From contig LUCE01000019.1 of assembly GCA_001593935.1 (NCBI GenBank), forward strand, positions 35,491 to 99,490: 64,000 nucleotides of DNA, read 5' to 3'. The notes under the pieces were generated by a model. The model saw only the letters and a program-made list of their open reading frames with translations. It was not told the DNA's origin and searched no databases. Position 1 is the first letter of the stretch. Each line of letters starts with the position of its first letter. The translations under genes were made by a program, and so were the position numbers. Of the stretch, positions 1 through 64,000 are shown one piece after another. Source of the stretch: Candidatus Bathyarchaeota archaeon B26-2 (lineage in GTDB: Archaea; Thermoproteota; Bathyarchaeia; Bathyarchaeales; B26-1).

Positions 1-531
1 ATCGTCCTAGAGTATAATATGCGGCTGATCGAGTGGTGGATCGGGAACGATGTAGACGTCATAGGGTTCGGGGACGACCTTGGAACCCAAGATAGGCTCA
101 CGATAAACCCCAAAGTTTTCCGCAGAGTGTTCATCCCTGCGTACACCGAGATGTTTAAAGCCTGCAAAGAGGCCGGGGTTCACGTCCATTTCCACAGCGA
201 CGGCCACATAATGGAGGTGGCACACGACTTGGTGGAGGCTGGAGTCAGCGTGCTTAACCTACAGGACATAGTCAACGGGCTGGAAAGGATAGAACGTGAA
301 CTCAAGGGGAGAGTCTGCATAGACCTAGACATAGACCGGCAGAGGCTTCTCCCCTTCGGAACCCCGGAGGAGATCGAGAGGCACATAGAGGTTTCAGTCT
401 CACGGCTTGCCTCTAGGAGGGGAGGCCTTATGCTGACAGCTGGGATATACCCTGACGTGCCGCTGGCCAACATAGAGGCTCTCATCCAGTCGATGGAGCG
501 CCACAGAGACTACCGGAACGTGCCGGAGTGA
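1..531 (+). CDS. Uroporphyrinogen decarboxylase (URO-D)-fold protein, MtaA/CmuA-like. The 5' end is cut by the window edge.
   Basis: The C-terminal half matches the URO-D fold pattern (FGDDLGTQ, HVHFHSDGHIMEV, VLNLQD). The frame is open to base 1. Confidence 0.65.
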   Translation: MVLEYNMRLIEWWIGNDVDVIGFGDDLGTQDRLTINPKVFRRVFIPAYTEMFKACKEAGVHVHFHSDGHIMEVAHDLVEAGVSVLNLQDIVNGLERIERELKGRVCIDLDIDRQRLLPFGTPEEIERHIEVSVSRLASRRGGLMLTAGIYPDVPLANIEALIQSMERHRDYRNVPE

Positions 532-613
532 AAGAACCAGCATGGATCGATGTTGTTCCCAAAGATTTTTATTCTCGGAATTATCTTCCCAAAGTGTCAG
601 GAGGACAAGGGTA

Positions 614-796
614 ATGGTCGAGATCAAGATCGACGTAGAGAAGTGCACGGGATGCGGAACCTGCGTAGACGTGTGCCCCGTAGGGGTCTACGAGCTGAGA
701 GACGGAAAGTCCGTAGCTGTGAACGTCGACGAGTGCCTCGCCTGTATGACATGCGAAGCCCAATGTCCCGAGAACGCCATCACGGTCATAGAGTAG
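614..796 (+). CDS. 2x[4Fe-4S] ferredoxin
   Basis: Two CxxCxxCxxxCP motifs (CTGCGTCVDVCP, CLACMTCEAQCP). An internal ATG at 614 gives a typical 60-aa ferredoxin. The upstream part of the tracked ORF is low-complexity. Confidence 0.85.
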   Translation: MVEIKIDVEKCTGCGTCVDVCPVGVYELRDGKSVAVNVDECLACMTCEAQCPENAITVIE

Positions 797-801
797 GTTC
801 T

Positions 802-1878
802 TTAGAGGCTCCAGAAACGCGACTGAATCCGCCTAACGTCCTCCAACATTTTTTCTGCCATAATCTCAGCCGCGAGGTTCAACTTAGGCCTCCTATCACT
901 AACCCTATAGAAGATTCCCGCCATCTCGGCGACTACCGACGGCACAACCTTTCTCAAGAAACCCAAGCTGTAGCCGCCCTCCAAGACCGCTACAAGCCTC
1001 CCGCCGCACACCCTCTCAGCCAACTCTAGGAGTACCCTGAAGACCCTAGGGTAGATGAACGCCGAGAGCGAGAGATCCGCCACGGAGTCTCTGTAGTATC
1101 CGTCGAAACCAGCCGAGACCAGGATAAACTGAGGCTTGTACTGCTGAGCAACAGGTACAACTATGTCCCGCATAGCTCTCCAGTAGGAGGGGTCCCCGCA
1201 ACCGAAGGGGAGCACGATGTTCACGTTGTAACCCAAACCGTCGCCGACGCCGACCTCGTCTATGAACCCTGTTCCGGGAAACTCCCACGGGTCTTGATGG
1301 AGACTGATGTATAGGACGCTCTTCGTAGAGTAGAAGGCCTCCTGTGTTCCGTTCCCGTGGTGAGCGTCTATATCCAGCACAAGGACGCGGCTTAGGCCAC
1401 GTCTCTCTACGAGATGGGCGGCCGCGACGGCGACGTTATTGAAGATGCAGAAGCCCAAGCTGTAGTCCGGTCCGGCGTGGTGCCCCGGAGGCCTAACCAG
1501 AGCGAAGGAGTTCTTGAAGACCCCGTCCATAACCTCTTCGACCGCCTTGAGGGCTCCGCCAACCGCCAGAGAGGCCACCTCGAAGCTCTCAGAAGAGAGG
1601 ACGGTTTCATCCGAGCCTAAGAGGCCTCCACCCCTCGAGCAGATGTCCTTAACGAGATTTATGTACTCACTCTCATGAACGAGCCTAAGGGCTTCCAAGT
1701 CGGCTGGTTCAGGCTCGACCCAAACGATTCGGGCTTCACGTCCACGTCTAAGGAGGCTGCTCCTCTCCAGCCCTTCGACCGCTGCCTCTAAACGTCTAGG
1801 TGACTCCGGGTGGCCGAAACCGGTCTTGTGGTCCAGGTATCTCGGCGAGAAGATTATGGCGGTTCCGGGTTCTCCCAC
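802..1878 (-). CDS. Histone deacetylase / acetoin-utilisation (AcuC) family Zn deacetylase
   Basis: Motifs PPGHHAGPDYSLGFCIFNNVA and DIDAHHGNGTQ. Overlaps the upstream asnB-like gene by 25 nt. Confidence 0.85.
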   Translation of the reverse strand: MGEPGTAIIFSPRYLDHKTGFGHPESPRRLEAAVEGLERSSLLRRGREARIVWVEPEPADLEALRLVHESEYINLVKDICSRGGGLLGSDETVLSSESFEVASLAVGGALKAVEEVMDGVFKNSFALVRPPGHHAGPDYSLGFCIFNNVAVAAAHLVERRGLSRVLVLDIDAHHGNGTQEAFYSTKSVLYISLHQDPWEFPGTGFIDEVGVGDGLGYNVNIVLPFGCGDPSYWRAMRDIVVPVAQQYKPQFILVSAGFDGYYRDSVADLSLSAFIYPRVFRVLLELAERVCGGRLVAVLEGGYSLGFLRKVVPSVVAEMAGIFYRVSDRRPKLNLAAEIMAEKMLEDVRRIQSRFWSL

Positions 1879-3314
1879 TCCATTCTCCTCCAGCAGTCTT
1901 CTATAAGCCCCTTTATGGTCATCTTCCTCTTCTTCGCTAATCTTCTGAGAGCCTTATCCACACCTGTGGCGTACTGGATGGCCTTCTTTCTTCTCCCGTA
2001 GACTTCTGGAGGCAACCCGACCTCCTCCGCTAGTCTACGTAGCACCCTCTTCCTCAAAGGGTCCTGTGGAGAGCATATCTTTAGGTCGACTGGTAGGCTT
2101 AGAGCGAACGTGGTCAGGCTCCAGTCGGCGAAGGGTAGGCGGAGCTCCACATGGTGAAAGGAACAGACCTTCTCGTCCCTCTCAAAGTTCCTCTCGTAGG
2201 AGCCCTTAACATCTTGGTAGAGGGCTTCCCATACGCCTCTAACCCCGAGAGACTTGTAGACGTCTAGATACTTACTGTATCCTCCGAAGAGCTCGTCACT
2301 ACCCTGACCTGCGAAGAGAACCCTCAACCCAAGCTCAGACGCAGCCTCAGCCACATAGTAGAAAGGAATCCCAACAGAGACTGCTAGGTGGCTTGGCTCC
2401 TCGACGAGCCACAGAACTCGAGGTAGAAGACGCTCAACATCAGATTCTGTGAGCAACCGAACGTGGAGGGGAAGACCCAGCGCATCAGCCGCTTCCCTCG
2501 CGCAGCGAACCTCAACTTCTCCCCCAAAACCGACAGTTACCAATTGAACCTCGACGCCGGTGTCCTTCAAGAAGGCCGCCAAGATCGAGCTATCGAGGCC
2601 GCCGGAGAATGCTAGAGCAACCCTCCTGAGGCCGTAGGCCCTTCTCCTCACAGCCTCTCTGAGCAGCCTTCCAAGCGTTTTAACCGCGTCTTCCATGGAG
2701 ACGCTGCGCTTCTCGGGCTCGGTTACGACCCTCACAGGTTTTAGGATGCAGCCACTAGCCGAAAAGTACGCGACATGACCGGGAGGAAACGACTTAACCT
2801 CCCTAACACCAACGGCCCATAAGGCCTTCCTTTCGGAAGCCGCAGCGTAGAAGCCCCTCCCCTCACCGTAGTGTAGGGGAGCCAAACCGAGCGGGTCCCT
2901 GCCAACGATGAGGCCGTCTCCAATGACCGCCGCGAAAGTGTAGGCTCCTTCTAGACCCTTCAAGATCAGCTCGGCTTCCTCCAGAGGCTTACTCCCGAAT
3001 GTTCTGAGGGCGATCTCGACGCTCGGCTCTCCCTGCGGCTGGCATAGTCTGCCCTCGAAGACGAGTTTGACGGTGCCGGACTGGACCGGTTGAGGATTGT
3101 CCTCGCGGAGGATGCGTGACAGGTTGTGGCCGATCGCGATGGGTGACTTGAGCCCAGAGGTTGCCTCCGACGAGGAACTGCCGATCTTCACTGCGTCGCT
3201 GGTGGCTACTCCATAGGCCTCGTTCCCTCTATGCCGTAACGTCTCCATCATCTTGACGATCTTGGGGACAATGTCTCCTCGTTCTCTGCTCACGGCGGCT
3301 GTGAGGGCGCCCAA
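1854..3314 (-). CDS. Asparagine synthase-like amidotransferase (PP-loop), with a degenerate glutaminase domain
   Basis: SGGLDSS PP-loop. N-terminal Ntn-GATase-like region (GRDPLGLAPLHY) but no Cys after the initiator (TTG start, then GALTAAVS). GGAGG-like sequence upstream. Confidence 0.75.
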   Translation of the reverse strand: MGALTAAVSRERGDIVPKIVKMMETLRHRGNEAYGVATSDAVKIGSSSSEATSGLKSPIAIGHNLSRILREDNPQPVQSGTVKLVFEGRLCQPQGEPSVEIALRTFGSKPLEEAELILKGLEGAYTFAAVIGDGLIVGRDPLGLAPLHYGEGRGFYAAASERKALWAVGVREVKSFPPGHVAYFSASGCILKPVRVVTEPEKRSVSMEDAVKTLGRLLREAVRRRAYGLRRVALAFSGGLDSSILAAFLKDTGVEVQLVTVGFGGEVEVRCAREAADALGLPLHVRLLTESDVERLLPRVLWLVEEPSHLAVSVGIPFYYVAEAASELGLRVLFAGQGSDELFGGYSKYLDVYKSLGVRGVWEALYQDVKGSYERNFERDEKVCSFHHVELRLPFADWSLTTFALSLPVDLKICSPQDPLRKRVLRRLAEEVGLPPEVYGRRKKAIQYATGVDKALRRLAKKRKMTIKGLIEDCWRRMEWENPEPP

Positions 3315-3390
3315 GGCCTCCGACCGTCCTCCTTACCGGTAAAGGTTTATCTTCGATGCTAATATCTTATCCTTTTGTGGAGGGGTAGGC

Positions 3391-4761
3391 TTGCCTATAC
3401 TTCCGATCGATACTGGAAGGTACGGAACCCCGGAGATGCTTGAGGTCTTCGAGGAGGAGAACTGGGTTCAGAGGATGCTCGATGTTGAGGCTGCTCTAGC
3501 TTGGGCTCACGGCGAGGTTGGAGACATCCCGAAGGAGGACGCGGAGAGGATCGTTGAGATGGCCTCGACCAACTATGTTCGGGTCAGCCGTATCAAAGAG
3601 ATAGAGAGCGAGATACGGCACGACATCATGGCTCTCGTCAGGGCTCTAGCCGAGGTCTGCGGTTCGAGCGGGGCGTACGTCCACTTGGGAGCTACGAGCT
3701 ATGACATCGTCGACACCGCTAGGGCTCTTCAGCTCAGAGACGCCGTGAACATAATCTTACGTAAGCTCGACGCTTTGGAGCTCACCCTCATGAAGGCTGC
3801 AGAGAAGTATAAGAAGACGATCATGATCGGGCGGACCCATGGTCAACACGCCCTCCCGATAACCTTCGGGCTCAAGTTAGCGGTCTGGATGAGGGAGGTC
3901 TCGAGACACATCGAGAGGCTGAACGAGTGTAAGAAGAGGCTTATAGTCGGGAAGATGAGCGGGGCTGTGGGCACCCAAGCAGGCCTAGGGCCGAACGCCT
4001 TGAAGGTTCAGGAGCTCGTGATGAAGAGGCTCGGAATAAGGGCCGCCGAGGTTACAACCCAGATAATCCAGAGGGACCGCCACGCGGAGCTAATATGCAC
4101 GCTGGCCATGATAGGTTCAACCCTCGACAAGATGGCGACCGAGATTAGAGAACTCCAGAGAACCGAGATAGGTGAAGTCTACGAACCCTTCAGGAGGAAA
4201 CGCCAAGTAGGGAGCTCAACTATGCCTCACAAACGAAACCCGGAGCTCTGCGAGAGAGTCTGCGGCCTAGCAAAGGTCTTGCGGAGCCTCGTCATCCCGG
4301 CTCTAGAGAATATCCCGACATGGCACGAGAGGGACCTAACACAGTCCTCCTCGGAGAGGTTCATAATACCAGAGGCTTGCATCATAACTGACTACGTGTT
4401 GCACTTGATGATAGGGATAATCTCTGGAATGGAAGTTGACGAAGAGCGTATGCTCGAGAACGTTGGGTTGACAAAGGGACTCACAATGTCGGAGGCCGTC
4501 ATGCTCGCCCTAGTCCGGAAGGGAATGGGCCGCCAAGAGGCTCACGAGCTTGTAAGGAGGCTCGCCGTGAAGAGCCGCATGGAGGAAACCGACTTCGAGA
4601 GAGTTCTCCGCGAAGACGAGACCGTTAGGAGGTTCCTCACCGAAGAGGAGATCAACGCAGCCCTAGACCCGAGGAGGTACCTCGGCACGGCCGTAGAACA
4701 GGTCGAGAAGGCGATCCGGAAGACAAAGGAGGAACGCCGAGGTAGAGGGCTGAAAGAGTAG
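3391..4761 (+). CDS. purB: Adenylosuccinate lyase
   Basis: Fumarate-lyase signature SSTMPHKRNP, ~456 aa, TTG start. Confidence 0.9.
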   Translation: MPILPIDTGRYGTPEMLEVFEEENWVQRMLDVEAALAWAHGEVGDIPKEDAERIVEMASTNYVRVSRIKEIESEIRHDIMALVRALAEVCGSSGAYVHLGATSYDIVDTARALQLRDAVNIILRKLDALELTLMKAAEKYKKTIMIGRTHGQHALPITFGLKLAVWMREVSRHIERLNECKKRLIVGKMSGAVGTQAGLGPNALKVQELVMKRLGIRAAEVTTQIIQRDRHAELICTLAMIGSTLDKMATEIRELQRTEIGEVYEPFRRKRQVGSSTMPHKRNPELCERVCGLAKVLRSLVIPALENIPTWHERDLTQSSSERFIIPEACIITDYVLHLMIGIISGMEVDEERMLENVGLTKGLTMSEAVMLALVRKGMGRQEAHELVRRLAVKSRMEETDFERVLREDETVRRFLTEEEINAALDPRRYLGTAVEQVEKAIRKTKEERRGRGLKE

Positions 4762-4807
4762 GGGAAAGGCTTAGTTCTCCGATGAGCGGTGTTCCCTCCC
4801 ATCCCCG

Positions 4808-5263
4808 TCATTCTAGGTTCTTCTTGCTCTTTTTAAGGAAGGCTTCGAGTTCCTCTAGGCTTCGAAGCATAACGTCTGAGTGGGCTACTATCCATGGGCT
4901 GGGATCGTCGATCTCGCAGATAGTTATGGTCTTCTTTCCCTTCATCTTGGCGTAGAAGAGCTCCATACATGTTCCCGCTGAGAGTCGGGGTAGGTAAGCG
5001 ACGAGCAGGTCGCAGTTCTCTATATCTTCTAGGTCCCTCCTTATGAAGTCTGGATGTGGAACGTTTCTCCACCACCCGTCCTTGACTTCTGCCTTAGCTG
5101 AGTATATGACCTTCTCGCGTTCCCACGGGTCTACCGGTTCGTACCCGCACCGTACCAGAATCTCACGAATCTTGTCTCTATAATGGCGTTCCATGCCTTG
5201 TATCGGGCCTGAGATGAAGACTCTCCCAGCCATCCGGCCTTTGGCTTCTCGACTGCTCATCAT
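4808..5263 (-). CDS. Nucleoside 2-deoxyribosyltransferase-like protein
   Basis: RVFISGP near the N-terminus and CDLLVAYLP...AGTCMELFYAKMKGKK fit the NDT-family pattern. The start may be the internal Met at 5233. Confidence 0.45.
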   Translation of the reverse strand: MMSSREAKGRMAGRVFISGPIQGMERHYRDKIREILVRCGYEPVDPWEREKVIYSAKAEVKDGWWRNVPHPDFIRRDLEDIENCDLLVAYLPRLSAGTCMELFYAKMKGKKTITICEIDDPSPWIVAHSDVMLRSLEELEAFLKKSKKNLE

Positions 5264-5359
5264 CTCCTCTTCCTAATCTTCTCGAACCTTATAAATTTGG
5301 TTGCGGCGCTAATATGGGAGTTAGAAAGGACTTACGCCAACCGAGGTGAACTTGACCCT

Positions 5360-6034
5360 ATGAAGGGTGTGAAAGCTGTCCTCTTCGATCTCGGAGACAC
5401 TCTGATAAGGACTGCGAGTGTAGCCAAGATCCTTCAGAGGATACTCAGCCTCTACGGTGTAAAACGGCCTCTGCCGGAGATAGAGAAGGCTCGTAGGGAA
5501 GCCGAGCTGGAGATCAGCATAGAAGACTACAGGCTTCCGTACATGGAGTTCTGGGTTAAGTGGAACCTACGCATCTTAAAGAGGCTAGGAATTGTTGAGG
5601 ATCTAGACCGGCTCTCCCGGGAGATCGTTAGGGTCTGGTGGGACAACGCGGACGTCGAACTCTATCCAGACGTGATGGAGACCATCAAACATCTGAGGGA
5701 GAGAAACCTCAAACTCGGCATAGTTACGAACGGATTCAAGAACGACATAGATGAGATCCTTCCCAGAGTCGGGCTTGAAGGAGTCTTCGAGATAACCGTT
5801 GGCGTAGACGCGGTTGGTAAGCCCAAACCCTATAAAGACATCTTCCTGCACGCCGTGGAGAGGCTGGGCATCCGCCCTCACGAAGCCTTGTGTGTCGGTG
5901 ACTCCTTAGAGATGGACTACATCGGGGCTTTGAAGGCTGGATTGAAAGCCATACTCCTAGACCGCGATGGCGTGGTGCGAGATAAGGGCGTCCATAAGAT
6001 AAGAAGTCTACTCGAGATCGTGAAACACGTGTAA
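5360..6034 (+). CDS. HAD-superfamily hydrolase
   Basis: Motif I FDLGDTL, motif II IVTNG, KPKP, and motif IV GDSLEMD. The internal ATG at 5360 places motif I near the N-terminus. Confidence 0.75.
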   Translation: MKGVKAVLFDLGDTLIRTASVAKILQRILSLYGVKRPLPEIEKARREAELEISIEDYRLPYMEFWVKWNLRILKRLGIVEDLDRLSREIVRVWWDNADVELYPDVMETIKHLRERNLKLGIVTNGFKNDIDEILPRVGLEGVFEITVGVDAVGKPKPYKDIFLHAVERLGIRPHEALCVGDSLEMDYIGALKAGLKAILLDRDGVVRDKGVHKIRSLLEIVKHV

Positions 6035-6088
6035 CATGCCGGGTTAGGGAAGAACTTTAGAGCGTCAGAGATTCTTTGATTTAAATTT

Positions 6089-6760
6089 TTACGGAGATTC
6101 CTCCTTTATTAGCCTCTTCTTCTCTTCCTTGTTTAGCTCCCGGTATCCTTCCTTCTCTGTGACCGTGGCTACGTTCACGTCGTCTCCGGTGTATACGTTC
6201 CTTCTCATCGCCGCCATGATCGCTCTCAAAGCCAAGGCTAAACCATCTTTCAGTTCCATGTCCCTCCTATAGTTGTCCTCTAAGACTCCGTAGGCAACCG
6301 TTGAACCTGAACCAGTGGAGATGACGTCGTCCTCTATCCTGCTGCCGAAGGGGTCTAAGGAGTATAGGTGATAACCTTCGTCATCGAAGCCTCCTATGAT
6401 CACCTGGATGAGGTAGGGGTAATACCTCTGGGAGAAGAGGATGTTTGAGGCTAGGCTGGCTACAGCCCTGATGGGCATGAGCCTCCTCCTCTGCATCGTG
6501 TAGAGCCTAGCGTTGGCCCTTAGGATGTCTAGGATGCTCACGGCTTCAGCAGGGACGCCCGCCATAGTCATGCCGACGTTCCAAGCGATCTCGTATATCT
6601 TCTTAACTCCTTTGTGGGCGACGAGTCCCGGAAGCATCGTGGCCCGCGTATCCGTAGCCATGACGACGCCGTCCTTACATTTCAGGCCGACCGTAGTCGT
6701 CCCGAAGAGCTTACGGGGGCCGAGTCCCGGATAATCCAGTCCTCTCATCATCGCAGACAC
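6089..6760 (-). CDS. psmB: Proteasome subunit beta
   Basis: Propeptide followed by TTTVGLKCKDGVVMATDTRAT (N-terminal Thr nucleophile context). Confidence 0.9.
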   Translation of the reverse strand: MSAMMRGLDYPGLGPRKLFGTTTVGLKCKDGVVMATDTRATMLPGLVAHKGVKKIYEIAWNVGMTMAGVPAEAVSILDILRANARLYTMQRRRLMPIRAVASLASNILFSQRYYPYLIQVIIGGFDDEGYHLYSLDPFGSRIEDDVISTGSGSTVAYGVLEDNYRRDMELKDGLALALRAIMAAMRRNVYTGDDVNVATVTEKEGYRELNKEEKKRLIKEESP

Positions 6761-7194
6761 TCACAAGAAAGAACCGAGCAGAACATATAAACTTTAACGT
6801 TGGGCAGCCTCTTTCCCTTCGAGAACGCCTCGATGAGAGAAATATCTACAGACGGGTATTTAGTCACTCATCATCTGGTAGCAGTTAATAGCCCTGACCT
6901 ACCTCCTCATCAACTCCTATCGATGGAGCAGATGATGGGAGCATCGAAACAGTCAGAGCACACGATCATGTAGCCGTCCTATGATTCAACATGGCATCTG
7001 CTCGGGGTACGTCGTTGCATCGTTAGCCAGATCGACAGAAGCATCTTCGTAGAAGGGTGGCGACCTAAGTTCTGGCGTTTTGATCAAGGCTCTCTGGGCT
7101 GAGACCTTTTCAACACCCAAAAGTGATGAAGTGGGTATTGACGCATTTTTCATCTCAAAATCTTGGAGAGAAACTGTTAAGTTGAGAAGGCGAG

Positions 7195-9099
7195 ATGAAA
7201 GGGTGGAGGCGAAAGGTCTTGAGCGGGGAGGTTCAGCCGAGAAGGTGGAGCCTTCAATCTTGGTATGAACAGAACAGGAGATGGGTTAACCTTCCACCCG
7301 TGGGAGGCTCAGCATCCATCGAGCCTTCTCAGGCGAGGGCTTGCGAGGCTAGGAGGTGGGTCTTAACCTACGAGGTTGGGGACGATCCCTTAACTGAAGG
7401 GTCACATATAGCCTTTGAGTTTCCCGACTGGTGGACCCTCGACTTGGGTAGGCCCCTCTTGACGGGAACCGTCAACATCGGTCTGCCCTCTGAGGTTGGT
7501 AGGGGCTACGGCGCCCACGTTGTAGCCGAGGCCTCGAGGGAGGGGGTCGACCTCGACTTGGCCATAACCTTCGCTTCACGCTTCAAGGTCGTCGACATAG
7601 TCGTCCTTAAAGGACGCTTGGAGAAGGGAGACCGCGTGAAGGTTCATATAGGGGCGGCTCCGGGCTCGAAGGTAAGGGCTCAAAAGTTTGCTCAGAGAGC
7701 GGTCTTCGCTATGGGCGTCGATGTGAATGGGGATGGAGTATATCGGAGGGTAGACCCTCACCCATCTGTGGACGTGAAGGGCGCTTGGCCGGCCGACTTG
7801 AAGGTCGTTGCCCCGGCGACTGTTACGAAAGAAGAGGAATTCTCCGTCAAGGTTCTAGCTGTCGATAAGTACGGCCCAAACCCCGCCACAGACTACAGAG
7901 GTAAAGTGGAGATCATCCCCTCAAAGGGTGACGGGATAAAGGTGCCTCGGAGGAATATCTTATTCCGCGGTGACCCATCGGCTGAGGAGGGTGGGTTCGT
8001 AGCTGGGGACGACGGGTTCTATTACTTGACGGCTGTCGACGTGGAGAACGCTCTGGCCGGGAGGAGCAACCCTATAGCCGTCGGCTGCTCCGAGAAAAGT
8101 CTCTTCTTCGGCGATATCCACGGCCAGATGTATGAGAGCATCGGAACGGGGACCCTTGACGAGTATTACCGTTGGGGACGAGACGTCGAGTTCCTCGACT
8201 TCTGCGCTCCAGCCAACCATTATGGAGGCCGCTACGACTTCACGGACGCCCTCTGGGAGGAGCTCGTCGAGAAGACGAACAGTTATAACGAGCCTGGAAG
8301 GTTCGTCACCCTCATCGGCTACGAGTGGAGCGGCCGTGCGGGGCATAGAAACGTCTACTACCGCGGCTCCTACGGGCCGTTCCTCTCCCGTTGGAGAAGC
8401 CCAGAGTACAGCACCCTAGAGAGCTTGTGGAGGGCCCTTGAAGGCTTGGACGCTATGACTATCCCTCACCCCCATCTGGGTAATATAGACTGGAGCCTCC
8501 GGAACGATGATATGCAGAGGGTAGTCGAGATATGCTCAGCTTGGGGAATCTCTGAGGACTCTGTTCAAGACGCGTTGGCGAGGGGACATCGCCTCGGCTT
8601 CATCGGTGGTACAGACACACACTTCGGCCAACCCGGCCACGGGCCACATGACGCCGGTGAGGGGGGAGGTCTCGCCGCGGTCTATGCTGACGCATTGACA
8701 CGGGAGGCCATCTATGACGCTATATACGACCGGTACTGCTACGCGACGAACGGGGTGAGAATCTTCCTCAAGTTCACAGTTGACGGCCATAGGATGGGGG
8801 AGGAGTTCTCCGTTTCTTCTGAAAGGCCCTATAAGGCGCGGAGAATCCATGTGACGGCTGCTGGAACGAACAGAATCGAGAGAGTCGAGATCATTAGGAA
8901 CGGAGAAACCGTTCACACATGGGAGCCGGACAGCCTCGTCTTCTCGGACGATTGGCACGACGAGGAGCCGATAGAGGAGCTCGTGATCTCCCCTGAGACC
9001 CGAAGAGAGCCGCCCTTTCTGTATTACTATTGCCGCGTGTCACAGATAGATACAGGGATGGCTTGGTCCAGCCCCGTCTGGATAACTTTGGGAGGTTAA
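7195..9099 (+). CDS. DUF3604-like metal-dependent hydrolase with an N-terminal beta-rich domain
   Basis: FFGDIHGQ, YEWSGRAGHRNVYY, GGTDTHFGQPGH and YATNGVRIF resemble the PHP-like DUF3604 pattern. The true start is uncertain. Confidence 0.45.
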   Translation: MKGWRRKVLSGEVQPRRWSLQSWYEQNRRWVNLPPVGGSASIEPSQARACEARRWVLTYEVGDDPLTEGSHIAFEFPDWWTLDLGRPLLTGTVNIGLPSEVGRGYGAHVVAEASREGVDLDLAITFASRFKVVDIVVLKGRLEKGDRVKVHIGAAPGSKVRAQKFAQRAVFAMGVDVNGDGVYRRVDPHPSVDVKGAWPADLKVVAPATVTKEEEFSVKVLAVDKYGPNPATDYRGKVEIIPSKGDGIKVPRRNILFRGDPSAEEGGFVAGDDGFYYLTAVDVENALAGRSNPIAVGCSEKSLFFGDIHGQMYESIGTGTLDEYYRWGRDVEFLDFCAPANHYGGRYDFTDALWEELVEKTNSYNEPGRFVTLIGYEWSGRAGHRNVYYRGSYGPFLSRWRSPEYSTLESLWRALEGLDAMTIPHPHLGNIDWSLRNDDMQRVVEICSAWGISEDSVQDALARGHRLGFIGGTDTHFGQPGHGPHDAGEGGGLAAVYADALTREAIYDAIYDRYCYATNGVRIFLKFTVDGHRMGEEFSVSSERPYKARRIHVTAAGTNRIERVEIIRNGETVHTWEPDSLVFSDDWHDEEPIEELVISPETRREPPFLYYYCRVSQIDTGMAWSSPVWITLGG

Positions 9100-9274
9100 G
9101 CCGGTAAGGAGCGGCCGGCCCTACCAGAGGCATCTGCCCCGAAGAGGACCCTTGGAAGCCTAAAGCCATAAACCCTCCCTATGAACTTGTTTAGCTTCAT
9201 CTCTGATCAAACCTAACGCTCTCTACTGCGGGTTCGCCCTTAAGGGTTGTGGTTTATCCCTCTTCGGACGCTTT

Positions 9275-10954
9275 TTAAGAGGGTAGGGGCTCCGCTCCGT
9301 CTATGTGGATATCTATCACCGCCGGTTGGCCTTCCCTGTTGGCCTCAACCCCCTCCTTGAGCGCGGGTTTGATCTGGTTCGGCCTCTCAACCTCGATTCC
9401 CCTGCAGTTGAAGGCTTCGGCGACCTTGGCGAAGCTCGGGTTCTCAAGGTCTACAGAGACCAGCCTGCCACCGTACCGGCTGAGTTGGAGATGCTTTATC
9501 GTCCCTAAGGCTCCATCGTTAAATATGCACACGATGATGGGTGCACCCTCTTGAGTTGCAGTTGAGAGCTCGTGGAGACTCATGTAGAAGCCTCCGTCAC
9601 CGCATATGGCTACTACCTGCCTCCGGTTGTCCGCGAGCTTACATGAGATCGCGGCCGGCAGTGCATAGCCCATCGGGCCGAAGCATCCTGACTGAATCCA
9701 CGTCCGCGGCTCGTATACTTCTAAGAAGGTCGCAGCCCACATCTTGTTATTTCCAGCATCGAGGGTGAAGACGGTCTCACGGTTGAAGAACCTCCTAATC
9801 TCGTAGCATACTCTCTGAGGCTTTATGGGCTTCTCATCCGAGTAGACTCTCCTGTAGAGGCTCGTTCTCTTCCAAGACTCTTTAGCCTCCTCTAATAGCC
9901 CGAGCCACTCCCCCCTCTCCGCGGCTCTAGGCTTCCCGAGGCTCTTAACCTCCTCAAGAATCGCTTCTAGAACCGTTCCAGCGTCACCCACTATGCCGAC
10001 CCTAGTCGAGTAGTTTCTCCCGATCACGTTCGGGTCTATATCGATGTGGATCAAGGTTGACTCAGGGTTTATGTTACTCCATCTCCTCGTGCTCAGAGCC
10101 GCGAAGCGGCAGCCGACGGCCAAGATCAGATCGGCCTCGGATAGAAGCCTACTTGTGTACTCCGGAGAATATACACCCATCCTGCCCGCTGAGAGCGGGT
10201 GGTCCTCAGGGAATGAACCCCTCCCGTTGAATGTTGTAACGACGGGGACCTCCAAGTACTCGGCTAGGGATCGAAGTTGCGTCCACGCCCCCTCTCCCGA
10301 GTAGTGAACTCCTCCTCCAGCGATTATGAGGGGCCTCGACGCCTCTAGAAGTAGGAGCGCGGCATCCTTAACGGCTTCCGGATTACCCGACGGCTTTGGA
10401 CGAGGTGGCAAGAGGAAGCCTCTCTCCAGCCTCTCGAGTTCCCTTCGGCTGATGATCTGTGTCTGGACGTCGAGAGGGAGGTCCACGTGAACCGGGCTGG
10501 GTCTGCCCCAAGTCGCTGCTCTATAGGCCTCTAAAATCGTCTCGATGGTCTTGTCGGGTTTGAGGAGGCGTCTAGAGAACTTCGTCAAAGGGCTGAAGAT
10601 CGCCACGTGGTCGAGCTCTTGGAAAGCTCCCTTCCCGAGGTGTTCTAGGGGCTGCTGCCCTGTTAAGGCTAGCACGGGGACGCCGTCGGTCCAAGAGGTC
10701 GCTATGCCTGTCAGCAGGTTCGTGGCTCCAGGTCCACCCGTCCCGTCGCAGACCCCGAGTTTACCCGTGAACTTGGCGTAGGCGTCAGCCATGTAGGCTG
10801 CTGCCTGCTCGTGCCTGGTGAGGATGTGCCTAATCCCCGATGAGTAGAGGGCGTCGTAGAGAGGAGAAGTCTGGGAACCGGGTAAACCGAAGATGAATCT
10901 GACTCCCAACAGTTCTAAGACTTTTATGACTCCTTCAGCAACATTCAGAGCCAT
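9275..10954 (-). CDS. Thiamine-pyrophosphate enzyme, acetolactate synthase large-subunit-like
   Basis: N-terminal TPP pyrimidine-binding region (GGPGATNL) and C-terminal TPP motif GDGGF...NDGALG. 559 aa. Confidence 0.8.
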   Translation of the reverse strand: MALNVAEGVIKVLELLGVRFIFGLPGSQTSPLYDALYSSGIRHILTRHEQAAAYMADAYAKFTGKLGVCDGTGGPGATNLLTGIATSWTDGVPVLALTGQQPLEHLGKGAFQELDHVAIFSPLTKFSRRLLKPDKTIETILEAYRAATWGRPSPVHVDLPLDVQTQIISRRELERLERGFLLPPRPKPSGNPEAVKDAALLLLEASRPLIIAGGGVHYSGEGAWTQLRSLAEYLEVPVVTTFNGRGSFPEDHPLSAGRMGVYSPEYTSRLLSEADLILAVGCRFAALSTRRWSNINPESTLIHIDIDPNVIGRNYSTRVGIVGDAGTVLEAILEEVKSLGKPRAAERGEWLGLLEEAKESWKRTSLYRRVYSDEKPIKPQRVCYEIRRFFNRETVFTLDAGNNKMWAATFLEVYEPRTWIQSGCFGPMGYALPAAISCKLADNRRQVVAICGDGGFYMSLHELSTATQEGAPIIVCIFNDGALGTIKHLQLSRYGGRLVSVDLENPSFAKVAEAFNCRGIEVERPNQIKPALKEGVEANREGQPAVIDIHIDGAEPLPS

Positions 10955-11100
10955 AACGCCCCTTCTGCAAAGGCATGCTTACGAATAGTGACTCTGTCCT
11001 CCGGCTTTAAAATTATGTCGGGTGACTACCTTTGCCTTAGAGAGGCGTTAACTCTTTTTAATGTCTTTGCCATCCTACTGACCGTGAGGCTGTCCAGGCT

Positions 11101-12249
11101 GTGAACGCTAGGGAGAGGTTCCTAGAGGTCGCGTCCTTCGGAGCTCCGGATAAGGTTCCCCTCGCCGTCGGAGACGTGAGGCCGGCTACACGAAGAGCTT
11201 GGGTCAAGCAAGGTCTACCTCCAGACGCGAGCGTCCCAGAGTACTTGGGGATTAGAGAATGCAGCCTTAAGTCCGTGAACATAGTGTCCCTCCCCAGTGA
11301 GGGCTTCAAATGGGAACCTAACCCGTCGTCCTTCAACCTAGGCCCCATCCCTCCATTTGAGTACAAAGTGATACGCGAAGACGAGAGGTACAGGATATGG
11401 GTTGACAGTCTAGGCGTAACCCAGCTAGGCTTCCAAGATGACTGGAAGGAAGGGTGGAGCGGGTTCGCGACGAGGGTTTTCATAGACTTCCCAGTGAAGA
11501 ACCGTAAAGACTTCTTGGAGATAAAGAGACGCTACAACCCGAAGGACCCAAAAAGGTACCCGAAGAACTGGGAGAGGATGGTTAAAGAGTACAAGCAAAG
11601 GGACTACCCTCTCTGCGCGGTTCTCCACGGCCCCTTCTGGTGGACGAGAGACATGGTTGGGCTGAAGGGACTCGTCCTAGGTATCTACAGGAACCCGGAA
11701 CTCATAAGGGAGATCATGGATTTCTGCGCTGAGTTCCAACTCGAGGCTCTCCACAGAGCCCTAGATGACGTCGACCTAGACTACGTCATCTTGAACGAGG
11801 ATATGGCCTACAAGAAGGGTCCCATGATCGGGCCTGAGGCCGTGAGGAAGTTCATGGGGCCCGCCTACAAGGAGATCGTCGGGTTCCTCCGGGACCACGG
11901 CGTGAAGGCAATCTTCGTCGACAGCGACGGGAACGTTGAGCCCTTGATACCTGTCTGGCTTGATCTAGGTTTGGACGGGATAACCCCCTGCGAGGTCGCA
12001 GCCGGCATGGACGTCGTAAAGCTTGGAGAGAAGTATCCTAGACTTCTTATGATGGGTGGCATAGATAAGAGGGAGCTCTCGAAGAATAAGGAGGCGATCA
12101 GGAGGGAACTCATCTACAAAGTTCCACCCCTCGTCGAGAGGGGAGGATACTTCCCCGGCGTCGACCACGCCGTACCACCAGACATCTCGCTTGAGAACTT
12201 CAGGTATTTCGTATCTCTATTGAAGAAGATGTGCGGATGGGGGAGTTGA
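11101..12249 (+). CDS. URO-D-fold protein (paralogue 2)
   Basis: ILNEDMAYKKGPMIGP, FVDSDGNVEPLIPVWLDLGLDG and PGVDHAVPPD. GTG start. Confidence 0.65.
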   Translation: MNARERFLEVASFGAPDKVPLAVGDVRPATRRAWVKQGLPPDASVPEYLGIRECSLKSVNIVSLPSEGFKWEPNPSSFNLGPIPPFEYKVIREDERYRIWVDSLGVTQLGFQDDWKEGWSGFATRVFIDFPVKNRKDFLEIKRRYNPKDPKRYPKNWERMVKEYKQRDYPLCAVLHGPFWWTRDMVGLKGLVLGIYRNPELIREIMDFCAEFQLEALHRALDDVDLDYVILNEDMAYKKGPMIGPEAVRKFMGPAYKEIVGFLRDHGVKAIFVDSDGNVEPLIPVWLDLGLDGITPCEVAAGMDVVKLGEKYPRLLMMGGIDKRELSKNKEAIRRELIYKVPPLVERGGYFPGVDHAVPPDISLENFRYFVSLLKKMCGWGS

Positions 12250-12329
12250 CCTTGAGGACTCTCCAGCCACGCGTTCTCGTAGCCGGATAAGGGTTACGTA
12301 ACGTCTCCACGCTCTAGGGAGGCTTGAAG

Positions 12330-13487
12330 ATGACTGGATATAAGGTAGTGGTTGAGGAAGGCCGCAAGGTCTGCGCGGTGATCGGCGGCGAGGTAGTAGG
12401 CCGAGTAACCGTCTGCGATATCGAGTTTCAGTGGGCTAGAGACGTCTACGTCTGGATGGGTGGCATAGCAGGGGTGGGGACAGACCCTAAGTACAGGAGG
12501 ATGGGAATAGCCAAGGCATGCATGGACCGAGCTAATAAGCTCATACTTGAGAAAGGGTACAACTGCGGAGGCGTATCCACAGGCTCGAGGAATGTAGCAC
12601 GTAGGCTCTACATGCGCTCCGGATACGTCCACCTCTTCTACATAGACTCTTACTGGAAGAGTCCTAGGAGGCGGCCTGAGAGGCGGAGAATGGACGGCTT
12701 GGTAGTCCGGCCATACATGGATGGCGACGAGGCCGAGGCCGTAAGAATCTTTAGGGAGACGTACGGCGGATACTTCGGTCCTAAGAGGAAGAGGAGAGAG
12801 GAGTGGCTTGAATTGAGGGCTCCAACCCTGAAGTCCGACCCGGAGAGTATGCTCTTCGCAGAGTTCAATGGTAAACTGGTTGGGTATACCGGGTACTTCC
12901 TGAAGTGGAGCAACCTCATGGCGGGCGAACTCATCGTGGCACCCGGCAAGCTCAGAGTCGTGGCCGCCGAAGCCCTCCTCAGAAGCCTCGAGAACCACCT
13001 AGCCTCTAAAGGCCTCAAGAACGTCTCGATATGGGCTGCCTCGAGTGACCTCGAGATATCACGCCTCTTAGTCTGCAACGGCTACACAAAGAGCGAGAGC
13101 AGAGTCTTCATGCTCAACATTCTAAGGTTTCCAGCCTTACTGAAGGAATTGACTTCCCTCTTAGAGAGCAGAATTGAGGCCTCCAATCTCGAGTGGCAGG
13201 GGACGGTTACGTTGGAGTCTCCTTCTCAAGCCGCTACTCTGGTCATAGACGGAGGAGTCTCGGTATCTGAGGGCCAAGATGAAGGCTCGGTTCGAGGTTC
13301 CTCCATAAAGGTTGAGGCCTCGAGAGAAGCCTTAACCCGGATGGTCTCCGGGGTTCTTCCGGTGTGGGAGGCATACGTCCAAGGCATGCTCAACGTCAAG
13401 CCGCCGCTAGATAGAGAGAGCCTCGAGGTCTTGGAGACCCTCTTTCCCGCGACCCTTTACTTTCACCCTGTGGACGATTGGTGGTGA
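12330..13487 (+). CDS. GNAT N-acetyltransferase, Eis-like multi-domain
   Basis: Acetyl-CoA motif YRRMGIAKACM. ATG at 12330 lies 8 nt after TAGGGAGG. The C-terminal ~100 aa look SCP2-like. Confidence 0.65.
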   Translation: MTGYKVVVEEGRKVCAVIGGEVVGRVTVCDIEFQWARDVYVWMGGIAGVGTDPKYRRMGIAKACMDRANKLILEKGYNCGGVSTGSRNVARRLYMRSGYVHLFYIDSYWKSPRRRPERRRMDGLVVRPYMDGDEAEAVRIFRETYGGYFGPKRKRREEWLELRAPTLKSDPESMLFAEFNGKLVGYTGYFLKWSNLMAGELIVAPGKLRVVAAEALLRSLENHLASKGLKNVSIWAASSDLEISRLLVCNGYTKSESRVFMLNILRFPALLKELTSLLESRIEASNLEWQGTVTLESPSQAATLVIDGGVSVSEGQDEGSVRGSSIKVEASREALTRMVSGVLPVWEAYVQGMLNVKPPLDRESLEVLETLFPATLYFHPVDDWW

Positions 13488-13488
13488 C

Positions 13489-14289
13489 CTACTTCATATA
13501 CTTGGATAGAGCCGCCTTTGGTTCCAAACCTTCGTGGACGATGCCGCAGAGGACTCTAACCATCTTTGTCGGGTTCTCGTGTTGGAAGACGTTCCTCCCG
13601 GCAGCTACTCCCGCTCCTCCCGCTCTGATCGAGCTGTAGACCATATTGCAGAACTCTTCGTCCGTCTTGGTCTTGGGGCCGCCGGCCATGACGACTGGGA
13701 CGGGACACCCCTTCACAACCTCTCTGAAAGTCTCCTCGCTCCCGGTGTAGTTCGTCTTCACTATATCGGCTCCGAGCTCAGCTCCTATGCGGGCAGCGTG
13801 CCTAACGACCTCGACGTCGTACTCGTTCTTTATCTTCGCGCCCCTCGGATACATCATGGCTAGGAGAGGCATCCCCCACTCCTCGCATACCTTGGCCACT
13901 TGGCCTAGCTTCTCGAGTTGCTCGGGCTCGGTCTCGGAGCCGACGTTGATGTGGATCGAGACGGCGTCGGCCCCCATCTTTATGGCCTCTATTACGTCCG
14001 CCACGAGGACTTTGTTGTTCGGGTCTGGTCCGAGCACCGTGCTCCCGGAGAGGTGTAGTATGAGCCCTATGTCTCTGCCGTACCCCCTGTACCCAGCCCT
14101 TATGATGCCCTTATGCATCAGGACGGCGTTGGCGCCTCCCTCAGCAACCTTGTCGACGATCGACTTCATGTCGATCAGCCCCTTTATCGGACCTACAGTT
14201 ATACCGTGGTCCATGGGGATTATCACGGTCCTCCTAGTATTCCGGTTCATGATGCGGTCTATCCTTATTCTCTTTCCCACGTCGGTCAT
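13489..14289 (-). CDS. DhnA-type class I aldolase / 2-amino-3,7-dideoxy-D-threo-hept-6-ulosonate synthase family
   Basis: [20 protein letters not shown] and IVKTNYTG (Schiff-base Lys context), typical of archaeal class IA aldolases. Confidence 0.8.
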
Positions 14290-14572
14290 ACTCTCACACT
14301 CGAAGGCCCCTTTCCTCCGCACTAGACGATTAAGAAATACCTACAAACCAACTATATAATAAATGCGCCGAATCTCTTAGATCGATTACTTCAAGAGATC
14401 ACTTCTCGTCGAGCAGGGAACGGCCTCCACGACTACTTCTTGGAAACAGTTTGAATAAAGGCTACTTTTCAATCCGTTTTGTAGGATAAAACAACCTGAA
14501 AGGGTTTTAGATGGTTCCCAATCATCTATTGATATTAATAAAAAAAGGTGTGGGTGGCGGTTTATCCTCAGC

Positions 14573-15100
14573 CTACTCGTTTGAGGCTCTGATGTTGAAC
14601 GGCGTGACGGCGTATAACGTGTAGCCCTCTGAGATGTTCTCGATCTCGTATGCGACCAGCGTGACTATGCTTGTGCCGTTCCTGTTCGTCACGGTTCTCT
14701 GGAGAGCCTTCACTACTACCGAATCCTCAACTTGGAGGTAGCCCTCCTCGAAGAGTGTTGAAACGTTCACGACGTCGGAGCCGACCCTCCAGATGGGTAG
14801 TAGCACGATGTTTATGTTCTCGCCTTCTGAGTCTAGGACGAGTATGTTCTTGTAGTGGGCTGCCACGCTTCCCTCTATAGTCACCATGACCGCGCCTCTG
14901 AAGAACCTCCTCGCAGCCTGTGCTCTGGGGTTTACTCTATGCCTGTGGACGTGTACGACCACGACCCGCCTGTTCGGATGCTCCTCACCTTGCGTCGTTC
15001 CCTCGGTGGCTCCGGTGATGAGTGGCAGAACCGAGAGTGACGATAAGAAGACTATGACAAGAATGGCTGAGACCGCCAAGACCTTTGATACCGTCTTCAT
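14573..15100 (-). CDS. Membrane-anchored or secreted hypothetical protein
   Basis: N-terminal hydrophobic segment VLAVSAILVIVFLSSLSVLPLI followed by a beta-rich body. No recognisable family. Confidence 0.4.
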   Translation of the reverse strand: MKTVSKVLAVSAILVIVFLSSLSVLPLITGATEGTTQGEEHPNRRVVVVHVHRHRVNPRAQAARRFFRGAVMVTIEGSVAAHYKNILVLDSEGENINIVLLPIWRVGSDVVNVSTLFEEGYLQVEDSVVVKALQRTVTNRNGTSIVTLVAYEIENISEGYTLYAVTPFNIRASNE

Positions 15101-15336
15101 ATCCGTCGACCTCCACTTTTTCCTCACAAGACTGACTGTGGCTACAGCCTAAAAAGGGCTTCTCACGACTGATGTTCACGGATGATACATACCAAAAGTG
15201 AAACTCTAGTCATCCAGCAGAGATCGGTTCTTCTGAGTAGTTCAATCGTTAGGGTCGGCATCGATGGTGACGATCCATGTTATCCGCCGTGCCCAACCGT
15301 TAATGTGTCTTTACACAGTTAATCTTAAAACTAGGT

Positions 15337-15786
15337 TTGTCCCAAGATATTCTACCCGAGGTGGAGACGTTGGTTAAGGTGGACGACTACGAGGTTAGGG
15401 AAGGCCTCTACTACTCGAAGGAGTATATGTGGGTCAAGGTTGAGGACGGAAAGGTGCGCATAGGGATAACGGATTACGCCCAGAAACAGCTCCGAGAGGT
15501 TGTCTACGCGGAGTTACCGAGCGTCGGCGAAGAGATCGTTAAGGGAGAGTCGTTCGGGGTTGTAGAGTCTGTGAAGGCAGTATCAGACCTAGAAGCTCCA
15601 GTGAATGGAGAGGTCGAAAAGGTGAACGAGGAGGTCCAAGATAGACCCGAGATACTCAACGAGGACCCCTACGGCGAGGGCTGGCTGATAGTAGTATCTC
15701 CAACCAACCTAGAAGAAGACCTCAAGGACTTGATGGACTTCGAGAAGGCTGTTGAGTGGCATAAGAGCCTTCTAAAGGAAGGCTGA
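15337..15786 (+). CDS. gcvH: Glycine-cleavage H protein / lipoyl carrier
   Basis: Lipoyl-lysine motif VESVKAVSDLEAPVNGEV and GEGWL. TTG start; the true start may be slightly downstream. Confidence 0.85.
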   Translation: MSQDILPEVETLVKVDDYEVREGLYYSKEYMWVKVEDGKVRIGITDYAQKQLREVVYAELPSVGEEIVKGESFGVVESVKAVSDLEAPVNGEVEKVNEEVQDRPEILNEDPYGEGWLIVVSPTNLEEDLKDLMDFEKAVEWHKSLLKEG

Positions 15787-15788
15787 CA

Positions 15789-17129
15789 ATGTCAAGAAGG
15801 ATAGTGATTATAGGAGCGAACGCAGCTGGAACAGACGCTGCTTCGGCCGCGAGGAAGACCGATCGGAAAGCCGAGATCATTCTGTTGACAAAAGAGGACA
15901 AAGGCGCCTACTCAAGGTGCGGCTTACCCTTCGTCCTCGACGGACATATACCCAGCTTCGAGAACCTCATCGTCTACCCGTCGTCATTCTACAAGATGAT
16001 GAAGCTCGATTTGAGGCTGGAGACCGAGGCTAAGAGCATAGATACTGAAGCAAAGACCGTGGAGGTCGAGGACAAGAAGGGAAGGAGTGAAACGCTGGAG
16101 TACGACAGCCTAATCATAGCGACGGGCGCGAAGCCTTTCATACCTCCCATCGAGGGCATAGACAAGGAGGGGGTCTTCACCCTACACACCTACGACGACG
16201 GGGTTAGACTCGTTAAGGCCATGAAGAAAGCTAAGACAGCCGCGATAATCGGTTCGGGTCTCGTAGGCTTGGAGACAGCCGTAGCCTTCAACAGGATGAA
16301 CATAAAGACGACGGTGATTGAGATGCTGCCTTACATCCTCCCAAGAATGCTTGACAAGGATATGGCTGGGGAAGTTCAGAAGCGCCTAGAAGAGAAGGGC
16401 ATAAAGATCATGCTTGGGAAGCCGGCGGAGGCGATCATAGGTAAAGACCGGGCGGAGGCCGTGTCAGTCGGAGGCGAAGAGGTTCCGGCTGATATAGTTC
16501 TGAACTCTGCGGGAGTCAGACCTAACACTGAACTCGCGAAGGCTGCAGGCATATCAATAGGTGAGACGGGTGGGATCAAGACGAACATCAGGATGCAGAC
16601 GAGCGCGGAGGATGTCTACGCGGCTGGAGACTGCGCGGAGACGACTCATATAGTCACCGGTAGGCCGTGTCTACCGCTTTTAGGAGCAACGGCCGTTAGA
16701 GAAGGGAAAGTGGCTGGTATAAACGCTGCCGGCGGATACACCATCTTTCCGGGAGCCCTCTGCTCAGCCGTCTCGCAGCTACTGGACTTCGAGGTTGGCG
16801 CCACGGGCCTAACGGAGTTCTGGGCTTCTAGGTTCGGTGTGGAGGTCGCCGTCGGGAAGATAAGCGGCTTAACGAGAGCGATGTACTATCCGGGAGCCAA
16901 ACCGATAAAGGTTAAGCTGCTCATCGAGAGAGAGGAGAAGATAATCGTCGGAGGCCAGATAGTCGGAGGCGAAGAGGTGACCCAGCGGATAAATGCACTC
17001 TCTTTGGCGATACAGAAACGTATGACCGTTTACGAACTGATAAAGGCCGACACATGCTACGCACCGTCAGTCTGCGAGACTTGGGAACCCATGGTACTAG
17101 CCGCGGAGATGGCTTTAAGAAGACTCTGA
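15789..17129 (+). CDS. Pyridine nucleotide-disulfide oxidoreductase, CoA-disulfide reductase / NADH oxidase family
   Basis: FAD fold IVIIGANAAG, single redox Cys in YSRCGLPF, second Rossmann IIGSGLVGLE. Starts 2 nt after the gcvH stop. Confidence 0.8.
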   Translation: MSRRIVIIGANAAGTDAASAARKTDRKAEIILLTKEDKGAYSRCGLPFVLDGHIPSFENLIVYPSSFYKMMKLDLRLETEAKSIDTEAKTVEVEDKKGRSETLEYDSLIIATGAKPFIPPIEGIDKEGVFTLHTYDDGVRLVKAMKKAKTAAIIGSGLVGLETAVAFNRMNIKTTVIEMLPYILPRMLDKDMAGEVQKRLEEKGIKIMLGKPAEAIIGKDRAEAVSVGGEEVPADIVLNSAGVRPNTELAKAAGISIGETGGIKTNIRMQTSAEDVYAAGDCAETTHIVTGRPCLPLLGATAVREGKVAGINAAGGYTIFPGALCSAVSQLLDFEVGATGLTEFWASRFGVEVAVGKISGLTRAMYYPGAKPIKVKLLIEREEKIIVGGQIVGGEEVTQRINALSLAIQKRMTVYELIKADTCYAPSVCETWEPMVLAAEMALRRL

Positions 17130-17280
17130 GAAGGTAAGCCTCCAACCACCTCTTTTCACTTCCACAATTTGATTGTTCTTCACCCCATCATTTTTGAGAT
17201 CGACTTCAATGCCTCATAGGAGATCGTGTAGGCGAAAGCCTTTTTAGGAAAACACAAAATTACTAGGGTGAGGGATCAGT

Positions 17281-18318
17281 ATGGGACCGAAGGTTGCCAT
17301 AAACGGGTTTGGCAGAATTGGAAGACTTCTTTACCGAGCGGCTTTAGAGATTGGATCTGAGATAAACTTTGTGGCTGTGAACGACTTAACCGAGGCGAAG
17401 ACTTTAGCGCACCTCCTGAAGCGCGACACTGTCCATGGGCTTCTCCCCTTCGACGTAGAGGTGGAGGATAACAGCCTCGTCATAAAGAAGGATGGAGAAG
17501 TCAAGCAGAGGCTTACAGTGCTCTCGGAGCCCAACCCAGAGAAACTCCCGTGGGGAGAGATGGATGTCTTTCTCGTCGTGGAGTCGACTGGGAGGTTCAG
17601 GAGCAGGGAGGACGCTTCCAAACACTTGAAGGCAGGGGCTAAGAAGGTCTTAGTCTCAGCTCCGATGAGGCCGGCGAAGAGCGCCGACTTGACTGTGGTC
17701 TACGGCGTGAACGACAACCTATACGACCCGGAGAAGCATAACATAGTCTCGTTGGCTTCGTGTACAACCAACTGTGTAGCCCCCGTCGCCAAGGTTCTGA
17801 ACGAAAAGTTCGGGATAGAGAAGGCTCTAATGAACACGGTTCACGCGGTGACGAACGACCAGAGGCTCCTCGACATGCAGCACAGAGACTTGAGGAGAGC
17901 TAGGTCCGCGGCATTCAACATCGTCGTGACGACTACCGGTGCGGCCGTAGCCGCAACCTTAGCCCTACCTGAGCTCGAGGGTAGGATGCATGGACTCGCC
18001 TTGAGGGTTCCAGTTCCAGACGTATCGATAGTAGACTTCACGGCGGTCCTCAAGAGGGACGTAACTGTGGAGGAGGTGAACAACGCCTTCAAGGAGGCGG
18101 CTGAAGGAGAACTGAAGGGAATCCTAGCCTATACCGAGGAACCGTTAGTCTCCTCAGACTTCATACACAACCCGCACTCAGCTATAGTCGACGGCCTCTC
18201 AACGATGGTCATGGGAGGGAACCTCGTCAAGGTTCTAGCGTGGTACGACAACGAGTGGGGCTACTCGGTCAAGATGGTCCGCATGATCGAGAAGATTTGC
18301 AGTATGGCCTCCTCTTAG
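17281..18318 (+). CDS. gap: Glyceraldehyde-3-phosphate dehydrogenase, type I (bacterial/eukaryal type)
   Basis: INGFGRIGR, active site ASCTTNCVAP, WYDNEWGYS. Confidence 0.9.
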   Translation: MGPKVAINGFGRIGRLLYRAALEIGSEINFVAVNDLTEAKTLAHLLKRDTVHGLLPFDVEVEDNSLVIKKDGEVKQRLTVLSEPNPEKLPWGEMDVFLVVESTGRFRSREDASKHLKAGAKKVLVSAPMRPAKSADLTVVYGVNDNLYDPEKHNIVSLASCTTNCVAPVAKVLNEKFGIEKALMNTVHAVTNDQRLLDMQHRDLRRARSAAFNIVVTTTGAAVAATLALPELEGRMHGLALRVPVPDVSIVDFTAVLKRDVTVEEVNNAFKEAAEGELKGILAYTEEPLVSSDFIHNPHSAIVDGLSTMVMGGNLVKVLAWYDNEWGYSVKMVRMIEKICSMASS

Positions 18319-18370
18319 AAGGGAAGGAGGCCGATACCCTCCTATTTTAAAGAGATGAGCTGGTGAGGAG

Positions 18371-19588
18371 ATGCCTAAGTTCCTCACCTTGGACGACCTC
18401 GAACTCGAGAGTAAGGTTGTACTCGTTAGAGTCGACTTCAACTCTCCAGTCGACCCCGAGACCAAGAAGATACTAGATGAGACTAGGATAAGGGCTCACG
18501 GCGAGTCTACGATAAAGGAGCTCTCCGAGAAGGGAGCCAGAGTAGTCGTCCTAGCCCACCAGGGACGCCCCGGAGAGCCGGACTTCATACCGCTGAAACA
18601 GCACGCCGAGGCCCTAGAACGGATACTTGGAAAACCCGTGAAGTACGTCGACGACCTCTACGGAGAGAAGGCTCGGAACGCCATCAAGGCCCTCAAGAAC
18701 GGAGAGATACTGGTCCTAGAGAACACGCGGACTTACCCGGAGGAGAGGAAGAAGAAGAGCAAGTCTGAGTTCGTTAGAAGCCTAGCCGAGCTGGCCGACA
18801 TCTTCGTGAACGACGCCTTCGCAGCCGCTCACAGAAGCCACGCATCGATAGTGGGCTTCACCGCGCTCCTACCCAGCGCCGCGGGCCGAATCATGGAGAG
18901 GGAGCTCAAGGCTCTAAGTCGCGTCCTCGAGTCTCCCGAGAAGCCGTGCGTCTTCATCCTAGGAGGAGCGAAGGCCGACGACTCCCTGAAAATCTCGAAG
19001 TACGTCCTCGAGAACGGGATAGCCGACACAGTCTTGACAGGAGGCTTAACCGGTCACCTCTTCCTCGTCGCCACCGGAGTCGACCTAGGCAAGCCGAATA
19101 TGGAGCTCCTAGAGAAGCAGGACGTCCTTAAGTTAACCGGGGGCATAAAGGAGCTGATGGACTCCTATCCGGGCAGGGTCAAGGTTCCCAAGGACGTGGC
19201 CGTCGAGGCGGATGGGAAGCGGCGGGAACTCTCCGTAGGCGAACTGCCGACGGAGTATCCGATCTACGATATAGGAACCGAGACGATAGAGGAGTACAGT
19301 CGCCTCATAGAAGAGGCTAAGTCCATCGTGATAAGCGGTCCACCGGGAGTCTACGAGAAGCCTGAGTTCATGAAGGGAACCAAGATGCTCCTCGAGGCCG
19401 TAGCATCCTCGGAGGCCTTCTCTCTCGCCGGGGGCGGACACACAGTAGCAGCCATAGAGAAGCTCGGTCTCTCGGAGAGAATCTCATACATAAGCACCGC
19501 TGGAGGAGCGCTCATAGAGTTCCTAATGGGCGAGAGACTGCCAGGAGTCGCAGCGCTCGAGGCTGCGGCCTCAAGAAAACAGGCCTAG
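18371..19588 (+). CDS. pgk: Phosphoglycerate kinase
   Basis: RVDFNSP, HQGRPG and GGGHT motifs. 405 aa. Confidence 0.9.
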
Positions 19589-19861
19589 ACGTAAACCTCA
19601 ACCTCCACACTTTTAGAAGACACACGATCTTCCTTCAACCTTTTTGAGGTACATTACGTCTTCCCGATGAGAAGCCGAGTTCATGTTGGGTTTCTGGTGT
19701 CTTCTGTTCAGCGTCTTAGACAGATGTGTCCATTCTAGGAGCCTTTTTTATCGTTTTTGAACAGTTCGGACCAGCACAATTACCCATACATAGGACCGTG
19801 TTGAAGTCTATGGTGAAGCGACGTGAGATGAACTTCATAGATGCGAAGGAGGTGGTGTGGA

Positions 19862-20029
19862 ATGGACCCGAAAACGAGCGTGTGTTTCGTCGTGTTGGCA
19901 TCTTCCGAGGCCTCTGAAAGGTCGAGGGAAGAGCTCAAAGAGGCCATAGCCTTATTGGGGAAGCTATCCTGCTGGAAGATCGAGAAGGTGACGCTCTTCG
20001 AAGACCAGAGAATGAGCGAGCTAAAGTGA
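19862..20029 (+). CDS. Possible small protein (55 aa) in the leader of the MoxR module
   Basis: ATG at 19862 lies 8 nt after GGAGGTG. The translation MDPKTSVCFVVLASSEASERSREELKEAIALLGKL... looks like a small alpha/beta unit. No family recognised. Confidence 0.25.
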   Translation: MDPKTSVCFVVLASSEASERSREELKEAIALLGKLSCWKIEKVTLFEDQRMSELK

Positions 20030-20118
20030 GCGAGAGCCACCAGAACAGTTTTTGAGCACCCTTCACTACCTTTAATCTCCTTTATCGGCTTTAGAAGACC
20101 TCGTAAGACTTAGAACAG

Positions 20119-20144
20119 GTTGAAGCCCAGTTTTAGGCTTCAAC
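20119..20144 (+). other. Perfect 9-bp stem / 8-nt loop hairpin followed by a pyrimidine tract
   Basis: GTTGAAGCC-cagtttta-GGCTTCAAC, then attctcttctctcttc. It lies between the small ORF and the MoxR module. Confidence 0.3.
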
Positions 20145-20222
20145 ATTCTCTTCTCTCTTCATTTAGTCCCGGTCTCGGTGCCGATGGTTGAGGATTGGAG
20201 AAAAGTAAAAATCTTACGGAGT

Positions 20223-20230
20223 ATATACAT
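20223..20230 (+). promoter_or_regulatory. Candidate TATA box for a near-leaderless transcript of the MoxR module
   Basis: TATATACA is centred ~21 nt upstream of the ATG at 20247, close to the archaeal TATA-to-TSS spacing. Confidence 0.3.
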
Positions 20231-20246
20231 TATTGTGGTTAGAGCG

Positions 20247-20600
20247 ATGAACGAGACCTACAGGAGATTTCTAGTACTCGAGTCTAAGAGGTACCCTCTG
20301 AAGATGAGTAGGAACACGGTCTCGTGGGAGAGCGAGGATCGGGGATCACCTTCAGAGGCGGATCACCCCAGAGATATACTTGAGTTCATGTATCTCGAGA
20401 GGGGAACGCAGGACGCAGTGGTCATGGACAAGAGGGTTGCTGCGATGCTTCAAGACCGGCTTAGAAACCTAGAAGAGGAGAACCAGCATCTAAGAGGCAG
20501 GGTTAGGATCATGAAGTTCTTGGTCGGAGGCCTCGTGGTCGTGGCTCTACTCTTGACCTGGATGTTGATAGAGATACTCTTCTTCCCGATATACATGTAG
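20247..20600 (+). CDS. Tail-anchored coiled-coil membrane protein (hypothetical)
   Basis: The leucine-zipper-like stretch LQDRLRNLEEENQHLRGRV is followed directly by the C-terminal TM helix FLVGGLVVVALLLTWMLIEILFF. Ends 14 nt before the next gene. Confidence 0.5.
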   Translation: MNETYRRFLVLESKRYPLKMSRNTVSWESEDRGSPSEADHPRDILEFMYLERGTQDAVVMDKRVAAMLQDRLRNLEEENQHLRGRVRIMKFLVGGLVVVALLLTWMLIEILFFPIYM

Positions 20601-20614
20601 GGAGAGAATGGAAT

Positions 20615-21844
20615 ATGTCGTTAAGAGGTAAGATTAAAGATTTAGAGCTTGAGTTGAAGTCGAGGTTTGTCGGTAACGAGGAAGTAATCCATATAATGAT
20701 TCTGAATCAGTTGCATCCGCGTTCAACGACGCTCATACGTGCTCCTAGAGGACTTGGAAAGTCGACCCTCATGTTGCTTACGCTCAAGGGCGTATGTGGG
20801 GAGGACATAGTAGTCGTCTCGGGAGCTTCTGAAGTGAAGCGCGGCGAGGTTGTAGGCCGGCTTCACATACCGTCCTTGGAGCGGGAAGGTGTTGAGAGGG
20901 TTCTATGGGCAGCCTTCACGAAGAGTAGGGGAAAAGGCTTAGACGAGATGAATAGGCTCAACCCCTACACCACAGCGAACATCCACCACATGATGCAGTT
21001 CGGCGAGGTCTGGGCTTACGGTCAGAGAACCGTTATCGGTGATTACACCCTTATAGCCAACGAGAACCCCTTAGACGTGACGTCCTTCATCCATCCTCCT
21101 CCCTTCTATGACCGCTTCGACGTCTGCCTATACTTGAGCTCGCTGAGCCTAAGCGAGAAGTTCCAGCTCCAAGACCTCTTGGAGAAGTACGACTGGAACA
21201 TGGTAGACTCTATGCCTCAGGTTCTCTCCTTCGAGGAGCTCGAGGAGGCCCGTAAAGAGGTCTCAAGCGTAGAGCTCAGTCCGGAGATAATCGGTTACAT
21301 AAACCTCTTGGTGAGGGACTTCCAAGTCTGTATTCGGGAGAAGGAGAGGTCGGAGATTAAGCCTCCCACCCTCTGTGAAGGGTGCCACTTCATAAGGGAC
21401 GTCTGCAGCATGGTTAAGGAGCCATTAAGTGAGAGGGCGACGATAGCCTTAACCCACTTAGCCAAGGCATCTAAGTGGCTTTACGGGAAGTGTGACATCG
21501 AAGATGTGTTCCGCATGGCTCTCTGGGTTCTACCCCACCGCATGACCTTGGTTCGGACCAGAAACCTCTTAGAGGACCTCCAAAGCCTCCTCGAGAGGGA
21601 ACGCGTAAAGATGGAGGACCGGAACATGAGGAGGCAGTGGGCCCTCCTCAACAACCTGATGAACAAGTTCAACCCCTCTCTCTACAGGCTTGCTAGGGAC
21701 GCAGCGGTCGAGGACGTGGTGCTCGCAGAGGAACTCATAAAACTAGAGGATAAATGGGTTAAGGAAGGTCTCCTAAGGAGGGACGAGCTCCTCTCCACCC
21801 AGATGGGCTGGAAGATACCGCAGGTATGGAGCCCCCGCACATAA
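20615..21844 (+). CDS. MoxR/ChlI-clade AAA+ ATPase
   Basis: Walker A APRGLGKST, Walker B GLDEMNR, sensor-1 region IANENP, YDRFD, and lid helix VLPHRMTL. The C-terminal domain carries CEGCHFIRDVC. Confidence 0.8.
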   Translation: MSLRGKIKDLELELKSRFVGNEEVIHIMILNQLHPRSTTLIRAPRGLGKSTLMLLTLKGVCGEDIVVVSGASEVKRGEVVGRLHIPSLEREGVERVLWAAFTKSRGKGLDEMNRLNPYTTANIHHMMQFGEVWAYGQRTVIGDYTLIANENPLDVTSFIHPPPFYDRFDVCLYLSSLSLSEKFQLQDLLEKYDWNMVDSMPQVLSFEELEEARKEVSSVELSPEIIGYINLLVRDFQVCIREKERSEIKPPTLCEGCHFIRDVCSMVKEPLSERATIALTHLAKASKWLYGKCDIEDVFRMALWVLPHRMTLVRTRNLLEDLQSLLERERVKMEDRNMRRQWALLNNLMNKFNPSLYRLARDAAVEDVVLAEELIKLEDKWVKEGLLRRDELLSTQMGWKIPQVWSPRT

Positions 21845-23643
21845 TGAACCGACCGAACAGAACCGAAGAGATCGACATAACGGAGATCTTCAATCAAGCA
21901 TGGGCTGAGCTCTACTGTCCCCCGGTTAGGCTCTCCCTGGTACAGGAGGGGGGAGATGATGGTGATAGACCCCTCAGTCCAGCCCCTTTCTCGGTGCTGA
22001 ACGGCACGATCTACCTCAAGCCTGACATCGTTCCTAGGGGCTGCGACCCCAAGAGGTTCCTCCTCTGGTACTTCAGACACGAGATGGCTCACATCCACAA
22101 CTGTCCATACGATATAAAGACGGCTTACAGCCTCGAGAGGGCCGCCTACAAGGTTGTGGGAGACTGGAGCCTCGCGTACTTGGCGACACACATCTTTGCT
22201 GATCTCCAAGTGAACCTCAACTACCTCCCTAAGAGGTTCAACGAGATACCTTACATCATAAGTGTCATTGGGGAGAGGGCTTCATCCCTGCTTGACGAGA
22301 TTCTACAGGGCGTCTACGTGAACATCCACTCCGCCATCAAGCCCAAACATAGGGATATATCAGAGGCCGGCAGGGAGATCGCGACGATCATCAGCCTCAA
22401 CAAGACATGGCACACCAAGGTTCAGATGATAGCCATAATTCTGCGGAGGCTCAGGAGTAGGTGTCCCAGACTCTTCTCGAAGGGAAAGATGAGGAAGTTC
22501 ATAATAGAGAACCCAATTCGCATCAGAGAGGACTTCCTACCGAACTCGATGAGTATGATCGAGGAGACATACGGGTCGATCACCGATCAAGAGGAAGCCC
22601 GAGAATTCTTTAGGCACTGGGTTGAACCCCGCCTCCCGAGGGGAGAGATGGAAGAAGCCGAGGAGAAGCTGAAGAGGAGGCTTAAGATCAGGAGGAGTAG
22701 AAAGAAGGAAAAGAAGGGGGGAGGCGACGAGAAGAAGGAAGGCCCTCACGGGGGGAAGGAGGTTGACCTCAAAAAGGACTTCAAGGTCTCAGATGACCTC
22801 TTCGGGGATGAGCCTCACCTATCGACCTCCCTATCGAAGCCTTACGATAAGATAGGTTCAAACTCTATGAGGGAGGCCTTCTGGAAGAGGTATTGGTACC
22901 GGTCGAGGGCTGAGAGGATAATAATTCAGTACTTGGCTGAGAGTCCAAGCCGGAGGCCCGTATGGTCCGTTGCGAAGTATCCGGACGAGTGGTACATAGA
23001 GGACGACATAGAGGACTTGGACGTAGAGATGAGCCTAGACGAGGGACCGCTGATACCGGAGGTCACGACCTTGAAGTGGGTTGAGGAGCCTACTTCTCAA
23101 GGCCAATCCATCATAAGCGGGTTCGTCCCTTCGGCCATAACGGTCTTGGACTCGAGCTACAGCATGATAAAGACCCACGACGTGGCGGCGATCGCAGCCT
23201 TCATAGCCCACCTCAGCGCCTTCAAGGCTGGAGGCCAAACATCCGTTGTGAACTTCTCGACGAGGTACGTCTCCGCCGACTGGAACTCTCCTCCAGACGT
23301 TAAGGAACTCACCCTCTCCATGAGCTTTAATGAATTCACAGTCTTCCCGGCCTACGAGGTTATGAGGTTAGCCTCGTCCAATAGGGGGGTTTGCTTCATC
23401 GTCATAATCACGGATGGGGGGTGGCAGAACGTAGACGAGGCGGTTCCCCTCCTCGAGAGGATGGCCGATCTAGGGCATAAAATCTTCATCTTCCAGCTTC
23501 CGGGTGGAGAGTACATGGACCGAATAGAGTTCATAAAGAGGAGCCCCCACATCCAAGTCTACAGAGTTGATAAACCCGAAGTAGACCTGCAGAACCTCGT
23601 CCTCTCGGAGAGCATCAGAACGTATAGGAAGTTCCTAACCTAA
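21826..23643 (+). CDS. HExxH metallopeptidase-like domain fused to a von Willebrand A domain (DUF2201-like architecture)
   Basis: N-terminal GTIYLKPD...FRHEMAHIHNCPYD. C-terminal MIDAS VLDSSYSM, FTVF and ITDGG. A K/E-rich linker lies at 22640-22790. It overlaps the ATPase gene; the alternative ATG at 21844 gives a TAATG junction. Confidence 0.8.
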   Translation: MEPPHIMNRPNRTEEIDITEIFNQAWAELYCPPVRLSLVQEGGDDGDRPLSPAPFSVLNGTIYLKPDIVPRGCDPKRFLLWYFRHEMAHIHNCPYDIKTAYSLERAAYKVVGDWSLAYLATHIFADLQVNLNYLPKRFNEIPYIISVIGERASSLLDEILQGVYVNIHSAIKPKHRDISEAGREIATIISLNKTWHTKVQMIAIILRRLRSRCPRLFSKGKMRKFIIENPIRIREDFLPNSMSMIEETYGSITDQEEAREFFRHWVEPRLPRGEMEEAEEKLKRRLKIRRSRKKEKKGGGDEKKEGPHGGKEVDLKKDFKVSDDLFGDEPHLSTSLSKPYDKIGSNSMREAFWKRYWYRSRAERIIIQYLAESPSRRPVWSVAKYPDEWYIEDDIEDLDVEMSLDEGPLIPEVTTLKWVEEPTSQGQSIISGFVPSAITVLDSSYSMIKTHDVAAIAAFIAHLSAFKAGGQTSVVNFSTRYVSADWNSPPDVKELTLSMSFNEFTVFPAYEVMRLASSNRGVCFIVIITDGGWQNVDEAVPLLERMADLGHKIFIFQLPGGEYMDRIEFIKRSPHIQVYRVDKPEVDLQNLVLSESIRTYRKFLT

Positions 23644-23660
23644 TAGACCCCTTTAATCTC

Positions 23661-24458
23661 TTAAATCTTGAGTAGAGGCGTATAGAGGTCGACCCTCCGG
23701 TCGGCCCAGAGGTTGTTTCGTTCGGTAACCTTCTTAGAGTCTGAGAACTGGGGGTCGACCTCTACAACTCTGACCTCTTCCTTGTCTCTTTCGCCCTTGG
23801 CTAAGACCCTCATGGCTGGGTCGACTATCTGGCTCATACCGGTGAACCTCAACCCTCTCTCAAATCCTATCCGGTTAGCCGTTATTATGAAGACCCTGTT
23901 CTGGATAGCCGCCCCGAGGAGCGCGGATTGACAGTACGGCAGAACCAAGTTTGACGGGTGGCACACGATCTGAGCTCCCTTCAGGGCAAGTATGCGGATG
24001 ACCTCTGGGAAGAACCAGTCGAAGCAGATCATCATCCCCACTTTAGCCTTCGCTATGCTGTGAACTTGGAATGGTGTGTCGCCTCTAGTGAACCACAACT
24101 TCTCCTCGTCGAAGAGGTGGGCCTTCCTGTACTTAGCCACGAACCCTTCAGGTCCAACCAGAACCGCTGAGTTGAAGTATCTGTCACTGCTCCGCTCGCA
24201 TATTCCCGCAACTATGTAGAGGCCGGCCTCCTCGGCAAACCGGATGAGCGTCTCGGTGGTCCTCCCGTTTGGAATCTCCTCAGAGAGGCTCCTAACCTCC
24301 TCCTCGCTCATGAACCTATACCCCGTGCTGCAGAGCTCCGGCAAGACTAGGAGGTCCGCCTCCTCTCCGGCTCCAACATCGAGAAGACTCAGCATCCTCT
24401 GGATGTTCCGTTCCTTCTCGCCGAAGACGGGCTCAAACTGAACGAAGCCAACCTTCAT
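23661..24458 (-). CDS. Carbon-nitrogen hydrolase (nitrilase superfamily)
   Basis: E-K-C triad contexts VLPEL, YRKAHLF and MMICFD. The likely start is MKVGFVQF. Confidence 0.85.
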   Translation of the reverse strand: MKVGFVQFEPVFGEKERNIQRMLSLLDVGAGEEADLLVLPELCSTGYRFMSEEEVRSLSEEIPNGRTTETLIRFAEEAGLYIVAGICERSSDRYFNSAVLVGPEGFVAKYRKAHLFDEEKLWFTRGDTPFQVHSIAKAKVGMMICFDWFFPEVIRILALKGAQIVCHPSNLVLPYCQSALLGAAIQNRVFIITANRIGFERGLRFTGMSQIVDPAMRVLAKGERDKEEVRVVEVDPQFSDSKKVTERNNLWADRRVDLYTPLLKI

Positions 24459-24704
24459 GAAGAAAGCCTCCATAACCACGCCTACAGCACACACATCTGC
24501 ATATTCCTAAAAAGTTAACGCTTACGTTAAGTTGTAGGGGTATTTGAGGAGTGGGGGTCATCCTCTTCTGGTTACCAATAGAGTTCTCCTTTTGATAATC
24601 AAAGTTTTGGGTTTCCAATGGTTGAGGGGTTCTCGGGCAAGGCACAGCGAACATATGTCCTCACAACTATAATGAAGGTGAAAGTTAATATCTCTAATTT
24701 CACT

Positions 24705-25172
24705 ATGTGTTCATCGAGCGGAAAAGAGGGTGATAATGTGAGAACGCCCAAACCGGTTAAGTCTGTTTCTGAGGACCTACTTGAAGTGGCGGTTAGTTTT
24801 CACGGCCACCTCGGCCCCTTCTTAGCGTTAGGCTTGAAGGCCGGCCTATACGCGGTCGAGGTTCTTGGCAAGGAACCCTTCGAGACGAAGGCTGTCGTTA
24901 GAACTGAGCCGCGTCCACCCCGCTCATGCTTCGTCGATGGGGTTCAGATTACAACAGGATGCACCATGGGCAAAGGGAACATAGCGTTGAAGGATGGAGA
25001 AGGTCTATCCATCCTCATCTCAAGAAGAGAGAAGAGGCTTCTACTTAAAGTGAAGGCCGATGTCTTGAGAGCGGCCGAAGAAGTGACCTCAAAGAATATG
25101 GAGCGAATTGCGCTCAGCATCCTAGAGAGGAGCGCCCAAGATCTCTTCGAGATTGAGGAGGCTACTGAGTAG
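24705..25172 (+). CDS. FmdE-domain protein
   Basis: VSFHGHLGPFLALGLKAG and DGVQITTGCTMGKGN are typical of the FmdE/FwdE domain. The start is ambiguous (ATG 24705 or GTG 24738). Confidence 0.7.
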   Translation: MCSSSGKEGDNVRTPKPVKSVSEDLLEVAVSFHGHLGPFLALGLKAGLYAVEVLGKEPFETKAVVRTEPRPPRSCFVDGVQITTGCTMGKGNIALKDGEGLSILISRREKRLLLKVKADVLRAAEEVTSKNMERIALSILERSAQDLFEIEEATE

Positions 25173-25177
25173 GAGAG

Positions 25178-25891
25178 TTATTTCGGTTTCTCTTCCGGCT
25201 TGTATAGGCGCTTCTCGTAGGCGCTTCTAGGTTTGAGGCCTCTATAACTCCGCGCGGAGGCCCTCGCACGTTCTATGTTCTTGAGTCTGGCTTGGGCAAT
25301 CGCTATCTTGGTCTTTGAGGGACCGGTTCTGGCTCTCCGCCTCTTGGATTTCTTGCGGACGAACTCTCTAAAGGTCTTCTTGGAGGCTTTTCGCCTCCTC
25401 TTCCTAGGGATAGATGTCCCCTCTGAGGCTGGCTTCTCCTCCTTCCTGAAGGTAACCTCTTCGCCGTCTAGGTTGACGGCCTCAACTCTCCATCCGACAG
25501 TCATCCAAGCCTCTGAAGGCGACCTGTTGCGTACGTTGCTCCACCAATTCTTAGAATGGTAGGCTGAGTGGGGGAGAATGTCTCCGATTATCTCCTCTAT
25601 CCTAGAAAACTTGAGAGTGACTTGAGAGGTGTAGGCCGCTCTCCTAGCGAGGTATATGCTAAGCGGAGCGTATTTACTCTTAGGCCTGAACCTAGGCGTG
25701 ACCATCTTTCTGGCGCAATTGAGGCAGAGGACCTCGCCGAGATCGTTGAGTACGGTGCAGTTCTTGCAGTAGAGCCGACCGCACCGGCTGCAACGTTGGA
25801 GCATAAAGTATGGGTAGGTCTCCTCACAGATGGGGCAAGTATCGTCCACAATTATGGGGCGCATCCCCATGAAACCGGAACCACCCAACAT
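25178..25891 (-). CDS. Zinc-ribbon protein with a central WW/GW module and a very basic C-terminal tail
   Basis: CPICEE...CSRCGRLYCKNC...CLNC, then LPHSAYHSKNWWSNV...AWMTVGWRVEAV, then a K/R-rich ~90-aa tail. Confidence 0.5.
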   Translation of the reverse strand: MLGGSGFMGMRPIIVDDTCPICEETYPYFMLQRCSRCGRLYCKNCTVLNDLGEVLCLNCARKMVTPRFRPKSKYAPLSIYLARRAAYTSQVTLKFSRIEEIIGDILPHSAYHSKNWWSNVRNRSPSEAWMTVGWRVEAVNLDGEEVTFRKEEKPASEGTSIPRKRRRKASKKTFREFVRKKSKRRRARTGPSKTKIAIAQARLKNIERARASARSYRGLKPRSAYEKRLYKPEEKPK

Positions 25892-25961
25892 TTACATTAG
25901 CCGTTCACATAAAAAATAAAGGGTTCGGACGGAAAGTCCATGAACCTCTCGGAGAGAGGAC

Positions 25962-26150
25962 TCAGGAACTCAGCCTCGAGGCTTGCTCGCCTCTCATCCC
26001 CCAGTTGCTCTTCGGCACATCGTGGATTATTACAGTCAGCCACTCAGGCTTAACCCCGATCTCCTCAAAGGCCTTCGTCACACCCTTTATCAGGGTGCGT
26101 TTCTGCTCCTCGCTCCGTCCCTCCCACATCTCAATTATAACCACAGGCAT
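25962..26150 (-). CDS. 4-oxalocrotonate tautomerase family protein
   Basis: MPVVIIEMWEGRSEEQKRTLIKGVTKAFEE has Pro1 after the initiator Met, and the product is 62 aa. The longer tracked ORF is an artefactual 5' extension. Confidence 0.8.
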   Translation of the reverse strand: MPVVIIEMWEGRSEEQKRTLIKGVTKAFEEIGVKPEWLTVIIHDVPKSNWGMRGEQASRLSS

Positions 26151-26252
26151 GGACACACAACCTTCAAACCCATGAAATGGAACAGCAAATAAACCTTTAA
26201 GCCTTAAACGCTCCTTTATTGGCATGGATATAGAGTCCAGGAGGGTCTGGAC

Positions 26253-27059
26253 GTGAAGATCGGTGTCTGCACGATCGCTTGGAGAGATCAGCTCCCAATC
26301 TTCGAGATAATCGAGACTGCGGCCCGCATAGGCTTCGACGGGATCGAGGTTTGGGGCCGGCCTCCACATACACCTAGACCCTACAACCAGGAGTATGTAG
26401 ACCGTGTCAGAAAGGCGCTGTCGGATCATGGGCTTGAGGTCTCGATGTTTGGGTCGTATGTGAGGGCTGGTATGGAGAACCTTAAGGCCGAGGTCAAGTT
26501 CGCGTTGAAGATGACTAAGGGTTTAGGAACGGAAATCTGTAGGATATGGGCTGGCGACAGAGGCACCGACACCGCTGATGAGGGTTATTGGAGCCTAGTC
26601 ATGAGAGACCTAAGAGAAATTTGCAAGGCAGGACGGAGGGAAGGCGTGATCTTCGCCATGGAGAGGCATGCTAACACCTTGACCGACGAGGTTGACTCGG
26701 CGCTTAGACTTCTAAACCTTGTGGGAGAGGAGAACCTAGCGTTGAACTACCAAGTTATGGAAAGCCACTCAACCCCGGAGGAGCTGAAACGTGAGATGAG
26801 GCTCTTGGGCGAGCACATCGTGAACGTTCACGCCTTCAACTTCAGGCGAGGAGAGGGGGAGAGGCCTATATGGGTTAGGTTAGAGGAGGGAGTTATCGAC
26901 TACAAGATCATCTGCGACTCGTTGAAAAAGAGAGGGTTCCAAGGATTCGTGGAGGTCGAGTTTGTTAGGAGAGGAGTAGAGGGGGAGCTCGAACCCGAGG
27001 AGAAGGAGCTCGAGTTGATGAGGGACTACGAGTACCTCCGAAGGCTGACGGCTACTTAA
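26253..27059 (+). CDS. Sugar phosphate isomerase/epimerase (xylose-isomerase-like TIM barrel)
   Basis: GFDGIEVW, FAMERHAN, VHAFN and VEVEF follow the family's metal-ligand pattern. GTG start. Confidence 0.7.
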   Translation: MKIGVCTIAWRDQLPIFEIIETAARIGFDGIEVWGRPPHTPRPYNQEYVDRVRKALSDHGLEVSMFGSYVRAGMENLKAEVKFALKMTKGLGTEICRIWAGDRGTDTADEGYWSLVMRDLREICKAGRREGVIFAMERHANTLTDEVDSALRLLNLVGEENLALNYQVMESHSTPEELKREMRLLGEHIVNVHAFNFRRGEGERPIWVRLEEGVIDYKIICDSLKKRGFQGFVEVEFVRRGVEGELEPEEKELELMRDYEYLRRLTAT

Positions 27060-27990
27060 CGTTCCAGTAGTCTGTGAGCCTCTTCTGGAGGGCTCCCTCC
27101 CTCAACCCGATCACGTAGTCTATTAGGTCTTCAACCTCCTTGAACCTTAGGTTCTTGAGCTTCTCGAACCCCCACCCGGAACACTTTATCCCCGAGATTA
27201 TCGAAGCTGCGGTGACCGACCTCATAACATCTCCTGAAACCTTGTAGGCCGCTAGGAAAGCTCCGCACCAGACATCGCCGGCGCCCGTCGTGTCGACTAC
27301 TCTCCAGACAGGAAAGTTTAGGGCTGGAACCATCTGAACCTCGCCGTCTTCACGGCTTATTATGGCGCCGATCTCACCGAGGGTGACGATGAGCATCCTC
27401 GCCTTCAAGAGTCTGAGGGCCGTGGAGAGAGACTGAGTTCCGGCTAGAGCCTTTGCCTCTGAGTCGTTCAGGATGAAGAAGTCGCTCTTCAAGGCCAGTT
27501 CCTTGAGGAGTTCTCGGTTTCTCCTCCCCTCCTTGATGTAGCCCATCCAGGTGTTGAGGGAGATTAACGTCTCTGGAGATTTAGACCTCACCTTGTCAAC
27601 GATCTTCTGAGCCCTCCTCGGATGTATGGGCGAGATGTGAACGGTGCATTCGGGGCTGAAGGCTTCAGCTGGAACGATCGAGGCTGAGACCCTTGAGCCC
27701 GCGCCGTAACTTGCCTTCACGTACCTTGCATCCCAACGGTCGTCGTAGCTTATCTCGAACCTCGTGGAGGGCATATTGAAGACCCTCACGTAGCTGAGGC
27801 CGAAGGGCATCAGGACTTCCATAAACTTGTAATCTCTACCGACAACCGAGACAAGCCTAACGTCATCGAAGAGCGTCTTCGCAGCCATAGCCGCGTATAG
27901 GGCAGCCCCTCCGGGCTGCACCCTAACGCCGTTGACGTTCTCCACCCGGTCGATGGAGACGTGGCCCACGAAGAAGATGCTGCCAACCAA
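27052..27990 (-). CDS. PfkB-family carbohydrate kinase
   Basis: Signature DTTGAGDVW near the C-terminus and GGAALYAA near the N-terminus. Confidence 0.8.
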   Translation of the reverse strand: MVGSIFFVGHVSIDRVENVNGVRVQPGGAALYAAMAAKTLFDDVRLVSVVGRDYKFMEVLMPFGLSYVRVFNMPSTRFEISYDDRWDARYVKASYGAGSRVSASIVPAEAFSPECTVHISPIHPRRAQKIVDKVRSKSPETLISLNTWMGYIKEGRRNRELLKELALKSDFFILNDSEAKALAGTQSLSTALRLLKARMLIVTLGEIGAIISREDGEVQMVPALNFPVWRVVDTTGAGDVWCGAFLAAYKVSGDVMRSVTAASIISGIKCSGWGFEKLKNLRFKEVEDLIDYVIGLREGALQKRLTDYWNVK

Positions 27991-28085
27991 CCTCCTCAGC
28001 CCCAGTAGAGTAGGCTACCCCATGAATAGAAGGGGTCTGATTAAATAATTTACTTAGTCGTTCTTTGAGGGGGACGTCGCTCTCT

Positions 28086-29117
28086 CTAGAACCACTCCTC
28101 GAGGGTTCTTCTAGTTCTAGCCTTCTTGGAACCGGAGACAGCTTTCTCTAGGGCCTTCCTAACGCGGCTTTCTGAGAAGTCTTTCTCTCCGCAGAGGAAC
28201 CTTATAACGCCTTCCATATCGACATCCTTCCAGACGATACTGTAGTTCTCCGTGACCTCTGGGTTGAGGAATATCTCCTTGATCTTTCTAGGGTCTACGG
28301 GGAATTTTGCGTCCTTCAGTTTCGGGATGGCGGCCTCGAGGCTTCCATACTCCTTTATGAGTTTTAGAGCCTTCTTCGGACCTATGCCCTTCACGCCGTC
28401 GGGGTTAAAGTCTGTTCCTATGAGGATTCCTATGTCTATCAGCTGTTCTCGGGTTATCCCTAGGCTTCTCAGAACCTTGTCGAGCTCAACCACCTCCGGA
28501 ACTACCTCGACGTAGACCCTCTTTCGAGGGAGCTTCCTCCTACCTGAAATCGTGACGTTTCGGAGGAGATGTGGGGCCCCGAAGAGGAGGCTGTCGTAGT
28601 CTTGGCTTGCGCAGTAGTCGGCGTCGCCTTTCTTAACCATGTAGGCTGCTTGGGCTTCACCCTCCGAAGGAGCTTGGACCCAAGGGACACCCATCAAGGT
28701 TAGGAGGCGCTTGGCATCCTCAGCCATGTAATCCTTCAGCCGAGAGGTCATCTGGGCGTACATCCGAGCCTCCTCTATCTTGCCCATCTTTAGGGCCTCT
28801 TCGTACTTCTTCAACGCCTCATCCTTGACTTGGGACCTCCTCTTTATCTCGGTCTCCTTGAGGGCTGGAGGGGTCCCGTCGAAGACGTAGATGACTTTTA
28901 TTCCCATCTCTAGGAGGTTGCAGGTCCTATAGAAGAGACCGCTTAGGTGGCTCGTCACCCTGCCAGTATGGTCTTTCAAGGGAGTTCCGTCGGGCTGCCT
29001 AATTATCGCGAGAAACTGGTAGAGCGCGTTGTATGCGTCTATGGCTATCGATTTACCGGCCAAGTCCTTTAGGCTGACTAGGGTCTTAGGCACAAGGTCC
29101 CTTAAGTTCACTCCCAT
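28086..29117 (-). CDS. fen: Flap endonuclease 1
   Basis: MGVNLRDLV start, XPG-N and XPG-I regions (VFDG, SQDYDSLLFGAP), H3TH GIGPKKALKLI, and a C-terminal PIP-like tail. Confidence 0.92.
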   Translation of the reverse strand: MGVNLRDLVPKTLVSLKDLAGKSIAIDAYNALYQFLAIIRQPDGTPLKDHTGRVTSHLSGLFYRTCNLLEMGIKVIYVFDGTPPALKETEIKRRSQVKDEALKKYEEALKMGKIEEARMYAQMTSRLKDYMAEDAKRLLTLMGVPWVQAPSEGEAQAAYMVKKGDADYCASQDYDSLLFGAPHLLRNVTISGRRKLPRKRVYVEVVPEVVELDKVLRSLGITREQLIDIGILIGTDFNPDGVKGIGPKKALKLIKEYGSLEAAIPKLKDAKFPVDPRKIKEIFLNPEVTENYSIVWKDVDMEGVIRFLCGEKDFSESRVRKALEKAVSGSKKARTRRTLEEWF

Positions 29118-29223
29118 CTCTGACCATCTTCTCCCTTTTCCCTTGATAGAGCATTACCTAGAACGAATAAATATGTATAGTGATGCGTTTAAAATAAAGC
29201 GGTCTTATTGGTACACTTAAATA

Positions 29224-30180
29224 TTGTCGAGCCCTCCTTTTATCCGGCTCACCATGACCCTCGAAAGGCCCTCACGAGAACTCTCGGCAACCGAGATCAT
29301 CAACATGTCCTTCGACCTCTACTCGTCTAGGTTTATATACTTCTTCATCCCGTTCCTCTTCTCCAACATCATAAACAGCGCCTTTAGGTACGCCTTAGAG
29401 TATCTGATCCTTCCCCGGAACGTCCCAGAGATAGGAGGAGACGTTCAGAGGTTTATGATCGATAACTTCTTGTACCTCCTAGTGTTCTTCGTGTCGATAA
29501 TGTTTGTGTGGTGGGTTACGAGTACCATAGCCAACGGCGTAGCCGTGGAGTACGCAAGCAGCCTACTGGAGAGGGGCGAGGTCGACATCGAGAGGGGGTT
29601 CCTCATCGTGGTATACAACCTCAAAACCCTCTTGGCGGCTGGACTGGTCACAGGCGTCCTAACAGTTCTCGGGCTGCTCTGCTTCATAGTGCCGGGCGTC
29701 ATACTCATGATCATGTTCGCCCTCGTCATCCCCGTCATAGTGATCGAGCAGAGGGGAGCCCTAGAGAGCCTAGGGAGAAGCAGGAAGCTCGTCGACAAGG
29801 GTTGGGGAAAGACTCTAACAGTGATCATCATGACGGGCATCATAATGGTCGTTGTAGGCATCATAGGCGAGATGCTGGGCCTCGTGGTCTACCAGCTGAG
29901 AGACCTCGTATCGGCGGTCGTGATCTCCCTAGCTCAACCGATCCAACCGATAGCCTTAACGTACCTATACTACTCTATGCGCGTGAAGGAACACTTAGCC
30001 GCAGCCCCAATAACTCCAACGGTTCCCGCGGCACCTGAGCCTAAACCAGTGGTCCCCGTTGAGACGTACCCTAGATTCTGTTACATATGCGGTCAGGAGG
30101 TGCCCCCGGACGCCATCTTCTGCCCTAGGTGTGGGAGACAGGTTAGAAGGCCCTCTTCATACCCTCTTAGGTCCACATGA
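29224..30180 (+). CDS. Polytopic membrane protein with a C-terminal zinc ribbon
   Basis: About six hydrophobic helices, a Pro-rich linker, then CYICGQEV...CPRCG. Confidence 0.5.
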   Translation: MSSPPFIRLTMTLERPSRELSATEIINMSFDLYSSRFIYFFIPFLFSNIINSAFRYALEYLILPRNVPEIGGDVQRFMIDNFLYLLVFFVSIMFVWWVTSTIANGVAVEYASSLLERGEVDIERGFLIVVYNLKTLLAAGLVTGVLTVLGLLCFIVPGVILMIMFALVIPVIVIEQRGALESLGRSRKLVDKGWGKTLTVIIMTGIIMVVVGIIGEMLGLVVYQLRDLVSAVVISLAQPIQPIALTYLYYSMRVKEHLAAAPITPTVPAAPEPKPVVPVETYPRFCYICGQEVPPDAIFCPRCGRQVRRPSSYPLRST

Positions 30181-30253
30181 CGCGGCGTTCAAGTTATAAC
30201 TTGCTTCAAGTATAGACCTTTTATGAGACGCGACGAGTTGAGGCGGTGAGGCG

Positions 30254-30583
30254 ATGACGGAAGGATGCACGTTCAACAGAGCCAAAGAGATGGTTAAGCA
30301 GCTGGTGGCTGAGAAGGGTTTTCCACACGACGAGTCAGCTTTGATGCAGAAGCTCCTATGGGCCTTCGTCGAGTTAGGCGAAGCCGCTGACGCCTATAAG
30401 AAGGGGATGAACTGGGAGAAGGTGAACGAGGAGCTCATAGACGTGGTCTTCTACATACTCGACTTCATCGGGATAGTCGAGGACACTCAGGGGATACAAA
30501 TCGACGTTGACAGGCTCTTCCTAGAGAAATGGAAGACGAACATGAACCGTCCAGACAGGTACGGCCAGAGGAGAGGGGTATGA
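30254..30583 (+). CDS. MazG-like nucleotide pyrophosphohydrolase
   Basis: FVELGEAADAYKK and EELIDVVFYILDF (EExxE/D-type metal-binding helices). 109 aa. Confidence 0.7.
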   Translation: MTEGCTFNRAKEMVKQLVAEKGFPHDESALMQKLLWAFVELGEAADAYKKGMNWEKVNEELIDVVFYILDFIGIVEDTQGIQIDVDRLFLEKWKTNMNRPDRYGQRRGV

Positions 30584-31632
30584 AGCCCATCGACAGAGTC
30601 TACGCGGCTCTCTACCATGAGGAACCCGACAAGGTTCCAGACCCAAGAGACTTCGCTGGACTGGGCAGCGTCATCAAGAGAGAGATAATCAAGCAAGGTC
30701 CAGGCTTCAAGATTTGGCGCTCTCCCTTCGGCTCCATACACCTAGACTACGTCAACCCCTCTACCGGAGTCAGCTCCGGAGTCTTCCAACATGGATGGGT
30801 CGACCCGGAGAACTTCGTCTGGTGGTTCAACATAGCGCCGGCCGTTAGGTGGCCTGAAGACCTAGAGCGCATAGAGCAGCCCACCCTCGACTACGAGGAC
30901 CTCAAGAAGGCTAAGAAGCAGGCTGAAGAGATGCATAAGAAGGGATACTTTGTAATATTGAGCCACCACACGGCCTTCGATACTGGATGGAGATTCCTCA
31001 GGGGGCTGAAGCAGTGGCTCACCGACATCGTTAGGGACCCAGCCTTCGCCAGAAAGGTTGTAGAGTTCGGGATAAAGCCTCAGATGGAGATAGCCAACGC
31101 GTACATTGAGGAGGCCCACGTCGATGCAGTCTACGTCTACGGAGACCAGGGGACCCCTGAAGGACCCTTCATCTCCCCGAGGGCTTACAGGGAGATAATC
31201 TACCCTTGGGACCGGAGGCTTGCAGAGGCCTATCACAAGAGAGGCGCCTTCTACTTCATCCACAGCCACGGTTACATAATGCCCCTCCTAGAAGACATGA
31301 TCAGAGCTGGATTCGACGCGGTCAACCCGATAAGCCCCCTATGCCGGATGAACCTAGCCGAGGTCAAGGAGAAATACGGAGATAAGATAACCCTCTACAC
31401 AGACCTCTCCGTAGAGATGCCGCCCGAAGGGAAGATCGACACGTCCCGGTACACCCGCATCCTCTACGGAAGCGACATAAAAGAGAAGGTCGAGGCCTTA
31501 ACCTACACCGTTAGGACAGCGGCTCCTGGAGGCGGCTTCATATTCAACCGCATAGCACGTGGGCACACCGAAGACCAACGACTCTACATGAAGGCGTGGG
31601 AGAGACTGAGGCGATACCCAGTTTCGACGTAA
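30580..31632 (+). CDS. URO-D-fold protein (paralogue 3)
   Basis: YVYGDQGTPEGPFISPRAYRE and FIHSHGYIMPLLEDMIRAGFDAVNP. ATG at 30580 overlaps the MazG stop (ATGA). Confidence 0.6.
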   Translation: MKPIDRVYAALYHEEPDKVPDPRDFAGLGSVIKREIIKQGPGFKIWRSPFGSIHLDYVNPSTGVSSGVFQHGWVDPENFVWWFNIAPAVRWPEDLERIEQPTLDYEDLKKAKKQAEEMHKKGYFVILSHHTAFDTGWRFLRGLKQWLTDIVRDPAFARKVVEFGIKPQMEIANAYIEEAHVDAVYVYGDQGTPEGPFISPRAYREIIYPWDRRLAEAYHKRGAFYFIHSHGYIMPLLEDMIRAGFDAVNPISPLCRMNLAEVKEKYGDKITLYTDLSVEMPPEGKIDTSRYTRILYGSDIKEKVEALTYTVRTAAPGGGFIFNRIARGHTEDQRLYMKAWERLRRYPVST

Positions 31633-31698
31633 CTTACTCTTTGCAGGTCCTCCTTCACAAACCGTAAAGATTAAGTCGTCACCTTCACATGGAAAGGT

Positions 31699-34095
31699 TT
31701 GGGGTCGATGTTTTTGAGGCGTAACCGTCGTGAGTCCCTTCCAAAGTTAACCTTCAACGCGTCCGAGGGAAGACTCTCTTACCTTCTGAATGGCAGGGGC
31801 TTCAGTAACGCGTCCTTCTCCCTAGAGGTTGAGGGCTCCGCCCTGAAACCGGGGGACGCCGACAAGAGGCTTCTCTATCCAAGCAAGATTCTATGCGACG
31901 ACATCGGGGTCAAACGTCGCTTCATAGCGAGATACGTATTCACCAATCCGGAGGTGGAGTGGGAAGTCTACTTAGACAGGTACGTAGAGAGGCCGTACAC
32001 AATCTTAGGTTCTAAGGTTCGGAACAGAGGTAACTCGGAGGTCCGATTGGGTAGATGTAGGCTTCTAGATGTGGAAGCGGAGGAAGGTGGAGGCGTAATT
32101 CTTCAAGGAGACCTCGACAGGGTTACCTTCTTTGTTGAGACGGGAACCCAGAGGTGGAGTAGGGTCAAGAGGATAACGAGCGACGATGGAGAACACGTAA
32201 GCCAGACGATAGGCCACATATACGACCCGGCGGCACCCATCTGCCTTAACTCGAGCTTCGTAACCTTCGACAAGGTCAAGACCGAGGTCGCCGTCAGATG
32301 CGACCGGGAAAAAGAGATCAGCCGCCTAGAAGCCTACTGCAACTTCGACGGCTTCACCCTCAAACCCGGCGTCTCCACACGCGCGGAGAGGCTCCTCCTA
32401 GACCTGAGAGAGGACCCCTACGCCTCCTTAGAAGCGTGGGCCGAGATCGTCAACAGAATCTATAAACCAAAGATATGGGAACGCCTGCCCACGGGATGGG
32501 TCGGATGGGCTTGGGTCGACCACTTCAAGGATAAGCCTTACGAGGAGATCGTCATGGAGAACGTTAAGGCGATAGAGGAGAGGCTTGCCGGCTTCGGAAT
32601 TGAGTACATATGGGTCAGCATCGGAAACTTATGGCGTGACACACCTGGCTTCTGGCTGAGGGTGAACAGGAGGCGCTTCCCCCACGGGTTGAGGTGGCTT
32701 GTGGAGGAACTCAAGAAGAGAGGCTTGAAGCTAGGCCTCTGGTGTGCACCCTTCTGGATACCCGATAAGCCTCCAAGCCTCTTCGAGAAGATGAAGGACG
32801 CGATCCTAAAGAAAGGAGGCGAATGCGTGGTCTACCCTTACGGATGGCCCTACGGCTACTGGTCCACATTCAAGAAGGCGGAGAGGCCTATATTCTACTG
32901 CCTCGACCCGAGCCACCCAAAGGTTAAACGTTGGCTCAGAAAGGTATTCAGAGCCTATAGGAGGATGGGCATCCGCTACTTCATGGTCGACTTCTTGATC
33001 TCGGCTTCGGGTTCAACCCCTGGGACCTACGACTACGACGAGTATTATAATAAGAATCTAGTGAAAGGACCGGAAGTATACCGGGCTGGGCTGGAGGTGA
33101 TACGGGAGGAATCTGGACCCGAGACCTACCTACTCGCCAGCACGAGCCCAACCCTCCAGAACGTCGGCTTGGTTGACGGGGTTAGGGTAGGCCCGGACTA
33201 CGGTGAGGGGAGACCAGTTATACCCGTCGACAGCCCGTATGCCTCCTTCACGAGGGGAGATGGCGCGTACAAGACCTATAGGCCTAGAAACTGGGAACGC
33301 CACAAGTACACTGGCTGCAAGATGGCTGCGAGCTACTTCACCCATAGGAGGCTCTACATAAACGACTCCTGCAACCTCCTAACGGTTGACGGAGACATAC
33401 CCCTCAACGAGGCACAGATCAGTGCAACCCTCTTCGGGATATGCGGAGGCCCCATGATGCTGGGCGACAACATCCCAACGATAAAGCCTGAACGCCTCGC
33501 CCTCATAAAGAAGTGTCTGCCACGGTATCCCGAGATAGCCAAACCCGTGGACCTCTTCACCTCAGTGTACCCAGAAGACTACCCCAAGACCTTCAACTTG
33601 GCCGTTAAGAGGCCTTGGGGATCATGGAACATCCTAGCCATCTTCAACTACGACGAGCCGGAGTTGAACGTCGAGGTCGGGATGGAGAGTTTAGGGCTGA
33701 ACCCGGAGAAGGAATACCTACTCTACGACTTCTGGGACAAGAGGTTCTTAGGAAACGTGAAACATCGAATAACAGTCTCCGTGCCTCCGCACTCGGTTAA
33801 ACTCCTGAGCGTCCACGAGCTGGTGAGCCACCCATGGGTGATCTCGACGGATATGCACATAACTCAAGGAGCGGTGGAGATACTCGACCTGAGATGGAGC
33901 AAAGTGGAAGGAACGCTCTCCGGAGTCTGCGAAAGACCGGAAGGCGAGAAGGGCACCTTGGTAATCTATATGCCCGACGGCTACAGCATCGAAGGCTCCA
34001 GAAACATCAAACCTCGAAGCGTCGAAGACAACATTGTAGAAGCCGAGATCGAATTCAAAGAGCGAACCGTCCGTTGGAAGTTATTCACCGCATAG
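31699..34095 (+). CDS. Clan GH-D (GH36/GH27-like) glycoside hydrolase, putative alpha-galactosidase-like
   Basis: A central (beta/alpha)8-like region with GIEYIWVSIGN and IRYFMVDFL (nucleophile-Asp context), plus a C-terminal beta-sandwich. No signal peptide. Confidence 0.5.
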   Translation: MGSMFLRRNRRESLPKLTFNASEGRLSYLLNGRGFSNASFSLEVEGSALKPGDADKRLLYPSKILCDDIGVKRRFIARYVFTNPEVEWEVYLDRYVERPYTILGSKVRNRGNSEVRLGRCRLLDVEAEEGGGVILQGDLDRVTFFVETGTQRWSRVKRITSDDGEHVSQTIGHIYDPAAPICLNSSFVTFDKVKTEVAVRCDREKEISRLEAYCNFDGFTLKPGVSTRAERLLLDLREDPYASLEAWAEIVNRIYKPKIWERLPTGWVGWAWVDHFKDKPYEEIVMENVKAIEERLAGFGIEYIWVSIGNLWRDTPGFWLRVNRRRFPHGLRWLVEELKKRGLKLGLWCAPFWIPDKPPSLFEKMKDAILKKGGECVVYPYGWPYGYWSTFKKAERPIFYCLDPSHPKVKRWLRKVFRAYRRMGIRYFMVDFLISASGSTPGTYDYDEYYNKNLVKGPEVYRAGLEVIREESGPETYLLASTSPTLQNVGLVDGVRVGPDYGEGRPVIPVDSPYASFTRGDGAYKTYRPRNWERHKYTGCKMAASYFTHRRLYINDSCNLLTVDGDIPLNEAQISATLFGICGGPMMLGDNIPTIKPERLALIKKCLPRYPEIAKPVDLFTSVYPEDYPKTFNLAVKRPWGSWNILAIFNYDEPELNVEVGMESLGLNPEKEYLLYDFWDKRFLGNVKHRITVSVPPHSVKLLSVHELVSHPWVISTDMHITQGAVEILDLRWSKVEGTLSGVCERPEGEKGTLVIYMPDGYSIEGSRNIKPRSVEDNIVEAEIEFKERTVRWKLFTA

Positions 34096-34171
34096 AAAAA
34101 TCTAAAGATAAGGCCGTCCAAGAAATGACGACAGGTTTCTCACGTGATATGTAAAGGCTTAATTATGGGAA

Positions 34172-36349
34172 ATGAAAGAAGGGGCCGCTGAGAAAGGTTG
34201 GAGGCTTGAGGTAGGAGGCTTATTCCTTATGACCGAACGTAAACCTTGGTGGCGCAGTGTTATGACTATAGCTGACCTAGGAAAGATCAGCGTCGAAGAG
34301 GTTCTTAAACTCGACCCGGCTGAGCTCGCTGAGACTAAGCGGAGGCTCGGCTTCAACACCGAACACATAACATGCGGCGACACGTATGGAGGAGTGAAGG
34401 ACGTCTTCTACTTCAAGACTAGCATAGCCCGAGAAGTTCCGAGAGACTTTATAGGTGAGTATATACCCGAAGCCCACAAGAGAGGCATAAAAGTCCTAAT
34501 CTACTACAACGTCCACCGGCTCCATGTGGAGTTCGGCAGAAAGCATCCAGAATGGATTCAGGTCAACGCGCAAGGCAGGATTGTGGACAACCTCTATGGT
34601 TCTGGATGCGCCCCATGTGTAAACTCTCCATACCGCGACTGGTCCTTCCAGGGGATTAGAGACCTAGCAGCCTACGAGATTGACGGAGTCTTCTTGGATG
34701 GTCCCATCTTCGCGCCGGGAGCATGCTACTGCGAGAACTGCCAGACACTCTTCAAAGGAGAGTACGGCGTCGAACTGCCGAGAAAGGAGGACTGGAAGGA
34801 CCCCGCTTGGAGAAGTTTCATAGAGTTCAGGTACGAGAGCATAGCCAGCTACCTGCGAGACGCCGAGAAGGCTTTGAAGACCGTCAGGCCGGAAGCCGTC
34901 ATCTACATGAACTGTACGGGGCTGTGGCCGGCTTGGCCGGCGGCCAGAGACAACCGACGGCTTATGCCTTATCAGGACTTCTTGGGGGCTGAGGGGGGCT
35001 TCCTCTACTATGACTTAAGGGCGACACCGCTCTGGAAGCCGGGGATGGCAGCTAAGCTCCTCGAGACCCAGGCTGGAGGTAAGCCGACCGTCGTCTTCAT
35101 CGCCGGGGCCCACAAGGGCTGGGACACGTATCTGCTCCCCCCGACCGAAACGCGACTCTTATACGCCGACGCGGTTGCGAACGGCGCCAACCCGTGGTAC
35201 GGCATACCTTTGCGTCTGGCTGGGGGGCCTGGCGCCTTGGCAGCTGGTGAGATGAACCGTTTCCTTGTGGGGAACGCTGAGTATCTTGAAGAGACAGTTC
35301 CTCTCGCTCGGGTTGCCCTCTTCTGGTCTTGTAGGACCGCTGATTTTTATAGGGCGAGCGTTCCGGTCACGGACTTCACACCTCAAGGCGAAAGGTTGGG
35401 GAGGCGTGAGGCCGCCGGGAACTTTTACGCGAGTTTCTTGGGGTGCTACGAGGCGTTCGTCAGGTCTCATGTTCCCTTCAACGTCTTAGATGAGGAGGCC
35501 TTAACGCTTGAAACGCTTCGCGGTTACGACCTCTTGGTTGCTCCAAATTGTGCTTGCATCTCGGAGGAGAAGGCTGAGGTCATAGAGGACTATGTTAAGA
35601 GCGGAGGCAACCTCATCGCGAGCTTCGAAGCGTCCAGATACGATGAGTATGGGGACCTCCGCGAGAAGTTCAGCCTCTCCGATGTCTTCGGCGTCGAGGT
35701 TGGGAAGGGAACCTTCGGCCCCATGAGACTCGACTACATGACCGTCGTGGAATTGGAGTCGCCCCTAACCGAGGGTTTAAGCGCTACGCTTCTCCCATGC
35801 CCGGTCTACGGGATAGAGGTCGTTCCGACGACGGCTAAGCCCTTAACGATGTATCACGAGAAGATGCCGGCCCGGTATGTGAAGCTGCCGCCGGTCTCGA
35901 GGAACCCAGCGGTCACGCTCAACGATTACGGGGATGGCAGATGCCTCTACATGGCCGGAAACTTCTTCGAGCACTACTACAACTACCACAACCCGGATTA
36001 CAGGAGGATTGTAGCCAACGCTGTCGGGTTGATGAGTAAAGTCCTCGTCACCTTGGAGAACTGTCCAACCAGCGTCGAGGTTACACTTCGACACCAGCCC
36101 GGGAAGGGTAGGCTCCTCGTTCACCTTGTCAACTTCACGGGTGAGATGACGAGGCCGATGGAGTCCGTTGTAACACTCAGAGATGTAGCCGTAACTTTAC
36201 ACAGATTCCAAGGCTTGAAGAAGGCTAAAGCCCTAAGGTTGGGCAAGGAACTCAGCCTCGAAGACGTCAACGGCGACGTCAAGGTCGTACTGCCACTCTT
36301 AAAAGAATACGAAGTCATAACTTTGGAGCCCTTGGAGGTAACGTTATAA
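34172..36349 (+). CDS. GHL6-like putative glycoside hydrolase with a beta-galactosidase-trimerisation-like domain
   Basis: KVLIYYNVH, DGVFLDGP and CYCENCQ, followed by a class-I glutamine amidotransferase-like middle domain (YDLLVAPNCACI). No signal peptide. Confidence 0.45.
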   Translation: MKEGAAEKGWRLEVGGLFLMTERKPWWRSVMTIADLGKISVEEVLKLDPAELAETKRRLGFNTEHITCGDTYGGVKDVFYFKTSIAREVPRDFIGEYIPEAHKRGIKVLIYYNVHRLHVEFGRKHPEWIQVNAQGRIVDNLYGSGCAPCVNSPYRDWSFQGIRDLAAYEIDGVFLDGPIFAPGACYCENCQTLFKGEYGVELPRKEDWKDPAWRSFIEFRYESIASYLRDAEKALKTVRPEAVIYMNCTGLWPAWPAARDNRRLMPYQDFLGAEGGFLYYDLRATPLWKPGMAAKLLETQAGGKPTVVFIAGAHKGWDTYLLPPTETRLLYADAVANGANPWYGIPLRLAGGPGALAAGEMNRFLVGNAEYLEETVPLARVALFWSCRTADFYRASVPVTDFTPQGERLGRREAAGNFYASFLGCYEAFVRSHVPFNVLDEEALTLETLRGYDLLVAPNCACISEEKAEVIEDYVKSGGNLIASFEASRYDEYGDLREKFSLSDVFGVEVGKGTFGPMRLDYMTVVELESPLTEGLSATLLPCPVYGIEVVPTTAKPLTMYHEKMPARYVKLPPVSRNPAVTLNDYGDGRCLYMAGNFFEHYYNYHNPDYRRIVANAVGLMSKVLVTLENCPTSVEVTLRHQPGKGRLLVHLVNFTGEMTRPMESVVTLRDVAVTLHRFQGLKKAKALRLGKELSLEDVNGDVKVVLPLLKEYEVITLEPLEVTL

Positions 36350-36408
36350 CGATCCCTTTGCTGGGACAGTAAGATTTAACTGTCTTCCGCCTAAAACCCC
36401 CTACCGGG

Positions 36409-37452
36409 GTGTCCTTTATGGACAAGGTTAGGATAGGTTTTATAGGGTGTGGGTCTCACTCCACTGAGAACTTGTATCCGTGCCTCCGGTACATGACCGA
36501 TAAGGCTGAGCTCGTAGCTGTATGCGACTTGAACTCAGACCTTGCCAAGAGGAACGCTAAGTGGTTCGGCTTTGAGAAGTGGTATACCGATGTTGAAGAC
36601 CTCTTGAAAAAGGAACAGTTGGACGCCGTCTTCATAGTTGGTCCCCCTCGGATGCAAACATCTTTAGGAACCATGTGCCTTCAAGCCGGGGTTCATATCT
36701 TCGTTGAGAAGCCTCCCGCGATAAGCGCACGAGAGGCTGAAAACCTCATGGACACTTCGAGGGAGGCTGGACGCTTCGTTATGGTCGGATTCATGAAGCG
36801 TTTCGCGGTGGGTTATAGGCTCGCCAAGCAGATAACTCAGCAACCAGAGTTTGGAGAGGTCGTCCATATAGTTACGAAGTTCGCTAATGGACCTTACGGA
36901 AGCATCTGGGGGATTCCTTCACCCTCAAAGTCTTACCTGATAGGTCAGGCTGTACACCACTTCGACCTGGTTAGATACTTTATGGGTGAGGTGACCAGTG
37001 TCTACGCCAAGCTCTTTGAGCTGGCGGATAAGAAGTTCTCCTTCTCCGTACTTCCAACCTTCGAGAGGGAGAGGACAGGCGTCATGAACTTGAACTCGTG
37101 CCAGTCATGGGCCAAGATAGACGAGTACGTCGAGATAACTGGAGACGAGGCCTTCATATTTGTGGATGATATGGCGACCCATGTTAGGTACTATCCTAAA
37201 TGGGACTGGATAGCCCCCGAAGGCTTCACGGCCGCTAACCTAGGCAACTTCTGGGAGGTACATCATCTACCCTCAAGGTGGAACCAGAGCCGCTACCTTA
37301 GAGGCTACTATGGCGAGGTTGAACACTTCATAGACTCGGTGCTCAGAAAGGAGCGGCCTAAACCCGACATAACGGATGGTTACAAAGCCTTGAAGATAGC
37401 GGAGGCCGTCTGGGAGAGCGCAAACACAGGGAAGACTGTGGAACTTTATTAG
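36409..37452 (+). CDS. Gfo/Idh/MocA-family oxidoreductase
   Basis: Rossmann IGFIGCGSHS and VFVEKPPA. The start may be the ATG at 36418. Confidence 0.8.
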   Translation: MSFMDKVRIGFIGCGSHSTENLYPCLRYMTDKAELVAVCDLNSDLAKRNAKWFGFEKWYTDVEDLLKKEQLDAVFIVGPPRMQTSLGTMCLQAGVHIFVEKPPAISAREAENLMDTSREAGRFVMVGFMKRFAVGYRLAKQITQQPEFGEVVHIVTKFANGPYGSIWGIPSPSKSYLIGQAVHHFDLVRYFMGEVTSVYAKLFELADKKFSFSVLPTFERERTGVMNLNSCQSWAKIDEYVEITGDEAFIFVDDMATHVRYYPKWDWIAPEGFTAANLGNFWEVHHLPSRWNQSRYLRGYYGEVEHFIDSVLRKERPKPDITDGYKALKIAEAVWESANTGKTVELY

Positions 37453-37536
37453 GTTCGCAACTGAGGCTCACGGTTTCGCCCTCTTAAACGACGCTACTTA
37501 AGGTTAGCGGCAGACTGGTTTTCAGCAATATTGCAG

Positions 37537-38775
37537 CTATCTTTGCGTGTATCTGAGCTGACGAGTCAATATCAAAAATGCAAATATTCCTAGGGTTCCC
37601 ATCAAGAGGAAGGCAGGCTTGAATGAGGAGTAAACGTCTATCATGTAGCCTATTATACCGGACCATAACGAGCCGAAGCCGAATCCAACCGTGAAGAAGA
37701 CTCCGACGACGAGGTCCTTGTTGTATCCTTCAGTGACGCTGACAAGGTGTGACTGAAGAAGAGTCGGTAAAGCGAAGCTCGTTAAGCCTAGGAGGAAGAG
37801 ATGCACGGCCAGAAAGAGGTTGGCTGAGTCATATAGTGAGAGTAGATATACCAGAGCTAAGGCGAAAAGAGACGAAAAGGTAGCCATCTTGAGGTGGCCG
37901 ACCCTGTCGGCGTATTTTCCTAGTAGTATGGGGCCGCATACCCCTCCGAGGAGGCCTATTGTGTATGTAAGCCCATAGGCGTAGCCATGTACGTCGAAGT
38001 TTAAGTCATCGGCTAGAAAGAGGGGAATGTAGGTCGTGATTATTCCTAGATCGATTCCTCCGGAGAGGAGGGCTTGGGTTAATATGATTGGGATTACGCT
38101 TGGGGTTTTTATGAGCGTGGCGATGTCCGATCTTAGAGAGGAGGAGATTCTCGAGGCATCGATTTGACTTATGTTTTCATCACCGCTGAGGAACCAGATC
38201 ACGGATAAGCCGATGATAAGGGCGGGTATGGAAAAGACAAATAGCGTCTTCCTCCAACCTAAGGTGGCTACGAGGATTATCATGGCTAAGGGGCCGATTA
38301 TATTGCCTAGATAGGCTACGCCGTAATGTATTCCTATCGCTCTTCCCACAGATTTTTCATCGAACTTTTCGCTTACAATAGCTGTTCCCATCGGATGCTG
38401 GGGAGCAACACCGATGTTTGCGATAGTTCTGAACCCTAAGAAATGGTTAAAGTTCTGAGCAATTCCCGTTAAGAACGTTCCAAGCGAAAGAAGCACGTTT
38501 CCAAGCCCTAGGAGAACGTGTCTCGCTATCTTTCTGCTCGCCACGCTGAATAGAAGCTGGAATATTCCGCCGAAAAGGGATGACGCGGCTATCGCAACGC
38601 CGAATTCCGTGTAGTTCAAGTTCAAACTGGTCATAATGAAGGGAAAGAGTATGGACGTTCCTACGTAGATGTGTTGCATCATGTGCGAGGCCGTTGTGAT
38701 GGCTAAAACGCTTTTTGGGGAACGCATCTTACCAACGTTCACATCCATTTCTTCGACTAACCATCTTTTCGACAT
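37537..38775 (-). CDS. MFS transporter
   Basis: About 12 hydrophobic helices in 412 aa. Noticeably lower GC than the flanking genes. Confidence 0.8.
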   Translation of the reverse strand: MSKRWLVEEMDVNVGKMRSPKSVLAITTASHMMQHIYVGTSILFPFIMTSLNLNYTEFGVAIAASSLFGGIFQLLFSVASRKIARHVLLGLGNVLLSLGTFLTGIAQNFNHFLGFRTIANIGVAPQHPMGTAIVSEKFDEKSVGRAIGIHYGVAYLGNIIGPLAMIILVATLGWRKTLFVFSIPALIIGLSVIWFLSGDENISQIDASRISSSLRSDIATLIKTPSVIPIILTQALLSGGIDLGIITTYIPLFLADDLNFDVHGYAYGLTYTIGLLGGVCGPILLGKYADRVGHLKMATFSSLFALALVYLLSLYDSANLFLAVHLFLLGLTSFALPTLLQSHLVSVTEGYNKDLVVGVFFTVGFGFGSLWSGIIGYMIDVYSSFKPAFLLMGTLGIFAFLILTRQLRYTQR

Positions 38776-39024
38776 TTTATGAGCCTTGTCTATATGCTGA
38801 CCCGCTAATTTAGATTTTTGTATACGTAAACCAAAAATGGAAACTCCTTTTTATTGCCATAAAACAGTTTTATGAATTGTTAATTCTCGTGGCGTAAATC
38901 TACGTGACGCTTTTGCCTCTGTGCAGTGAAAAGGCTAAATAGGGGACATCTGAAGCGTATCAATGCTTTAGAGGATCGGTAACTTATCGGGAAGGTTGGA
39001 TGGATTCTGTTAGGTGGCTTCAGT

Positions 39025-39960
39025 ATGAAGATCGGGGTTAGAGGCTCAAGGTTTACCTTGAACGGAGAGCTGAGGTTCCTCCTTGGGATCAGCTACTATG
39101 GGGCCTTAGGCGCATCGGAAGATTTCATCATTAGAGACCTTTATGAGATGAGGCGTTATGGGTTCAACTGGTTAAGGGTCTGGGCTACATGGTCAGCATT
39201 TGGCCGAGATGTCTCAGCTGTCGATGAGAAAGGAGACCCACATAGACCCTACCTGAACCTTCTCAGATGGATCGTAGAGGAAGCCAACAGGGTTGGCATG
39301 GTTGTGGATGTAACCCTTTCCCGTAGAAACAGTGTAGTCGGCCCGCCCGTCTCAGATCGACTGAAGCGTTATGTCGAGCCGCTGAGACTATAGTCAAAGC
39401 TCTGGAAGATCTTGAGAACTGGTACTTGGATATTGCGAACGAACGTAACATTAAGGATCGTTTCGTTCGAGGAGCTGAAGAGAATCAGTGAGATCGTGAA
39501 GAATCTTGACCCGAGTAGGCTTGTTACGGCATCTCACGCTGGAGACATCACGGGGAGCGACCTCTCTGAATATCTCCAAACTGTTCGTGTTGACTTCATA
39601 ACTCCACACCGTCCCCGCAACGCCGCCTCACCCAGAGAGACCGAGGGGAAGACTATGCTCTATCTCGAGTGGATGGAGAACCTCGGAAGGGTTGTGCCGG
39701 TACACTACCAAGAACCCTTTAGAAGAGGGTTCAGTCCTCGTTCTTGGGAGCCGAGAGCAGAGGATTTCATCCATGATCTAAACGGAGCAATACGGGGTGG
39801 CGCCGCGGGATGGTGCTTCCATAACGGAGATCAACGCGACAGGCCGGACAGGAAGCCGCGCCGCTCCTTTGATCTCAGAGAGAAGAGGCTCTTCGAGCAA
39901 TTGGACGAAGAAGAACTGAAAGTGCTCGATCTCATTTCTCAAGTGGATTCACTCTTCTAA
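39025..39960 (+). pseudogene. Clan GH-A (GH5-like) glycoside hydrolase disrupted by two compensating frameshifts
   Basis: The frame-1 ORF (GFNWLRVWATW, VDVTLSR) ends at TAG 39391. The acid/base motif NWYLDIANERN is readable only in frame 3 (39327-39480). Frame 1 resumes with SFEELKRISEIVKNLDPSRLVTASH. Confidence 0.6.
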
Positions 39961-40161
39961 TTTGTAACCCCATATTAGGATTCGCTTCATCCGGAGAGTT
40001 AGGCATCGCTCCTGAGCCATAGGTATGTTACTCAATAGATGTGCTTAGGGAAAACCTCTCTTAAGCTGAATAGACCGATGTCTCAACTTAACGAAACTAA
40101 AAAGAGGGAGGTGGAGTAACGAGTATCTGGGTCCTTTGACTGGTTGGGGATGGGTTGAGGG

Positions 40162-42375
40162 ATGTATGAGCGCAGGGTCTTAGTCTTTCCTGAGGTGAAA
40201 GAAGTCTCATACAAAGATGGAGAGATCATCATCGATGAAGAGTATCGTGTAGTTCTAAGCGGTGATGCAGCTCCCTTGGAGGCTGAGGCTGCCGACGGCG
40301 TAGCGAGGATGATAGAGAGGCTTACCGGTCGGCGTCCTCAAGTGGTCGATGTCCACCACGTATCTGGAAAAGAGAAGGTCATCCTTGTTGGCACCTCTTT
40401 TAGGGATATGCTGACATCTAGGCTTGACCGTTCAGAGCCGGAAGGCTACGTCTTGGAGGTCAGTGAAGAGAGGATCATACTCTGTGGTAATGATGCTTCT
40501 GGAACCTTCTATGCCGGTGAGACCTTGAAGCAGCTCTTCAGGGTTAGGGATGGGAGACTCTACGTTCCGAGGGTGACCATCAAGGACTGGCCTGACTACC
40601 GTTATAGGGGCTTGTACGTCGAGAGTAAGTGGGGGCCGGACCTAATGACCCTAGATGACTGGAGGGAACTGATAGACTTTATGGCGAGCATCAAGTTGAA
40701 CTTTCTGGACATCGGTGTCTACGGTTGTTGGACTATACAGTATGAGAACCAGATCACTGAGTTCATGATGGTCCCGGTAAGAGCATACCCGAGGTTGAGA
40801 ACCCCGAAGACAATTAGGTATTATTCGCCCCTACGTAAGGGTTGGGTGAGCATAACTTATCTGCCGAGAATCTTCTCCGAAGACTTCTTCTCCGAGATCA
40901 TAGCCTACGGAAAGAGACGAAACGTCACGGTGAGACCGGCCTTCAACAGCCTTGGACATAACACCCTCATACCGAGGGAGTACCCCGAGGTCTCCTCGAT
41001 AGACGAGGAGGGAAACCCCACACACTATGGCTTCTGCCTGACCAACCCAAAGACCCTCAGACTTATGTTCGAGATATACGACGAGATCATTGAGAGGTAC
41101 CTCAAACCGAACGGCGTAGACACCTTCAACATAGAGCTCGACGAGGTCTACGCTGGCAGGGGTAAAGACCCGAAGGACCCTAAGAAACTCGTGGATCCTT
41201 GGTGTCGGTGCCTCCGATGCAGCGGGTTCAAGAGAGAAGACCTCTTCCTAGAGTACGTAGTCAACCTTATTCGACATTTGGCAGAGAGGGGGATGAAAAA
41301 GGTGAGTCTATGGAACGATCAGATTACAAGGATGGGCCTCTTGGAGAGGTTCGCGGCGCGTCTAAAGGAGGAGAACCTAATAGACAAGGTGGCGATCAAC
41401 TGGTGGTACTACGGTCCCGATGAAGAGAGCCTAGAGACGGAAAGGTTCGACCGCGGCCGGTTCGGTTCTGAGTTGGGTCTGACCCGTTGGGTTACGCCTA
41501 TGGCCGGCTACTTCTTCTGGTGGCTCTACCAGAGTCTTCTTCGGAACATATTCCTCATGTTGAGGAGGGGCTTCAGGCAAGAAGCCGAAGGCACCGTGGC
41601 GTACTGCACCTTCGATTATAGCTTCCACAGAAACTACTACTGCCTATCCGACTTCTCTTGGAACCAGACGAAGGAGAGGGACCTAAACCAGTTCGACGAG
41701 AAGTACGCCAAGGCGGTCTTCGGAGAGGAGTGGGAGAAAGGGTTGAAGGCACTAGAGGAGCTCGAGAAGATCGCCTCAGCCGGCAGCGAGACGAACCGTT
41801 TTCTCTCGAACCTCTTCTATTACCCGTACTCTTATGTTCATCCCGAGAGGAAGTATCCGAGGTCGTACCCGCAAGAGGTCATAGACAACCTGAAGGGAGA
41901 CCAGAAGGTTCCTCTCTCCGCATATTTGGATAGGATTAGAGAGCTCCACGAGACCGCTAGAAGGGCCAAGGAACTCTTCCTCTCCATAAACAATGTGAAG
42001 ACAACTGCCTCTCCAAGGCTTCTGGAACACTACATAGTTGAATGTGAACGATATGAGACGACACTCAAGGTTTACCTACTCATCTTCAGAGCCTTGAACC
42101 ATTATAAAGGAGCTAAAGAAAACCAATCAAGGGATAGAGATAAGACCCTAAAAAACTTGGATGAAGCAGTCTCCTCCATCGACGAGGCCCTAAACCTGCA
42201 GGAGACGATGATGCTCAACATCGAGAGAACTAAATCGCATTACCTACTACCCCAAACCATGAGAGACCTCACCTTCATGAGGACTTTCCTTGTAGACCTC
42301 CGGGGGAAACTCCGCGCAGCAAGAGAGCGATACTTAAAGGGCATGACTTCGGAACTCCCGCCTCTAGACTTCTGA
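40162..42375 (+). CDS. GH20-like glycoside hydrolase (beta-N-acetylhexosaminidase-like) with a long helical C-terminal domain
   Basis: IKDWPDYRYRGLYVE, IKLNFLDIG, FNSLGHN and the D-E pair in FNIELDEVY. No signal peptide. Confidence 0.5.
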   Translation: MYERRVLVFPEVKEVSYKDGEIIIDEEYRVVLSGDAAPLEAEAADGVARMIERLTGRRPQVVDVHHVSGKEKVILVGTSFRDMLTSRLDRSEPEGYVLEVSEERIILCGNDASGTFYAGETLKQLFRVRDGRLYVPRVTIKDWPDYRYRGLYVESKWGPDLMTLDDWRELIDFMASIKLNFLDIGVYGCWTIQYENQITEFMMVPVRAYPRLRTPKTIRYYSPLRKGWVSITYLPRIFSEDFFSEIIAYGKRRNVTVRPAFNSLGHNTLIPREYPEVSSIDEEGNPTHYGFCLTNPKTLRLMFEIYDEIIERYLKPNGVDTFNIELDEVYAGRGKDPKDPKKLVDPWCRCLRCSGFKREDLFLEYVVNLIRHLAERGMKKVSLWNDQITRMGLLERFAARLKEENLIDKVAINWWYYGPDEESLETERFDRGRFGSELGLTRWVTPMAGYFFWWLYQSLLRNIFLMLRRGFRQEAEGTVAYCTFDYSFHRNYYCLSDFSWNQTKERDLNQFDEKYAKAVFGEEWEKGLKALEELEKIASAGSETNRFLSNLFYYPYSYVHPERKYPRSYPQEVIDNLKGDQKVPLSAYLDRIRELHETARRAKELFLSINNVKTTASPRLLEHYIVECERYETTLKVYLLIFRALNHYKGAKENQSRDRDKTLKNLDEAVSSIDEALNLQETMMLNIERTKSHYLLPQTMRDLTFMRTFLVDLRGKLRAARERYLKGMTSELPPLDF

Positions 42376-42449
42376 AACTCAGCCAAGAACGCTAAGACTC
42401 TTCAAGTCTCTCTTTTTTCTTGACTATTGCCCTCGTTTAGTTTAACCTT

Positions 42450-43610
42450 TCAGATTCTTCTGTTGTATTTCCCGTACCTTCTTGCTGTTTGAAGCATGGT
42501 GAAGAAGTTCTCCGGTTTGACTCCGGAATGGATGCTGTTGCTTGAGCTTAGGATGTGACCTCCCCCCGGCGAGAGCGTCCTTATGACTTTAATTGTCTCT
42601 TCTTTAACCCTTCGCGGGGTTCCGTGGACAAGAGTGAACTGACAGTCAACACTTCCGGTGAAGCAGATCACATCTCCATAGAGGCTCTTCAGCTTTTCTA
42701 GGTCCATTCCCGCTGTGGTCTGTATCTCCATCATGCCGTCGACGCCCGAGTTAAGGAGGTAGTCCTCGATTATGGGCCACAGGTTTCCATCGGAAGAGTT
42801 GAAGGCGAAGACTCCGAGCTTGTGAAGGGCATCAGTCTGAGCCCGCATCTCAGGCAGTATGAACTCCCTGTAGTGTCTAGGGGAGACCATGGGTCCATGG
42901 TTGTGAGCGATGTCTCCTCCGATGAACATGAGTTGGGCACCCATGTCTGCGGCGATCCGTCCCAGCCTTATGACCCTCCTAGTCCGCTGTCTCAAGTATC
43001 TCCTGAGAAGGTTGGGGGCCGTGAAGAATGCTCTCAGGAATATGGGAAACCAGCTCGCCCCAACAGGCACGGTTCCAGCGGAGGCGTACATGAGGACGCC
43101 CAGTTTCTTCCAGAGGCGGGCCATCTCCTCGTCAAGTTGAAAGTTCCGGATGGCCTCGTCGATCTCGCCGTCCGTCTCCTCCTCCAGCTCCTTGACGTGT
43201 TCCTCTAGGGCTGGGATTCCTCCTCTCTTTATGGCGGAGTCCACCTCAAGGGTTGTTCCAGTCTCAGGGTCGTGGCGGTAGACAGAGCTTCCAACGGACC
43301 ATGTGACCTCGTCCAGTTTCTTTGGAGGAGACTCGGGTCTGTAGTGGGTCCCTAGGGTTATGGGGCCGGCGTCGAACTTTAGCCTCTTAACGAGCTCGTA
43401 CCAGTCTCGCCTTAAGGCTTTCCTATACCCTTGGAGACCCTTCTTGATGAAGATGTCCACAGCCCTTATCTCACTCGCCGCCACAGACGGCCTCTTCAGA
43501 ACTATGTCGGAGGTGGGAGGCATAACCCCGTAAGGCTCGAAGATCGGAACCCTGTCGGGCTCCTCGTGACAGATAGCCTTAAGCACCCTCTCACAAGACA
43601 AGGACGCCAC
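42450..43610 (-). CDS. URO-D-fold protein (paralogue 4)
   Basis: FIGGDIAHNHGPMVSPRHYREFILP, FNSSDGNLWPIIEDYL, GGGHILSSSNSI. Confidence 0.65.
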   Translation of the reverse strand: MASLSCERVLKAICHEEPDRVPIFEPYGVMPPTSDIVLKRPSVAASEIRAVDIFIKKGLQGYRKALRRDWYELVKRLKFDAGPITLGTHYRPESPPKKLDEVTWSVGSSVYRHDPETGTTLEVDSAIKRGGIPALEEHVKELEEETDGEIDEAIRNFQLDEEMARLWKKLGVLMYASAGTVPVGASWFPIFLRAFFTAPNLLRRYLRQRTRRVIRLGRIAADMGAQLMFIGGDIAHNHGPMVSPRHYREFILPEMRAQTDALHKLGVFAFNSSDGNLWPIIEDYLLNSGVDGMMEIQTTAGMDLEKLKSLYGDVICFTGSVDCQFTLVHGTPRRVKEETIKVIRTLSPGGGHILSSSNSIHSGVKPENFFTMLQTARRYGKYNRRI

Positions 43611-43625
43611 CTTTTAGGGTCTTGA

Positions 43626-44036
43626 TCAGTATCTAGGCGGGGAGACATATATTATAATAGTATCGTTCTTCTCGTCTAGAATTATGTATACGGAGCCGAC
43701 GTAAAGGTATCTGGCGTTAGCCGTAGTTATGATCTTCGTCTTCGTTGAGCCCTTGTAGGTCGCTTCGACGCGGTACCATCCTCGGAAGTACAGCGTTACG
43801 TTAACCATCTCCTTTGAGGTTACAACGACTTTTGAGCGGCCCCAATAGTCAGTGAATGTGACCTTCACACCTTCAACCAGCTCTTCATAAGAGGAACCGT
43901 AATAGTACGCGCCTACGTAGCATTCTCCCTCAAACCACAGGTAGAGGGCTCCCATCTCTTGCAGGATTATGCCAGAGATGCCGATCACGTTGAGTAAGAC
44001 TATGAAAGTTGTTAGCGTTGCTTCCTTCATGCTCAT
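43626..44036 (-). CDS. Small signal-anchored hypothetical protein
   Basis: N-terminal helix TFIVLLNVIGISGIIL followed by a Tyr-rich beta body. Lies 15 nt upstream of URO-D paralogue 4. Confidence 0.4.
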   Translation of the reverse strand: MSMKEATLTTFIVLLNVIGISGIILQEMGALYLWFEGECYVGAYYYGSSYEELVEGVKVTFTDYWGRSKVVVTSKEMVNVTLYFRGWYRVEATYKGSTKTKIITTANARYLYVGSVYIILDEKNDTIIIYVSPPRY

Positions 44037-44153
44037 TGTGCATCTATATCAGCTCTTCTGAAATTATATAAAGGGTTCTGTCGAGCGGCCGGTCTATCCA
44101 TTAGCAGTATCTAGAGCAGCGACTTACGCCAGCACTGTCCGGCGCTATCGTCA

Positions 44154-44951
44154 TCACTCGGGCTCAACAAACTTGAACGGCTGCTTGACGTACTCTAAGT
44201 ACTCTCGGAGGTTCTCTACCACGGGCAGGAGGGCCTCGGCAACCTTGTTGAGCAGTTCTACGCCGAACTCGGGGTCCACCCCGCTCCTCGGAGGTTGATG
44301 TTGAAGTTCATGTGTGAAGTGGTATCCAACCATCCCGTAGCGTTGAACCCTCCTAACGACTTCTGGGAGGGCCTTCCCCTCCTCCTCCGCGTACCGGTCT
44401 CTAAGGGACTTCACATCCGGTATTGCGTGCTCCTTGCCAAGTATCTTCAGAGCTCCGAAGGCTAGGGTGGCCTCTATCCAAGCGCCGTCAACCTTGAGAC
44501 CCATCTCTCGAACTATCCTAACAGCGGTGTCGAAAGGGTTTAAGTAGACCGCGGGTATCCTCTCCTCCTCGAATAGGCTTCTAACGGCCATGCCTACAGG
44601 TATGGTGTTCGGCCCATGGATGCTGACCACGAAGATTCTCTTGAAGCCTTGCCTCCATAAGGACCGTATGATATCTTTCAGTATGGCGACTTGGGACTCG
44701 AAACTGACGGTTACGGTTCCCGGAAAAGAGGTTGTAGCTCCTGTGAAGTTGTATGTCAGCGGCGGCAGAGCTATGCCTCCGGTCTTCTCAGCCATCAGTT
44801 TGGCTACAGCCGTGGCTACATGGGAGTCGCATCCTAAAGGTATGGGCCCGTGCCCCTCGATCGTTCCCGTTGGTAGGAACGCCACATCGGTCTCCTTGAG
44901 TCGTTCGGCTGCCTCACGCCAACTCATCTCGTCGAGCATAACCTTCCTCAA
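44154..44951 (-). CDS. Creatininase-family amidohydrolase
   Basis: LPTGTIEGHGP, PLGCDSHVA, VSIHGPN. Confidence 0.8.
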   Translation of the reverse strand: MRKVMLDEMSWREAAERLKETDVAFLPTGTIEGHGPIPLGCDSHVATAVAKLMAEKTGGIALPPLTYNFTGATTSFPGTVTVSFESQVAILKDIIRSLWRQGFKRIFVVSIHGPNTIPVGMAVRSLFEEERIPAVYLNPFDTAVRIVREMGLKVDGAWIEATLAFGALKILGKEHAIPDVKSLRDRYAEEEGKALPEVVRRVQRYGMVGYHFTHELQHQPPRSGVDPEFGVELLNKVAEALLPVVENLREYLEYVKQPFKFVEPE

Positions 44952-45101
44952 GGACTCGCCTCCTACTCTTTGTGTTATTCGAGTTGCCTCTTTAGAGTTA
45001 CGGGGCCTTCACACCTCCTTCAAAGAGGGAGCTGTGGAAGGTTACCCTTAAATTGACGGAGAACCAAAAGATGGAATTGTCAATGGCGAGGGAGCTTTGA
45101 C

Positions 45102-46472
45102 ATGAAGGTTATACTCTTCGTGATAGATACTCTGAGGGCCGACCACCTAGGCTGCTACGGCTACCATAGGGAGACTTCGCCGAATATAGATCGGTTGGCC
45201 AAGGAGGGCGTCCTCTTCGAGAACGCTTATCCCTCCGACGTCCCAACCCAGCCCTCCTTCACCTCCATGTTTACGGGGCAGAGAGGGATCATAACGGGCA
45301 TAGTCTCCCACAGCAGAACTGAGAACCTAAGCGAGTCGGTTCCGTACTTAACAGAGATTCTAGCCCAGAACGGAGTGACGACGGCCGCAGTGAGCACCCT
45401 CTACATGATGAGGCGGTGGTTTGCTAGGGGCTTCAAGTACTACATGAACCCGGTTGCAGGTGTTAGGAGACGGCTTCAACAAGTCGACGCTGAAGAGATC
45501 AATAGTATGGCTTTACCGTGGATAAGGGAGCATAAGAACGAGGATTTCTTCCTCTTCGTCCATTACTGGGACCCTCACGGCATATACTACCCTCCCGAGC
45601 CTTACAGGAGGCTCTTCTATCAGGGAGACGAGACCGACCCGGAGAACCGCAGCCTAGACGTGTTGAAGAGCCAGCCGGTGTGGCCCTTCACCAAGAGACA
45701 CCTAGACGCCATGAAGGAGAACATAACCGATATCGAGTACGTCATAGCCCAATACGACGGGGAGATACGTTACGCAGACGACAACTTTGCGAAGTTGACG
45801 GGCCTACTCGAAGAACTGGGAATCTACGACGAGACGGCGTTGATCCTCACATCTGACCACGGAGAGAGCCTAGGGGAGCACCACTTCTACTTCGACCACT
45901 GCGACGTCTACGAACCAACTGTGCACGTTCCCTTGATAGTTAAGTATCCGGAAGGACCCTCAAGAGGGAGGAGAGTAAAGGACCTAGTCCAGTCAACCCT
46001 ATCCATCGCCCCTACAGTCCTCAACCTCTTCGGCTTAGAAGTTCCCAAGAGCATGGAGGGGAGAGACCTAGTCAAGATAGCCGAGGGGGAGATCGGAGGC
46101 TACGACGAGATCTACGTCAATCAAGGCCTCTGGACGGCTAAGAGGGCTATACGCGTCGGGAAGTGGAAGCTCATAAAGACCTTGGACAAGTCCTTCTGGG
46201 AGACCCCTGAGACGGAACTCTACGATCTGGAGGCCGACCCAGATGAGAACGAGAATCTGGCTGAGGACGAACCGAGCGTGGTTGATGAACTCGAGCTGAG
46301 AATGTATCGTTGGCTTAGGCGGAGGCTTGGAAAGCGGATAGACCCTCTAGAACTTATAGTGAGGGAGGGCCTCCCAGTCTACGGGTACGTCAGGAGGGCC
46401 GCCGAGCAGGCCGGGCTCATCGAGATGTATGAAGAGTGGAGGATGCGCGTCGATAGGGCTGAAGAGAGATAG
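45102..46472 (+). CDS. Sulfatase-fold (alkaline-phosphatase superfamily) enzyme with Thr at the nucleophile position
   Basis: VIDTLRADHLGCYGY, NIDRLAKEGVLFENAY, PTQPSFTSMFTG (where sulfatases have C/S-x-P-S-R), SDHGESLGEH. No signal peptide. Confidence 0.8.
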   Translation: MKVILFVIDTLRADHLGCYGYHRETSPNIDRLAKEGVLFENAYPSDVPTQPSFTSMFTGQRGIITGIVSHSRTENLSESVPYLTEILAQNGVTTAAVSTLYMMRRWFARGFKYYMNPVAGVRRRLQQVDAEEINSMALPWIREHKNEDFFLFVHYWDPHGIYYPPEPYRRLFYQGDETDPENRSLDVLKSQPVWPFTKRHLDAMKENITDIEYVIAQYDGEIRYADDNFAKLTGLLEELGIYDETALILTSDHGESLGEHHFYFDHCDVYEPTVHVPLIVKYPEGPSRGRRVKDLVQSTLSIAPTVLNLFGLEVPKSMEGRDLVKIAEGEIGGYDEIYVNQGLWTAKRAIRVGKWKLIKTLDKSFWETPETELYDLEADPDENENLAEDEPSVVDELELRMYRWLRRRLGKRIDPLELIVREGLPVYGYVRRAAEQAGLIEMYEEWRMRVDRAEER

Positions 46473-46522
46473 ACCGCTCAGCAGCTGTTCAACTGTTCTA
46501 CTTCACGGAGCTGTGAGGCCTC

Positions 46523-47713
46523 TTGGAGAGTAGGGTCTCTATCGTTAGAGACTCTGATATTGAGCGGAGGGTCCTCGAGGCCGTTAGGCTTCTCGGCGGA
46601 GTTGAGAGAGTCGTCGGAAAAGGAGATAGGGTTCTGATAAAGCCGAACATGGTTGGCGGCTTCCCTCCTGAAACCGGCGAGACAACCCATCCAGAGGTCG
46701 TCAAGACCCTTGTGGAGCTGGCCTACGAGGCGGGGGCAAAAGAGGTTCTCGTAGGCGACGGCGTTCCAGAGGTTCCCGTCGACACTGTCCGTAGGAGGTT
46801 CGTTAGGAGGCCCGTACCCCCGATCTCCGGAACTCTACACGGACTCTATAGAAAGAAGATTGAGAAGGCCGGCGGCAAGCTCATAGACTTGGATAGGTGG
46901 ACCGAGGTTGAGGTTCCAAATCCTGTCCGGTACGAGAAGGTTAGGGTCGCTAGGGCTATACTAGACTGCGATGTCTTGATAGGGGCCCCAACACTGAAGA
47001 CTCATCATCTCGTCGGGATAACTGTAGCCCTAAAGAACCTCTACGGCGCGATACCGCCCAAGGACCGACGCCTATACCATGACCTCGACGGGGTTGAGGA
47101 GGTCATCGTCGACATAAACCAGGTTAGGACGAGCGACATGGTTGTGGTCGACGGAACATATACGACGCTTCACTGGGGAATGATAGACCAATATATGGAG
47201 AGAAGCCGACTCGACCTGACCATAGCCGGCTACGACCCGGTTGCAGTCGACTCCGTCTCAGCCAAGCTTCTAGGCATAGACCCCAAGACCCTACGCTTCC
47301 TCTCTTGGGCTGAGGAAAGGGGCCTAGGAAAGATGGACCAGAGACTCATCGAGACAGTCGGCGTACCGGTGGGGGACGTACACCCAGAAGGCGTCATGAC
47401 GGTCATAGACTACATGAACAAGAGGCTGAGCCGCATCAGATTGGTTAGCTGTGGCGCCTGCACCGGATGTTTCGGGAGGGTTGCAACATCCCTCTTCAGG
47501 AGAGACGACTCCCAGATGCGCGATGACGTTTACATAGTCATGGGGCCTGACGCGAAGCCAATAGAATCGGCGAAGAAAGAGAACGTAATCCTATGTGGAA
47601 ACTGTGCGGCTCCAACCTTCTACAACCGACTGAAGGGAGCCTTCATCCCCGGCTGCCCGCCGAACTTGGACATCCTTATAGAGAGACTTAAGGAGATGAA
47701 CCTTAAGGTTTAA
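46523..47713 (+). CDS. DUF362-domain protein with a Cys-rich C-terminus
   Basis: VLIKPNMV, PTLKTHHLVGITVALKNLYG, VVDG, then CGACTGCFG...CGNCAAP...PGCPP. TTG start; the true start is uncertain. Confidence 0.7.
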   Translation: MESRVSIVRDSDIERRVLEAVRLLGGVERVVGKGDRVLIKPNMVGGFPPETGETTHPEVVKTLVELAYEAGAKEVLVGDGVPEVPVDTVRRRFVRRPVPPISGTLHGLYRKKIEKAGGKLIDLDRWTEVEVPNPVRYEKVRVARAILDCDVLIGAPTLKTHHLVGITVALKNLYGAIPPKDRRLYHDLDGVEEVIVDINQVRTSDMVVVDGTYTTLHWGMIDQYMERSRLDLTIAGYDPVAVDSVSAKLLGIDPKTLRFLSWAEERGLGKMDQRLIETVGVPVGDVHPEGVMTVIDYMNKRLSRIRLVSCGACTGCFGRVATSLFRRDDSQMRDDVYIVMGPDAKPIESAKKENVILCGNCAAPTFYNRLKGAFIPGCPPNLDILIERLKEMNLKV

Positions 47714-47733
47714 CTGCGGTTCACTCAACCCGC

Positions 47734-48420
47734 TTATTCTACCACTTTCATAGTCCATAGTATTCCGTTCAGTAGGTGTCTTTGGAACCACTCTTCCTTC
47801 CATAACTCTTTGAAGTGACCGAAGGCTGTGTAGAAGACCCTTCCTTCACCGTAGTTGTGGCACCAGCATAGGGCGTAATCTTGGTCAGGACGGGTGCCTT
47901 TACTCAAGTCTACGGATCTCTTGTCTAGGCTTATCAGTACATGCGTCTTTTCTCGGCTCCAGTCCTTGAATGTGTAGACCTCTTCTTTCACCCTGAAGCT
48001 TTTGGGTAGGTGTCTCGTGGCTGGGTGGGTCTGGTCCTCCACTATAGCCGTTATCTCCTGTCTCCATGGGTGGGCTTGGAAGTAGCCTCCCAGCATCTCG
48101 CCGTACTCTGGGAATTCATAGAAGGTGTCTGTGGCGTTGTGGACGCCTACGAAGCCGCCTCCTTCCCTTACAAACTTTAAGAGTAACCTCTTCTGCTCCT
48201 CGTCCATTGGGAGCTCACCCGTAGTTGCGAAGAGGAGAGCCGAACACTCGCTCAAGGTCTCGGCGTTTATCAGCGAGCAGTCCTCTGTGTCTAAGGTCTG
48301 AAACATGCCGGAGAGACGTCCCAGCTCCCTAACGGTCTCCCTAGCCGTGGGAAGATAGTCATGTCTAAACCCGGCTGAATGCGTCAGCATAAGAACCTTC
48401 TTAACCTTCAAGGTGGACAC
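47734..48420 (-). CDS. ThuA-domain protein (trehalose-utilisation-like)
   Basis: VLMLTHSAGFRHDY, GGGFVGVHNATD, GEGRVFYTAFGH. Confidence 0.7.
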   Translation of the reverse strand: MSTLKVKKVLMLTHSAGFRHDYLPTARETVRELGRLSGMFQTLDTEDCSLINAETLSECSALLFATTGELPMDEEQKRLLLKFVREGGGFVGVHNATDTFYEFPEYGEMLGGYFQAHPWRQEITAIVEDQTHPATRHLPKSFRVKEEVYTFKDWSREKTHVLISLDKRSVDLSKGTRPDQDYALCWCHNYGEGRVFYTAFGHFKELWKEEWFQRHLLNGILWTMKVVE

Positions 48421-48491
48421 CTAAAGAAGGATTAACCTAAACCCTAAAAATTCTTTCCACCCTTCTAGGCCTAGAATCTCACATCGAACAG

Positions 48492-49169
48492 TTACGGGAC
48501 GCCCTTGTCCTCTCCAAGTATGAAGTTGAGTATCTTCTCTTTCTCCTTGATCGATCTAACTATCAGGTCTGGCCTCTCCTTCTTGAGCTCATCTACCGAG
48601 TATGCTCCAGATGGAACCGCTACGCATTTCATACCGGCCTCTTTGGCGGCTTTCACTCCGAATATGGAGTCCTCTATGACCACGCATCTTTGAACCGGGC
48701 ATCTCAGTCTAGCTGCACATTTGAGGAATATCTCCGGGTTGGGTTTCGGCTGGGAGACCTCGTCTTCCGTTATGACAAAGTCGAAGTATCTTCTGATTCC
48801 CTTCTCTCTCAGTACCTTATCGATCGTTCTTCGGTTGCTCATCGTCGCCAGAGCGAGCTTTACCCTCCGTCGTAGAGCCTCCAAGAGCTCGACGGCTCCA
48901 TCGAAGAGCTCCACGTTCCCAGTTAGTTCGGTCTGTATCCTGATCTTCTTCTCCACGAGCCTCTCTATCATTTCGTTGTCGAAAGGAATTCTTGCGGTCT
49001 TCAGTATCTCCTTGAACATGTTCCTAGCCCCGATGCCGATCCTCCTCTCGATAAATTCGTCACTGACCTTGCATCCGATTGTTTCCAGCGCCTTCTGGAA
49101 CGAGAGCACAATGACGCGCCTAGTGTCGGCTAGGGTTCCGTCCCAATCGAAGATGACAGCGTCGAACAT
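48492..49169 (-). CDS. HAD hydrolase, beta-phosphoglucomutase-like subfamily
   Basis: VIFDWDGTLADT, ATMSNR, KPNPEIF, VIEDSIFGVKAAKEAGM. Confidence 0.8.
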   Translation of the reverse strand: MFDAVIFDWDGTLADTRRVIVLSFQKALETIGCKVSDEFIERRIGIGARNMFKEILKTARIPFDNEMIERLVEKKIRIQTELTGNVELFDGAVELLEALRRRVKLALATMSNRRTIDKVLREKGIRRYFDFVITEDEVSQPKPNPEIFLKCAARLRCPVQRCVVIEDSIFGVKAAKEAGMKCVAVPSGAYSVDELKKERPDLIVRSIKEKEKILNFILGEDKGVP

Positions 49170-49178
49170 CTCTGGTTT

Positions 49179-49682
49179 CTATTCTCCGGGAATAGTCCTA
49201 AACCGGTTATTACCGAAGTTGTAAAGTCTATCCCTGTACTTCTCCGATACGTACGACGCCACAACCTCGCCGGCGAACACTGTATGGTCTCCTGTCACCA
49301 GTTTGCCCCTCACCTTACACTCGAAGCAGGCAACCGCGTCCTTAATCAGAGGAGGCCTCACATACTTTGACTTCAGGGTTTCTATGCCGTACTCGCTGAA
49401 CTTGTCGACGTCCCGTCCCGAACAGGAACCCGTGTAATTGATGAGGCCCTCCATGCCTTTGCTGGGGAAGACGAGGACGAACTCTCCGGTCTCCTCGATC
49501 AGTTTGTGGGTGTACCTCCTGTGGCCTATGCTTACAGCAAGCATCGGGGGTATCCCCGAAGTGACCATGCTCCATCCAGCCGGCATGACGTCTGGTCTGC
49601 CTTCACGGTCGCAGCTGACGACGAGCACCACGGGTTCGGGATACTTCCTCTTGATGGCTTCGGACCATGTGGTCTCAATCAT
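49179..49682 (-). CDS. Flavin reductase-like FMN-binding protein
   Basis: PVVLVVSCDREGRPDVMPAGW and HTVFAGEVV are typical of the split-barrel flavin reductase domain. Confidence 0.75.
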   Translation of the reverse strand: MIETTWSEAIKRKYPEPVVLVVSCDREGRPDVMPAGWSMVTSGIPPMLAVSIGHRRYTHKLIEETGEFVLVFPSKGMEGLINYTGSCSGRDVDKFSEYGIETLKSKYVRPPLIKDAVACFECKVRGKLVTGDHTVFAGEVVASYVSEKYRDRLYNFGNNRFRTIPGE

Positions 49683-49751
49683 GTTGTTTCGACACCTCTC
49701 TCCTTTAAGCCCAACTATATCGAGTTATCCTTAAAACTTGCACCGTCCATT

Positions 49752-50249
49752 CTAGAACTTGTTGTAGCTCACTATCTCTGTCAAGGGTTTCTTCCATCTG
49801 CTTCCAACCTTTTCGGCTGGATAACCGAAGCTGACCAGCGCCACGACCTTCCAGTCGTCCGGAATCTCGAAGAGCCTCTTGACCTCCTCTTCTTTGAAGT
49901 CTCCTATCCAGCAGGAGCCTACTCCCAGAGCCCACGCGGCGATCACCATGTTCTGTAGGGCGATCGTTGTGTCGATCGTCGACCATTTGCGGCCGTATGG
50001 GCTGCCTACGTATCCGCAGCCGATTATCGTGAAGGCGGAGTCTTTGATGAACTTGTTCCATCTTCCTTGGGATAGTTTCTCTTTCAGTTCGTCGTCTGTA
50101 ACTACGATGAAGTGCCATGGTTGCCTGTTGCTCGCCGATGGGGCTTGCCTCCCCGCCTCAAGAATCTTATTCAGAACGCTCTCTGGAACCTTCCTCTTCT
50201 CGTAAACTCTGATGCTTCTGCGGGTAAGTATAACGTCGACGAGAGACAT
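49752..50249 (-). CDS. Nitroreductase-family protein
   Basis: RRSIRVYEKRKVP and APSASNRQPWHFIVV. Confidence 0.8.
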   Translation of the reverse strand: MSLVDVILTRRSIRVYEKRKVPESVLNKILEAGRQAPSASNRQPWHFIVVTDDELKEKLSQGRWNKFIKDSAFTIIGCGYVGSPYGRKWSTIDTTIALQNMVIAAWALGVGSCWIGDFKEEEVKRLFEIPDDWKVVALVSFGYPAEKVGSRWKKPLTEIVSYNKF

Positions 50250-50439
50250 GACTTAAAAGAGCCTCTTTCCCTCAAATAAATTTAACCTAACCAGTTCTAA
50301 GCCGATGATCGTGGAATCCCTTCCAGATAAAGGAACCAGACTCCTCACGTGTGATGCGTGTCTCCCCGCATCTTCACTCCTCTTGGCTGAAAGGAGCAGA
50401 ATAAGCTTTTTATCCCAAAAGGGTTCATACCGGAGAAGG

Positions 50440-52296
50440 ATGGAGGTAGATGGGATGCATCCTCACCTCTTCTTGGACAAGGATGATATCTCTCAGCTGA
50501 GACGCCGGTTACAAGACGAGGATTTTAATCGACCGAACGTGCTGGGGGTCACCTACAGCCAGATATGGAAAGAGATCATGGAGGTCGCCGACTCGACTCT
50601 CCGGAGAAAGAGCATGAAGATCTACGAGGGAACCTACAATTATCCAGAGGGTTACCTTATGTCTTTGGTTGAACCGGAGCAGCCTCCCCGCCACTCTTTT
50701 AGACACCCGTTTTGGACCGGCATATGCGGGAGCCTATCGAGGGACATGACTAACCTGGCTTTGGCTTACGTCCTCGCTGGAGAACGTGCCTATCTTGAGA
50801 GATGTAGGTCGATGGTTCTCTCTATCTGTGAATGGGAAGTTTGGTCTGACCCGGATTACCCGACTCCGGAGAGACCCTTCCCTTGTTGCCTCGATACTTG
50901 GAGCCTCCTCTCGGGCATAGCAACGGCCTTCGACCTGTTATATGACGAGTTCACCGGGGAAGAAAGGGAGAAGATTAAGAACGCTATGATAGAGAAGGGG
51001 ATAATCCCAATCCGTGATTACGCCCTGAAGAAAGGGACGTGGCTGTATTCTCCTGAGAGGTGGCCGAACGGGTACGCCATGCTACACGCCGGGTTCGGAA
51101 TAGGAGCCTTATCCCTCTTAGGAGAATGTAGAGAAGCTGAAGAATGGGTCGAGTTTGAGAAGGAGAAGACCCTCCAATTCCTCGACCGTGAAGTCGGCCC
51201 GGACGGAGGGTTAATTGAGGGTCTCGGCTACGGGAACGCGGCGATAGCACCTCTACTGAAGTTCATGGTGGCCCTTGAAAGGACCACCGGCGACTCTATG
51301 CTTGACCACCCGGCCATAAGGAACGTCATGTTACTTGCTCTCTATACGCTTGCTCCAGGCGGTAAGACGGCCGTCAACTTCTGTGACGCCGGAGGCCCCG
51401 AGGGCTGTAAGCCCACCTTCAGCCTCCTGATGGCTTACCTAGCAGCGGTTAAAGGTAACAAGTACGCCCAGTGGTACCTGGCCGAGACCGGCCTATACAA
51501 GGAGGATTGGGGGAGGGACAACCTCTTCAAGATTCTCTGGTTCAACCCTTCTGTAGAAGCTAGAATCCCTAGTGACCTTCCGCGTTATAGACACTTCCGT
51601 TACACTGGATGGGTCGTCATGAGGTCTGGGTGGGGGCCATCGGACACGCTTGTAGCCTTCAAGAGTGGACCGTACAGAGGTCACGGACATACCGATCAGA
51701 ACAGTTTCATAATCAACTGCTCCGGGGAATGGCTGTTGAACGATAAAGGTTACCAGAGGTATGAGAGGCCTTACCCGTCCGACACTCCGGACATAGATGA
51801 GGAGAAGATTCGTCTCATGCACGTGTTCAGCCACGACACCATAGGACATAACTGTGTCTTGGTGGATGGACGTGGACAAGAGAGGGTGGGCGGGAAGATC
51901 GTAGAGTTTAATGGGTGGAACTTTGGTGCCACGGTGGTTGGGGACGCCTCTGAAGCGTATCCAAACTTGACTAAGGCCTTGAGAAGGTTGATCTTCATAG
52001 AACCAAACACGATCATCGTCCGAGACATCCTAGAGAGCGACCGTCCTAGGATGTTCAGCTTCCTAATGCACACAACAAAAGAAGGGAAGGTCAAGACCCA
52101 CGGCAGGGAGATCACGATAGAGGCTCAAAAGAGCAGGCTCCGAGCCTACGTGATAAAACCAGAGGAAGTCACCATAGAAGTGAAAACCTACCCGTACCCA
52201 CGCACCAGAGAAGAAGGACACTATGTTGAGATACGGAATAAGGAGAAATCCCCGAGAGGAGAGTTCCTAATAGCCCTGCAAACGTCATCACGTTGA
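50440..52296 (+). CDS. Heparinase II/III-like polysaccharide lyase family protein
   Basis: The N-terminal alpha/alpha toroid-like region starts HPHLFLDKDDISQLRRRL. The C-terminal part carries GHGHTDQNSFIINCSGEWLLND. Likely starts are ATG 50440 or 50455. No signal peptide. Confidence 0.65.
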   Translation: MEVDGMHPHLFLDKDDISQLRRRLQDEDFNRPNVLGVTYSQIWKEIMEVADSTLRRKSMKIYEGTYNYPEGYLMSLVEPEQPPRHSFRHPFWTGICGSLSRDMTNLALAYVLAGERAYLERCRSMVLSICEWEVWSDPDYPTPERPFPCCLDTWSLLSGIATAFDLLYDEFTGEEREKIKNAMIEKGIIPIRDYALKKGTWLYSPERWPNGYAMLHAGFGIGALSLLGECREAEEWVEFEKEKTLQFLDREVGPDGGLIEGLGYGNAAIAPLLKFMVALERTTGDSMLDHPAIRNVMLLALYTLAPGGKTAVNFCDAGGPEGCKPTFSLLMAYLAAVKGNKYAQWYLAETGLYKEDWGRDNLFKILWFNPSVEARIPSDLPRYRHFRYTGWVVMRSGWGPSDTLVAFKSGPYRGHGHTDQNSFIINCSGEWLLNDKGYQRYERPYPSDTPDIDEEKIRLMHVFSHDTIGHNCVLVDGRGQERVGGKIVEFNGWNFGATVVGDASEAYPNLTKALRRLIFIEPNTIIVRDILESDRPRMFSFLMHTTKEGKVKTHGREITIEAQKSRLRAYVIKPEEVTIEVKTYPYPRTREEGHYVEIRNKEKSPRGEFLIALQTSSR

Positions 52297-52824
52297 GAGC
52301 GCTCTCTCAGCGTAGTAACGGATGTCCATATCCGGATCGTTCAGCATCTCCTTGAGCTTGTCTCTTCCCTTGGGACCGAGAGCGACCTCAAGGTATCGCT
52401 TCAAAACCTCCTCATCGAATTCGCCCTCCTCGGTTATGGCGGCTAGGTTCTCCTCAAACTCGTCGAGACTATTCATACCCGGCACAACCGTTGCAACCTC
52501 CGGTGAGCTGAGAATCCAGCGGAGGCATGTCTGAGCAGGCGTGTACTCTCCTTCTTCTCCTTCCACAGGACCGAAACGCATAAACGGGATACCATAGTAT
52601 GGCCACGAGAAGGGCTTCATAACGACGACGCCAACCCTAAGGGCCTTGGCTACGGGGAAGATCACCTTGCGAGCCTCTTGGAGGTGATAGTTGTAACGTA
52701 CCATAACCACGTCGAAGCAGTTGTATCTTCGCATCAACTCGGCTAAGAATTGGAGGTTGTGGCTTGAGGCTCCCAAGTACCTGACCTTACCATCCTCTTT
52801 TAGAAGGTTGAAGGTTTCTAACAT
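52288..52824 (-). pseudogene. 5'-truncated aldo/keto reductase remnant
   Basis: Begins at the mid-barrel motif EDGKVRYLGASSHN. An in-frame stop lies 17 codons upstream, so the N-terminal ~150 aa with the catalytic Asp/Tyr/Lys are absent. The truncation point abuts the AT-rich patch. Confidence 0.6.
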
Positions 52825-52987
52825 CGCCTCCAGCCGTTCATGTGAGAAGTTGCTCTCAGGTGAATACGAGCCTTAAACCCCTTATTTTTATGATTTTTAT
52901 CCTTTAAACTTCAGATTAAAATTTTAATTTCTATCCCGACTTGGTGCTTGTTGTTTTTAAATCTCTAAAAAGGAAAGCGTGGAGATT

Positions 52988-53578
52988 TCAAAGGGTGTAG
53001 TCAATCACGAGGACAGCTGCGTCGCATGCGTGTCCCCCTCCAGTAACTCCTATAACCTCTGTTTGGAGACGTATCTTGGCCTGATTTATTTTGTTCCATG
53101 TATTTAGATACTGGGTTACGTCTACCTCTTTCCATGTCCAACTCCCTTCTCCTCTAAAGTTCATCACCTCGTTCCATGAGTTTCCATCCCATAGCCAAAC
53201 TGAAAAATATCGTTGAAGCGGTTTCGAGGGGTCTGCACGGCCGTAGACCCTAAGCGTTACTGAGTTGATTGTACCTGTTGCATCGTGATCTTCAAATCCG
53301 AAGTCCCCCATAAGGTCTCCATCCTTTGAGCCTGCTCCTCCAACTACGGTGTACACATAATTGTTCGGTTCGTCCTGGGCGTCTAGGTAGGGGGCTGTTC
53401 CAGCGGTCAGCCACTGAGTGCTTGTTGCATCAAAGGAATCGACATAGAGACGGCTATTTTTTATCGTCTGAGTTACATTGTGCAGTTGATTTTCATAGAT
53501 GTATCCACTAGTTAAAGATATGGTGAAGGCTAAGAAGATGAAGAAGAGGGGCGCAGCGTATCCAGATTTATCGGTCAT
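52988..53578 (-). CDS. Secreted or pilin-like hypothetical protein A
   Basis: N-terminal hydrophobic segment PLFFIFLAFTISL, then GYIYENQLHNVTQTIKN, which is shared with the divergent neighbour. Beta-rich body. Lower GC than the window average. Confidence 0.5.
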   Translation of the reverse strand: MTDKSGYAAPLFFIFLAFTISLTSGYIYENQLHNVTQTIKNSRLYVDSFDATSTQWLTAGTAPYLDAQDEPNNYVYTVVGGAGSKDGDLMGDFGFEDHDATGTINSVTLRVYGRADPSKPLQRYFSVWLWDGNSWNEVMNFRGEGSWTWKEVDVTQYLNTWNKINQAKIRLQTEVIGVTGGGHACDAAVLVIDYTL

Positions 53579-53748
53579 CTCTACAAGAAAAGGGGAATCT
53601 CTTCCATATTAGGGAAATGAACTCTGCGTTCAGCTTCGCCGTTCAATAAGGAAAATATAGTGTAGCGATTCAAACTCATCGTTCACATTCTATTTATTAA
53701 TAAAGTTACAAGATGATAGACGATCTGGAAGAAAAAGGAGAAAGCCTA

Positions 53749-54276
53749 ATGAAGAATATAAAAAAGCTGTCTGGACTCTTCTTCATGTTACTCAGCTTAA
53801 TCATATCAGCTGTTTCAGCCTATGTCTATGAGCAGAGCTCTATGACGGTTACTCAGACGATTCAAGATATAGCGACGCTGACTCTAAGCAATGCTGCTTT
53901 GGGCACCATTGAGGAAGGGCAGACGGTTACCTACACTCCAAGTACTACGCCGGCGCTTGACGGCATCATCCAAGTCGTAACAACAAAGAGTAATGTCTAC
54001 CTGCATCTGGACAGTGACTTAGATAGCCAATCCTCAAACTATGTAACATACAATATTACTGTCAAATTTGATACTGTTCCGGCAGGCTCAAGCTACAGTG
54101 TGGGCGATGTAGCATGCACTCTAACTCTCTCATCTCCTGACTATCACTCGATAACTCTAGATGTAGCGGGAACATGGAAGTTCGACTTCGAGATAACCAC
54201 AACCCCGCAAGGAGTGAGCGCCGACACCGATACAACCGTGACGATCACAGTCTCAGCTGAGAGCACATCGTCCTAA
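53749..54276 (+). CDS. Secreted or pilin-like hypothetical protein B
   Basis: ATG at 53749 lies 8 nt after AAGGAG. MKNIKKLSGLFFMLLSLIISAVSAYVYEQSSMTVTQTIQD, then a Thr/Ser-rich beta-strand pattern. Confidence 0.5.
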   Translation: MKNIKKLSGLFFMLLSLIISAVSAYVYEQSSMTVTQTIQDIATLTLSNAALGTIEEGQTVTYTPSTTPALDGIIQVVTTKSNVYLHLDSDLDSQSSNYVTYNITVKFDTVPAGSSYSVGDVACTLTLSSPDYHSITLDVAGTWKFDFEITTTPQGVSADTDTTVTITVSAESTSS

Positions 54277-54293
54277 AATCGGGAGCAAGAACA

Positions 54294-54554
54294 ATGAAAC
54301 TAAAAAATAACTTACATTACATCGTCTTTACACTAATATTTACCACATGGATCGTCTCGATGGTGATTATCCTCGAGCCGTTCGGATTGCTAAAGACTTA
54401 TCCACCAACATTTCCACGCAGAATAGATCCAAACATCATCACAGTCTTCTCCATAACCAGCGTGCTTTCCACCGTAATCTCCTTCCTCATAGGACTGGAT
54501 AAACTGGGAAAACTCTCCGCGATCAAAGAAAACATTAGGAGGCGGCTAAACTAA
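54294..54554 (+). CDS. Small two-TM membrane protein
   Basis: Two hydrophobic helices (IVFTLIFTTWIVSMVIIL, ITVFSITSVLSTVISFLIGL). Lies 17 nt downstream of protein B. Confidence 0.4.
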   Translation: MKLKNNLHYIVFTLIFTTWIVSMVIILEPFGLLKTYPPTFPRRIDPNIITVFSITSVLSTVISFLIGLDKLGKLSAIKENIRRRLN

Positions 54555-54622
54555 AAAGAAAATCGATAAATGGAGATATGTTCTCCTGTGAGAGACCGAT
54601 GATGCTTCAGGTGCTGATGAAG

Positions 54623-54904
54623 TCACGCTGTGATCTCTTCAACTTCTGCTTTACCTTTCTCTAGCTCCTTCACCTGTTCCGCATCTTCTTTAAGTAATAA
54701 TGCTTGGAACTCTCCGAAATGGGTCTTTTCCTCGTTAGCTACGTCCATCAAAACGGCTTTTAGTTTTTCATCCTCGGTTATAGCCGCTAATTGTTCGTAT
54801 AAGCTTATTGCGTCGAGTTCGGCTATCATCGCTGCTCTCAATATCTCACGGTTAAGAACACTCTTCTCCACCTTTTCAATCGCGATCGGTATCTTAGACA
54901 GCAT
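54623..54904 (-). CDS. Encapsulated-ferritin-like (EncFtn family) ferritin-like protein
   Basis: 93 aa with AMIAELDAISLYEQLA and ANEEKTHFGEFQALL (Glu / ExxH di-iron ligand pattern of EncFtn). Confidence 0.65.
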   Translation of the reverse strand: MLSKIPIAIEKVEKSVLNREILRAAMIAELDAISLYEQLAAITEDEKLKAVLMDVANEEKTHFGEFQALLLKEDAEQVKELEKGKAEVEEITA

Positions 54905-55182
54905 CTAAATCATCTCACGAGGAAGGTTTATTGTTAATCATTATTATTTATGTTTTGTCGCTTCAGTCCATCACCCATTACATTCAAAGATTAATCTTCT
55001 TACTTGTTATTAATTCAGAAGCGCCATAACAAAGGTTGGTGATAAACCTACACTTATAAAAGTGGCACGTACATCACAGAGGAAAACTAAGCACCAGCGG
55101 TATTACCTTAACAGAGAGCAACTAGAACAAGTTGGCCATCCTACACAAAAGATAAGGAACCTAAAATGGTGAAGAACTAAAC

Positions 55183-55189
55183 TTTAAAT
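55183..55189 (+). promoter_or_regulatory. Candidate TATA box of tRNA-Pro
   Basis: TTTAAAT is centred ~28 nt upstream of tRNA position 1. Confidence 0.4.
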
Positions 55190-55213
55190 CTATGTGTGGT
55201 TTAGAATCTGGGT

Positions 55214-55291
55214 GGGGTCGTCGGCTAGCATGGTCTAGGCTCCGAGACTTGGGCTCTCGGGACCCCGGTTCGAATCCGGGCGACCCCACCA
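55214..55291 (+). tRNA. tRNA-Pro (anticodon UGG), CCA encoded
   Basis: Folded by hand. Acceptor GGGGTCG/CGACCCC; D arm GGCT-AGCATGGTCTA-GGCT; anticodon arm CGAGA-CTTGGGC-TCTCG with TGG at 55250-55252; variable loop GGAC; T arm CCCGG-TTCGAAT-CCGGG; discriminator A plus CCA. Confidence 0.88.
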
Positions 55292-55608
55292 CAAGACACC
55301 TACGGTTACAAGGTTTCCTCTCTTGTTTCCAGAAAAGAAGCCCATTTCAATGTTTCTGTATAACGTGTGAGATTCTCGAAGATGCTGCGGACCGAGGTCT
55401 TCACATTATTCATTCTTCATTCTCAAGTTTTAAGCGGCCTCGGGAGTGGAGTTATCGTGGTGAAGGATGAAAGAGAAGACTTTAGCGAGATAGAGCAGAA
55501 ATAATGTTGAATTGAGTAATCTATCCCCTGATGCGCATAAAGTTTATAAGGTTTATAATGTTTGAATCTGAGTACCTGTGCACCAACGATCATCAAGTGG
55601 CGATCTTT

Positions 55609-56766
55609 ATGAAGTATAGAAAGTTTGGTAGGCTCGATTGGGAGGTTTCTGCACTTGGCTTCGGCGCTATGAGACTTCCAGTGATCGGCGGAGATCCGAG
55701 TAGGATAGACGAACCTGAAGCGATCAGGATGATAAGGTACGCCGTCGACCACGGGGTCAATTATATCGATACTGCCTATCCCTACCATGGCGGAAACAGC
55801 GAGATCGTGGTTGGAAAGGCTTTGAGAGACGGATACCGCGAGAAGGTTAGAGTCGCAACGAAGATGCCTATCGGACTCGTTAATTCAAGAGAAGATCTAG
55901 ATAGAATCTTCGATGAGCAACTTAAAAAATTGCAGACGGATCATATAGACTTCTATCTTCTTCACGGCCTCAATAGGGAACGTTGGGCCAAGACGCTGGA
56001 TCTAAACGTGCTCGACTGGGCTGAGAAGGTTATGGCCGAAGGAAAGATAGGGTATCTCGGCTTCAGCTTCCACGACGAGTTCGAGGTCTTCAAAGAGATA
56101 ATCGACGGATACGACGGGTGGACGTTCTGCCAGATCCTGTATAACTACATAGACGAGGATTTCCAAGCTGGGAAGAGAGGCCTCAAATACGCCGCTTCTA
56201 AAGGCTTGGCAGTGGTGGTGATGGAGCCCATAGCTGGAGGCATGCTCGCCGTCCCACCTCCTCCGGAGATACAAGCGATCTGGAACGAATCTGAGATAAA
56301 GAGGACGCCGGCGGAATGGGCTCTCCAATGGGTCTGGAATCACCCAGAAGTCTCCGTTGCCCTCAGCGGGATGAGCACTATGGAACAAGTCGTCGAGAAC
56401 ATAAAGAGCGCTGACCGTTCAGGTCCCAATATCCTTACGGAGAAGGAACTGGAGCTCATCTCCAGAGTGCGAGAGAAGTATCGGCAGTACGGCTTCATAG
56501 GATGCACAGGATGCAGGTACTGCATGCCATGCCCCCAAGGCGTCAGCATACCAGAAATCTTCGCCCTCTACAACGAGTACTCAAGAAGACGAAGAGAAGG
56601 AGACGCGCAACGTGAAATCATAAAGAAATATCAAGAAACGATTCCTCCGGAAAAAGGAGCTAAAATATGTGTTAAATGCGGAGAATGCGAAGAGAAATGC
56701 CCACAACAACTACCCATCCGCAACCTTCTGGCAAGAGCAGCAAGAATCTTCGAAAGAAATAGATAA
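55609..56766 (+). CDS. Aldo/keto reductase with a C-terminal Fe-S (ferredoxin-like) domain
   Basis: MKYRKFGRLDWEVSALGFGAMRLP, IDTAYPYHGG, DFYLLHG, then CTGCRYCMPCP and CVKCGECEEKCP. The likely start is ATG 55609. Confidence 0.85.
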   Translation: MKYRKFGRLDWEVSALGFGAMRLPVIGGDPSRIDEPEAIRMIRYAVDHGVNYIDTAYPYHGGNSEIVVGKALRDGYREKVRVATKMPIGLVNSREDLDRIFDEQLKKLQTDHIDFYLLHGLNRERWAKTLDLNVLDWAEKVMAEGKIGYLGFSFHDEFEVFKEIIDGYDGWTFCQILYNYIDEDFQAGKRGLKYAASKGLAVVVMEPIAGGMLAVPPPPEIQAIWNESEIKRTPAEWALQWVWNHPEVSVALSGMSTMEQVVENIKSADRSGPNILTEKELELISRVREKYRQYGFIGCTGCRYCMPCPQGVSIPEIFALYNEYSRRRREGDAQREIIKKYQETIPPEKGAKICVKCGECEEKCPQQLPIRNLLARAARIFERNR

Positions 56767-56781
56767 AAAGGAAAACCATTG

Positions 56782-56824
56782 GACTTCTCGGGAAACCTCG
56801 ATCTGAATCCGGGCGACTCCACTA
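56782..56824 (+). repeat. Degenerate direct copy of the 3' half of tRNA-Pro (att-like remnant)
   Basis: GACTT..CTCGGGA..GAATCCGGGCGAC.CCAC.A aligns with tRNA positions ~55246-55291. The 13-nt core GAATCCGGGCGAC is exact (55272-55284 vs 56805-56817). The copy cannot form a T arm. Confidence 0.5.
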
Positions 56825-57195
56825 CGGCCCCCACAGTTTCTCCTCATCTCGCCTTCAAGCTTTGACGAGACGAGATTCTCCACAGGTCCTTGAGACGGTT
56901 CAGACTTGTCTAGCGGTCTGAGGTGTTTAACGTATCTTTTGGTCTCCAAACAGTGTGTTTTTCAAACGGATTTCAGCAACAAGATTCTGGAGGGACGTTG
57001 TGAAGTCCAAAAGATTTTTTGCTCCCCCTGTTGCAGGCGGATGGGGAGAGAAGGAGGCCCCAGCCCCCGAGAACATTGGGGCCTCATCCTTATGACGTAG
57101 AAGGAAATGCAGATGGGACAATGAGTTATTTAAGAGCTCCTTAACCTTTTTCTGTGTTGTGGTATATGCGCTATGCCATCAGAAGTTGAGGGGCT

Positions 57196-58446
57196 TTGAG
57201 GTTCGCGGAGAACTTCAAGAGATGGGGTAGAAACGCGAGGACACTTGTGGCGACGGAGCCATTCTGGAGCATCCCCATGAGCTGGGTTTTCTTCTATAGG
57301 CCCATCTTCTTAAGTGAGGCCGTCGGGCTCTCCGAGGTGGAGATAGGGCTCCTATCCACGGTCCTCACGATATTTTCGGTCTTGGCGCCCTTGGGCGGGG
57401 GTTACTTGGCCGACAGGTTCGGTAGGAAGAGGGTCTTCATGCTCTTCGACAGCTTTGGGTGGCTGGGCTCCTTGGCCGTATGGACTGTAACCCAGAGTCT
57501 ATGGTACGCGTTGGCCGCCTACGTGCTGGAGGGGGTCGCCGCCGTCATCTATTCTGTATGGGAGTGCGTACTTGTCGAGGACACTAGGCCTGAATCTAGG
57601 GCGAGCATCTATGGCTCCATCTCCGCCATATACAACATCGGAGCCCTAACAACCCCTCTAGCCGGATACATCATAGGCGTACACGGCGTGGACCTCGGCT
57701 CTAGAACCCTATTCACCTTGGCCTTCGCGTCCCTAGTGCCAATGTTCGTGATTAGGCAGATATACCTCCGAGAGACCGAGCTGGGACACAAAATCATGAG
57801 GGAGAAGAGCTTTGAGGGGGCGAGGGGATACCTAACCTCTTTATCGATTATCAGGAGGAACCGAGTTCTAGTGGCTCTGCTTCTAACATCCATCATAGGG
57901 AACCTCTACTATTCCGTCTATACCTATCTACCACTCTACCTGATAGACGAGAGAGGGTTGGGTTTAACTGAAGATCTGGCTTCACTGATGCCCGCAGCCT
58001 CTTCAATCTCCGCGCTGGTCATAGCCTTGCTTGTGGTTCCAAACCTAACGAGGAGAAACGACTATGTTAAGGCGTTGTCTTCAGGCTACGCCTTAGGCTG
58101 CTTAGCCTTCGTGGTCCTCACATATTCTCCTAAAGGTTACTTGACTTCAGCCCTCCTCTCGGGAACCCTCCTCGGCGTATATCAAGCCACAGCATTCTCC
58201 GTCACCAGAACCTTCCTAACAAACGAGATCGAGGCAGTAGACGTTAGGGCCAGAGCCAAAATCCTCTCGATAACTATAACGTTGTCGTCCCTATTGAATC
58301 TACCGAGCCCCACCTTAGCCGGCTACCTCTTCAGCCTAGAACCGAAAATACCCTTCATAATTCTGTCCATAGCTCTAATGATGAGCTTGATAACTCTAAT
58401 CTTCGCCCTAAACTATCACAGAGGCCATACACGAATCCGCTCATAG
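57196..58446 (+). CDS. MFS transporter
   Basis: About 12 TM helices and the loop motif GGYLADRFGRKR between TM2 and TM3. TTG start. Confidence 0.8.
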   Translation: MRFAENFKRWGRNARTLVATEPFWSIPMSWVFFYRPIFLSEAVGLSEVEIGLLSTVLTIFSVLAPLGGGYLADRFGRKRVFMLFDSFGWLGSLAVWTVTQSLWYALAAYVLEGVAAVIYSVWECVLVEDTRPESRASIYGSISAIYNIGALTTPLAGYIIGVHGVDLGSRTLFTLAFASLVPMFVIRQIYLRETELGHKIMREKSFEGARGYLTSLSIIRRNRVLVALLLTSIIGNLYYSVYTYLPLYLIDERGLGLTEDLASLMPAASSISALVIALLVVPNLTRRNDYVKALSSGYALGCLAFVVLTYSPKGYLTSALLSGTLLGVYQATAFSVTRTFLTNEIEAVDVRARAKILSITITLSSLLNLPSPTLAGYLFSLEPKIPFIILSIALMMSLITLIFALNYHRGHTRIRS

Positions 58447-58549
58447 GGCGCTTTCATCCATAAGACGCGGCTACCCCTAAATCCCCAAGACTTATATCAC
58501 ATCTGACGTCAAAGGAGATAACCGAACAAGGTGTTGGAAGGCGACCGCG

Positions 58550-58804
58550 ATGTTTAGGAGGCGGGAAGAGATTAGGGAACGGCTGCTCAGAGTCATTGAG
58601 AGGTTCCGACAGAAAGGGGCTACAAGCCCCGAGAAGGCGATGACAACCGAGGAGCTGGGTCTCCCACCGAGGTTCAGAGAGGCTATGAAGGGACGTCTGG
58701 GCCAGGTAGGAATCTTCGTGGAGGTCAACGGCAAATACTACCTTTCAGAGGAAAGGTTAAGAGAAGTTAAGGAATGGCTAGCTTCGAGAGGGAGACCTTG
58801 GTGA
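58550..58804 (+). CDS. Small hypothetical protein, possibly winged-helix
   Basis: 84 aa, charged and helical at the N-terminus, then a beta-hairpin-like GIFVEVNGKYYL. No family recognised. Confidence 0.3.
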   Translation: MFRRREEIRERLLRVIERFRQKGATSPEKAMTTEELGLPPRFREAMKGRLGQVGIFVEVNGKYYLSEERLREVKEWLASRGRPW

Positions 58805-58889
58805 ACGAACACAAAAGACCGTAAATCCCCCTTGAGCATGGCATCGTTCAAGCCCATAACGAACCCACATCAAGTTTAGAGGTGATAGG

Positions 58890-59936
58890 ATGGAGAAACG
58901 TAAAGTAGTTACGATCGACGGCTTCGGCGTGATCTCCGTCCTCTCGGAGGACATTCCGAGGCCGTCGCGTGGCCAAGTTCTCGTCAGAGTCTCAAGGTCA
59001 CTTATCTCTCCCGGTACCGAGCTTGGGTGGGTGAAGAAGAGGAGGGAGAATCCAAACCCATCTATGGGACCGAAACCCTTCGGCTACGGAAACGCGGGTA
59101 TAGTGATAGAGAGAGGAGAAGACTGTGGAGAGATTCCTGTCGGTGCTAAACTCGCCTGTATGGGAGGCGGCTATGCTCTCCATACGACGCACGCATGTGT
59201 GCCGAAGAACTTGACGGAACCCGTCCCCGAAGGGGTGAGCTTCGAAGAGGCGGCTTTCGCCCACCTTGCGGCAACGAGCCTCCACGCCATCAGGAGAGCT
59301 CGTCTCGAGATTGGGGAGAACGTCCTAGTGGCGGGGCTCGGCATCGTGGGACAGCTCTGCGGTCAGTTCGCCAAGGCTTCTGGATGTCACGTGATGGGGA
59401 TGGACCTATATCCCCTACGCCTTGAGATAGCGGAGAGATGTGGGGTCGATTTAGCTATCAACCCGAAGGAGACAGACCCGGTTGAGGCGGCGAGAGAGTT
59501 CTCTAGGGGCTACGGGATAGACTGCGGCATAATCGCTTTCGGAGGCGATGCCACCGAGGCCTTCAAGCAGATCGTGAGGAGCCTTAAGGTTGCCCCGGAC
59601 ACGCATAGGATGGGTAGAATTGTTATCGTTGGAGGCGCCACAATTACCCATCAGTTTGCTTCAGCGCTTGGAAACGTCGACGTGAGGAGCTCCGCAAGGC
59701 CTGGTCCAGGCTACCACGACGTAGCTTGGGAGCACGGAGCCGACTATCCCCCAGTCTTCGTGCAGTGGACGACGAAGAGAAACCTTGAAGAGTGCCTAAG
59801 GTTCATCCAAGAAGGTAGAATAAACGTCAAAGACTTGATAACGCACCGTTTTCCGATCGACGAAGCCCCCGAGGCTTGCGAATTACTGATAAATCACCCA
59901 GAGTCGGCGTTAGGCGTGATCCTAGAGATGGAATAG
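58890..59936 (+). CDS. Medium-chain dehydrogenase/reductase (zinc-type alcohol/threonine dehydrogenase-like)
   Basis: GroES-like N-terminal domain, Rossmann VLVAGLGIVGQL. 348 aa. Confidence 0.75.
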   Translation: MEKRKVVTIDGFGVISVLSEDIPRPSRGQVLVRVSRSLISPGTELGWVKKRRENPNPSMGPKPFGYGNAGIVIERGEDCGEIPVGAKLACMGGGYALHTTHACVPKNLTEPVPEGVSFEEAAFAHLAATSLHAIRRARLEIGENVLVAGLGIVGQLCGQFAKASGCHVMGMDLYPLRLEIAERCGVDLAINPKETDPVEAAREFSRGYGIDCGIIAFGGDATEAFKQIVRSLKVAPDTHRMGRIVIVGGATITHQFASALGNVDVRSSARPGPGYHDVAWEHGADYPPVFVQWTTKRNLEECLRFIQEGRINVKDLITHRFPIDEAPEACELLINHPESALGVILEME

Positions 59937-59963
59937 AAACGTGGCCACACGTCCGTTAAGGGA

Positions 59964-61460
59964 TCAGTCACCGTTTCCAGGCTGCATGTGATACACGTAG
60001 ACGTTCATGTGGTCCTCTTCTAGGGTAACCCAGTAGCCGGCTCTCTTGATCTCCTCCATAGAGAGCCTAAGCCATTCTCCGAAGGACCCGCTCTCGGTGT
60101 TGTCTGGGTCCATTGGGCTCGTCCTCGTGTAGCCGCGGAGAGACGCTGTCTGGAGGAGCACGTACTTGGCAGCCCAGTAGTCGAGGGCGACGGGATCGGT
60201 GCTCGCTGCGATGACGTTAACCCTGACGGCGACCCTGTACGGCGTAGCTGGGCCGCTTCCAGCGTACCCGCGCGGAACCGGGTTCACCCATATGGCGTCG
60301 ATTATGTTCAACGTTGGCATTCTCGTCGCAGCCATCTGGGTTCCCATCCCACCGCTTCCAACAGAGTCGTGAGCTCGACCTCCCGAGATCTGACTCGTCA
60401 ACTTGTCCGAGACTACCCCCATGTAATGCTTAACGCAGGCCGTGACGCCGTATCCGCTGTGGGACTTCAAGACTGGAACGTTGATAACTTTAAGCCTCGA
60501 ACTCTCGTAGGTTTGGGTCTCCGGGTTCCAGACGCCCAGTTTGAAACTTATGTAGGTTCCGTACTTAGTTCTGAACTTGGGGTACGAGACGGCTATGTGT
60601 GTCCGAGGGTTCACCGTATCGTTCACGACGTACCCGTCCTCCAAGTCTCCCTCGTGGTACTCGTTCACCCTCTTGGTCGTTATCGTGTCCCAGAGGTAAG
60701 TCGAGACCTTGTAGGAGGCTGAGAAGGAGTCTACGACCTTCTGAACCGACTGAGACGTGTCCTCGGCGTTGTTCAGTCTCCAATCGAGGCTCCCGCCGCT
60801 CCCACCTGAGCCGTACTGATCTTGACCGTTATCCGCGACAACTATCTCCCCAACGAACCCGTCTGGATGGTTCACTATAGCCTCTATAATTGCCTTCAAC
60901 AGGTCCGTGTTGGTCCCGCCCCGCGCGTTCCACTGGCTATTAACTTTGATTATAACGACGTCGTCCTTAGCGATGAGGCCGTTAGGACCCTTGTTTAAAC
61001 CCGTCTCCGAAGATTTGTAGAAGGGTAATCCATGCTCACCCATCAGGTTTATGAGTTTCATGAACCCCTCGTCGTATCCCGTTGTACCATTCACAACGAA
61101 GATGCTTGAAGCTGGCTGGGACTCCGCAACCCACCCGTTCAGAGTCAAACCTACAATAGGCTCCTCAGAGGGTTTCATAACCTCTTGGATGTACCATGCT
61201 GTAGTTGAGCCGGTTACAACCGCTATCAGCCCGAGGAGTAGGAGCCTCCTCTTGGTTAGAGCCTCCCTTAGACTTGAGGTTTTCCTCGGAACCGCCAGTA
61301 GGAACGGAACCACGAACGTTGTGAGCCACAAGTAGCTGTTGGTAGCTGCAACCTTCTGGCATGGATAGGTGGCCCTTGTGGGTTTCGTCCCAGTTCGGAA
61401 GAGGAACCATATCAAGCTGATGAGACCCACGAAGAAGAAGCTTCTTCTAGCTCGCTCCAT
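59964..61460 (-). CDS. DUF362-domain protein with an N-terminal Tat-like/TM segment
   Basis: MERARRSFFFVGLISLIWFLF, then VIIKVNSQW, VPVLKSHSGYGVTACVKHYMG and IIDAIW. The first ~95 codons of the tracked ORF overlap the DUF488 gene and are rejected. Confidence 0.65.
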   Translation of the reverse strand: MERARRSFFFVGLISLIWFLFRTGTKPTRATYPCQKVAATNSYLWLTTFVVPFLLAVPRKTSSLREALTKRRLLLLGLIAVVTGSTTAWYIQEVMKPSEEPIVGLTLNGWVAESQPASSIFVVNGTTGYDEGFMKLINLMGEHGLPFYKSSETGLNKGPNGLIAKDDVVIIKVNSQWNARGGTNTDLLKAIIEAIVNHPDGFVGEIVVADNGQDQYGSGGSGGSLDWRLNNAEDTSQSVQKVVDSFSASYKVSTYLWDTITTKRVNEYHEGDLEDGYVVNDTVNPRTHIAVSYPKFRTKYGTYISFKLGVWNPETQTYESSRLKVINVPVLKSHSGYGVTACVKHYMGVVSDKLTSQISGGRAHDSVGSGGMGTQMAATRMPTLNIIDAIWVNPVPRGYAGSGPATPYRVAVRVNVIAASTDPVALDYWAAKYVLLQTASLRGYTRTSPMDPDNTESGSFGEWLRLSMEEIKRAGYWVTLEEDHMNVYVYHMQPGNGD

Positions 61461-61562
61461 GAGCCCTTTAAACGAGTTGAGTGAAAAACTTAACTTCATG
61501 GGAGACTTAATACGCATACGTCCATATATACATGTTGTCAGTGTCAAGTCGGGTCTTCGTTG

Positions 61563-61994
61563 ATGGAGGAGAGAGCGGTGAAGAACGTCATCGCCTTCGG
61601 TTATGCAGGGTTCAAGAAACTCAGCGAGGTTATAGAATTGCTGAGCAGGTTCGAAGTAGGGGTTCTCGTCGATGTTAGGAGGTTCCCCAAGAGCAAGAAC
61701 CCCCAGTTTACACGCGAGAGCCTCGAAGCTGAACTCCCTAAGCATGGCATCCGGTACATCTACATGGGCGAGTCTCTAGGAGGCTACAGGAGGGGAGGAT
61801 ACCAGAAGTACACAGAGACCGAGCATTACAGGGAGGGCGTAAGGCGTCTAGTAGAACTGGTTGAAGAGGCTGAAGGCGAGGGGAAAGGGGTAGCCGTGAT
61901 GTGCCTCGAGAGGAGAGCTCGATACTGCCATAGAAGATTCATAATTCAGACCCTCTCCGAGATGGGCATAGAGGTCGCAGAAGTGGAAGGCTGA
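61563..61994 (+). CDS. DUF488-family protein
   Basis: VLVDVRRFPKSKNPQFTRESLEAELPKHGIRYIYMGESLGG and CLERRARYCHR. Confidence 0.8.
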   Translation: MEERAVKNVIAFGYAGFKKLSEVIELLSRFEVGVLVDVRRFPKSKNPQFTRESLEAELPKHGIRYIYMGESLGGYRRGGYQKYTETEHYREGVRRLVELVEEAEGEGKGVAVMCLERRARYCHRRFIIQTLSEMGIEVAEVEG

Positions 61995-62010
61995 AGGAAC
62001 AGAAGAAGGC

Positions 62011-62910
62011 TCACGGATACTTTGAGGGATACCTCTCTTTTAGGGTCTCTCTAACCTTGCGGAAGCACCTCTCGATCAGCTGAGCGTAGTCGATCTTCAT
62101 CTTCCTCCTAAGCGTTGACCACTCCCTCTCTGCGTCGTGGAGGTTCCCCCGGCTGAGGTATCCGCAGAGCCTACTCATCCTATCGAGGAGAACCGGTATC
62201 TTGCCCTCTATGCATGCGGTGCCGGCCTTCCAAGCCATCTCTGAGGCCTCCTTGAACCTACCATCTAAGATTAGGAGGAAGCCCGAGAGGTTGTAGTGCC
62301 AAGCGGCCTCAAAGTATTCTTGAGCCTCGAAGTACTTGTCAGCTGCTCTGGAGTACTCTTCAGCCGTTTTCCCAATATCTTCTAGGAGCCATCTGCAGTT
62401 ACCCGCATCACGATGAAGGCCGCCTGAGAGGGCGAGCTTACCTTCCTCCTCAGCCTTCTCCGCAGCCCATCGGTAGCAGTCTCCCGCCCCCTCTAGGTCT
62501 CCCCTACCCTTGAGGAAGTCTCCGATACGTTTGAGGTCTAGGGCTGACCCCTCGAACCTTGGGGAACTCCTCCTCATGGCGTCGCAGTATTTGTGAACCA
62601 TAAGGTTGCATATTTCGGCTGATTCATGGTGTCCGGCGTCCCTGTAGCATTTAGCAGCCTTTATGTAGAGTAGGGACGCCTCAAGCTTTCCCTCGGACCT
62701 CCAGAGGTTCTCTGCAGCCTTCTTGTAGAACTCTCCAGCCTTACCCATGAACGTCCTGAACTTCTCCATGTCTCCTAAGAGCCCTGAGTAGGCTGCGGCC
62801 CTCTGCATAAGGCGGGCTGCGTCCTCATAGTTGCCTTGCTCTAGAGCTTCCTCAGCCGCCTTAACGAGTTTGAGGTGTTTCTCGTCCCTTCTCCTCGACA
62901 AGCCTCTCAT
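62011..62910 (-). CDS. TPR/SNAP-like helical repeat protein
   Basis: Repeated ~40-aa units with A..Y.KAA..Y spacing (AGEFYKKAAENL, LYIKAAKCYRDAG, AGDCYRWAAEKAEEEG, AEEYSRAADKYFEAQEY). Confidence 0.5.
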   Translation of the reverse strand: MRGLSRRRDEKHLKLVKAAEEALEQGNYEDAARLMQRAAAYSGLLGDMEKFRTFMGKAGEFYKKAAENLWRSEGKLEASLLYIKAAKCYRDAGHHESAEICNLMVHKYCDAMRRSSPRFEGSALDLKRIGDFLKGRGDLEGAGDCYRWAAEKAEEEGKLALSGGLHRDAGNCRWLLEDIGKTAEEYSRAADKYFEAQEYFEAAWHYNLSGFLLILDGRFKEASEMAWKAGTACIEGKIPVLLDRMSRLCGYLSRGNLHDAEREWSTLRRKMKIDYAQLIERCFRKVRETLKERYPSKYP

Positions 62911-63011
62911 CCGTCAGTGAGATACTTCTCTCAGAAGATTAAACATTTATGGCCTAGTGAGAACCGAAAGTCTTTATAAGTGTATGTTTAAAAGGCGGAG
63001 GTACCTCTCTT

Positions 63012-63578
63012 TTACTGGTCGTCCTTCGCGATCATAACCTCGGTTGCCTTGATCACAGCCTTCACTTGGTCTCCAACCTTTATATCCAGCTCTTCAACGG
63101 CTTCCCGGGAGATCAACGCTGTAACCAAGGTTGGGGCCTCTACCTCGACCTTCACTTTGGCGGTTATCTCTCCCTTCTCAACCTCCTTAACGATTCCTTT
63201 GAGGGTGTTTCTAGCGCTTATCCTCAATCCGACTGCCTCCCAATACTCTTCGTCGCCCAAGAGGCCGACCACGTAAGCCTCCATGCGGCGATATTCCCTC
63301 AGTAGGTTTTTCCCGAGCTCCGTGAGTTCGGCTCCTCCGCCTTTCTTTCCTCCCTTGAAGGCTCTAACGACGGGTCTTCCTAGAATCCTTCTCATCCTCT
63401 CTAGGTAGTTCCACACATACCTGTAGGACATGCCGAGTTTCTTGGATGCTCCCGAGATGGAGCCCTCATTTTCTATGGCTTCAAGTATGTCGGCTCCGCC
63501 TCTTCCTAGGAGGGGTCTCCCTTCATGCTCAAGCCAGATCTTGCAGACTGTTCTGCGTGAGGCTTTGTGGGCAGCCAT
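63012..63578 (-). CDS. ModE-like molybdate/tungstate-responsive regulator (HTH plus a single Mop/TOBE domain)
   Basis: SISGASKKLGMSYRYVWNYLERM HTH, and C-terminal ISARNTLKGIVKEVEKGEITAKVKVEV. Confidence 0.8.
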   Translation of the reverse strand: MAAHKASRRTVCKIWLEHEGRPLLGRGGADILEAIENEGSISGASKKLGMSYRYVWNYLERMRRILGRPVVRAFKGGKKGGGAELTELGKNLLREYRRMEAYVVGLLGDEEYWEAVGLRISARNTLKGIVKEVEKGEITAKVKVEVEAPTLVTALISREAVEELDIKVGDQVKAVIKATEVMIAKDDQ

Positions 63579-63628
63579 CCGGCATCCTCATGTAGTCCTT
63601 TAGGTCGAAAGGCTTATAAAATCTCTCT

Positions 63629-63654
63629 AACCGAAATATACGGTTATGCATAAC
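63629..63654. promoter_or_regulatory. Overlapping inverted repeats in the modE-like/tupA-like divergent promoter (candidate operator)
   Basis: AACCG-aaatata-CGGTT (63629-63645) and the perfect 12-bp palindrome GTTATGCATAAC (63643-63654). TTATAAAA at 63614-63621 is a candidate TATA for the + gene. Confidence 0.35.
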
Positions 63655-63665
63655 GGTGACCAACC

Positions 63666-64000
63666 ATGCGAAGGCTCACACCACTCTGGACCATAACCAT
63701 GATCTTGACGGCGTCGCTCTTAGCCGCTGGAACGGCCCACTATCTCCTCTCAACCTCTCAAAGGAGGAGGCTCATAATCTCCACAACCACGAGCCTATAC
63801 GATACAGGAATTCTAGAAGAGATAGAGAAGACCTTCGAAGAGAGATATCCCATAGACCTATACTTCATCTCTGTCGGGACGGGGCTGGCCATACAGCACG
63901 CCAAGAGGGGAGACGCCGACCTCGTCCTAGTCCACGCGCCATCGACAGAGCTGACCTTCCTGAGGGAGGGCTACGGTGTCAACCGAAAAATCTTTGCCTA
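63666..64000 (+). CDS. Tungstate/molybdate ABC transporter substrate-binding protein (TupA-like). The 3' end is cut by the window edge.
   Basis: My own translation from ATG 63666: MRRLTPLWTITMILTASLLAAG...LIISTTTSLYDTGILEEIEKTFEE...ISVGTGLAIQHAKRGDADLVLVHAP. It is absent from the ORF track because no stop falls inside the window. Confidence 0.7.
   Translation, partial: MRRLTPLWTITMILTASLLAAGTAHYLLSTSQRRRLIISTTTSLYDTGILEEIEKTFEERYPIDLYFISVGTGLAIQHAKRGDADLVLVHAPSTELTFLREGYGVNRKIFA

Follow-up and report, generated by a model that had tools for sequence, protein, structure and literature searches.

A widely conserved, undescribed archaeal gene triad for a probable MoxR/VWA remodelling machine

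Described systems and the archaeal triad

Proteins that carry DUF2201_N and DUF2201 (PF13203/PF09967) combine a putative metallopeptidase with a VWA-like domain, and are usually encoded beside a MoxR ATPase. The NorQ-NorD pair, a MoxR/VWA chaperone, serves to insert FeB into cNOR (PDB 9qhd/9qhe/9qhg; PMC9976466); the N-domain of NorD has been proposed to give target specificity, and its VWA finger to plug the ring (PMC9976466). The vWA-MoxR ternary systems (Kaur, Burroughs, Iyer, Aravind 2020; PMC7159879) are bacterial and associated with a multicellular way of life. VMAP, iSTAND, FtsH or a beta-propeller serves as the third component, and the vWA proteins, often present in several copies, carry hypervariable effectors at the C-terminus (PMC7159879).

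Here we describe three co-directional genes, g1, g2 and g3, on the plus strand of a 64-kb Bathyarchaeia sequence (the window, i.e. the whole stretch of DNA that was analysed). A preliminary description of this sequence had reported them as a packed gene group, and all three were present in the list of open reading frames. Together they make up an undescribed form of MoxR/VWA protein-remodelling machinery that is widely conserved in archaea. Most likely it functions as a membrane-tethered remodeller of an unlinked client, the variant being new and the kind of machine already known.

With NorQ-NorD the triad shares an AAA_5-type MoxR ATPase (g2) and a partner (g3) laid out as N-domain, disordered linker and VWA domain with a DxSxS-T-D MIDAS. 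However, the genes for NorQ-NorD lie in the nor operon beside those of their client, and no client adjoins the triad; the N-domain of NorD is not zincin-like, unlike that of g3, and NorQD has no membrane-anchored third protein corresponding to g1. A further difference from NorQ is that g2 has an invariant Cys cluster and an additional domain at its C-terminus. The ternary systems resemble the triad in their MoxR and vWA core, in their third conserved protein and in the peptidase domains that some of them contain, but their bacterial host, VMAP/iSTAND/FtsH/beta-propeller partner, hypervariable effectors and multi-copy state are all missing from it. DUF2201 proteins, going by their Pfam descriptions, likewise join an HExxH domain and a VWA-like domain in one protein and pair with a MoxR ATPase, but have no g1, and the earlier characterisation of g3 as DUF2201-like is not supported. 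The core family had no match to either model at E ≤ 1, PF13203 was reached by no Asgard-tier member either, and PF09967 was reached weakly by 1 of 36 Asgard-tier proteins (E 0.007); none of 44 further relatives had DUF2201_N/DUF2201 domains. ArnB of Sulfolobus (ArnAB complex, PDB 8s05) is a crenarchaeal VWA protein, a top structural match to g3 and its closest solved VWA by sequence profile (E 0.013). It differs in having the FHA/zinc-finger protein ArnA as its partner, not a MoxR ATPase, and in having no zincin-like domain.

A conserved three-gene unit

Clustering of 84 loci from Bathyarchaeia, Brockarchaeota, Thermofilaceae and other Thermoproteota recovered the triad as the only conserved unit (g3 in 84 loci, g2 in 76 and g1 in 67), the next commonest neighbour family being found in 19 of the 84. 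In the 67 loci with room for it, g1 was located directly 5' of g2, by clustering in 63 and by ORF scan in the remaining 4; three loci have g3 without adjacent g1 or g2. One copy of the module was found per genome in 78 genomes, its housekeeping flanks vary and are lineage-specific, and no consistently adjacent client enzyme was found across the 84 loci. At the level of gene neighbourhoods, the triad is thus passed on as a single unit. The proposal that it forms an autonomous cassette is supported, and the checks on g1 synteny and on a constant client neighbour that were suggested with it did not overturn it. Asgard archaea widely carry a distant form that has two genes and a longer ATPase, and that adjoins SMC in three lineages. 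This Asgard tier has neither g1 nor the short C-terminus of g2.

In the window the triad is flanked by GAPDH, PGK and CN-hydrolase genes, consistent with the unrelated housekeeping neighbours (pgk, nitrilase) noted before, and the composition is unremarkable. The g1 stop codon (TAG, 20598-20600) is separated by 14 nt from the g2 ATG at 20615, and the g2 stop overlaps the g3 start (TAATG, 21842-21846). These junctions agree with the preliminary description, and ATG 21844 is also the start of the identical g3 protein among public gene calls. The median g2-g3 spacing over the loci is -4 nt, and such tight or overlapping spacing indicates co-translation. The first gene and its upstream region contain the following features:

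19862-20029: conserved 55-aa ORF (ribosome-binding site GGAGGTG), with a hairpin after it
20198..20220, plus strand: conserved A/T-rich box GAAAAGTAAAAATCTTACGGAGT, BRE/TATA-like (same block in the closest relative, L006)
20247..20600, plus strand: g1, a 117-aa tail-anchored protein (ORF list; start revised by homologue lengths and alignment)
20415..20516, plus strand: g1 coiled coil, about residues 57-90 (read off the sequence)
20517..20585, plus strand: g1 C-terminal transmembrane helix, about residues 91-113 (hydropathy)

The start of g1 is most likely ATG 20247 and not GTG 20178, as had been assumed, since homologues are 100-125 aa long and align from that Met. The BRE/TATA-like box falls within the N-terminal extension that GTG 20178 would imply. 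It sits about 27-49 nt 5' of the g1 ATG and is identical in L006 though the surrounding stretch has diverged; from archaeal promoter architecture we infer that it is a candidate promoter of the triad. The ~590-nt leader described upstream is thus not empty, as it holds the conserved 55-aa ORF and this box.

An N-terminal 'FxxFLE' helix, a small beta region, a variable linker and a 'DxLDxxYL...V..DR' element precede the leucine zipper and the C-terminal transmembrane helix of g1, for which no Pfam family scored over threshold. The heptads of the zipper (d = L68, L75, L82, M89; a = L72, N79, V86, V93) and a Kyte-Doolittle 19-mer maximum of 2.54 at residue 95 bear out the earlier reading of a coil that runs straight into a membrane helix. 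The consensus 'RLxxLEEENxxL' is kept in the coil in an alignment of 51 sequences, and all g1 homologues have a C-terminal uncharged run of 15-23 residues. A weak match of the coil to bZIP_2 (E 0.09) was not significant. By the same hydropathy measure no comparable hydrophobic segment was found in g2 or g3, which are predicted to be soluble.

The ATPase and its VWA partner

20615..21844, plus strand: g2, a 409-aa divergent MoxR-class AAA+ ATPase (Pfam AAA_5 and 2R44 profile matches)
20741..20767, plus strand: g2 Walker A, APRGLGKST, residues 43-51 (G46, G48, K49, S50 and T51 invariant)
20942..20947, plus strand: g2 Walker B, D110-E111 (invariant)
21329..21406, plus strand: g2 Cys cluster C239-x14-C254-x2-C257-H258-x5-C264 (all five residues invariant)

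In the ATPase an AAA_5 core, which includes helix-2 insert and pre-sensor-1 hairpin regions, is followed by the Cys cluster, an AAA lid and a helical, family-specific C-terminal domain (about residues 320-409). It scored 29.0 bits against Pfam AAA_5 (E 1.2e-6; cut-off 22 bits) and 20.8 bits, slightly below the cut-off, against AAA_lid_2. Its Walker A, Walker B, NENP (149-152), DRF (R167) and HR (308/309) motifs, which include sensor 1, the Arg finger and sensor 2, are invariant among 17 diverse homologues. Judged by its sequence, g2 lacks none of the catalytic features that define a MoxR-class AAA+ ATPase, and both the class assignment and the intact motifs of the preliminary description are upheld. 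Its CxxCx6C motif, on the other hand, had been placed in the extra C-terminal domain; the Cys cluster actually lies at the junction of AAA core and lid, just ahead of the lid. We regard the cluster as a putative zinc knuckle that probably binds metal; 'LCxGCHF' is also found in Asgard-tier ATPases. Among solved MoxR-class ATPases the g2 profile reached only 2R44 at E ≤ 1 (E 2.7e-6, from Walker B to sensor 1), and no NorQ or CbbQ chains. This uncharacterised Cytophaga protein of the MoxR-proper type (MRP-like) shares the AAA_5/MoxR motif set, but the match covers only about 120 residues, and 2R44 has neither the Cys cluster nor the g2-specific C-terminal domain. Identity across classes is 59-92% for g2 versus 34-81% for g3, a pattern expected of a conserved motor and a faster-evolving adaptor.

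21844..23643, plus strand: g3, a 599-aa adaptor (ORF list; identical 599-aa public gene call P0001)
21844..22629, plus strand: g3 N-domain, residues 1-262 (AF2 N-domain model, pLDDT 88)
22075..22113, plus strand: g3 predicted metal-binding motif R78-H79-E80-x2-H83-x-H85-x-C87-P88-Y89-D90 (alignment)
22630..22803, plus strand: g3 K/E-rich disordered linker, about residues 263-320 (composition, pLDDT)
22951..23118, plus strand: g3 acidic segment, about residues 370-425 (highly conserved, with two flanking beta-strands)
23119..23640, plus strand: g3 VWA domain (Foldseek, MIDAS residues)
23149-23163, plus strand: g3 MIDAS D436-x-S438-x-S440, completed by T499 and D524

The order of g3 is a zincin-like N-domain, the linker, the acidic segment and the VWA/MIDAS domain (AF2 model: pLDDT 81, pTM 0.80). 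Its linker has 57% K/E/R/D, falls below pLDDT 50 at residues 293-321 and differs in length and sequence among homologues. It is encoded by the conspicuous purine tract at 22640-22790 that had been pointed out together with a ~50-aa K/E-rich linker. This tract (78% purine) is an extreme of the 64-kb window, matched by only 10 of about 63,850 windows of 151 nt, with the maximum of 0.795 in that starting at 22636. The acidic segment, consensus 'IEDDIEDLDxExSLDEGPLIPEVTTLKW', has pLDDT below 50 although W383, L392, D393, G401 and E406 are invariant; by comparison with NorD, this low-confidence region of the model is a candidate 'finger' for the ATPase pore.

That the MIDAS is complete, as previously claimed, is confirmed by the invariance of D436, S438, S440, T499 and D524 in 36 homologues, and the VWA domain is genuine, with Foldseek matches of probability 1.0 to NorD 9qhe_G, ArnB 8s05, the MDN1 MIDAS 8ql1 and integrin I domains. 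NorD 9qhe_G of the NorQD complex was the best (E 1.3e-5), aligning over 273-285 columns versus about 180-190 for integrin-type VWA. DxSxS and TDxGW were found in 80 of 86 ORFs, and the others, at least some of them truncated, were without one or both.

The HEMAH motif of the N-domain was found as described, and an alignment of 36 sequences shows no variation at R78, H79, H83, H85, C87, P88 and Y89. The modelled order of helix, three-stranded sheet, motif helix and helical bundle suggests a zincin-like topology, and a colinear profile match, of marginal significance (E 0.019), connects residues 6-82 to MJ1213, which we take to be selecase of the minigluzincins (PDB 4QHF-4QHJ). Selecase is a metallopeptidase of M. 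jannaschii (PMC10808063). Over 77 residues the alignment brings together an N-terminal helix, beta-strands and an HExxH helix with the motif in register, and the order of secondary structure predicted for the N-domain is the same. However, g3 adds 'xHxCPYD' and a helical bundle of ~180 residues, the N-domain matched no Pfam family, and Foldseek against the PDB returned nothing significant, neither MJ1213 nor any other peptidase. The catalytic Glu (E80) is kept in 47 of 82 family members but replaced in the other 35 (43%) by 11 different residues, in proteins that retain g1, g2 and the MIDAS, so proteolysis cannot be the conserved family function. The earlier HExxH-peptidase label is supported only in part.

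Proposed machine and alternative readings

We hypothesize that the triad is a self-contained MoxR/VWA remodeller at the cytoplasmic face of the membrane with a client encoded elsewhere, and give this reading an even chance. By analogy with NorQD and CbbQO, g2 would form a hexameric ring on which a single g3 docks through its VWA domain, with the acidic segment as a 'finger' in the pore and the MIDAS metal gripping the client by an acidic side chain. A second, specificity-setting grip would come from the zincin-like N-domain, which would take a peptide segment into its metal-containing cleft and possibly cut it where the catalytic Glu is retained, as in the window protein; such peptide binding is suggested by the marginal MJ1213 match, with Foldseek giving no support. 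ATP hydrolysis by g2 would be passed on through g3, and the client pulled and remodelled. As a probable parallel dimer, g1 would keep the complex at the membrane, most likely by docking to the family-specific C-terminal domain of g2, as both are absent from the Asgard two-gene form. Alternatively, g1 could be the client instead of the tether.

A latent, ATP-gated metalloprotease has a real though minor chance of being the better explanation. The N-domain would then be an active minigluzincin that the g2 ring activates or feeds in regulated proteolysis or quality control, with g1 or other membrane-proximal proteins as substrates. Latency could come from Cys87, invariant and four residues past the second His, acting as a fourth zinc ligand ('cysteine switch'). 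There is a precedent in Wss1, a minigluzincin-like, cysteine-switch-regulated protease with the AAA ATPase Cdc48 as partner (PMC4559962), and HExxH with its Glu is intact not only in the window protein and the 47 core members but in 23 of the 24 Asgard-tier members where the motif was found. Together with the colinear HELLH of MJ1213 these observations favor the idea. Against it stand the missing structural peptidase match, a candidate zinc site for which no third ligand was found and the loss of Glu in members keeping the triad, which implies that proteolysis is dispensable for whatever holds the triad together. We consider it unlikely that the triad is a maturation or cofactor-insertion couple for one enzyme elsewhere in the genome, like NorQD, CoxDE, CbbQO or GvpN, with g1 as a minor accessory. 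Every experimentally characterised MoxR-VWA pair does serve a dedicated complex (PMC3893208; PMC9976466), NorD is the closest structural match, and weak matches to the cobaltochelatase model and CobT-like phage VWA proteins point the same way; nevertheless, the neighbours in the 84 loci are lineage-specific housekeeping genes with no consistent candidate client, and the invariant link to a membrane-anchored g1 is not seen in such couples.

The preliminary description had also linked the genes to conflict systems, and an anti-virus system of the ternary type, with g1 as membrane effector or sensor and the peptidase as a signalling step, would fit a MoxR-vWA layout of three components in which one domain is peptidase-like. 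Comparative genomics has predicted ternary systems of this kind (PMC7159879), and membrane disruption by g1 is possible in principle. We nonetheless find it very improbable: VMAP, iSTAND, FtsH and beta-propeller are all absent (bpMoxR match E 0.27), the architecture is fixed in 84 loci without variable effector domains, there is one copy per genome between housekeeping flanks, the composition is unremarkable, PADLOC gave nothing meaningful, no usable phage homologues were found, and the identity of g2 across classes is atypical of arms-race genes. More remote still is a chromosome-associated role, in which the ATPase and zincin-VWA pair would cooperate with SMC, e.g. by removing or remodelling chromatin-bound proteins, and the Thermoproteota triad would be a membrane-tethered derivative. 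Neither the window nor the 84 core loci have a conserved SMC neighbour, the core family having a membrane anchor instead, and the adjacency is missing in Lokiarchaeota and in two more Asgard-tier loci on short contigs. It is seen in Jordarchaeales, Baldrarchaeia and Thorarchaeota, where the pair adjoins a homologous AAA-like gene of ~300 aa and SMC, in a co-directional arrangement in two of these lineages and a divergent one in the third.

Gene boundaries and flanking sequences

The module comprises g1, encoding a tail-anchored zipper protein, g2, encoding a MoxR-class AAA+ ATPase, and g3, encoding a protein with a zincin-like N-terminal domain (N-domain) and a VWA domain. The features discussed below are as follows.

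19695-19840 (approximate), apparently non-coding block
19862-20029, + strand, 55-aa open reading frame (ORF) MDPKTSVCFVVLASSEASERSREELKEAIALLGKLSCWKIEKVTLFEDQRMSELK; a GGAGGTG Shine-Dalgarno-like site precedes it by 7 nt
20119-20144, hairpin, which like a pyrimidine tract comes after the 55-aa ORF
20178-20600, + strand, ORF of g1 (gene very probably from 20247)
20198-20220, predicted promoter, GAAAAGTAAAAATCTTACGGAGT
20615-21844, + strand, ORF of g2
21826-23643, + strand, ORF of g3 (gene from 21844)
23661-24494, - strand, CN-hydrolase (nitrilase-family) gene

The ORF list agrees with the preliminary description in that three packed, co-directional genes are present, the g1 stop being separated from the g2 ATG by 14 nt, with an overlapping TAATG junction between g2 and g3 if ATG 21844 is used. 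The public gene call supports this junction, and since the identical public protein has 599 aa, the start of g3 is placed at 21844. Over related loci the median spacing is -4 nt between g2 and g3 and 6 nt between g1 and g2. The start of g1, previously taken to be GTG 20178, is very probably ATG 20247, giving a protein of 117 aa; homologues have 100-125 aa and align from that Met. Inside the abandoned GTG extension lies the block GAAAAGTAAAAATCTTACGGAGT, identical in the nearest relative, which looks like an archaeal BRE/TATA element and is predicted to be the promoter.

The ~590 nt upstream of g1 had been regarded as a leader, but the region is occupied by a conserved 55-aa ORF followed by a hairpin. 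The ORF has no Pfam family and recurs in five homologous loci of other genomes (L006, the closest relative, at 78% identity, and L008, L024, L069 and L031), all from Bathyarchaeia; it is absent from the other lineages. We considered it as a general fourth component and rejected this, as only these five other loci have one. Further upstream, the block at ~19695-19840 is 80-90% identical to L006, the sole relative having it, and is apparently non-coding because the two differ by 1-nt and 4-nt indels. Rfam gives no match for this block, which may represent a small RNA or else the regulatory region of the 55-aa ORF. No Rfam or tRNA match was found in or around the module.

Genes for a pyridine-nucleotide oxidoreductase, GAPDH and PGK flank the module upstream, and those for a CN-hydrolase, an FmdE-like protein and a tautomerase downstream. 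The CN-hydrolase gene is convergent with g3, an arrangement seen in 13 loci including the window (the others being L006, L008, L011, L013, L018, L019, L022, L024, L031, L035, L055 and L069) at a median distance of ~1.1 kb. Within the window's own sub-lineage no other neighbour is as persistent; elsewhere the gene is absent.

Domains and conserved residues of the three proteins

By its sequence, g2 is a divergent yet complete MoxR-class AAA+ ATPase. It scores 29.0 bits against Pfam AAA_5 (cut-off 22, E 1.2e-6), and PF07728 is precomputed for almost all homologues; against AAA_lid_2 the window protein reaches 20.8 bits (cut-off 22.7), with PF17863 precomputed in a few homologues. The only solved structure matched by the g2 profile is the MoxR-type 2R44 (E 2.7e-6). 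Walker A, Walker B, sensor 1 (xNP; NENP), the Arg finger (DRF) and sensor 2 (HR), all previously read as intact, are invariant in an alignment of 17 sequences from Bathyarchaeia to Thermofilaceae with a mean column identity of 71%. Equally invariant is the cluster C239...C254-x2-C257-H258...C264, which probably binds zinc as a zinc knuckle. This cluster had been assigned to an extra C-terminal domain; it is placed immediately before the AAA lid.

Searches of Pfam, NCBIfam, PADLOC and PDB sequences gave no match for g3, and the NCBIfam search of the module yielded nothing above noise level. None of the Pfam VWA models matches the window protein at all, let alone above the gathering score, and VWA_2 is found in 25 of 36 family members, always below threshold (best E 0.0013). 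The model of g3 (AF2, 36 homologues, pLDDT 81, pTM 0.80) identifies the C-terminal half as a VWA fold. This Rossmann-like fold matches more than 40 VWA structures with Foldseek probability 1.0 (best E 1.3e-5), the best match being NorD as seen in the NorQD cryo-EM structures of 2026; next come ArnB, the MIDAS domain of MDN1 and integrin I domains. The MIDAS motif DxSxS...T...D is complete, as first described: D436, S438, S440, T499 and D524 do not vary among the 36 aligned sequences, and the motif was detected in 80 of 86 g3 ORFs. The K/E-rich linker and its purine tract were likewise found, the linker being 57% charged and the tract 78% purine, an extreme level reached by 10 of the ~63,850 151-nt windows in the 64-kb sequence. 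An acidic segment (residues ~370-425) lies between two beta-strands directly before VWA strand 1; it is strongly conserved and modelled with low confidence.

The N-terminal 262 residues of g3, modelled separately (pLDDT 88), run from a helix through a three-stranded sheet (strands 29-32, 49-52 and 55-58) to a helix (69-86) bearing H79-E80-x-x-H83, the start of HEMAH, and then a helical bundle, an order that in the model is typical of zincins. The profile of this domain is colinear over 77 residues with MJ1213 (PDB 4QHF-J), which we take to be the minigluzincin selecase, and the HELLH of MJ1213 falls exactly under the g3 motif, at a marginal E of 0.019. Selecase is a metallopeptidase of M. jannaschii (PMC10808063). 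Foldseek against the PDB returned nothing significant for the N-domain, with zincins at noise level only. Among 82 proteins of the core family, i.e. the Thermoproteota members, the motif Glu is present in 47 and replaced by one of eleven other residues in 35, whereas R78, H79, H83, H85, C87, P88 and Y89 show no variation across the 36-sequence alignment. Since the Glu varies while the His and Cys positions do not, the conserved feature, as judged from the alignments, is a metal site and not a catalytic centre; H85, C87 and D90 are candidates for the third zinc ligand. The window protein keeps the Glu and could be active as a peptidase. Of the zinc-peptidase reading in the preliminary description, the zincin-like topology thus finds support in the model and in the marginal MJ1213 match, but the Glu is not a family constant and Foldseek lends no support from the PDB. 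The label DUF2201-like had to be dropped, as no core-family member matches either Pfam model. PF13203 and PF09967 were found in 0 of 36 core members at E <= 1, PF09967 in 1 of 36 distant Asgard relatives (E 0.0067), and neither DUF2201 nor DUF2201_N in the precomputed annotations of 44 further relatives; Pfam tests of the window protein and of both tiers rule out membership.

No family, in Pfam or otherwise, could be assigned to g1, yet its architecture is conserved in 51 aligned homologues. The N-terminal half consists of an FxxFLE helix, a short beta region and a variable linker, and the C-terminal half of a DxLDxxYL...V..DR element, a four-heptad leucine zipper with Asn at an a position, and a TM helix. 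The zipper running into a C-terminal TM helix, noted from the window alone, is kept throughout this alignment.

Distribution and gene order in Thermoproteota and Asgard archaea

Homologues of g3 form 129 clusters at 90% identity. Thermoproteota MAGs are the source of all of them, namely those of Bathyarchaeia, Brockarchaeota, Thermofilaceae/Thermofilum and other Thermoprotei, and a genome scan found homologues in 99 species-level genomes, the closest being Bathyarchaeota B26-1 at 81% identity. No cultured host was found; every member comes from a MAG. Between the window and Thermofilaceae, g2 is 59% and g3 36% identical and g1 is undetectable by tblastn; between archaeal classes the identity of g2 ranges over 59-92%. 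Each of 78 assemblies has a single locus, and the window holds no paralogue of the module. Database names of members are limited to "hypothetical", "AAA family ATPase" or "VWA domain-containing", and literature searches on APE2220, APE0892, DUF2201, MoxR with Bathyarchaeota, and tail-anchored proteins found no description of the triad. The triad is well defined, ancient and conserved, with members from uncultured organisms only; its proteins are of thermophile origin.

We gathered 84 loci. In 77 of the 80 with any room, g2 lies immediately upstream of g3 and so adjoins a VWA-domain partner gene. Clustering placed g1 directly before g2 in 63 of 67 loci, and an ORF scan found it there in the other four. 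Linkage of g1 to the ATPase/VWA pair, on which the preliminary description had made its case depend, is thus kept in all 67 loci. No further gene family occurs in more than 19 of the 84 loci, the recurrent neighbours being lineage-specific housekeeping genes. The pair is therefore not always beside a known client, as an ordinary maturation couple would be. ThiL-like AIRS, HMG-CoA reductase, radical SAM, CN-hydrolase and others were rejected as conserved client neighbours, each being limited to one sub-lineage.

Three loci carry a full-length g3 without adjacent g1 or g2 (L038, 9752-11545; L081, 9974-11701; L082, 9965-11722); in the latter two a ~975-aa protein is encoded upstream instead. One Thermoproteota-type g3 (36% identity, same sub-type as L039) is on a 4-kb contig, L042 (QMLA01000132.1), of a MAG labelled Deltaproteobacteria, probably a binning error and not a bacterial occurrence.

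A profile search of 1.84 billion representatives returned 402 relatives. Outside the core family there is a distant tier, made up of proteins of 500-690 aa that carry the motif HE[IL]xHYxxCPYD and a VWA domain, from sources named Thor-, Loki-, Hermod-, Odin-, Jord-, Baldr- and Promethearchaeota. Here the HExxH Glu is present in 23 of the 24 members where the motif was found. The partner is a longer AAA_5 ATPase (564-669 aa) that has the AAA core and an LCxGCHF cluster in common with g2 (31% identity) and a different C-terminus. No g1-like region or gene was found in these loci; fusion of g1 to the longer ATPases was ruled out, neither the g1 profile nor blastp finding it.

In Jordarchaeales, Baldrarchaeia and Thorarchaeota the distant g2 and g3 homologues adjoin genes for a homologous ~300-aa AAA-like protein and SMC (L085, 4310-12852; L088, 4296-13047; L094, 15-8734); two of the lineages have these genes co-directional, the third has them divergent. 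One Lokiarchaeota locus (L093) lacks SMC adjacency, and we rejected such adjacency for the core family. The MoxR/VWA pair may be functionally linked to SMC.

A proposed MoxR/VWA machine and its alternatives

Few AAA+ systems are as widespread as MoxR/VWA pairs, and few are so poorly understood; to our knowledge every characterised pair is defined by a neighbouring client. In superfamily membership tests g2 falls among the MoxR-class ATPases and the C-terminal domain of g3 among the VWA domains. The module would work in the manner of such a chaperone pair, and the triad remains within the conceptual frame of MoxR-VWA machines. When tested, however, it fell outside the DUF2201 family, the ternary conflict systems and the client-linked couples. 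What is new is a fixed third, tail-anchored component, an uncatalogued zincin-like N-domain with the signature H-x3-H-x-H-x-C-P-Y, a MoxR protein bearing a putative zinc knuckle, and a distribution over Thermoproteota and Asgard archaea.

NorD and g3 have the same layout, i.e. a specific N-domain, a disordered linker and a VWA domain with MIDAS. From cryo-EM and modelling it has been proposed that one VWA monomer of NorD plugs the MoxR hexamer with a finger in its pore, that the MIDAS binds carboxylates on the client, and that the N-domain gives specificity (PMC9976466). By analogy, g2 would be the motor, presumably a hexameric ring, and g3 the adaptor, with the acidic segment as candidate finger and the zincin-like cleft as a second client-binding site that, in lineages retaining the Glu, possibly cleaves the client. 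Docked on the short helical C-terminal domain of g2, g1 would hold the machine at the membrane, on its cytoplasmic face, where the client would then be located; this domain is the most economical docking site because both it and g1 are specific to the core family. Within this picture the identities of the domains, the conserved motifs and the gene order are established, and the ring, the finger, the tether and a client at the membrane are deductions. We give this picture of motor, adaptor and membrane tether about an even chance of being right.

Its main rival is that the module is an ATP-gated latent protease. Precedent exists in Wss1, a minigluzincin-like, cysteine-switch-controlled partner of Cdc48 (PMC4559962), but the repeated loss of the motif Glu weakens this reading, and we regard it as rather unlikely. 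A bolder version, in our judgement quite improbable, would see an ancient machine of Thermoproteota and Asgard archaea in which a zinc-knuckle ring ATPase gates a latent minigluzincin with the invariant Cys as built-in switch, tethered by g1 in the former and coupled to SMC in several lineages of the latter; if true, prokaryotes would have in it an equivalent of AAA-coupled proteases like Wss1/SPRTN with Cdc48. The module could also be a dedicated maturation couple for an enzyme encoded elsewhere. Yet CbbQO, NorQD, CoxDE and GvpN are encoded beside their client enzyme or structure and the triad, with no neighbour family in over 19 of 84 loci, is not, which makes this explanation unlikely.

A conflict system, as suggested in the preliminary description, is very improbable. 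The vWA-MoxR ternary systems described by Kaur et al. (2020) are bacterial, their third component is a VMAP, iSTAND, FtsH or beta-propeller fusion, hypervariable effectors are fused to their vWA protein, and a genome often has multiple divergent copies. In the triad, by contrast, the third component is a 117-aa zipper-plus-TM protein (bpMoxR match E 0.27), the architecture is uniform in 84 loci, and the locus is single-copy and has no look of a defence island. PADLOC-DB gave a generic AAA-level match to mad8 only (13.7 bits, E 0.008), and nothing for g1 and g3.

Preferring the tethered motor and adaptor, we see the interest of the triad in its conservation across whole archaeal classes without a linked client and in its fixed, putative membrane tether. 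Two protein parts, g1 and the g3 N-domain, are covered by no domain database. A related pair also occurs throughout the Asgard archaea, which among prokaryotes are closest to eukaryotes. Natural variants with the metal site but without the catalytic Glu, such as the Thermofilaceae orthologue P0116, offer a ready-made test of binding versus cutting. Knowing the client would extend the MoxR repertoire by a new function, and could clarify how AAA+ motors came to be coupled to MIDAS domains (midasin, VWA8) and to zincin proteases.

With g3 as query, sequence searches of annotated phages returned nothing. When the N-domain model, which contains no VWA domain, was compared with the BFVD viral library, the best matches were phage proteins annotated as VWA-domain or CobT-like (top match 637 aa, E 0.03, probability 0.98), which hints at a g3-related design of N-domain plus VWA among phage CobS/CobT-like pairs.

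Follow-up and report, generated by a model that had tools for sequence, protein, structure and literature searches.

The described systems that come closest to the locus reported here are the cannulae of Pyrodictium (CanX/CanA) with Hyper2 of Hyperthermus, the thread of Sulfolobus acidocaldarius, the TasA-TapA-SipW system of Bacillus subtilis, and the haloarchaeal tafi. CanX-like proteins are Sec/signal peptidase I (SPI) substrates with no chaperone or peptidase encoded nearby; HMMER homologues of CanX are confined to the Pyrodictiaceae, and distant CanX-like proteins occur mostly in the Sulfolobaceae and Thermocladiaceae (PMC12518558). In the thread system, Saci_0406 is co-transcribed with Saci_0405, a putative cap or nucleator that possesses a donor strand and lacks an acceptor site (PMC9715654). 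The N-terminus of TapA resembles the TasA donor strand and has been proposed to supply the first strand (PMC9674648), while the N-terminal strand of TafC, a Laminin-G tip adhesin, is itself a donor strand (PMC11821415). Bathyarchaeia are not mentioned in the literature on donor-strand fibres that we compared. These organisms rank among the most abundant uncultured archaea of sediments, with a presumed role in the degradation of polymeric carbon, but to our knowledge nothing is known about their surface structures.

The window, by which we mean the whole stretch of 64,000 nucleotides that was analysed, contains a cassette of three genes, here referred to as A, B, and C. We judge it fairly likely that their products form a chaperone-free, TasA/TapA-like or thread-like fibre, with B polymerizing by strand donation and A or its equivalents plugging in. 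The features to which the following refers are listed here by position.

52825..55530, no strand: low-GC patch, full extent, with A, B, C, an EncFtn/rubrerythrin-like gene, and tRNA-Pro
52288..52824, minus strand: truncated aldo/keto reductase, C-terminal half only, at the left patch border
52988..53578, minus strand: gene A, 196 aa, module plus carbohydrate-binding-type jelly roll
53504..53578, minus strand: A signal peptide, aa 1-25, predicted SPase I site between TSG and Y
53456..53503, minus strand: A conserved N-terminal strand, aa 26-41, YIYENQLHNVTQTIKN
53579..53748, no strand: divergent A-B intergenic region, 170 nt, GC 0.365
53749..54276, plus strand: gene B, 175 aa, signal peptide plus N-terminal strand plus acidic, Ser/Thr-rich beta-sandwich
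53749..53820, plus strand: B signal peptide, aa 1-24, MKNIKKLSGLFFMLLSLIISAVSA, predicted SPase I site between VSA and Y
53821..53868, plus strand: B conserved N-terminal strand, aa 25-40, YVYEQSSMTVTQTIQD, candidate donor strand
54294..54554, plus strand: gene C, 86 aa, conserved membrane hairpin, starting 17 nt after B
54623-54904, minus strand: EncFtn/rubrerythrin-like small gene
55214-55291, plus strand: tRNA-Pro

A first-pass annotation had described A and B as a divergent gene pair followed by a small two-TM protein, and all three ORFs were found where it had placed them. B can also be read as a 187-aa protein from position 53713, but the 175-aa start is preferred because homologues begin at the methionine of MKNIKK. 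As had been claimed, A and B are otherwise dissimilar: BLASTP aligned the N-terminal approximately 40 residues alone (meaningful part, residues 11 to 41 of A with 10 to 40 of B; E value for the pair, 1e-7) and returned no alignment between the two bodies. Calling these N-termini "nearly superimposable" was slightly generous, since the module does align but the apolar stretch past the residues SG spans 18 aa in A and 14 aa in B. The pattern Y-[IV]-Y-E-[NQ]-x4-V-T-Q-T-I is absent from every other ORF of the window.

The cassette lies in a region of deviating base composition. Positions 52825 to 54560 have a GC content of 0.437, compared with a mean of 0.528 for the window (standard deviation, 0.029 for stretches of the same size). 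Of 1246 stretches of this size, it is one of the 20 with the lowest GC content, and the minimum (0.416) occurs in a stretch that starts at 53451, within the patch. The GC drop noted in the first-pass annotation is therefore real, and the intergenic stretches are at 0.36, although the genes were described there as being in the low 40s and are rather in the mid-40s (A, 0.469; B, 0.462; C, 0.41). GC3 is 0.47 to 0.53 in the patch genes versus 0.56 to 0.66 in genes nearby. At the left border, the Pfam match of the aldo/keto reductase spans only positions 235 to 285 of the 291-position profile, and in-frame stops lie upstream. The A-B intergenic region presumably holds both promoters; reading of the sequence revealed an A/T-rich box, TTTATTAATAAA, at 53693-53704 and an AGGAG about 10 nt ahead of the B start codon. 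The cassette is surrounded by genes for polysaccharide degradation in this genome and occupies a different genomic site in the closest relative. In agreement with the earlier annotation, no pilus ATPase or platform gene was detected by tblastn in the 64-kb window and no signal peptidase among the 27 neighbouring ORFs scanned (approximately 31.7 to 63.6 kb).

Homologues of B number more than 150, all unnamed and from Bathyarchaeota/Thermoproteota metagenome-assembled genomes (MAGs), and those of A number 15. A 40-column profile of the module retrieved 40 proteins at an E value of <=1e-3 among 1.84 billion representatives. A degenerate DNA motif matched 22 stretches in 185,579 GTDB genomes, 16 of them in Bathyarchaeota/Bathyarchaeia MAGs, and the remaining 6 stretches (7 matches) fall within the approximately 13 chance matches that we estimated by arithmetic. 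A search for the motif elsewhere, which the first-pass annotation had put forward as a check, thus found it in Bathyarchaeia on at least eight body types, namely, A, B, and at least six others, here collectively termed X, which include DUF2341+Laminin_G, CBM96, and Ice-binding-like bodies. This recurrence supports the core of the original idea, that the module marks substrates of a shared export or assembly route. In the DUF2341+Laminin_G proteins, which carry Laminin_G_3 heads according to Pfam, only about 45 to 60 residues separate the strand from DUF2341, and judging from the Pfam coordinates, this would leave no room for a pilin domain. An X gene adjoins a B gene in about 10 of the 11 X-bearing loci; the genes recur in the order B-C-X or with X divergent from B. 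Across the loci compared, no neighbours other than these three are conserved. In one locus (L001), an integrase gene and toxin-antitoxin genes lie downstream.

The module consists of a signal followed by [FY]-V-Y-E-x5-V-T-Q-T-I. In a set of 179 module proteins, 96% have Ala at -1, and 74, 17, and 7% (together approximately 98%) have Val, Ala, and Thr, respectively, at -3; the apolar stretch has a median length of 18 aa, and the net charge of the n-region is +2. In the A family, positions -3 to -1 read T-Y-A, T-S-G, or similar, and X proteins frequently have Pro at -5/-6. These features fit an ordinary Sec/SPI signal. No twin-arginine consensus is conserved: the n-regions are rich in Lys and Arg, with an incidental RR in some B homologues and none in A or B of this window. 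Beyond the predicted cleavage site, the strand is the best-conserved part of the B family, with Gln at mature position 12 conserved to 99%. The strand-favouring residues Thr, Val, Ile, and Tyr are abundant in this segment; Gly is nowhere more frequent than 6% (at mature position 11), and a clean alternation of hydrophobic and polar residues is missing. Conservation is also seen within the hydrophobic core of the signal (73% Ile at -6; [LI]-S-x-S-[IV] pattern), more than a plain Sec signal requires. There is no enrichment of N-glycosylation sequons. Strand residues are not shared more often by cognate B-X pairs than by shuffled ones (88 versus 88.7 matches; P = 0.68); mature position 8 alone stood out, with 6 matches versus 2.9 expected, and is unconvincing after 14 tests. 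It is of note that [FY]VYE-x5-VTQTI past an SPI site is a sequence signature usable for finding surface adhesins in Bathyarchaeal MAGs.

The AlphaFold2 (AF2) model of B (pLDDT, 85.7) has a helix at residues 3 to 21 and a beta-sandwich at residues 42 to 172, with residues 22 to 41 unplaced. The best-conserved segment of the protein is thus a low-confidence coil (pLDDT, 60 to 70) in the monomer, as is expected of an inter-subunit strand. The top Foldseek match is the Hyper2 tube (9bab; E = 1.8e-5; TM-scores, 0.60/0.70), and the five best PDB matches comprise Hyper2, ex vivo cannulae, and CanA (9bab, 9h8b, and 7uii among them) as well as the Saci_0406 thread (7pnb), all of them archaeal donor-strand-complemented subunits. 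The matches to Hyper2 and the cannulae range from E values of 1.8e-5 to 3.4e-4 and TM-scores of 0.53 to 0.70; the thread subunit has a low TM-score of 0.36, perhaps because its extended N-terminal tail is also aligned. Ranks 6 to 20, and most of the next 45 matches overall, are chaperone-usher pilins, and the top 50 include no archaeal pilin or archaellin, TasA, or AbpA. Mature B is acidic (17 Asp/Glu versus 3 Lys/Arg) and contains 32.5% Ser plus Thr. Sequence searches gave no such links: a profile of 118 B sequences had no relevant match among PDB sequences, with CanX, CanA, Hyper2, the thread, and AbpA not found at E <= 10, and Pfam searches of 18 B members revealed no TasA (Peptidase_M73, PF12389; E <= 5), DUF1102, or pilin family. 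Nothing scored above the threshold for A, B, or C in Pfam, NCBIfam, or PHROGs. No SipW-type peptidase is present in the cassette or its conserved neighbourhood. On this basis, B is predicted to be the major fibre subunit: its modelled fold resembles those of cannula and thread subunits, and we infer that it polymerizes. Of the two routes that the first-pass annotation had offered, the donor-strand filament fits the model of B and the predicted SPI-type site of the module, which is directly followed by a conserved beta-prone segment.

Both A and B had been called beta-rich, which holds, but the roles predicted from their models differ, that of B being fibre-subunit-like and that of A carbohydrate-binding-module-like. 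The AF2 model of A, built on a 12-sequence alignment, has a pLDDT of 74 and shows one helix through residues 8 to 35, motif included, as might be expected of a signal anchor or of a pilin-like lollipop. Its Foldseek matches are the carbohydrate-binding domain of BcsB, APC10, CBM29/61/16, and an alginate-binding CBM, and in Pfam it has only subthreshold hits to GH114_assoc and CBM96. The bodies of A and X are self-contained carbohydrate-binding folds, and A is proposed to be a strand-donating adhesin, cap, or nucleator. C is a hairpin of two TM helices whose external loop, approximately 20 aa long, contains a P-T-F-P motif; its C-terminal tail is basic. As judged by tblastn and alignment, it usually follows B, lying directly 3' of it in the window and in loci L001-3, L004/5/18, L006/7, L011, L015/22, L016, L025, L028, L030, and L032. 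C is probably a membrane anchor or assembly partner, which is the weakest step of our proposal.

In the model that we favour, the cassette is specific to Bathyarchaeia and would produce an extracellular fibre by donor-strand complementation, with no need of a chaperone, usher, or ATPase; no chaperone or usher genes were found in the window or related loci. All module proteins would be exported via Sec and, as the sequence statistics suggest, cut by the general SPI past V/A/T-x-A, which would expose the beta-prone strand. The strand of one B subunit would then fill the groove of the next, giving a linear or tubular polymer. A would combine the same strand with a complete lectin-type body, and X proteins would combine it with DUF2341+Laminin_G, CBM96, Ice-binding-like, or other heads. 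Since these proteins could donate a strand but not accept one, a single copy would occupy the free groove at one fibre end, where it may act as a nucleator and tip adhesin, as has been proposed for TapA, AbpB, Saci_0405, and TafC, or as a terminal cap. C, encoded right after B, would reside in the membrane. In light of the polysaccharide-degrading gene setting, a fibre with a carbohydrate-binding tip would plausibly tether the cell to a polymeric substrate. Counting against this model are the missing sequence-level link to TasA (Peptidase_M73), DUF1102, or the PDB sequences of CanA, Hyper2, and the thread and the absence from the module of the central Gly of cannula donor strands (PMC12518558). 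The lack of a clean hydrophobic/polar alternation, the one-helix model of A, the conservation in the signal core, and the result of the B-X test also weigh on that side.

Some of these observations would be accommodated if the module served to anchor or sort surface proteins without any fibre. The hydrophobic segment would then be an uncleaved signal anchor or be handled by a dedicated factor, and the conserved juxtamembrane segment would dock lectin-like ectodomains, that of B included, to C or to the S-layer, yielding a membrane-tethered carbohydrate-binding set. Conservation reaching into the hydrophobic core, a conserved membrane neighbour in C, the continuous helix of A, and a median apolar stretch near the lower limit of a membrane span are all in line with this idea. 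SPI, however, requires small residues at -1 and -3, which are near invariant here, and a membrane anchor does not; B matches fibre subunits specifically and not generic lectins, and its mature segment has a strand-favouring composition and is left unplaced by AF2. We regard anchoring alone as rather unlikely. Still less probable, in our view, is that the module has no special function and is a common 5' segment, signal plus linker, that was inherited or exchanged by duplication and recombination, so that the likeness is historical. There are traces of such events: the modules of A and B share two 11-nt exact runs, the DNA of the A strand and that of the B module form imperfect inverted repeats (I1 and I2), and genomes carry many module paralogues, duplicated pairs included. 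However, with only about 54% DNA identity between the two modules, the conservation of the protein is not explained by recent conversion, and the mature segment is the best-conserved part of proteins that are otherwise 50 to 60% identical or unrelated, being kept across genomes of 34 to 52% GC and eight body types.

The other route suggested in the first-pass annotation, a type IV pilin-like class III signal, would imply a PibD/FlaK-type cut ahead of a helix that forms the core of an ATPase-driven pilus, and it is contradicted by most of the data. About 78% of the module proteins, most of them B, have a Gly before the apolar stretch, and the A model is lollipop shaped, but neither the A nor the X family conserves this Gly, and only 1 of 156 module proteins matches a FlaFind-like motif ([KR]-[GA] ahead of the hydrophobic helix), compared with all 4 pilin-like proteins of the Bathyarchaeal type IV pilus (T4P) loci L001 and L008. 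T2SSE, TackOD1, and two T2SSF genes adjoin the cassette in L001-3, and L008/9 has a T4P locus at a distance of 5 kb. However, of the 20 loci compared, 17 of which have B, only 2 contain T2SSE/T2SSF genes, the window has none, and a general linkage to a locus such as that of L001 was rejected. Pilin-type models from Pfam (E <= 1) or NCBIfam (E <= 10) matched none of A, B, and C, and the helix of B ends at residue 21, with no pilin or archaellin among its 50 best folds. The pilin reading is thus very improbable and already largely refuted. We give even less credence to a remnant of an integrated virus or mobile element with jelly-roll structural proteins, which would explain an AT-rich patch beside a tRNA gene. 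The broken border gene, the nearby tRNA-Pro, the different position of the cassette in the closest relative, and the integrase and toxin-antitoxin genes of L001 would suit such an origin. Against it, A, B, C, and the ferritin-like gene have no PHROG match, the best viral fold match has a TM-score of 0.40 and is a non-capsid protein, and genes for replication, integration, or packaging are missing from the cassette itself. Att-like direct repeats were not found around the patch, the inverted repeats being the two modules themselves. The PHROG and viral-fold evidence led us to reject a viral remnant as the main reading.

If the donor-strand fibre is real, chaperone-free fibres of the kind known from TasA, Abp, the thread, cannulae, and tafi would extend to a new class of archaea, and in a modular form, with a single strand sequence serving to recruit diverse lectin heads. 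More tentatively, and with more doubt than conviction, the module could be a portable "plug," such that any secreted carbohydrate-binding or adhesive domain that gains the approximately 40-residue signal plus strand would clip onto the B fibre. The lectin repertoire would then be exchangeable and need only Sec/SPI and C, the conserved Gln might lock subunits together, even covalently, and the cassette could be mobile between sites near tRNA-Pro. This would be a minimal analogue of cellulosome or tip-adhesin systems for attachment to polymeric substrates. The cassette is a small and concrete candidate, as the mature subunit (B, 151 residues) and its lectin partner (A, 171 residues) are both easy to express.

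Among the known systems, the cannulae and Hyper2, of the TasA superfamily, are the best structural match to B. They have in common with it an aromatic residue conserved near the strand start, an acidic protein, and no chaperone, usher, or dedicated peptidase nearby, and the Sec/SPI signal predicted for B would, like theirs, be directly followed by the strand. However, there is no detectable sequence similarity, the Gly at the centre of their donor strand is missing here, and no strand-sharing accessory proteins or two-TM partner have been described for them. The S. acidocaldarius thread resembles B in fold and in its SPI site (a predicted one in B) followed by a conserved Tyr-rich N-terminus, and Saci_0405 follows the same logic as A and X, being a partner with a donor strand and no acceptor. 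In contrast to A and X, Saci_0405 is a homologue of the subunit, without a lectin head or predicted Sec signal, and the thread has an isopeptide at its N-terminal Asp, whereas the module here lacks an initial Asp. In the TasA-TapA-SipW system and in Pyrobaculum AbpA-AbpB (PMC9245690), an accessory protein encoded by an adjacent gene likewise has an N-terminus resembling the donor strand of the major subunit and a different beta-rich body. Unlike in those systems, Peptidase_M73 and a SipW-type peptidase are not matched here, TasA and AbpA lie outside the 50 best folds, and instead of TapA as one accessory there are many interchangeable heads.

The haloarchaeal tafi (TafA/TafE/TafC/TafF/TafD) and the tafi-like DUF1102 systems resemble the arrangement proposed here in that the donor-strand fibre is linear, has a tip adhesin of the Laminin-G (ConA-like) type, and comes with a membrane protein proposed as the base anchor (PMC11821415), and tafi share with B the chaperone-usher pilins CfaB, FimA, and FimG as structural neighbours. 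Tafi use Tat signals and the DUF1102 systems use Sec, whereas here there is neither a conserved Tat signal nor a DUF1102 match. In TafC a pilin-like domain precedes the lectin, while the lectin bodies here come almost directly after the strand; C is a bare two-TM hairpin without the pilin-like ectodomain of TafF; and the taf cluster includes a gene for a signal peptidase, TafD, with no counterpart encoded here. Chaperone-usher pili (Fim, Pap, CFA/I, and Csu) share with the proposed fibre an Ig-like subunit that is completed by the N-terminal strand of a neighbour, the sequence of which decides which subunit joins, but the chaperone, the usher, and the outer membrane are all missing here. Furthermore, the chaperone-usher adhesin accepts a strand and has none of its own, whereas the lectins here carry the strand and have no groove, giving the opposite polarity. 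Taken together, if B polymerizes as inferred, this fibre would extend a known kind of donor-strand system to a layout with many different lectin heads across the lineage.

The first-pass annotation described a divergent gene pair, a small ORF following it, and a dip in GC content; all of these are real, and the three genes together are not a chance feature.

52988-53578, - strand: A, predicted exported protein of 196 aa
53749-54276, + strand: B, predicted exported protein of 175 aa
54294-54554, + strand: C, small two-TM protein of 86 aa, starting 17 nt past the end of B

Since B homologues begin at MKNIKK, an alternative B start at 53713 is without support. These homologues number more than 150 (50 to 78% identity), are all unnamed, and come, where a source is named, from Bathyarchaeota, "Crenarchaeota," or unclassified archaeal MAGs; 15 homologues of A were found.

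As had been noted, the likeness of A and B is confined to the N terminus, the only part that BLASTP aligned (E 1e-7), and the bodies are unrelated. The shared module, a signal followed by a [FY]-V-Y-E-x5-V-T-Q-T-I strand, has no second occurrence within the window outside A and B. When one genome per species (185,579 species) was searched with a degenerate DNA version of the motif, 22 stretches matched, 16 of them in Bathyarchaeota/Bathyarchaeia MAGs; the remaining 6 lack a signal peptide and do not exceed the estimated chance expectation of about 13 matches. A 40-column module profile searched against 1.84 billion representatives (E<=1e-3) recovered 40 proteins, among them one clear false positive (P0138) and proteins with a CBM96 domain (P0165), a double Laminin_G domain (P0168), and a 483-aa repeat protein (P0174), so that the motif does occur in further exported proteins. 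The divergent arrangement and the similar 5' ends of A and B account for two imperfect inverted DNA repeats flanking the shared promoter region (53517-53548/53776-53807, 32 nt, 75%; 53455-53476/53848-53869, 22 nt, 82%).

The signal was tabulated around the conserved aromatic residue of 179 module-bearing proteins. Ala occupies position -1 in 96%, and Val, Ala, or Thr occupies position -3 in about 98%; before the site comes an apolar stretch (median, 18 residues), and the n-region charge is about +2, all as in Sec signals cleaved by signal peptidase I. Several X proteins, the module-bearing proteins with another body that adjoin B elsewhere, have Pro at -5 or -6. Judging from these residues, the mature N terminus would read [FY]-V-Y-E-[QST]-x-x-x-x-[VI]-T-Q-T-I. 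The type IV pilin-like class III signal initially suggested is excluded: a FlaFind-like motif is present in 1/156 module proteins, no pilin model matched, and all four pilin-like proteins of the fetched Bathyarchaeal type IV pilus loci carry such a motif. The Gln of V-T-Q-T-I is 99% conserved over the 179 proteins, despite unrelated bodies, and corresponds to B Gln36 (53854-53856) and A Gln37 (53467-53469). Purely as speculation, it might form a specific intersubunit contact or a covalent (ester/isopeptide-type) lock, comparable to the N-terminal isopeptide of the thread.

The AF2 model of B (118-sequence alignment; pLDDT, 85.7) has a helix (residues 3-21), an unplaced, low-confidence segment holding the motif (22-41), and a beta-sandwich (42-172). 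The PDB entries that match it best are those of the Hyper2 tube (9bab), Pyrodictium cannulae studied ex vivo (9h8b), CanA (7uii), and the thread of Sulfolobus (7pnb), followed by a long series of chaperone-usher pilins, all of them subunits completed by a neighbor's N-terminal strand, and the donor-strand filament proposed earlier fits these matches. The top 50 fold matches include neither archaeal type IV pilins nor archaellins, and no sequence-level tie of B to TasA, DUF1102, or solved fiber proteins was found. B has a net charge of about -14, and its conserved acidic segment HLDSDLDS (residues 86-93; 54004-54027) might bind divalent cations in the manner of the sites that drive cannula assembly. 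A is modeled as a jelly roll (pLDDT, 74) that matches the BcsB carbohydrate-binding domain, APC10, and several CBMs.

Across 20 loci compared, B is present in 17, and B, C, and X are the only conserved neighbors. C homologues lie 3' of B in most loci and have in common a Trp-containing first helix, a Y-L-P turn, a P-T-F-P loop, and a second helix. X carries the same module, is located after B and C or divergently from B, and has varied bodies:

L006, L011, L021, L026: DUF2341+Laminin_G_3
L028: distant A-like/CBM96-like domain
L016: unknown 195-aa domain
L017: Ice-binding-like beta-helix (E 1e-52)

C and X appear tightly packed, by overlap or read-through, as the metagenomic gene call P0164 (165 aa) joins a C-like two-TM protein with the signal-plus-strand part of the X gene that follows. 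The MAG CAVQNT01 (MFD04408.bin.1.228; L011, L015, L021, L022, L025, L031) holds at least nine module genes; a divergent B/X pair is duplicated in inverted orientation on one 1-Mb contig (L015 and L022), and the X gene of L021 has no B within 8 kb. The noted lack of nearby pilus machinery holds, with T2SSE/T2SSF genes absent from the window and near the cassette in two contexts only (L001-3, L008/9); no linked signal peptidase, chaperone, or usher was found in the loci compared or among the neighboring window genes. In L001, a type IV pilus-like locus (702-9040) directly adjoins the unit and encodes two very large Big_1/PKD proteins (670 and 528 aa) with class III-like signals (KA|IS, KG|IS), one T2SSE ATPase, two short T2SSF platform genes in a Tad-like arrangement, and a TackOD1-domain protein.

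The reported GC drop was borne out: the patch (52825-54560) has a GC content of 0.437 versus 0.528 +/- 0.029 for same-size windows, contains the lowest-GC stretch of the whole 64 kb, and shows intergenic GC of about 0.36 and depressed GC3. Cassette GC is steady (0.39-0.50 across host contigs of 0.34-0.52), and the AT-rich look thus arises only in GC-richer genomes such as B26-2. An aldo/keto reductase ORF (52288-52824, - strand) forms the left border; only the C-terminal half of the enzyme is left (Pfam profile 235-285 of 291), stop codons lie in frame upstream of it, and the break falls where GC declines (about 52,830-52,860). A tRNA-Pro(UGG) gene (55214-55291, + strand) lies 660 nt past C. 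At the closest relative, L032 (A 76% identical), the unit sits among different genes, with broken TPP_enzyme_C fragments (68 and 115 aa) adjoining A, and on the opposite side of an 85% identical tRNA-Pro region (8904-8994). The different flanks and switched side suggest that the unit relocates, seemingly near tRNA-Pro; it has no att repeats and neither an integrase nor viral signatures of its own. The low-GC patch also holds a 93-aa EncFtn-like/rubrerythrin-like ferritin-fold gene (54623-54904, - strand), which is not in the conserved B-C-X unit of other loci. Around the cassette, 31699-52296 is a polysaccharide/glycosaminoglycan-utilization neighborhood that also includes GFO/IDH/MocA and MFS transporter genes:

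34172-36349: GHL6/GH42M/ThuA
40162-42375: GH20
45102-46472: sulfatase
47734-48420: ThuA
50305-52296: heparinase II/III-like

This setting fits substrate attachment by a CBM-tipped fiber; it is not conserved at other cassette loci.

The module could instead serve as a shared anchor with no fiber, a reading that we consider unlikely. It stays alive because the module has neither the central Gly found in cannula strands nor a cleanly amphipathic alternation, conservation extends into the hydrophobic core of the signal, the A model, from a shallow alignment, keeps a single helix through the motif, and strand likeness is not raised within 12 cognate B-X pairs (window, L001, L004, L006, L011, L014, L016, L017, L022, L026, L027, L028). 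In these pairs, mature strand position 8 is identical in 6/12 versus 2.9 expected, rare His and Leu included, and B-type strands differ systematically from X-type strands at positions 5-7 and 9.

Most likely, A, B, and C represent a new Bathyarchaeia-specific variant of chaperone-free donor-strand fibers. B would polymerize by donating the N-terminal strand of each subunit to the next, and A or X, having its own strand and a self-contained lectin fold, would occupy the free groove at one fiber end as nucleator, tip adhesin, or cap, with C acting in the membrane. Directly observed are the common module with its SPI-like site statistics, the resemblances in fold, the synteny, and the modularity; signal cleavage, insertion of the strand, the polarity of the fiber, and the role of C are inferred. 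This proposal follows from an anatomy like that described or proposed for several systems: TasA/TapA, where the TapA N terminus resembles the TasA donor strand (PMC9674648); the precedent AbpA/AbpB system (PMC9245690); the thread, whose cap Saci_0405 has a donor strand and no acceptor site (PMC9715654); tafi, with a membrane anchor and a Laminin-G tip adhesin that donates its strand (PMC11821415); and cannulae, Sec/SPI substrates without helper genes (PMC12518558). What distinguishes the Bathyarchaeal unit is a portable strand module common to many lectin heads and a conserved two-TM partner.
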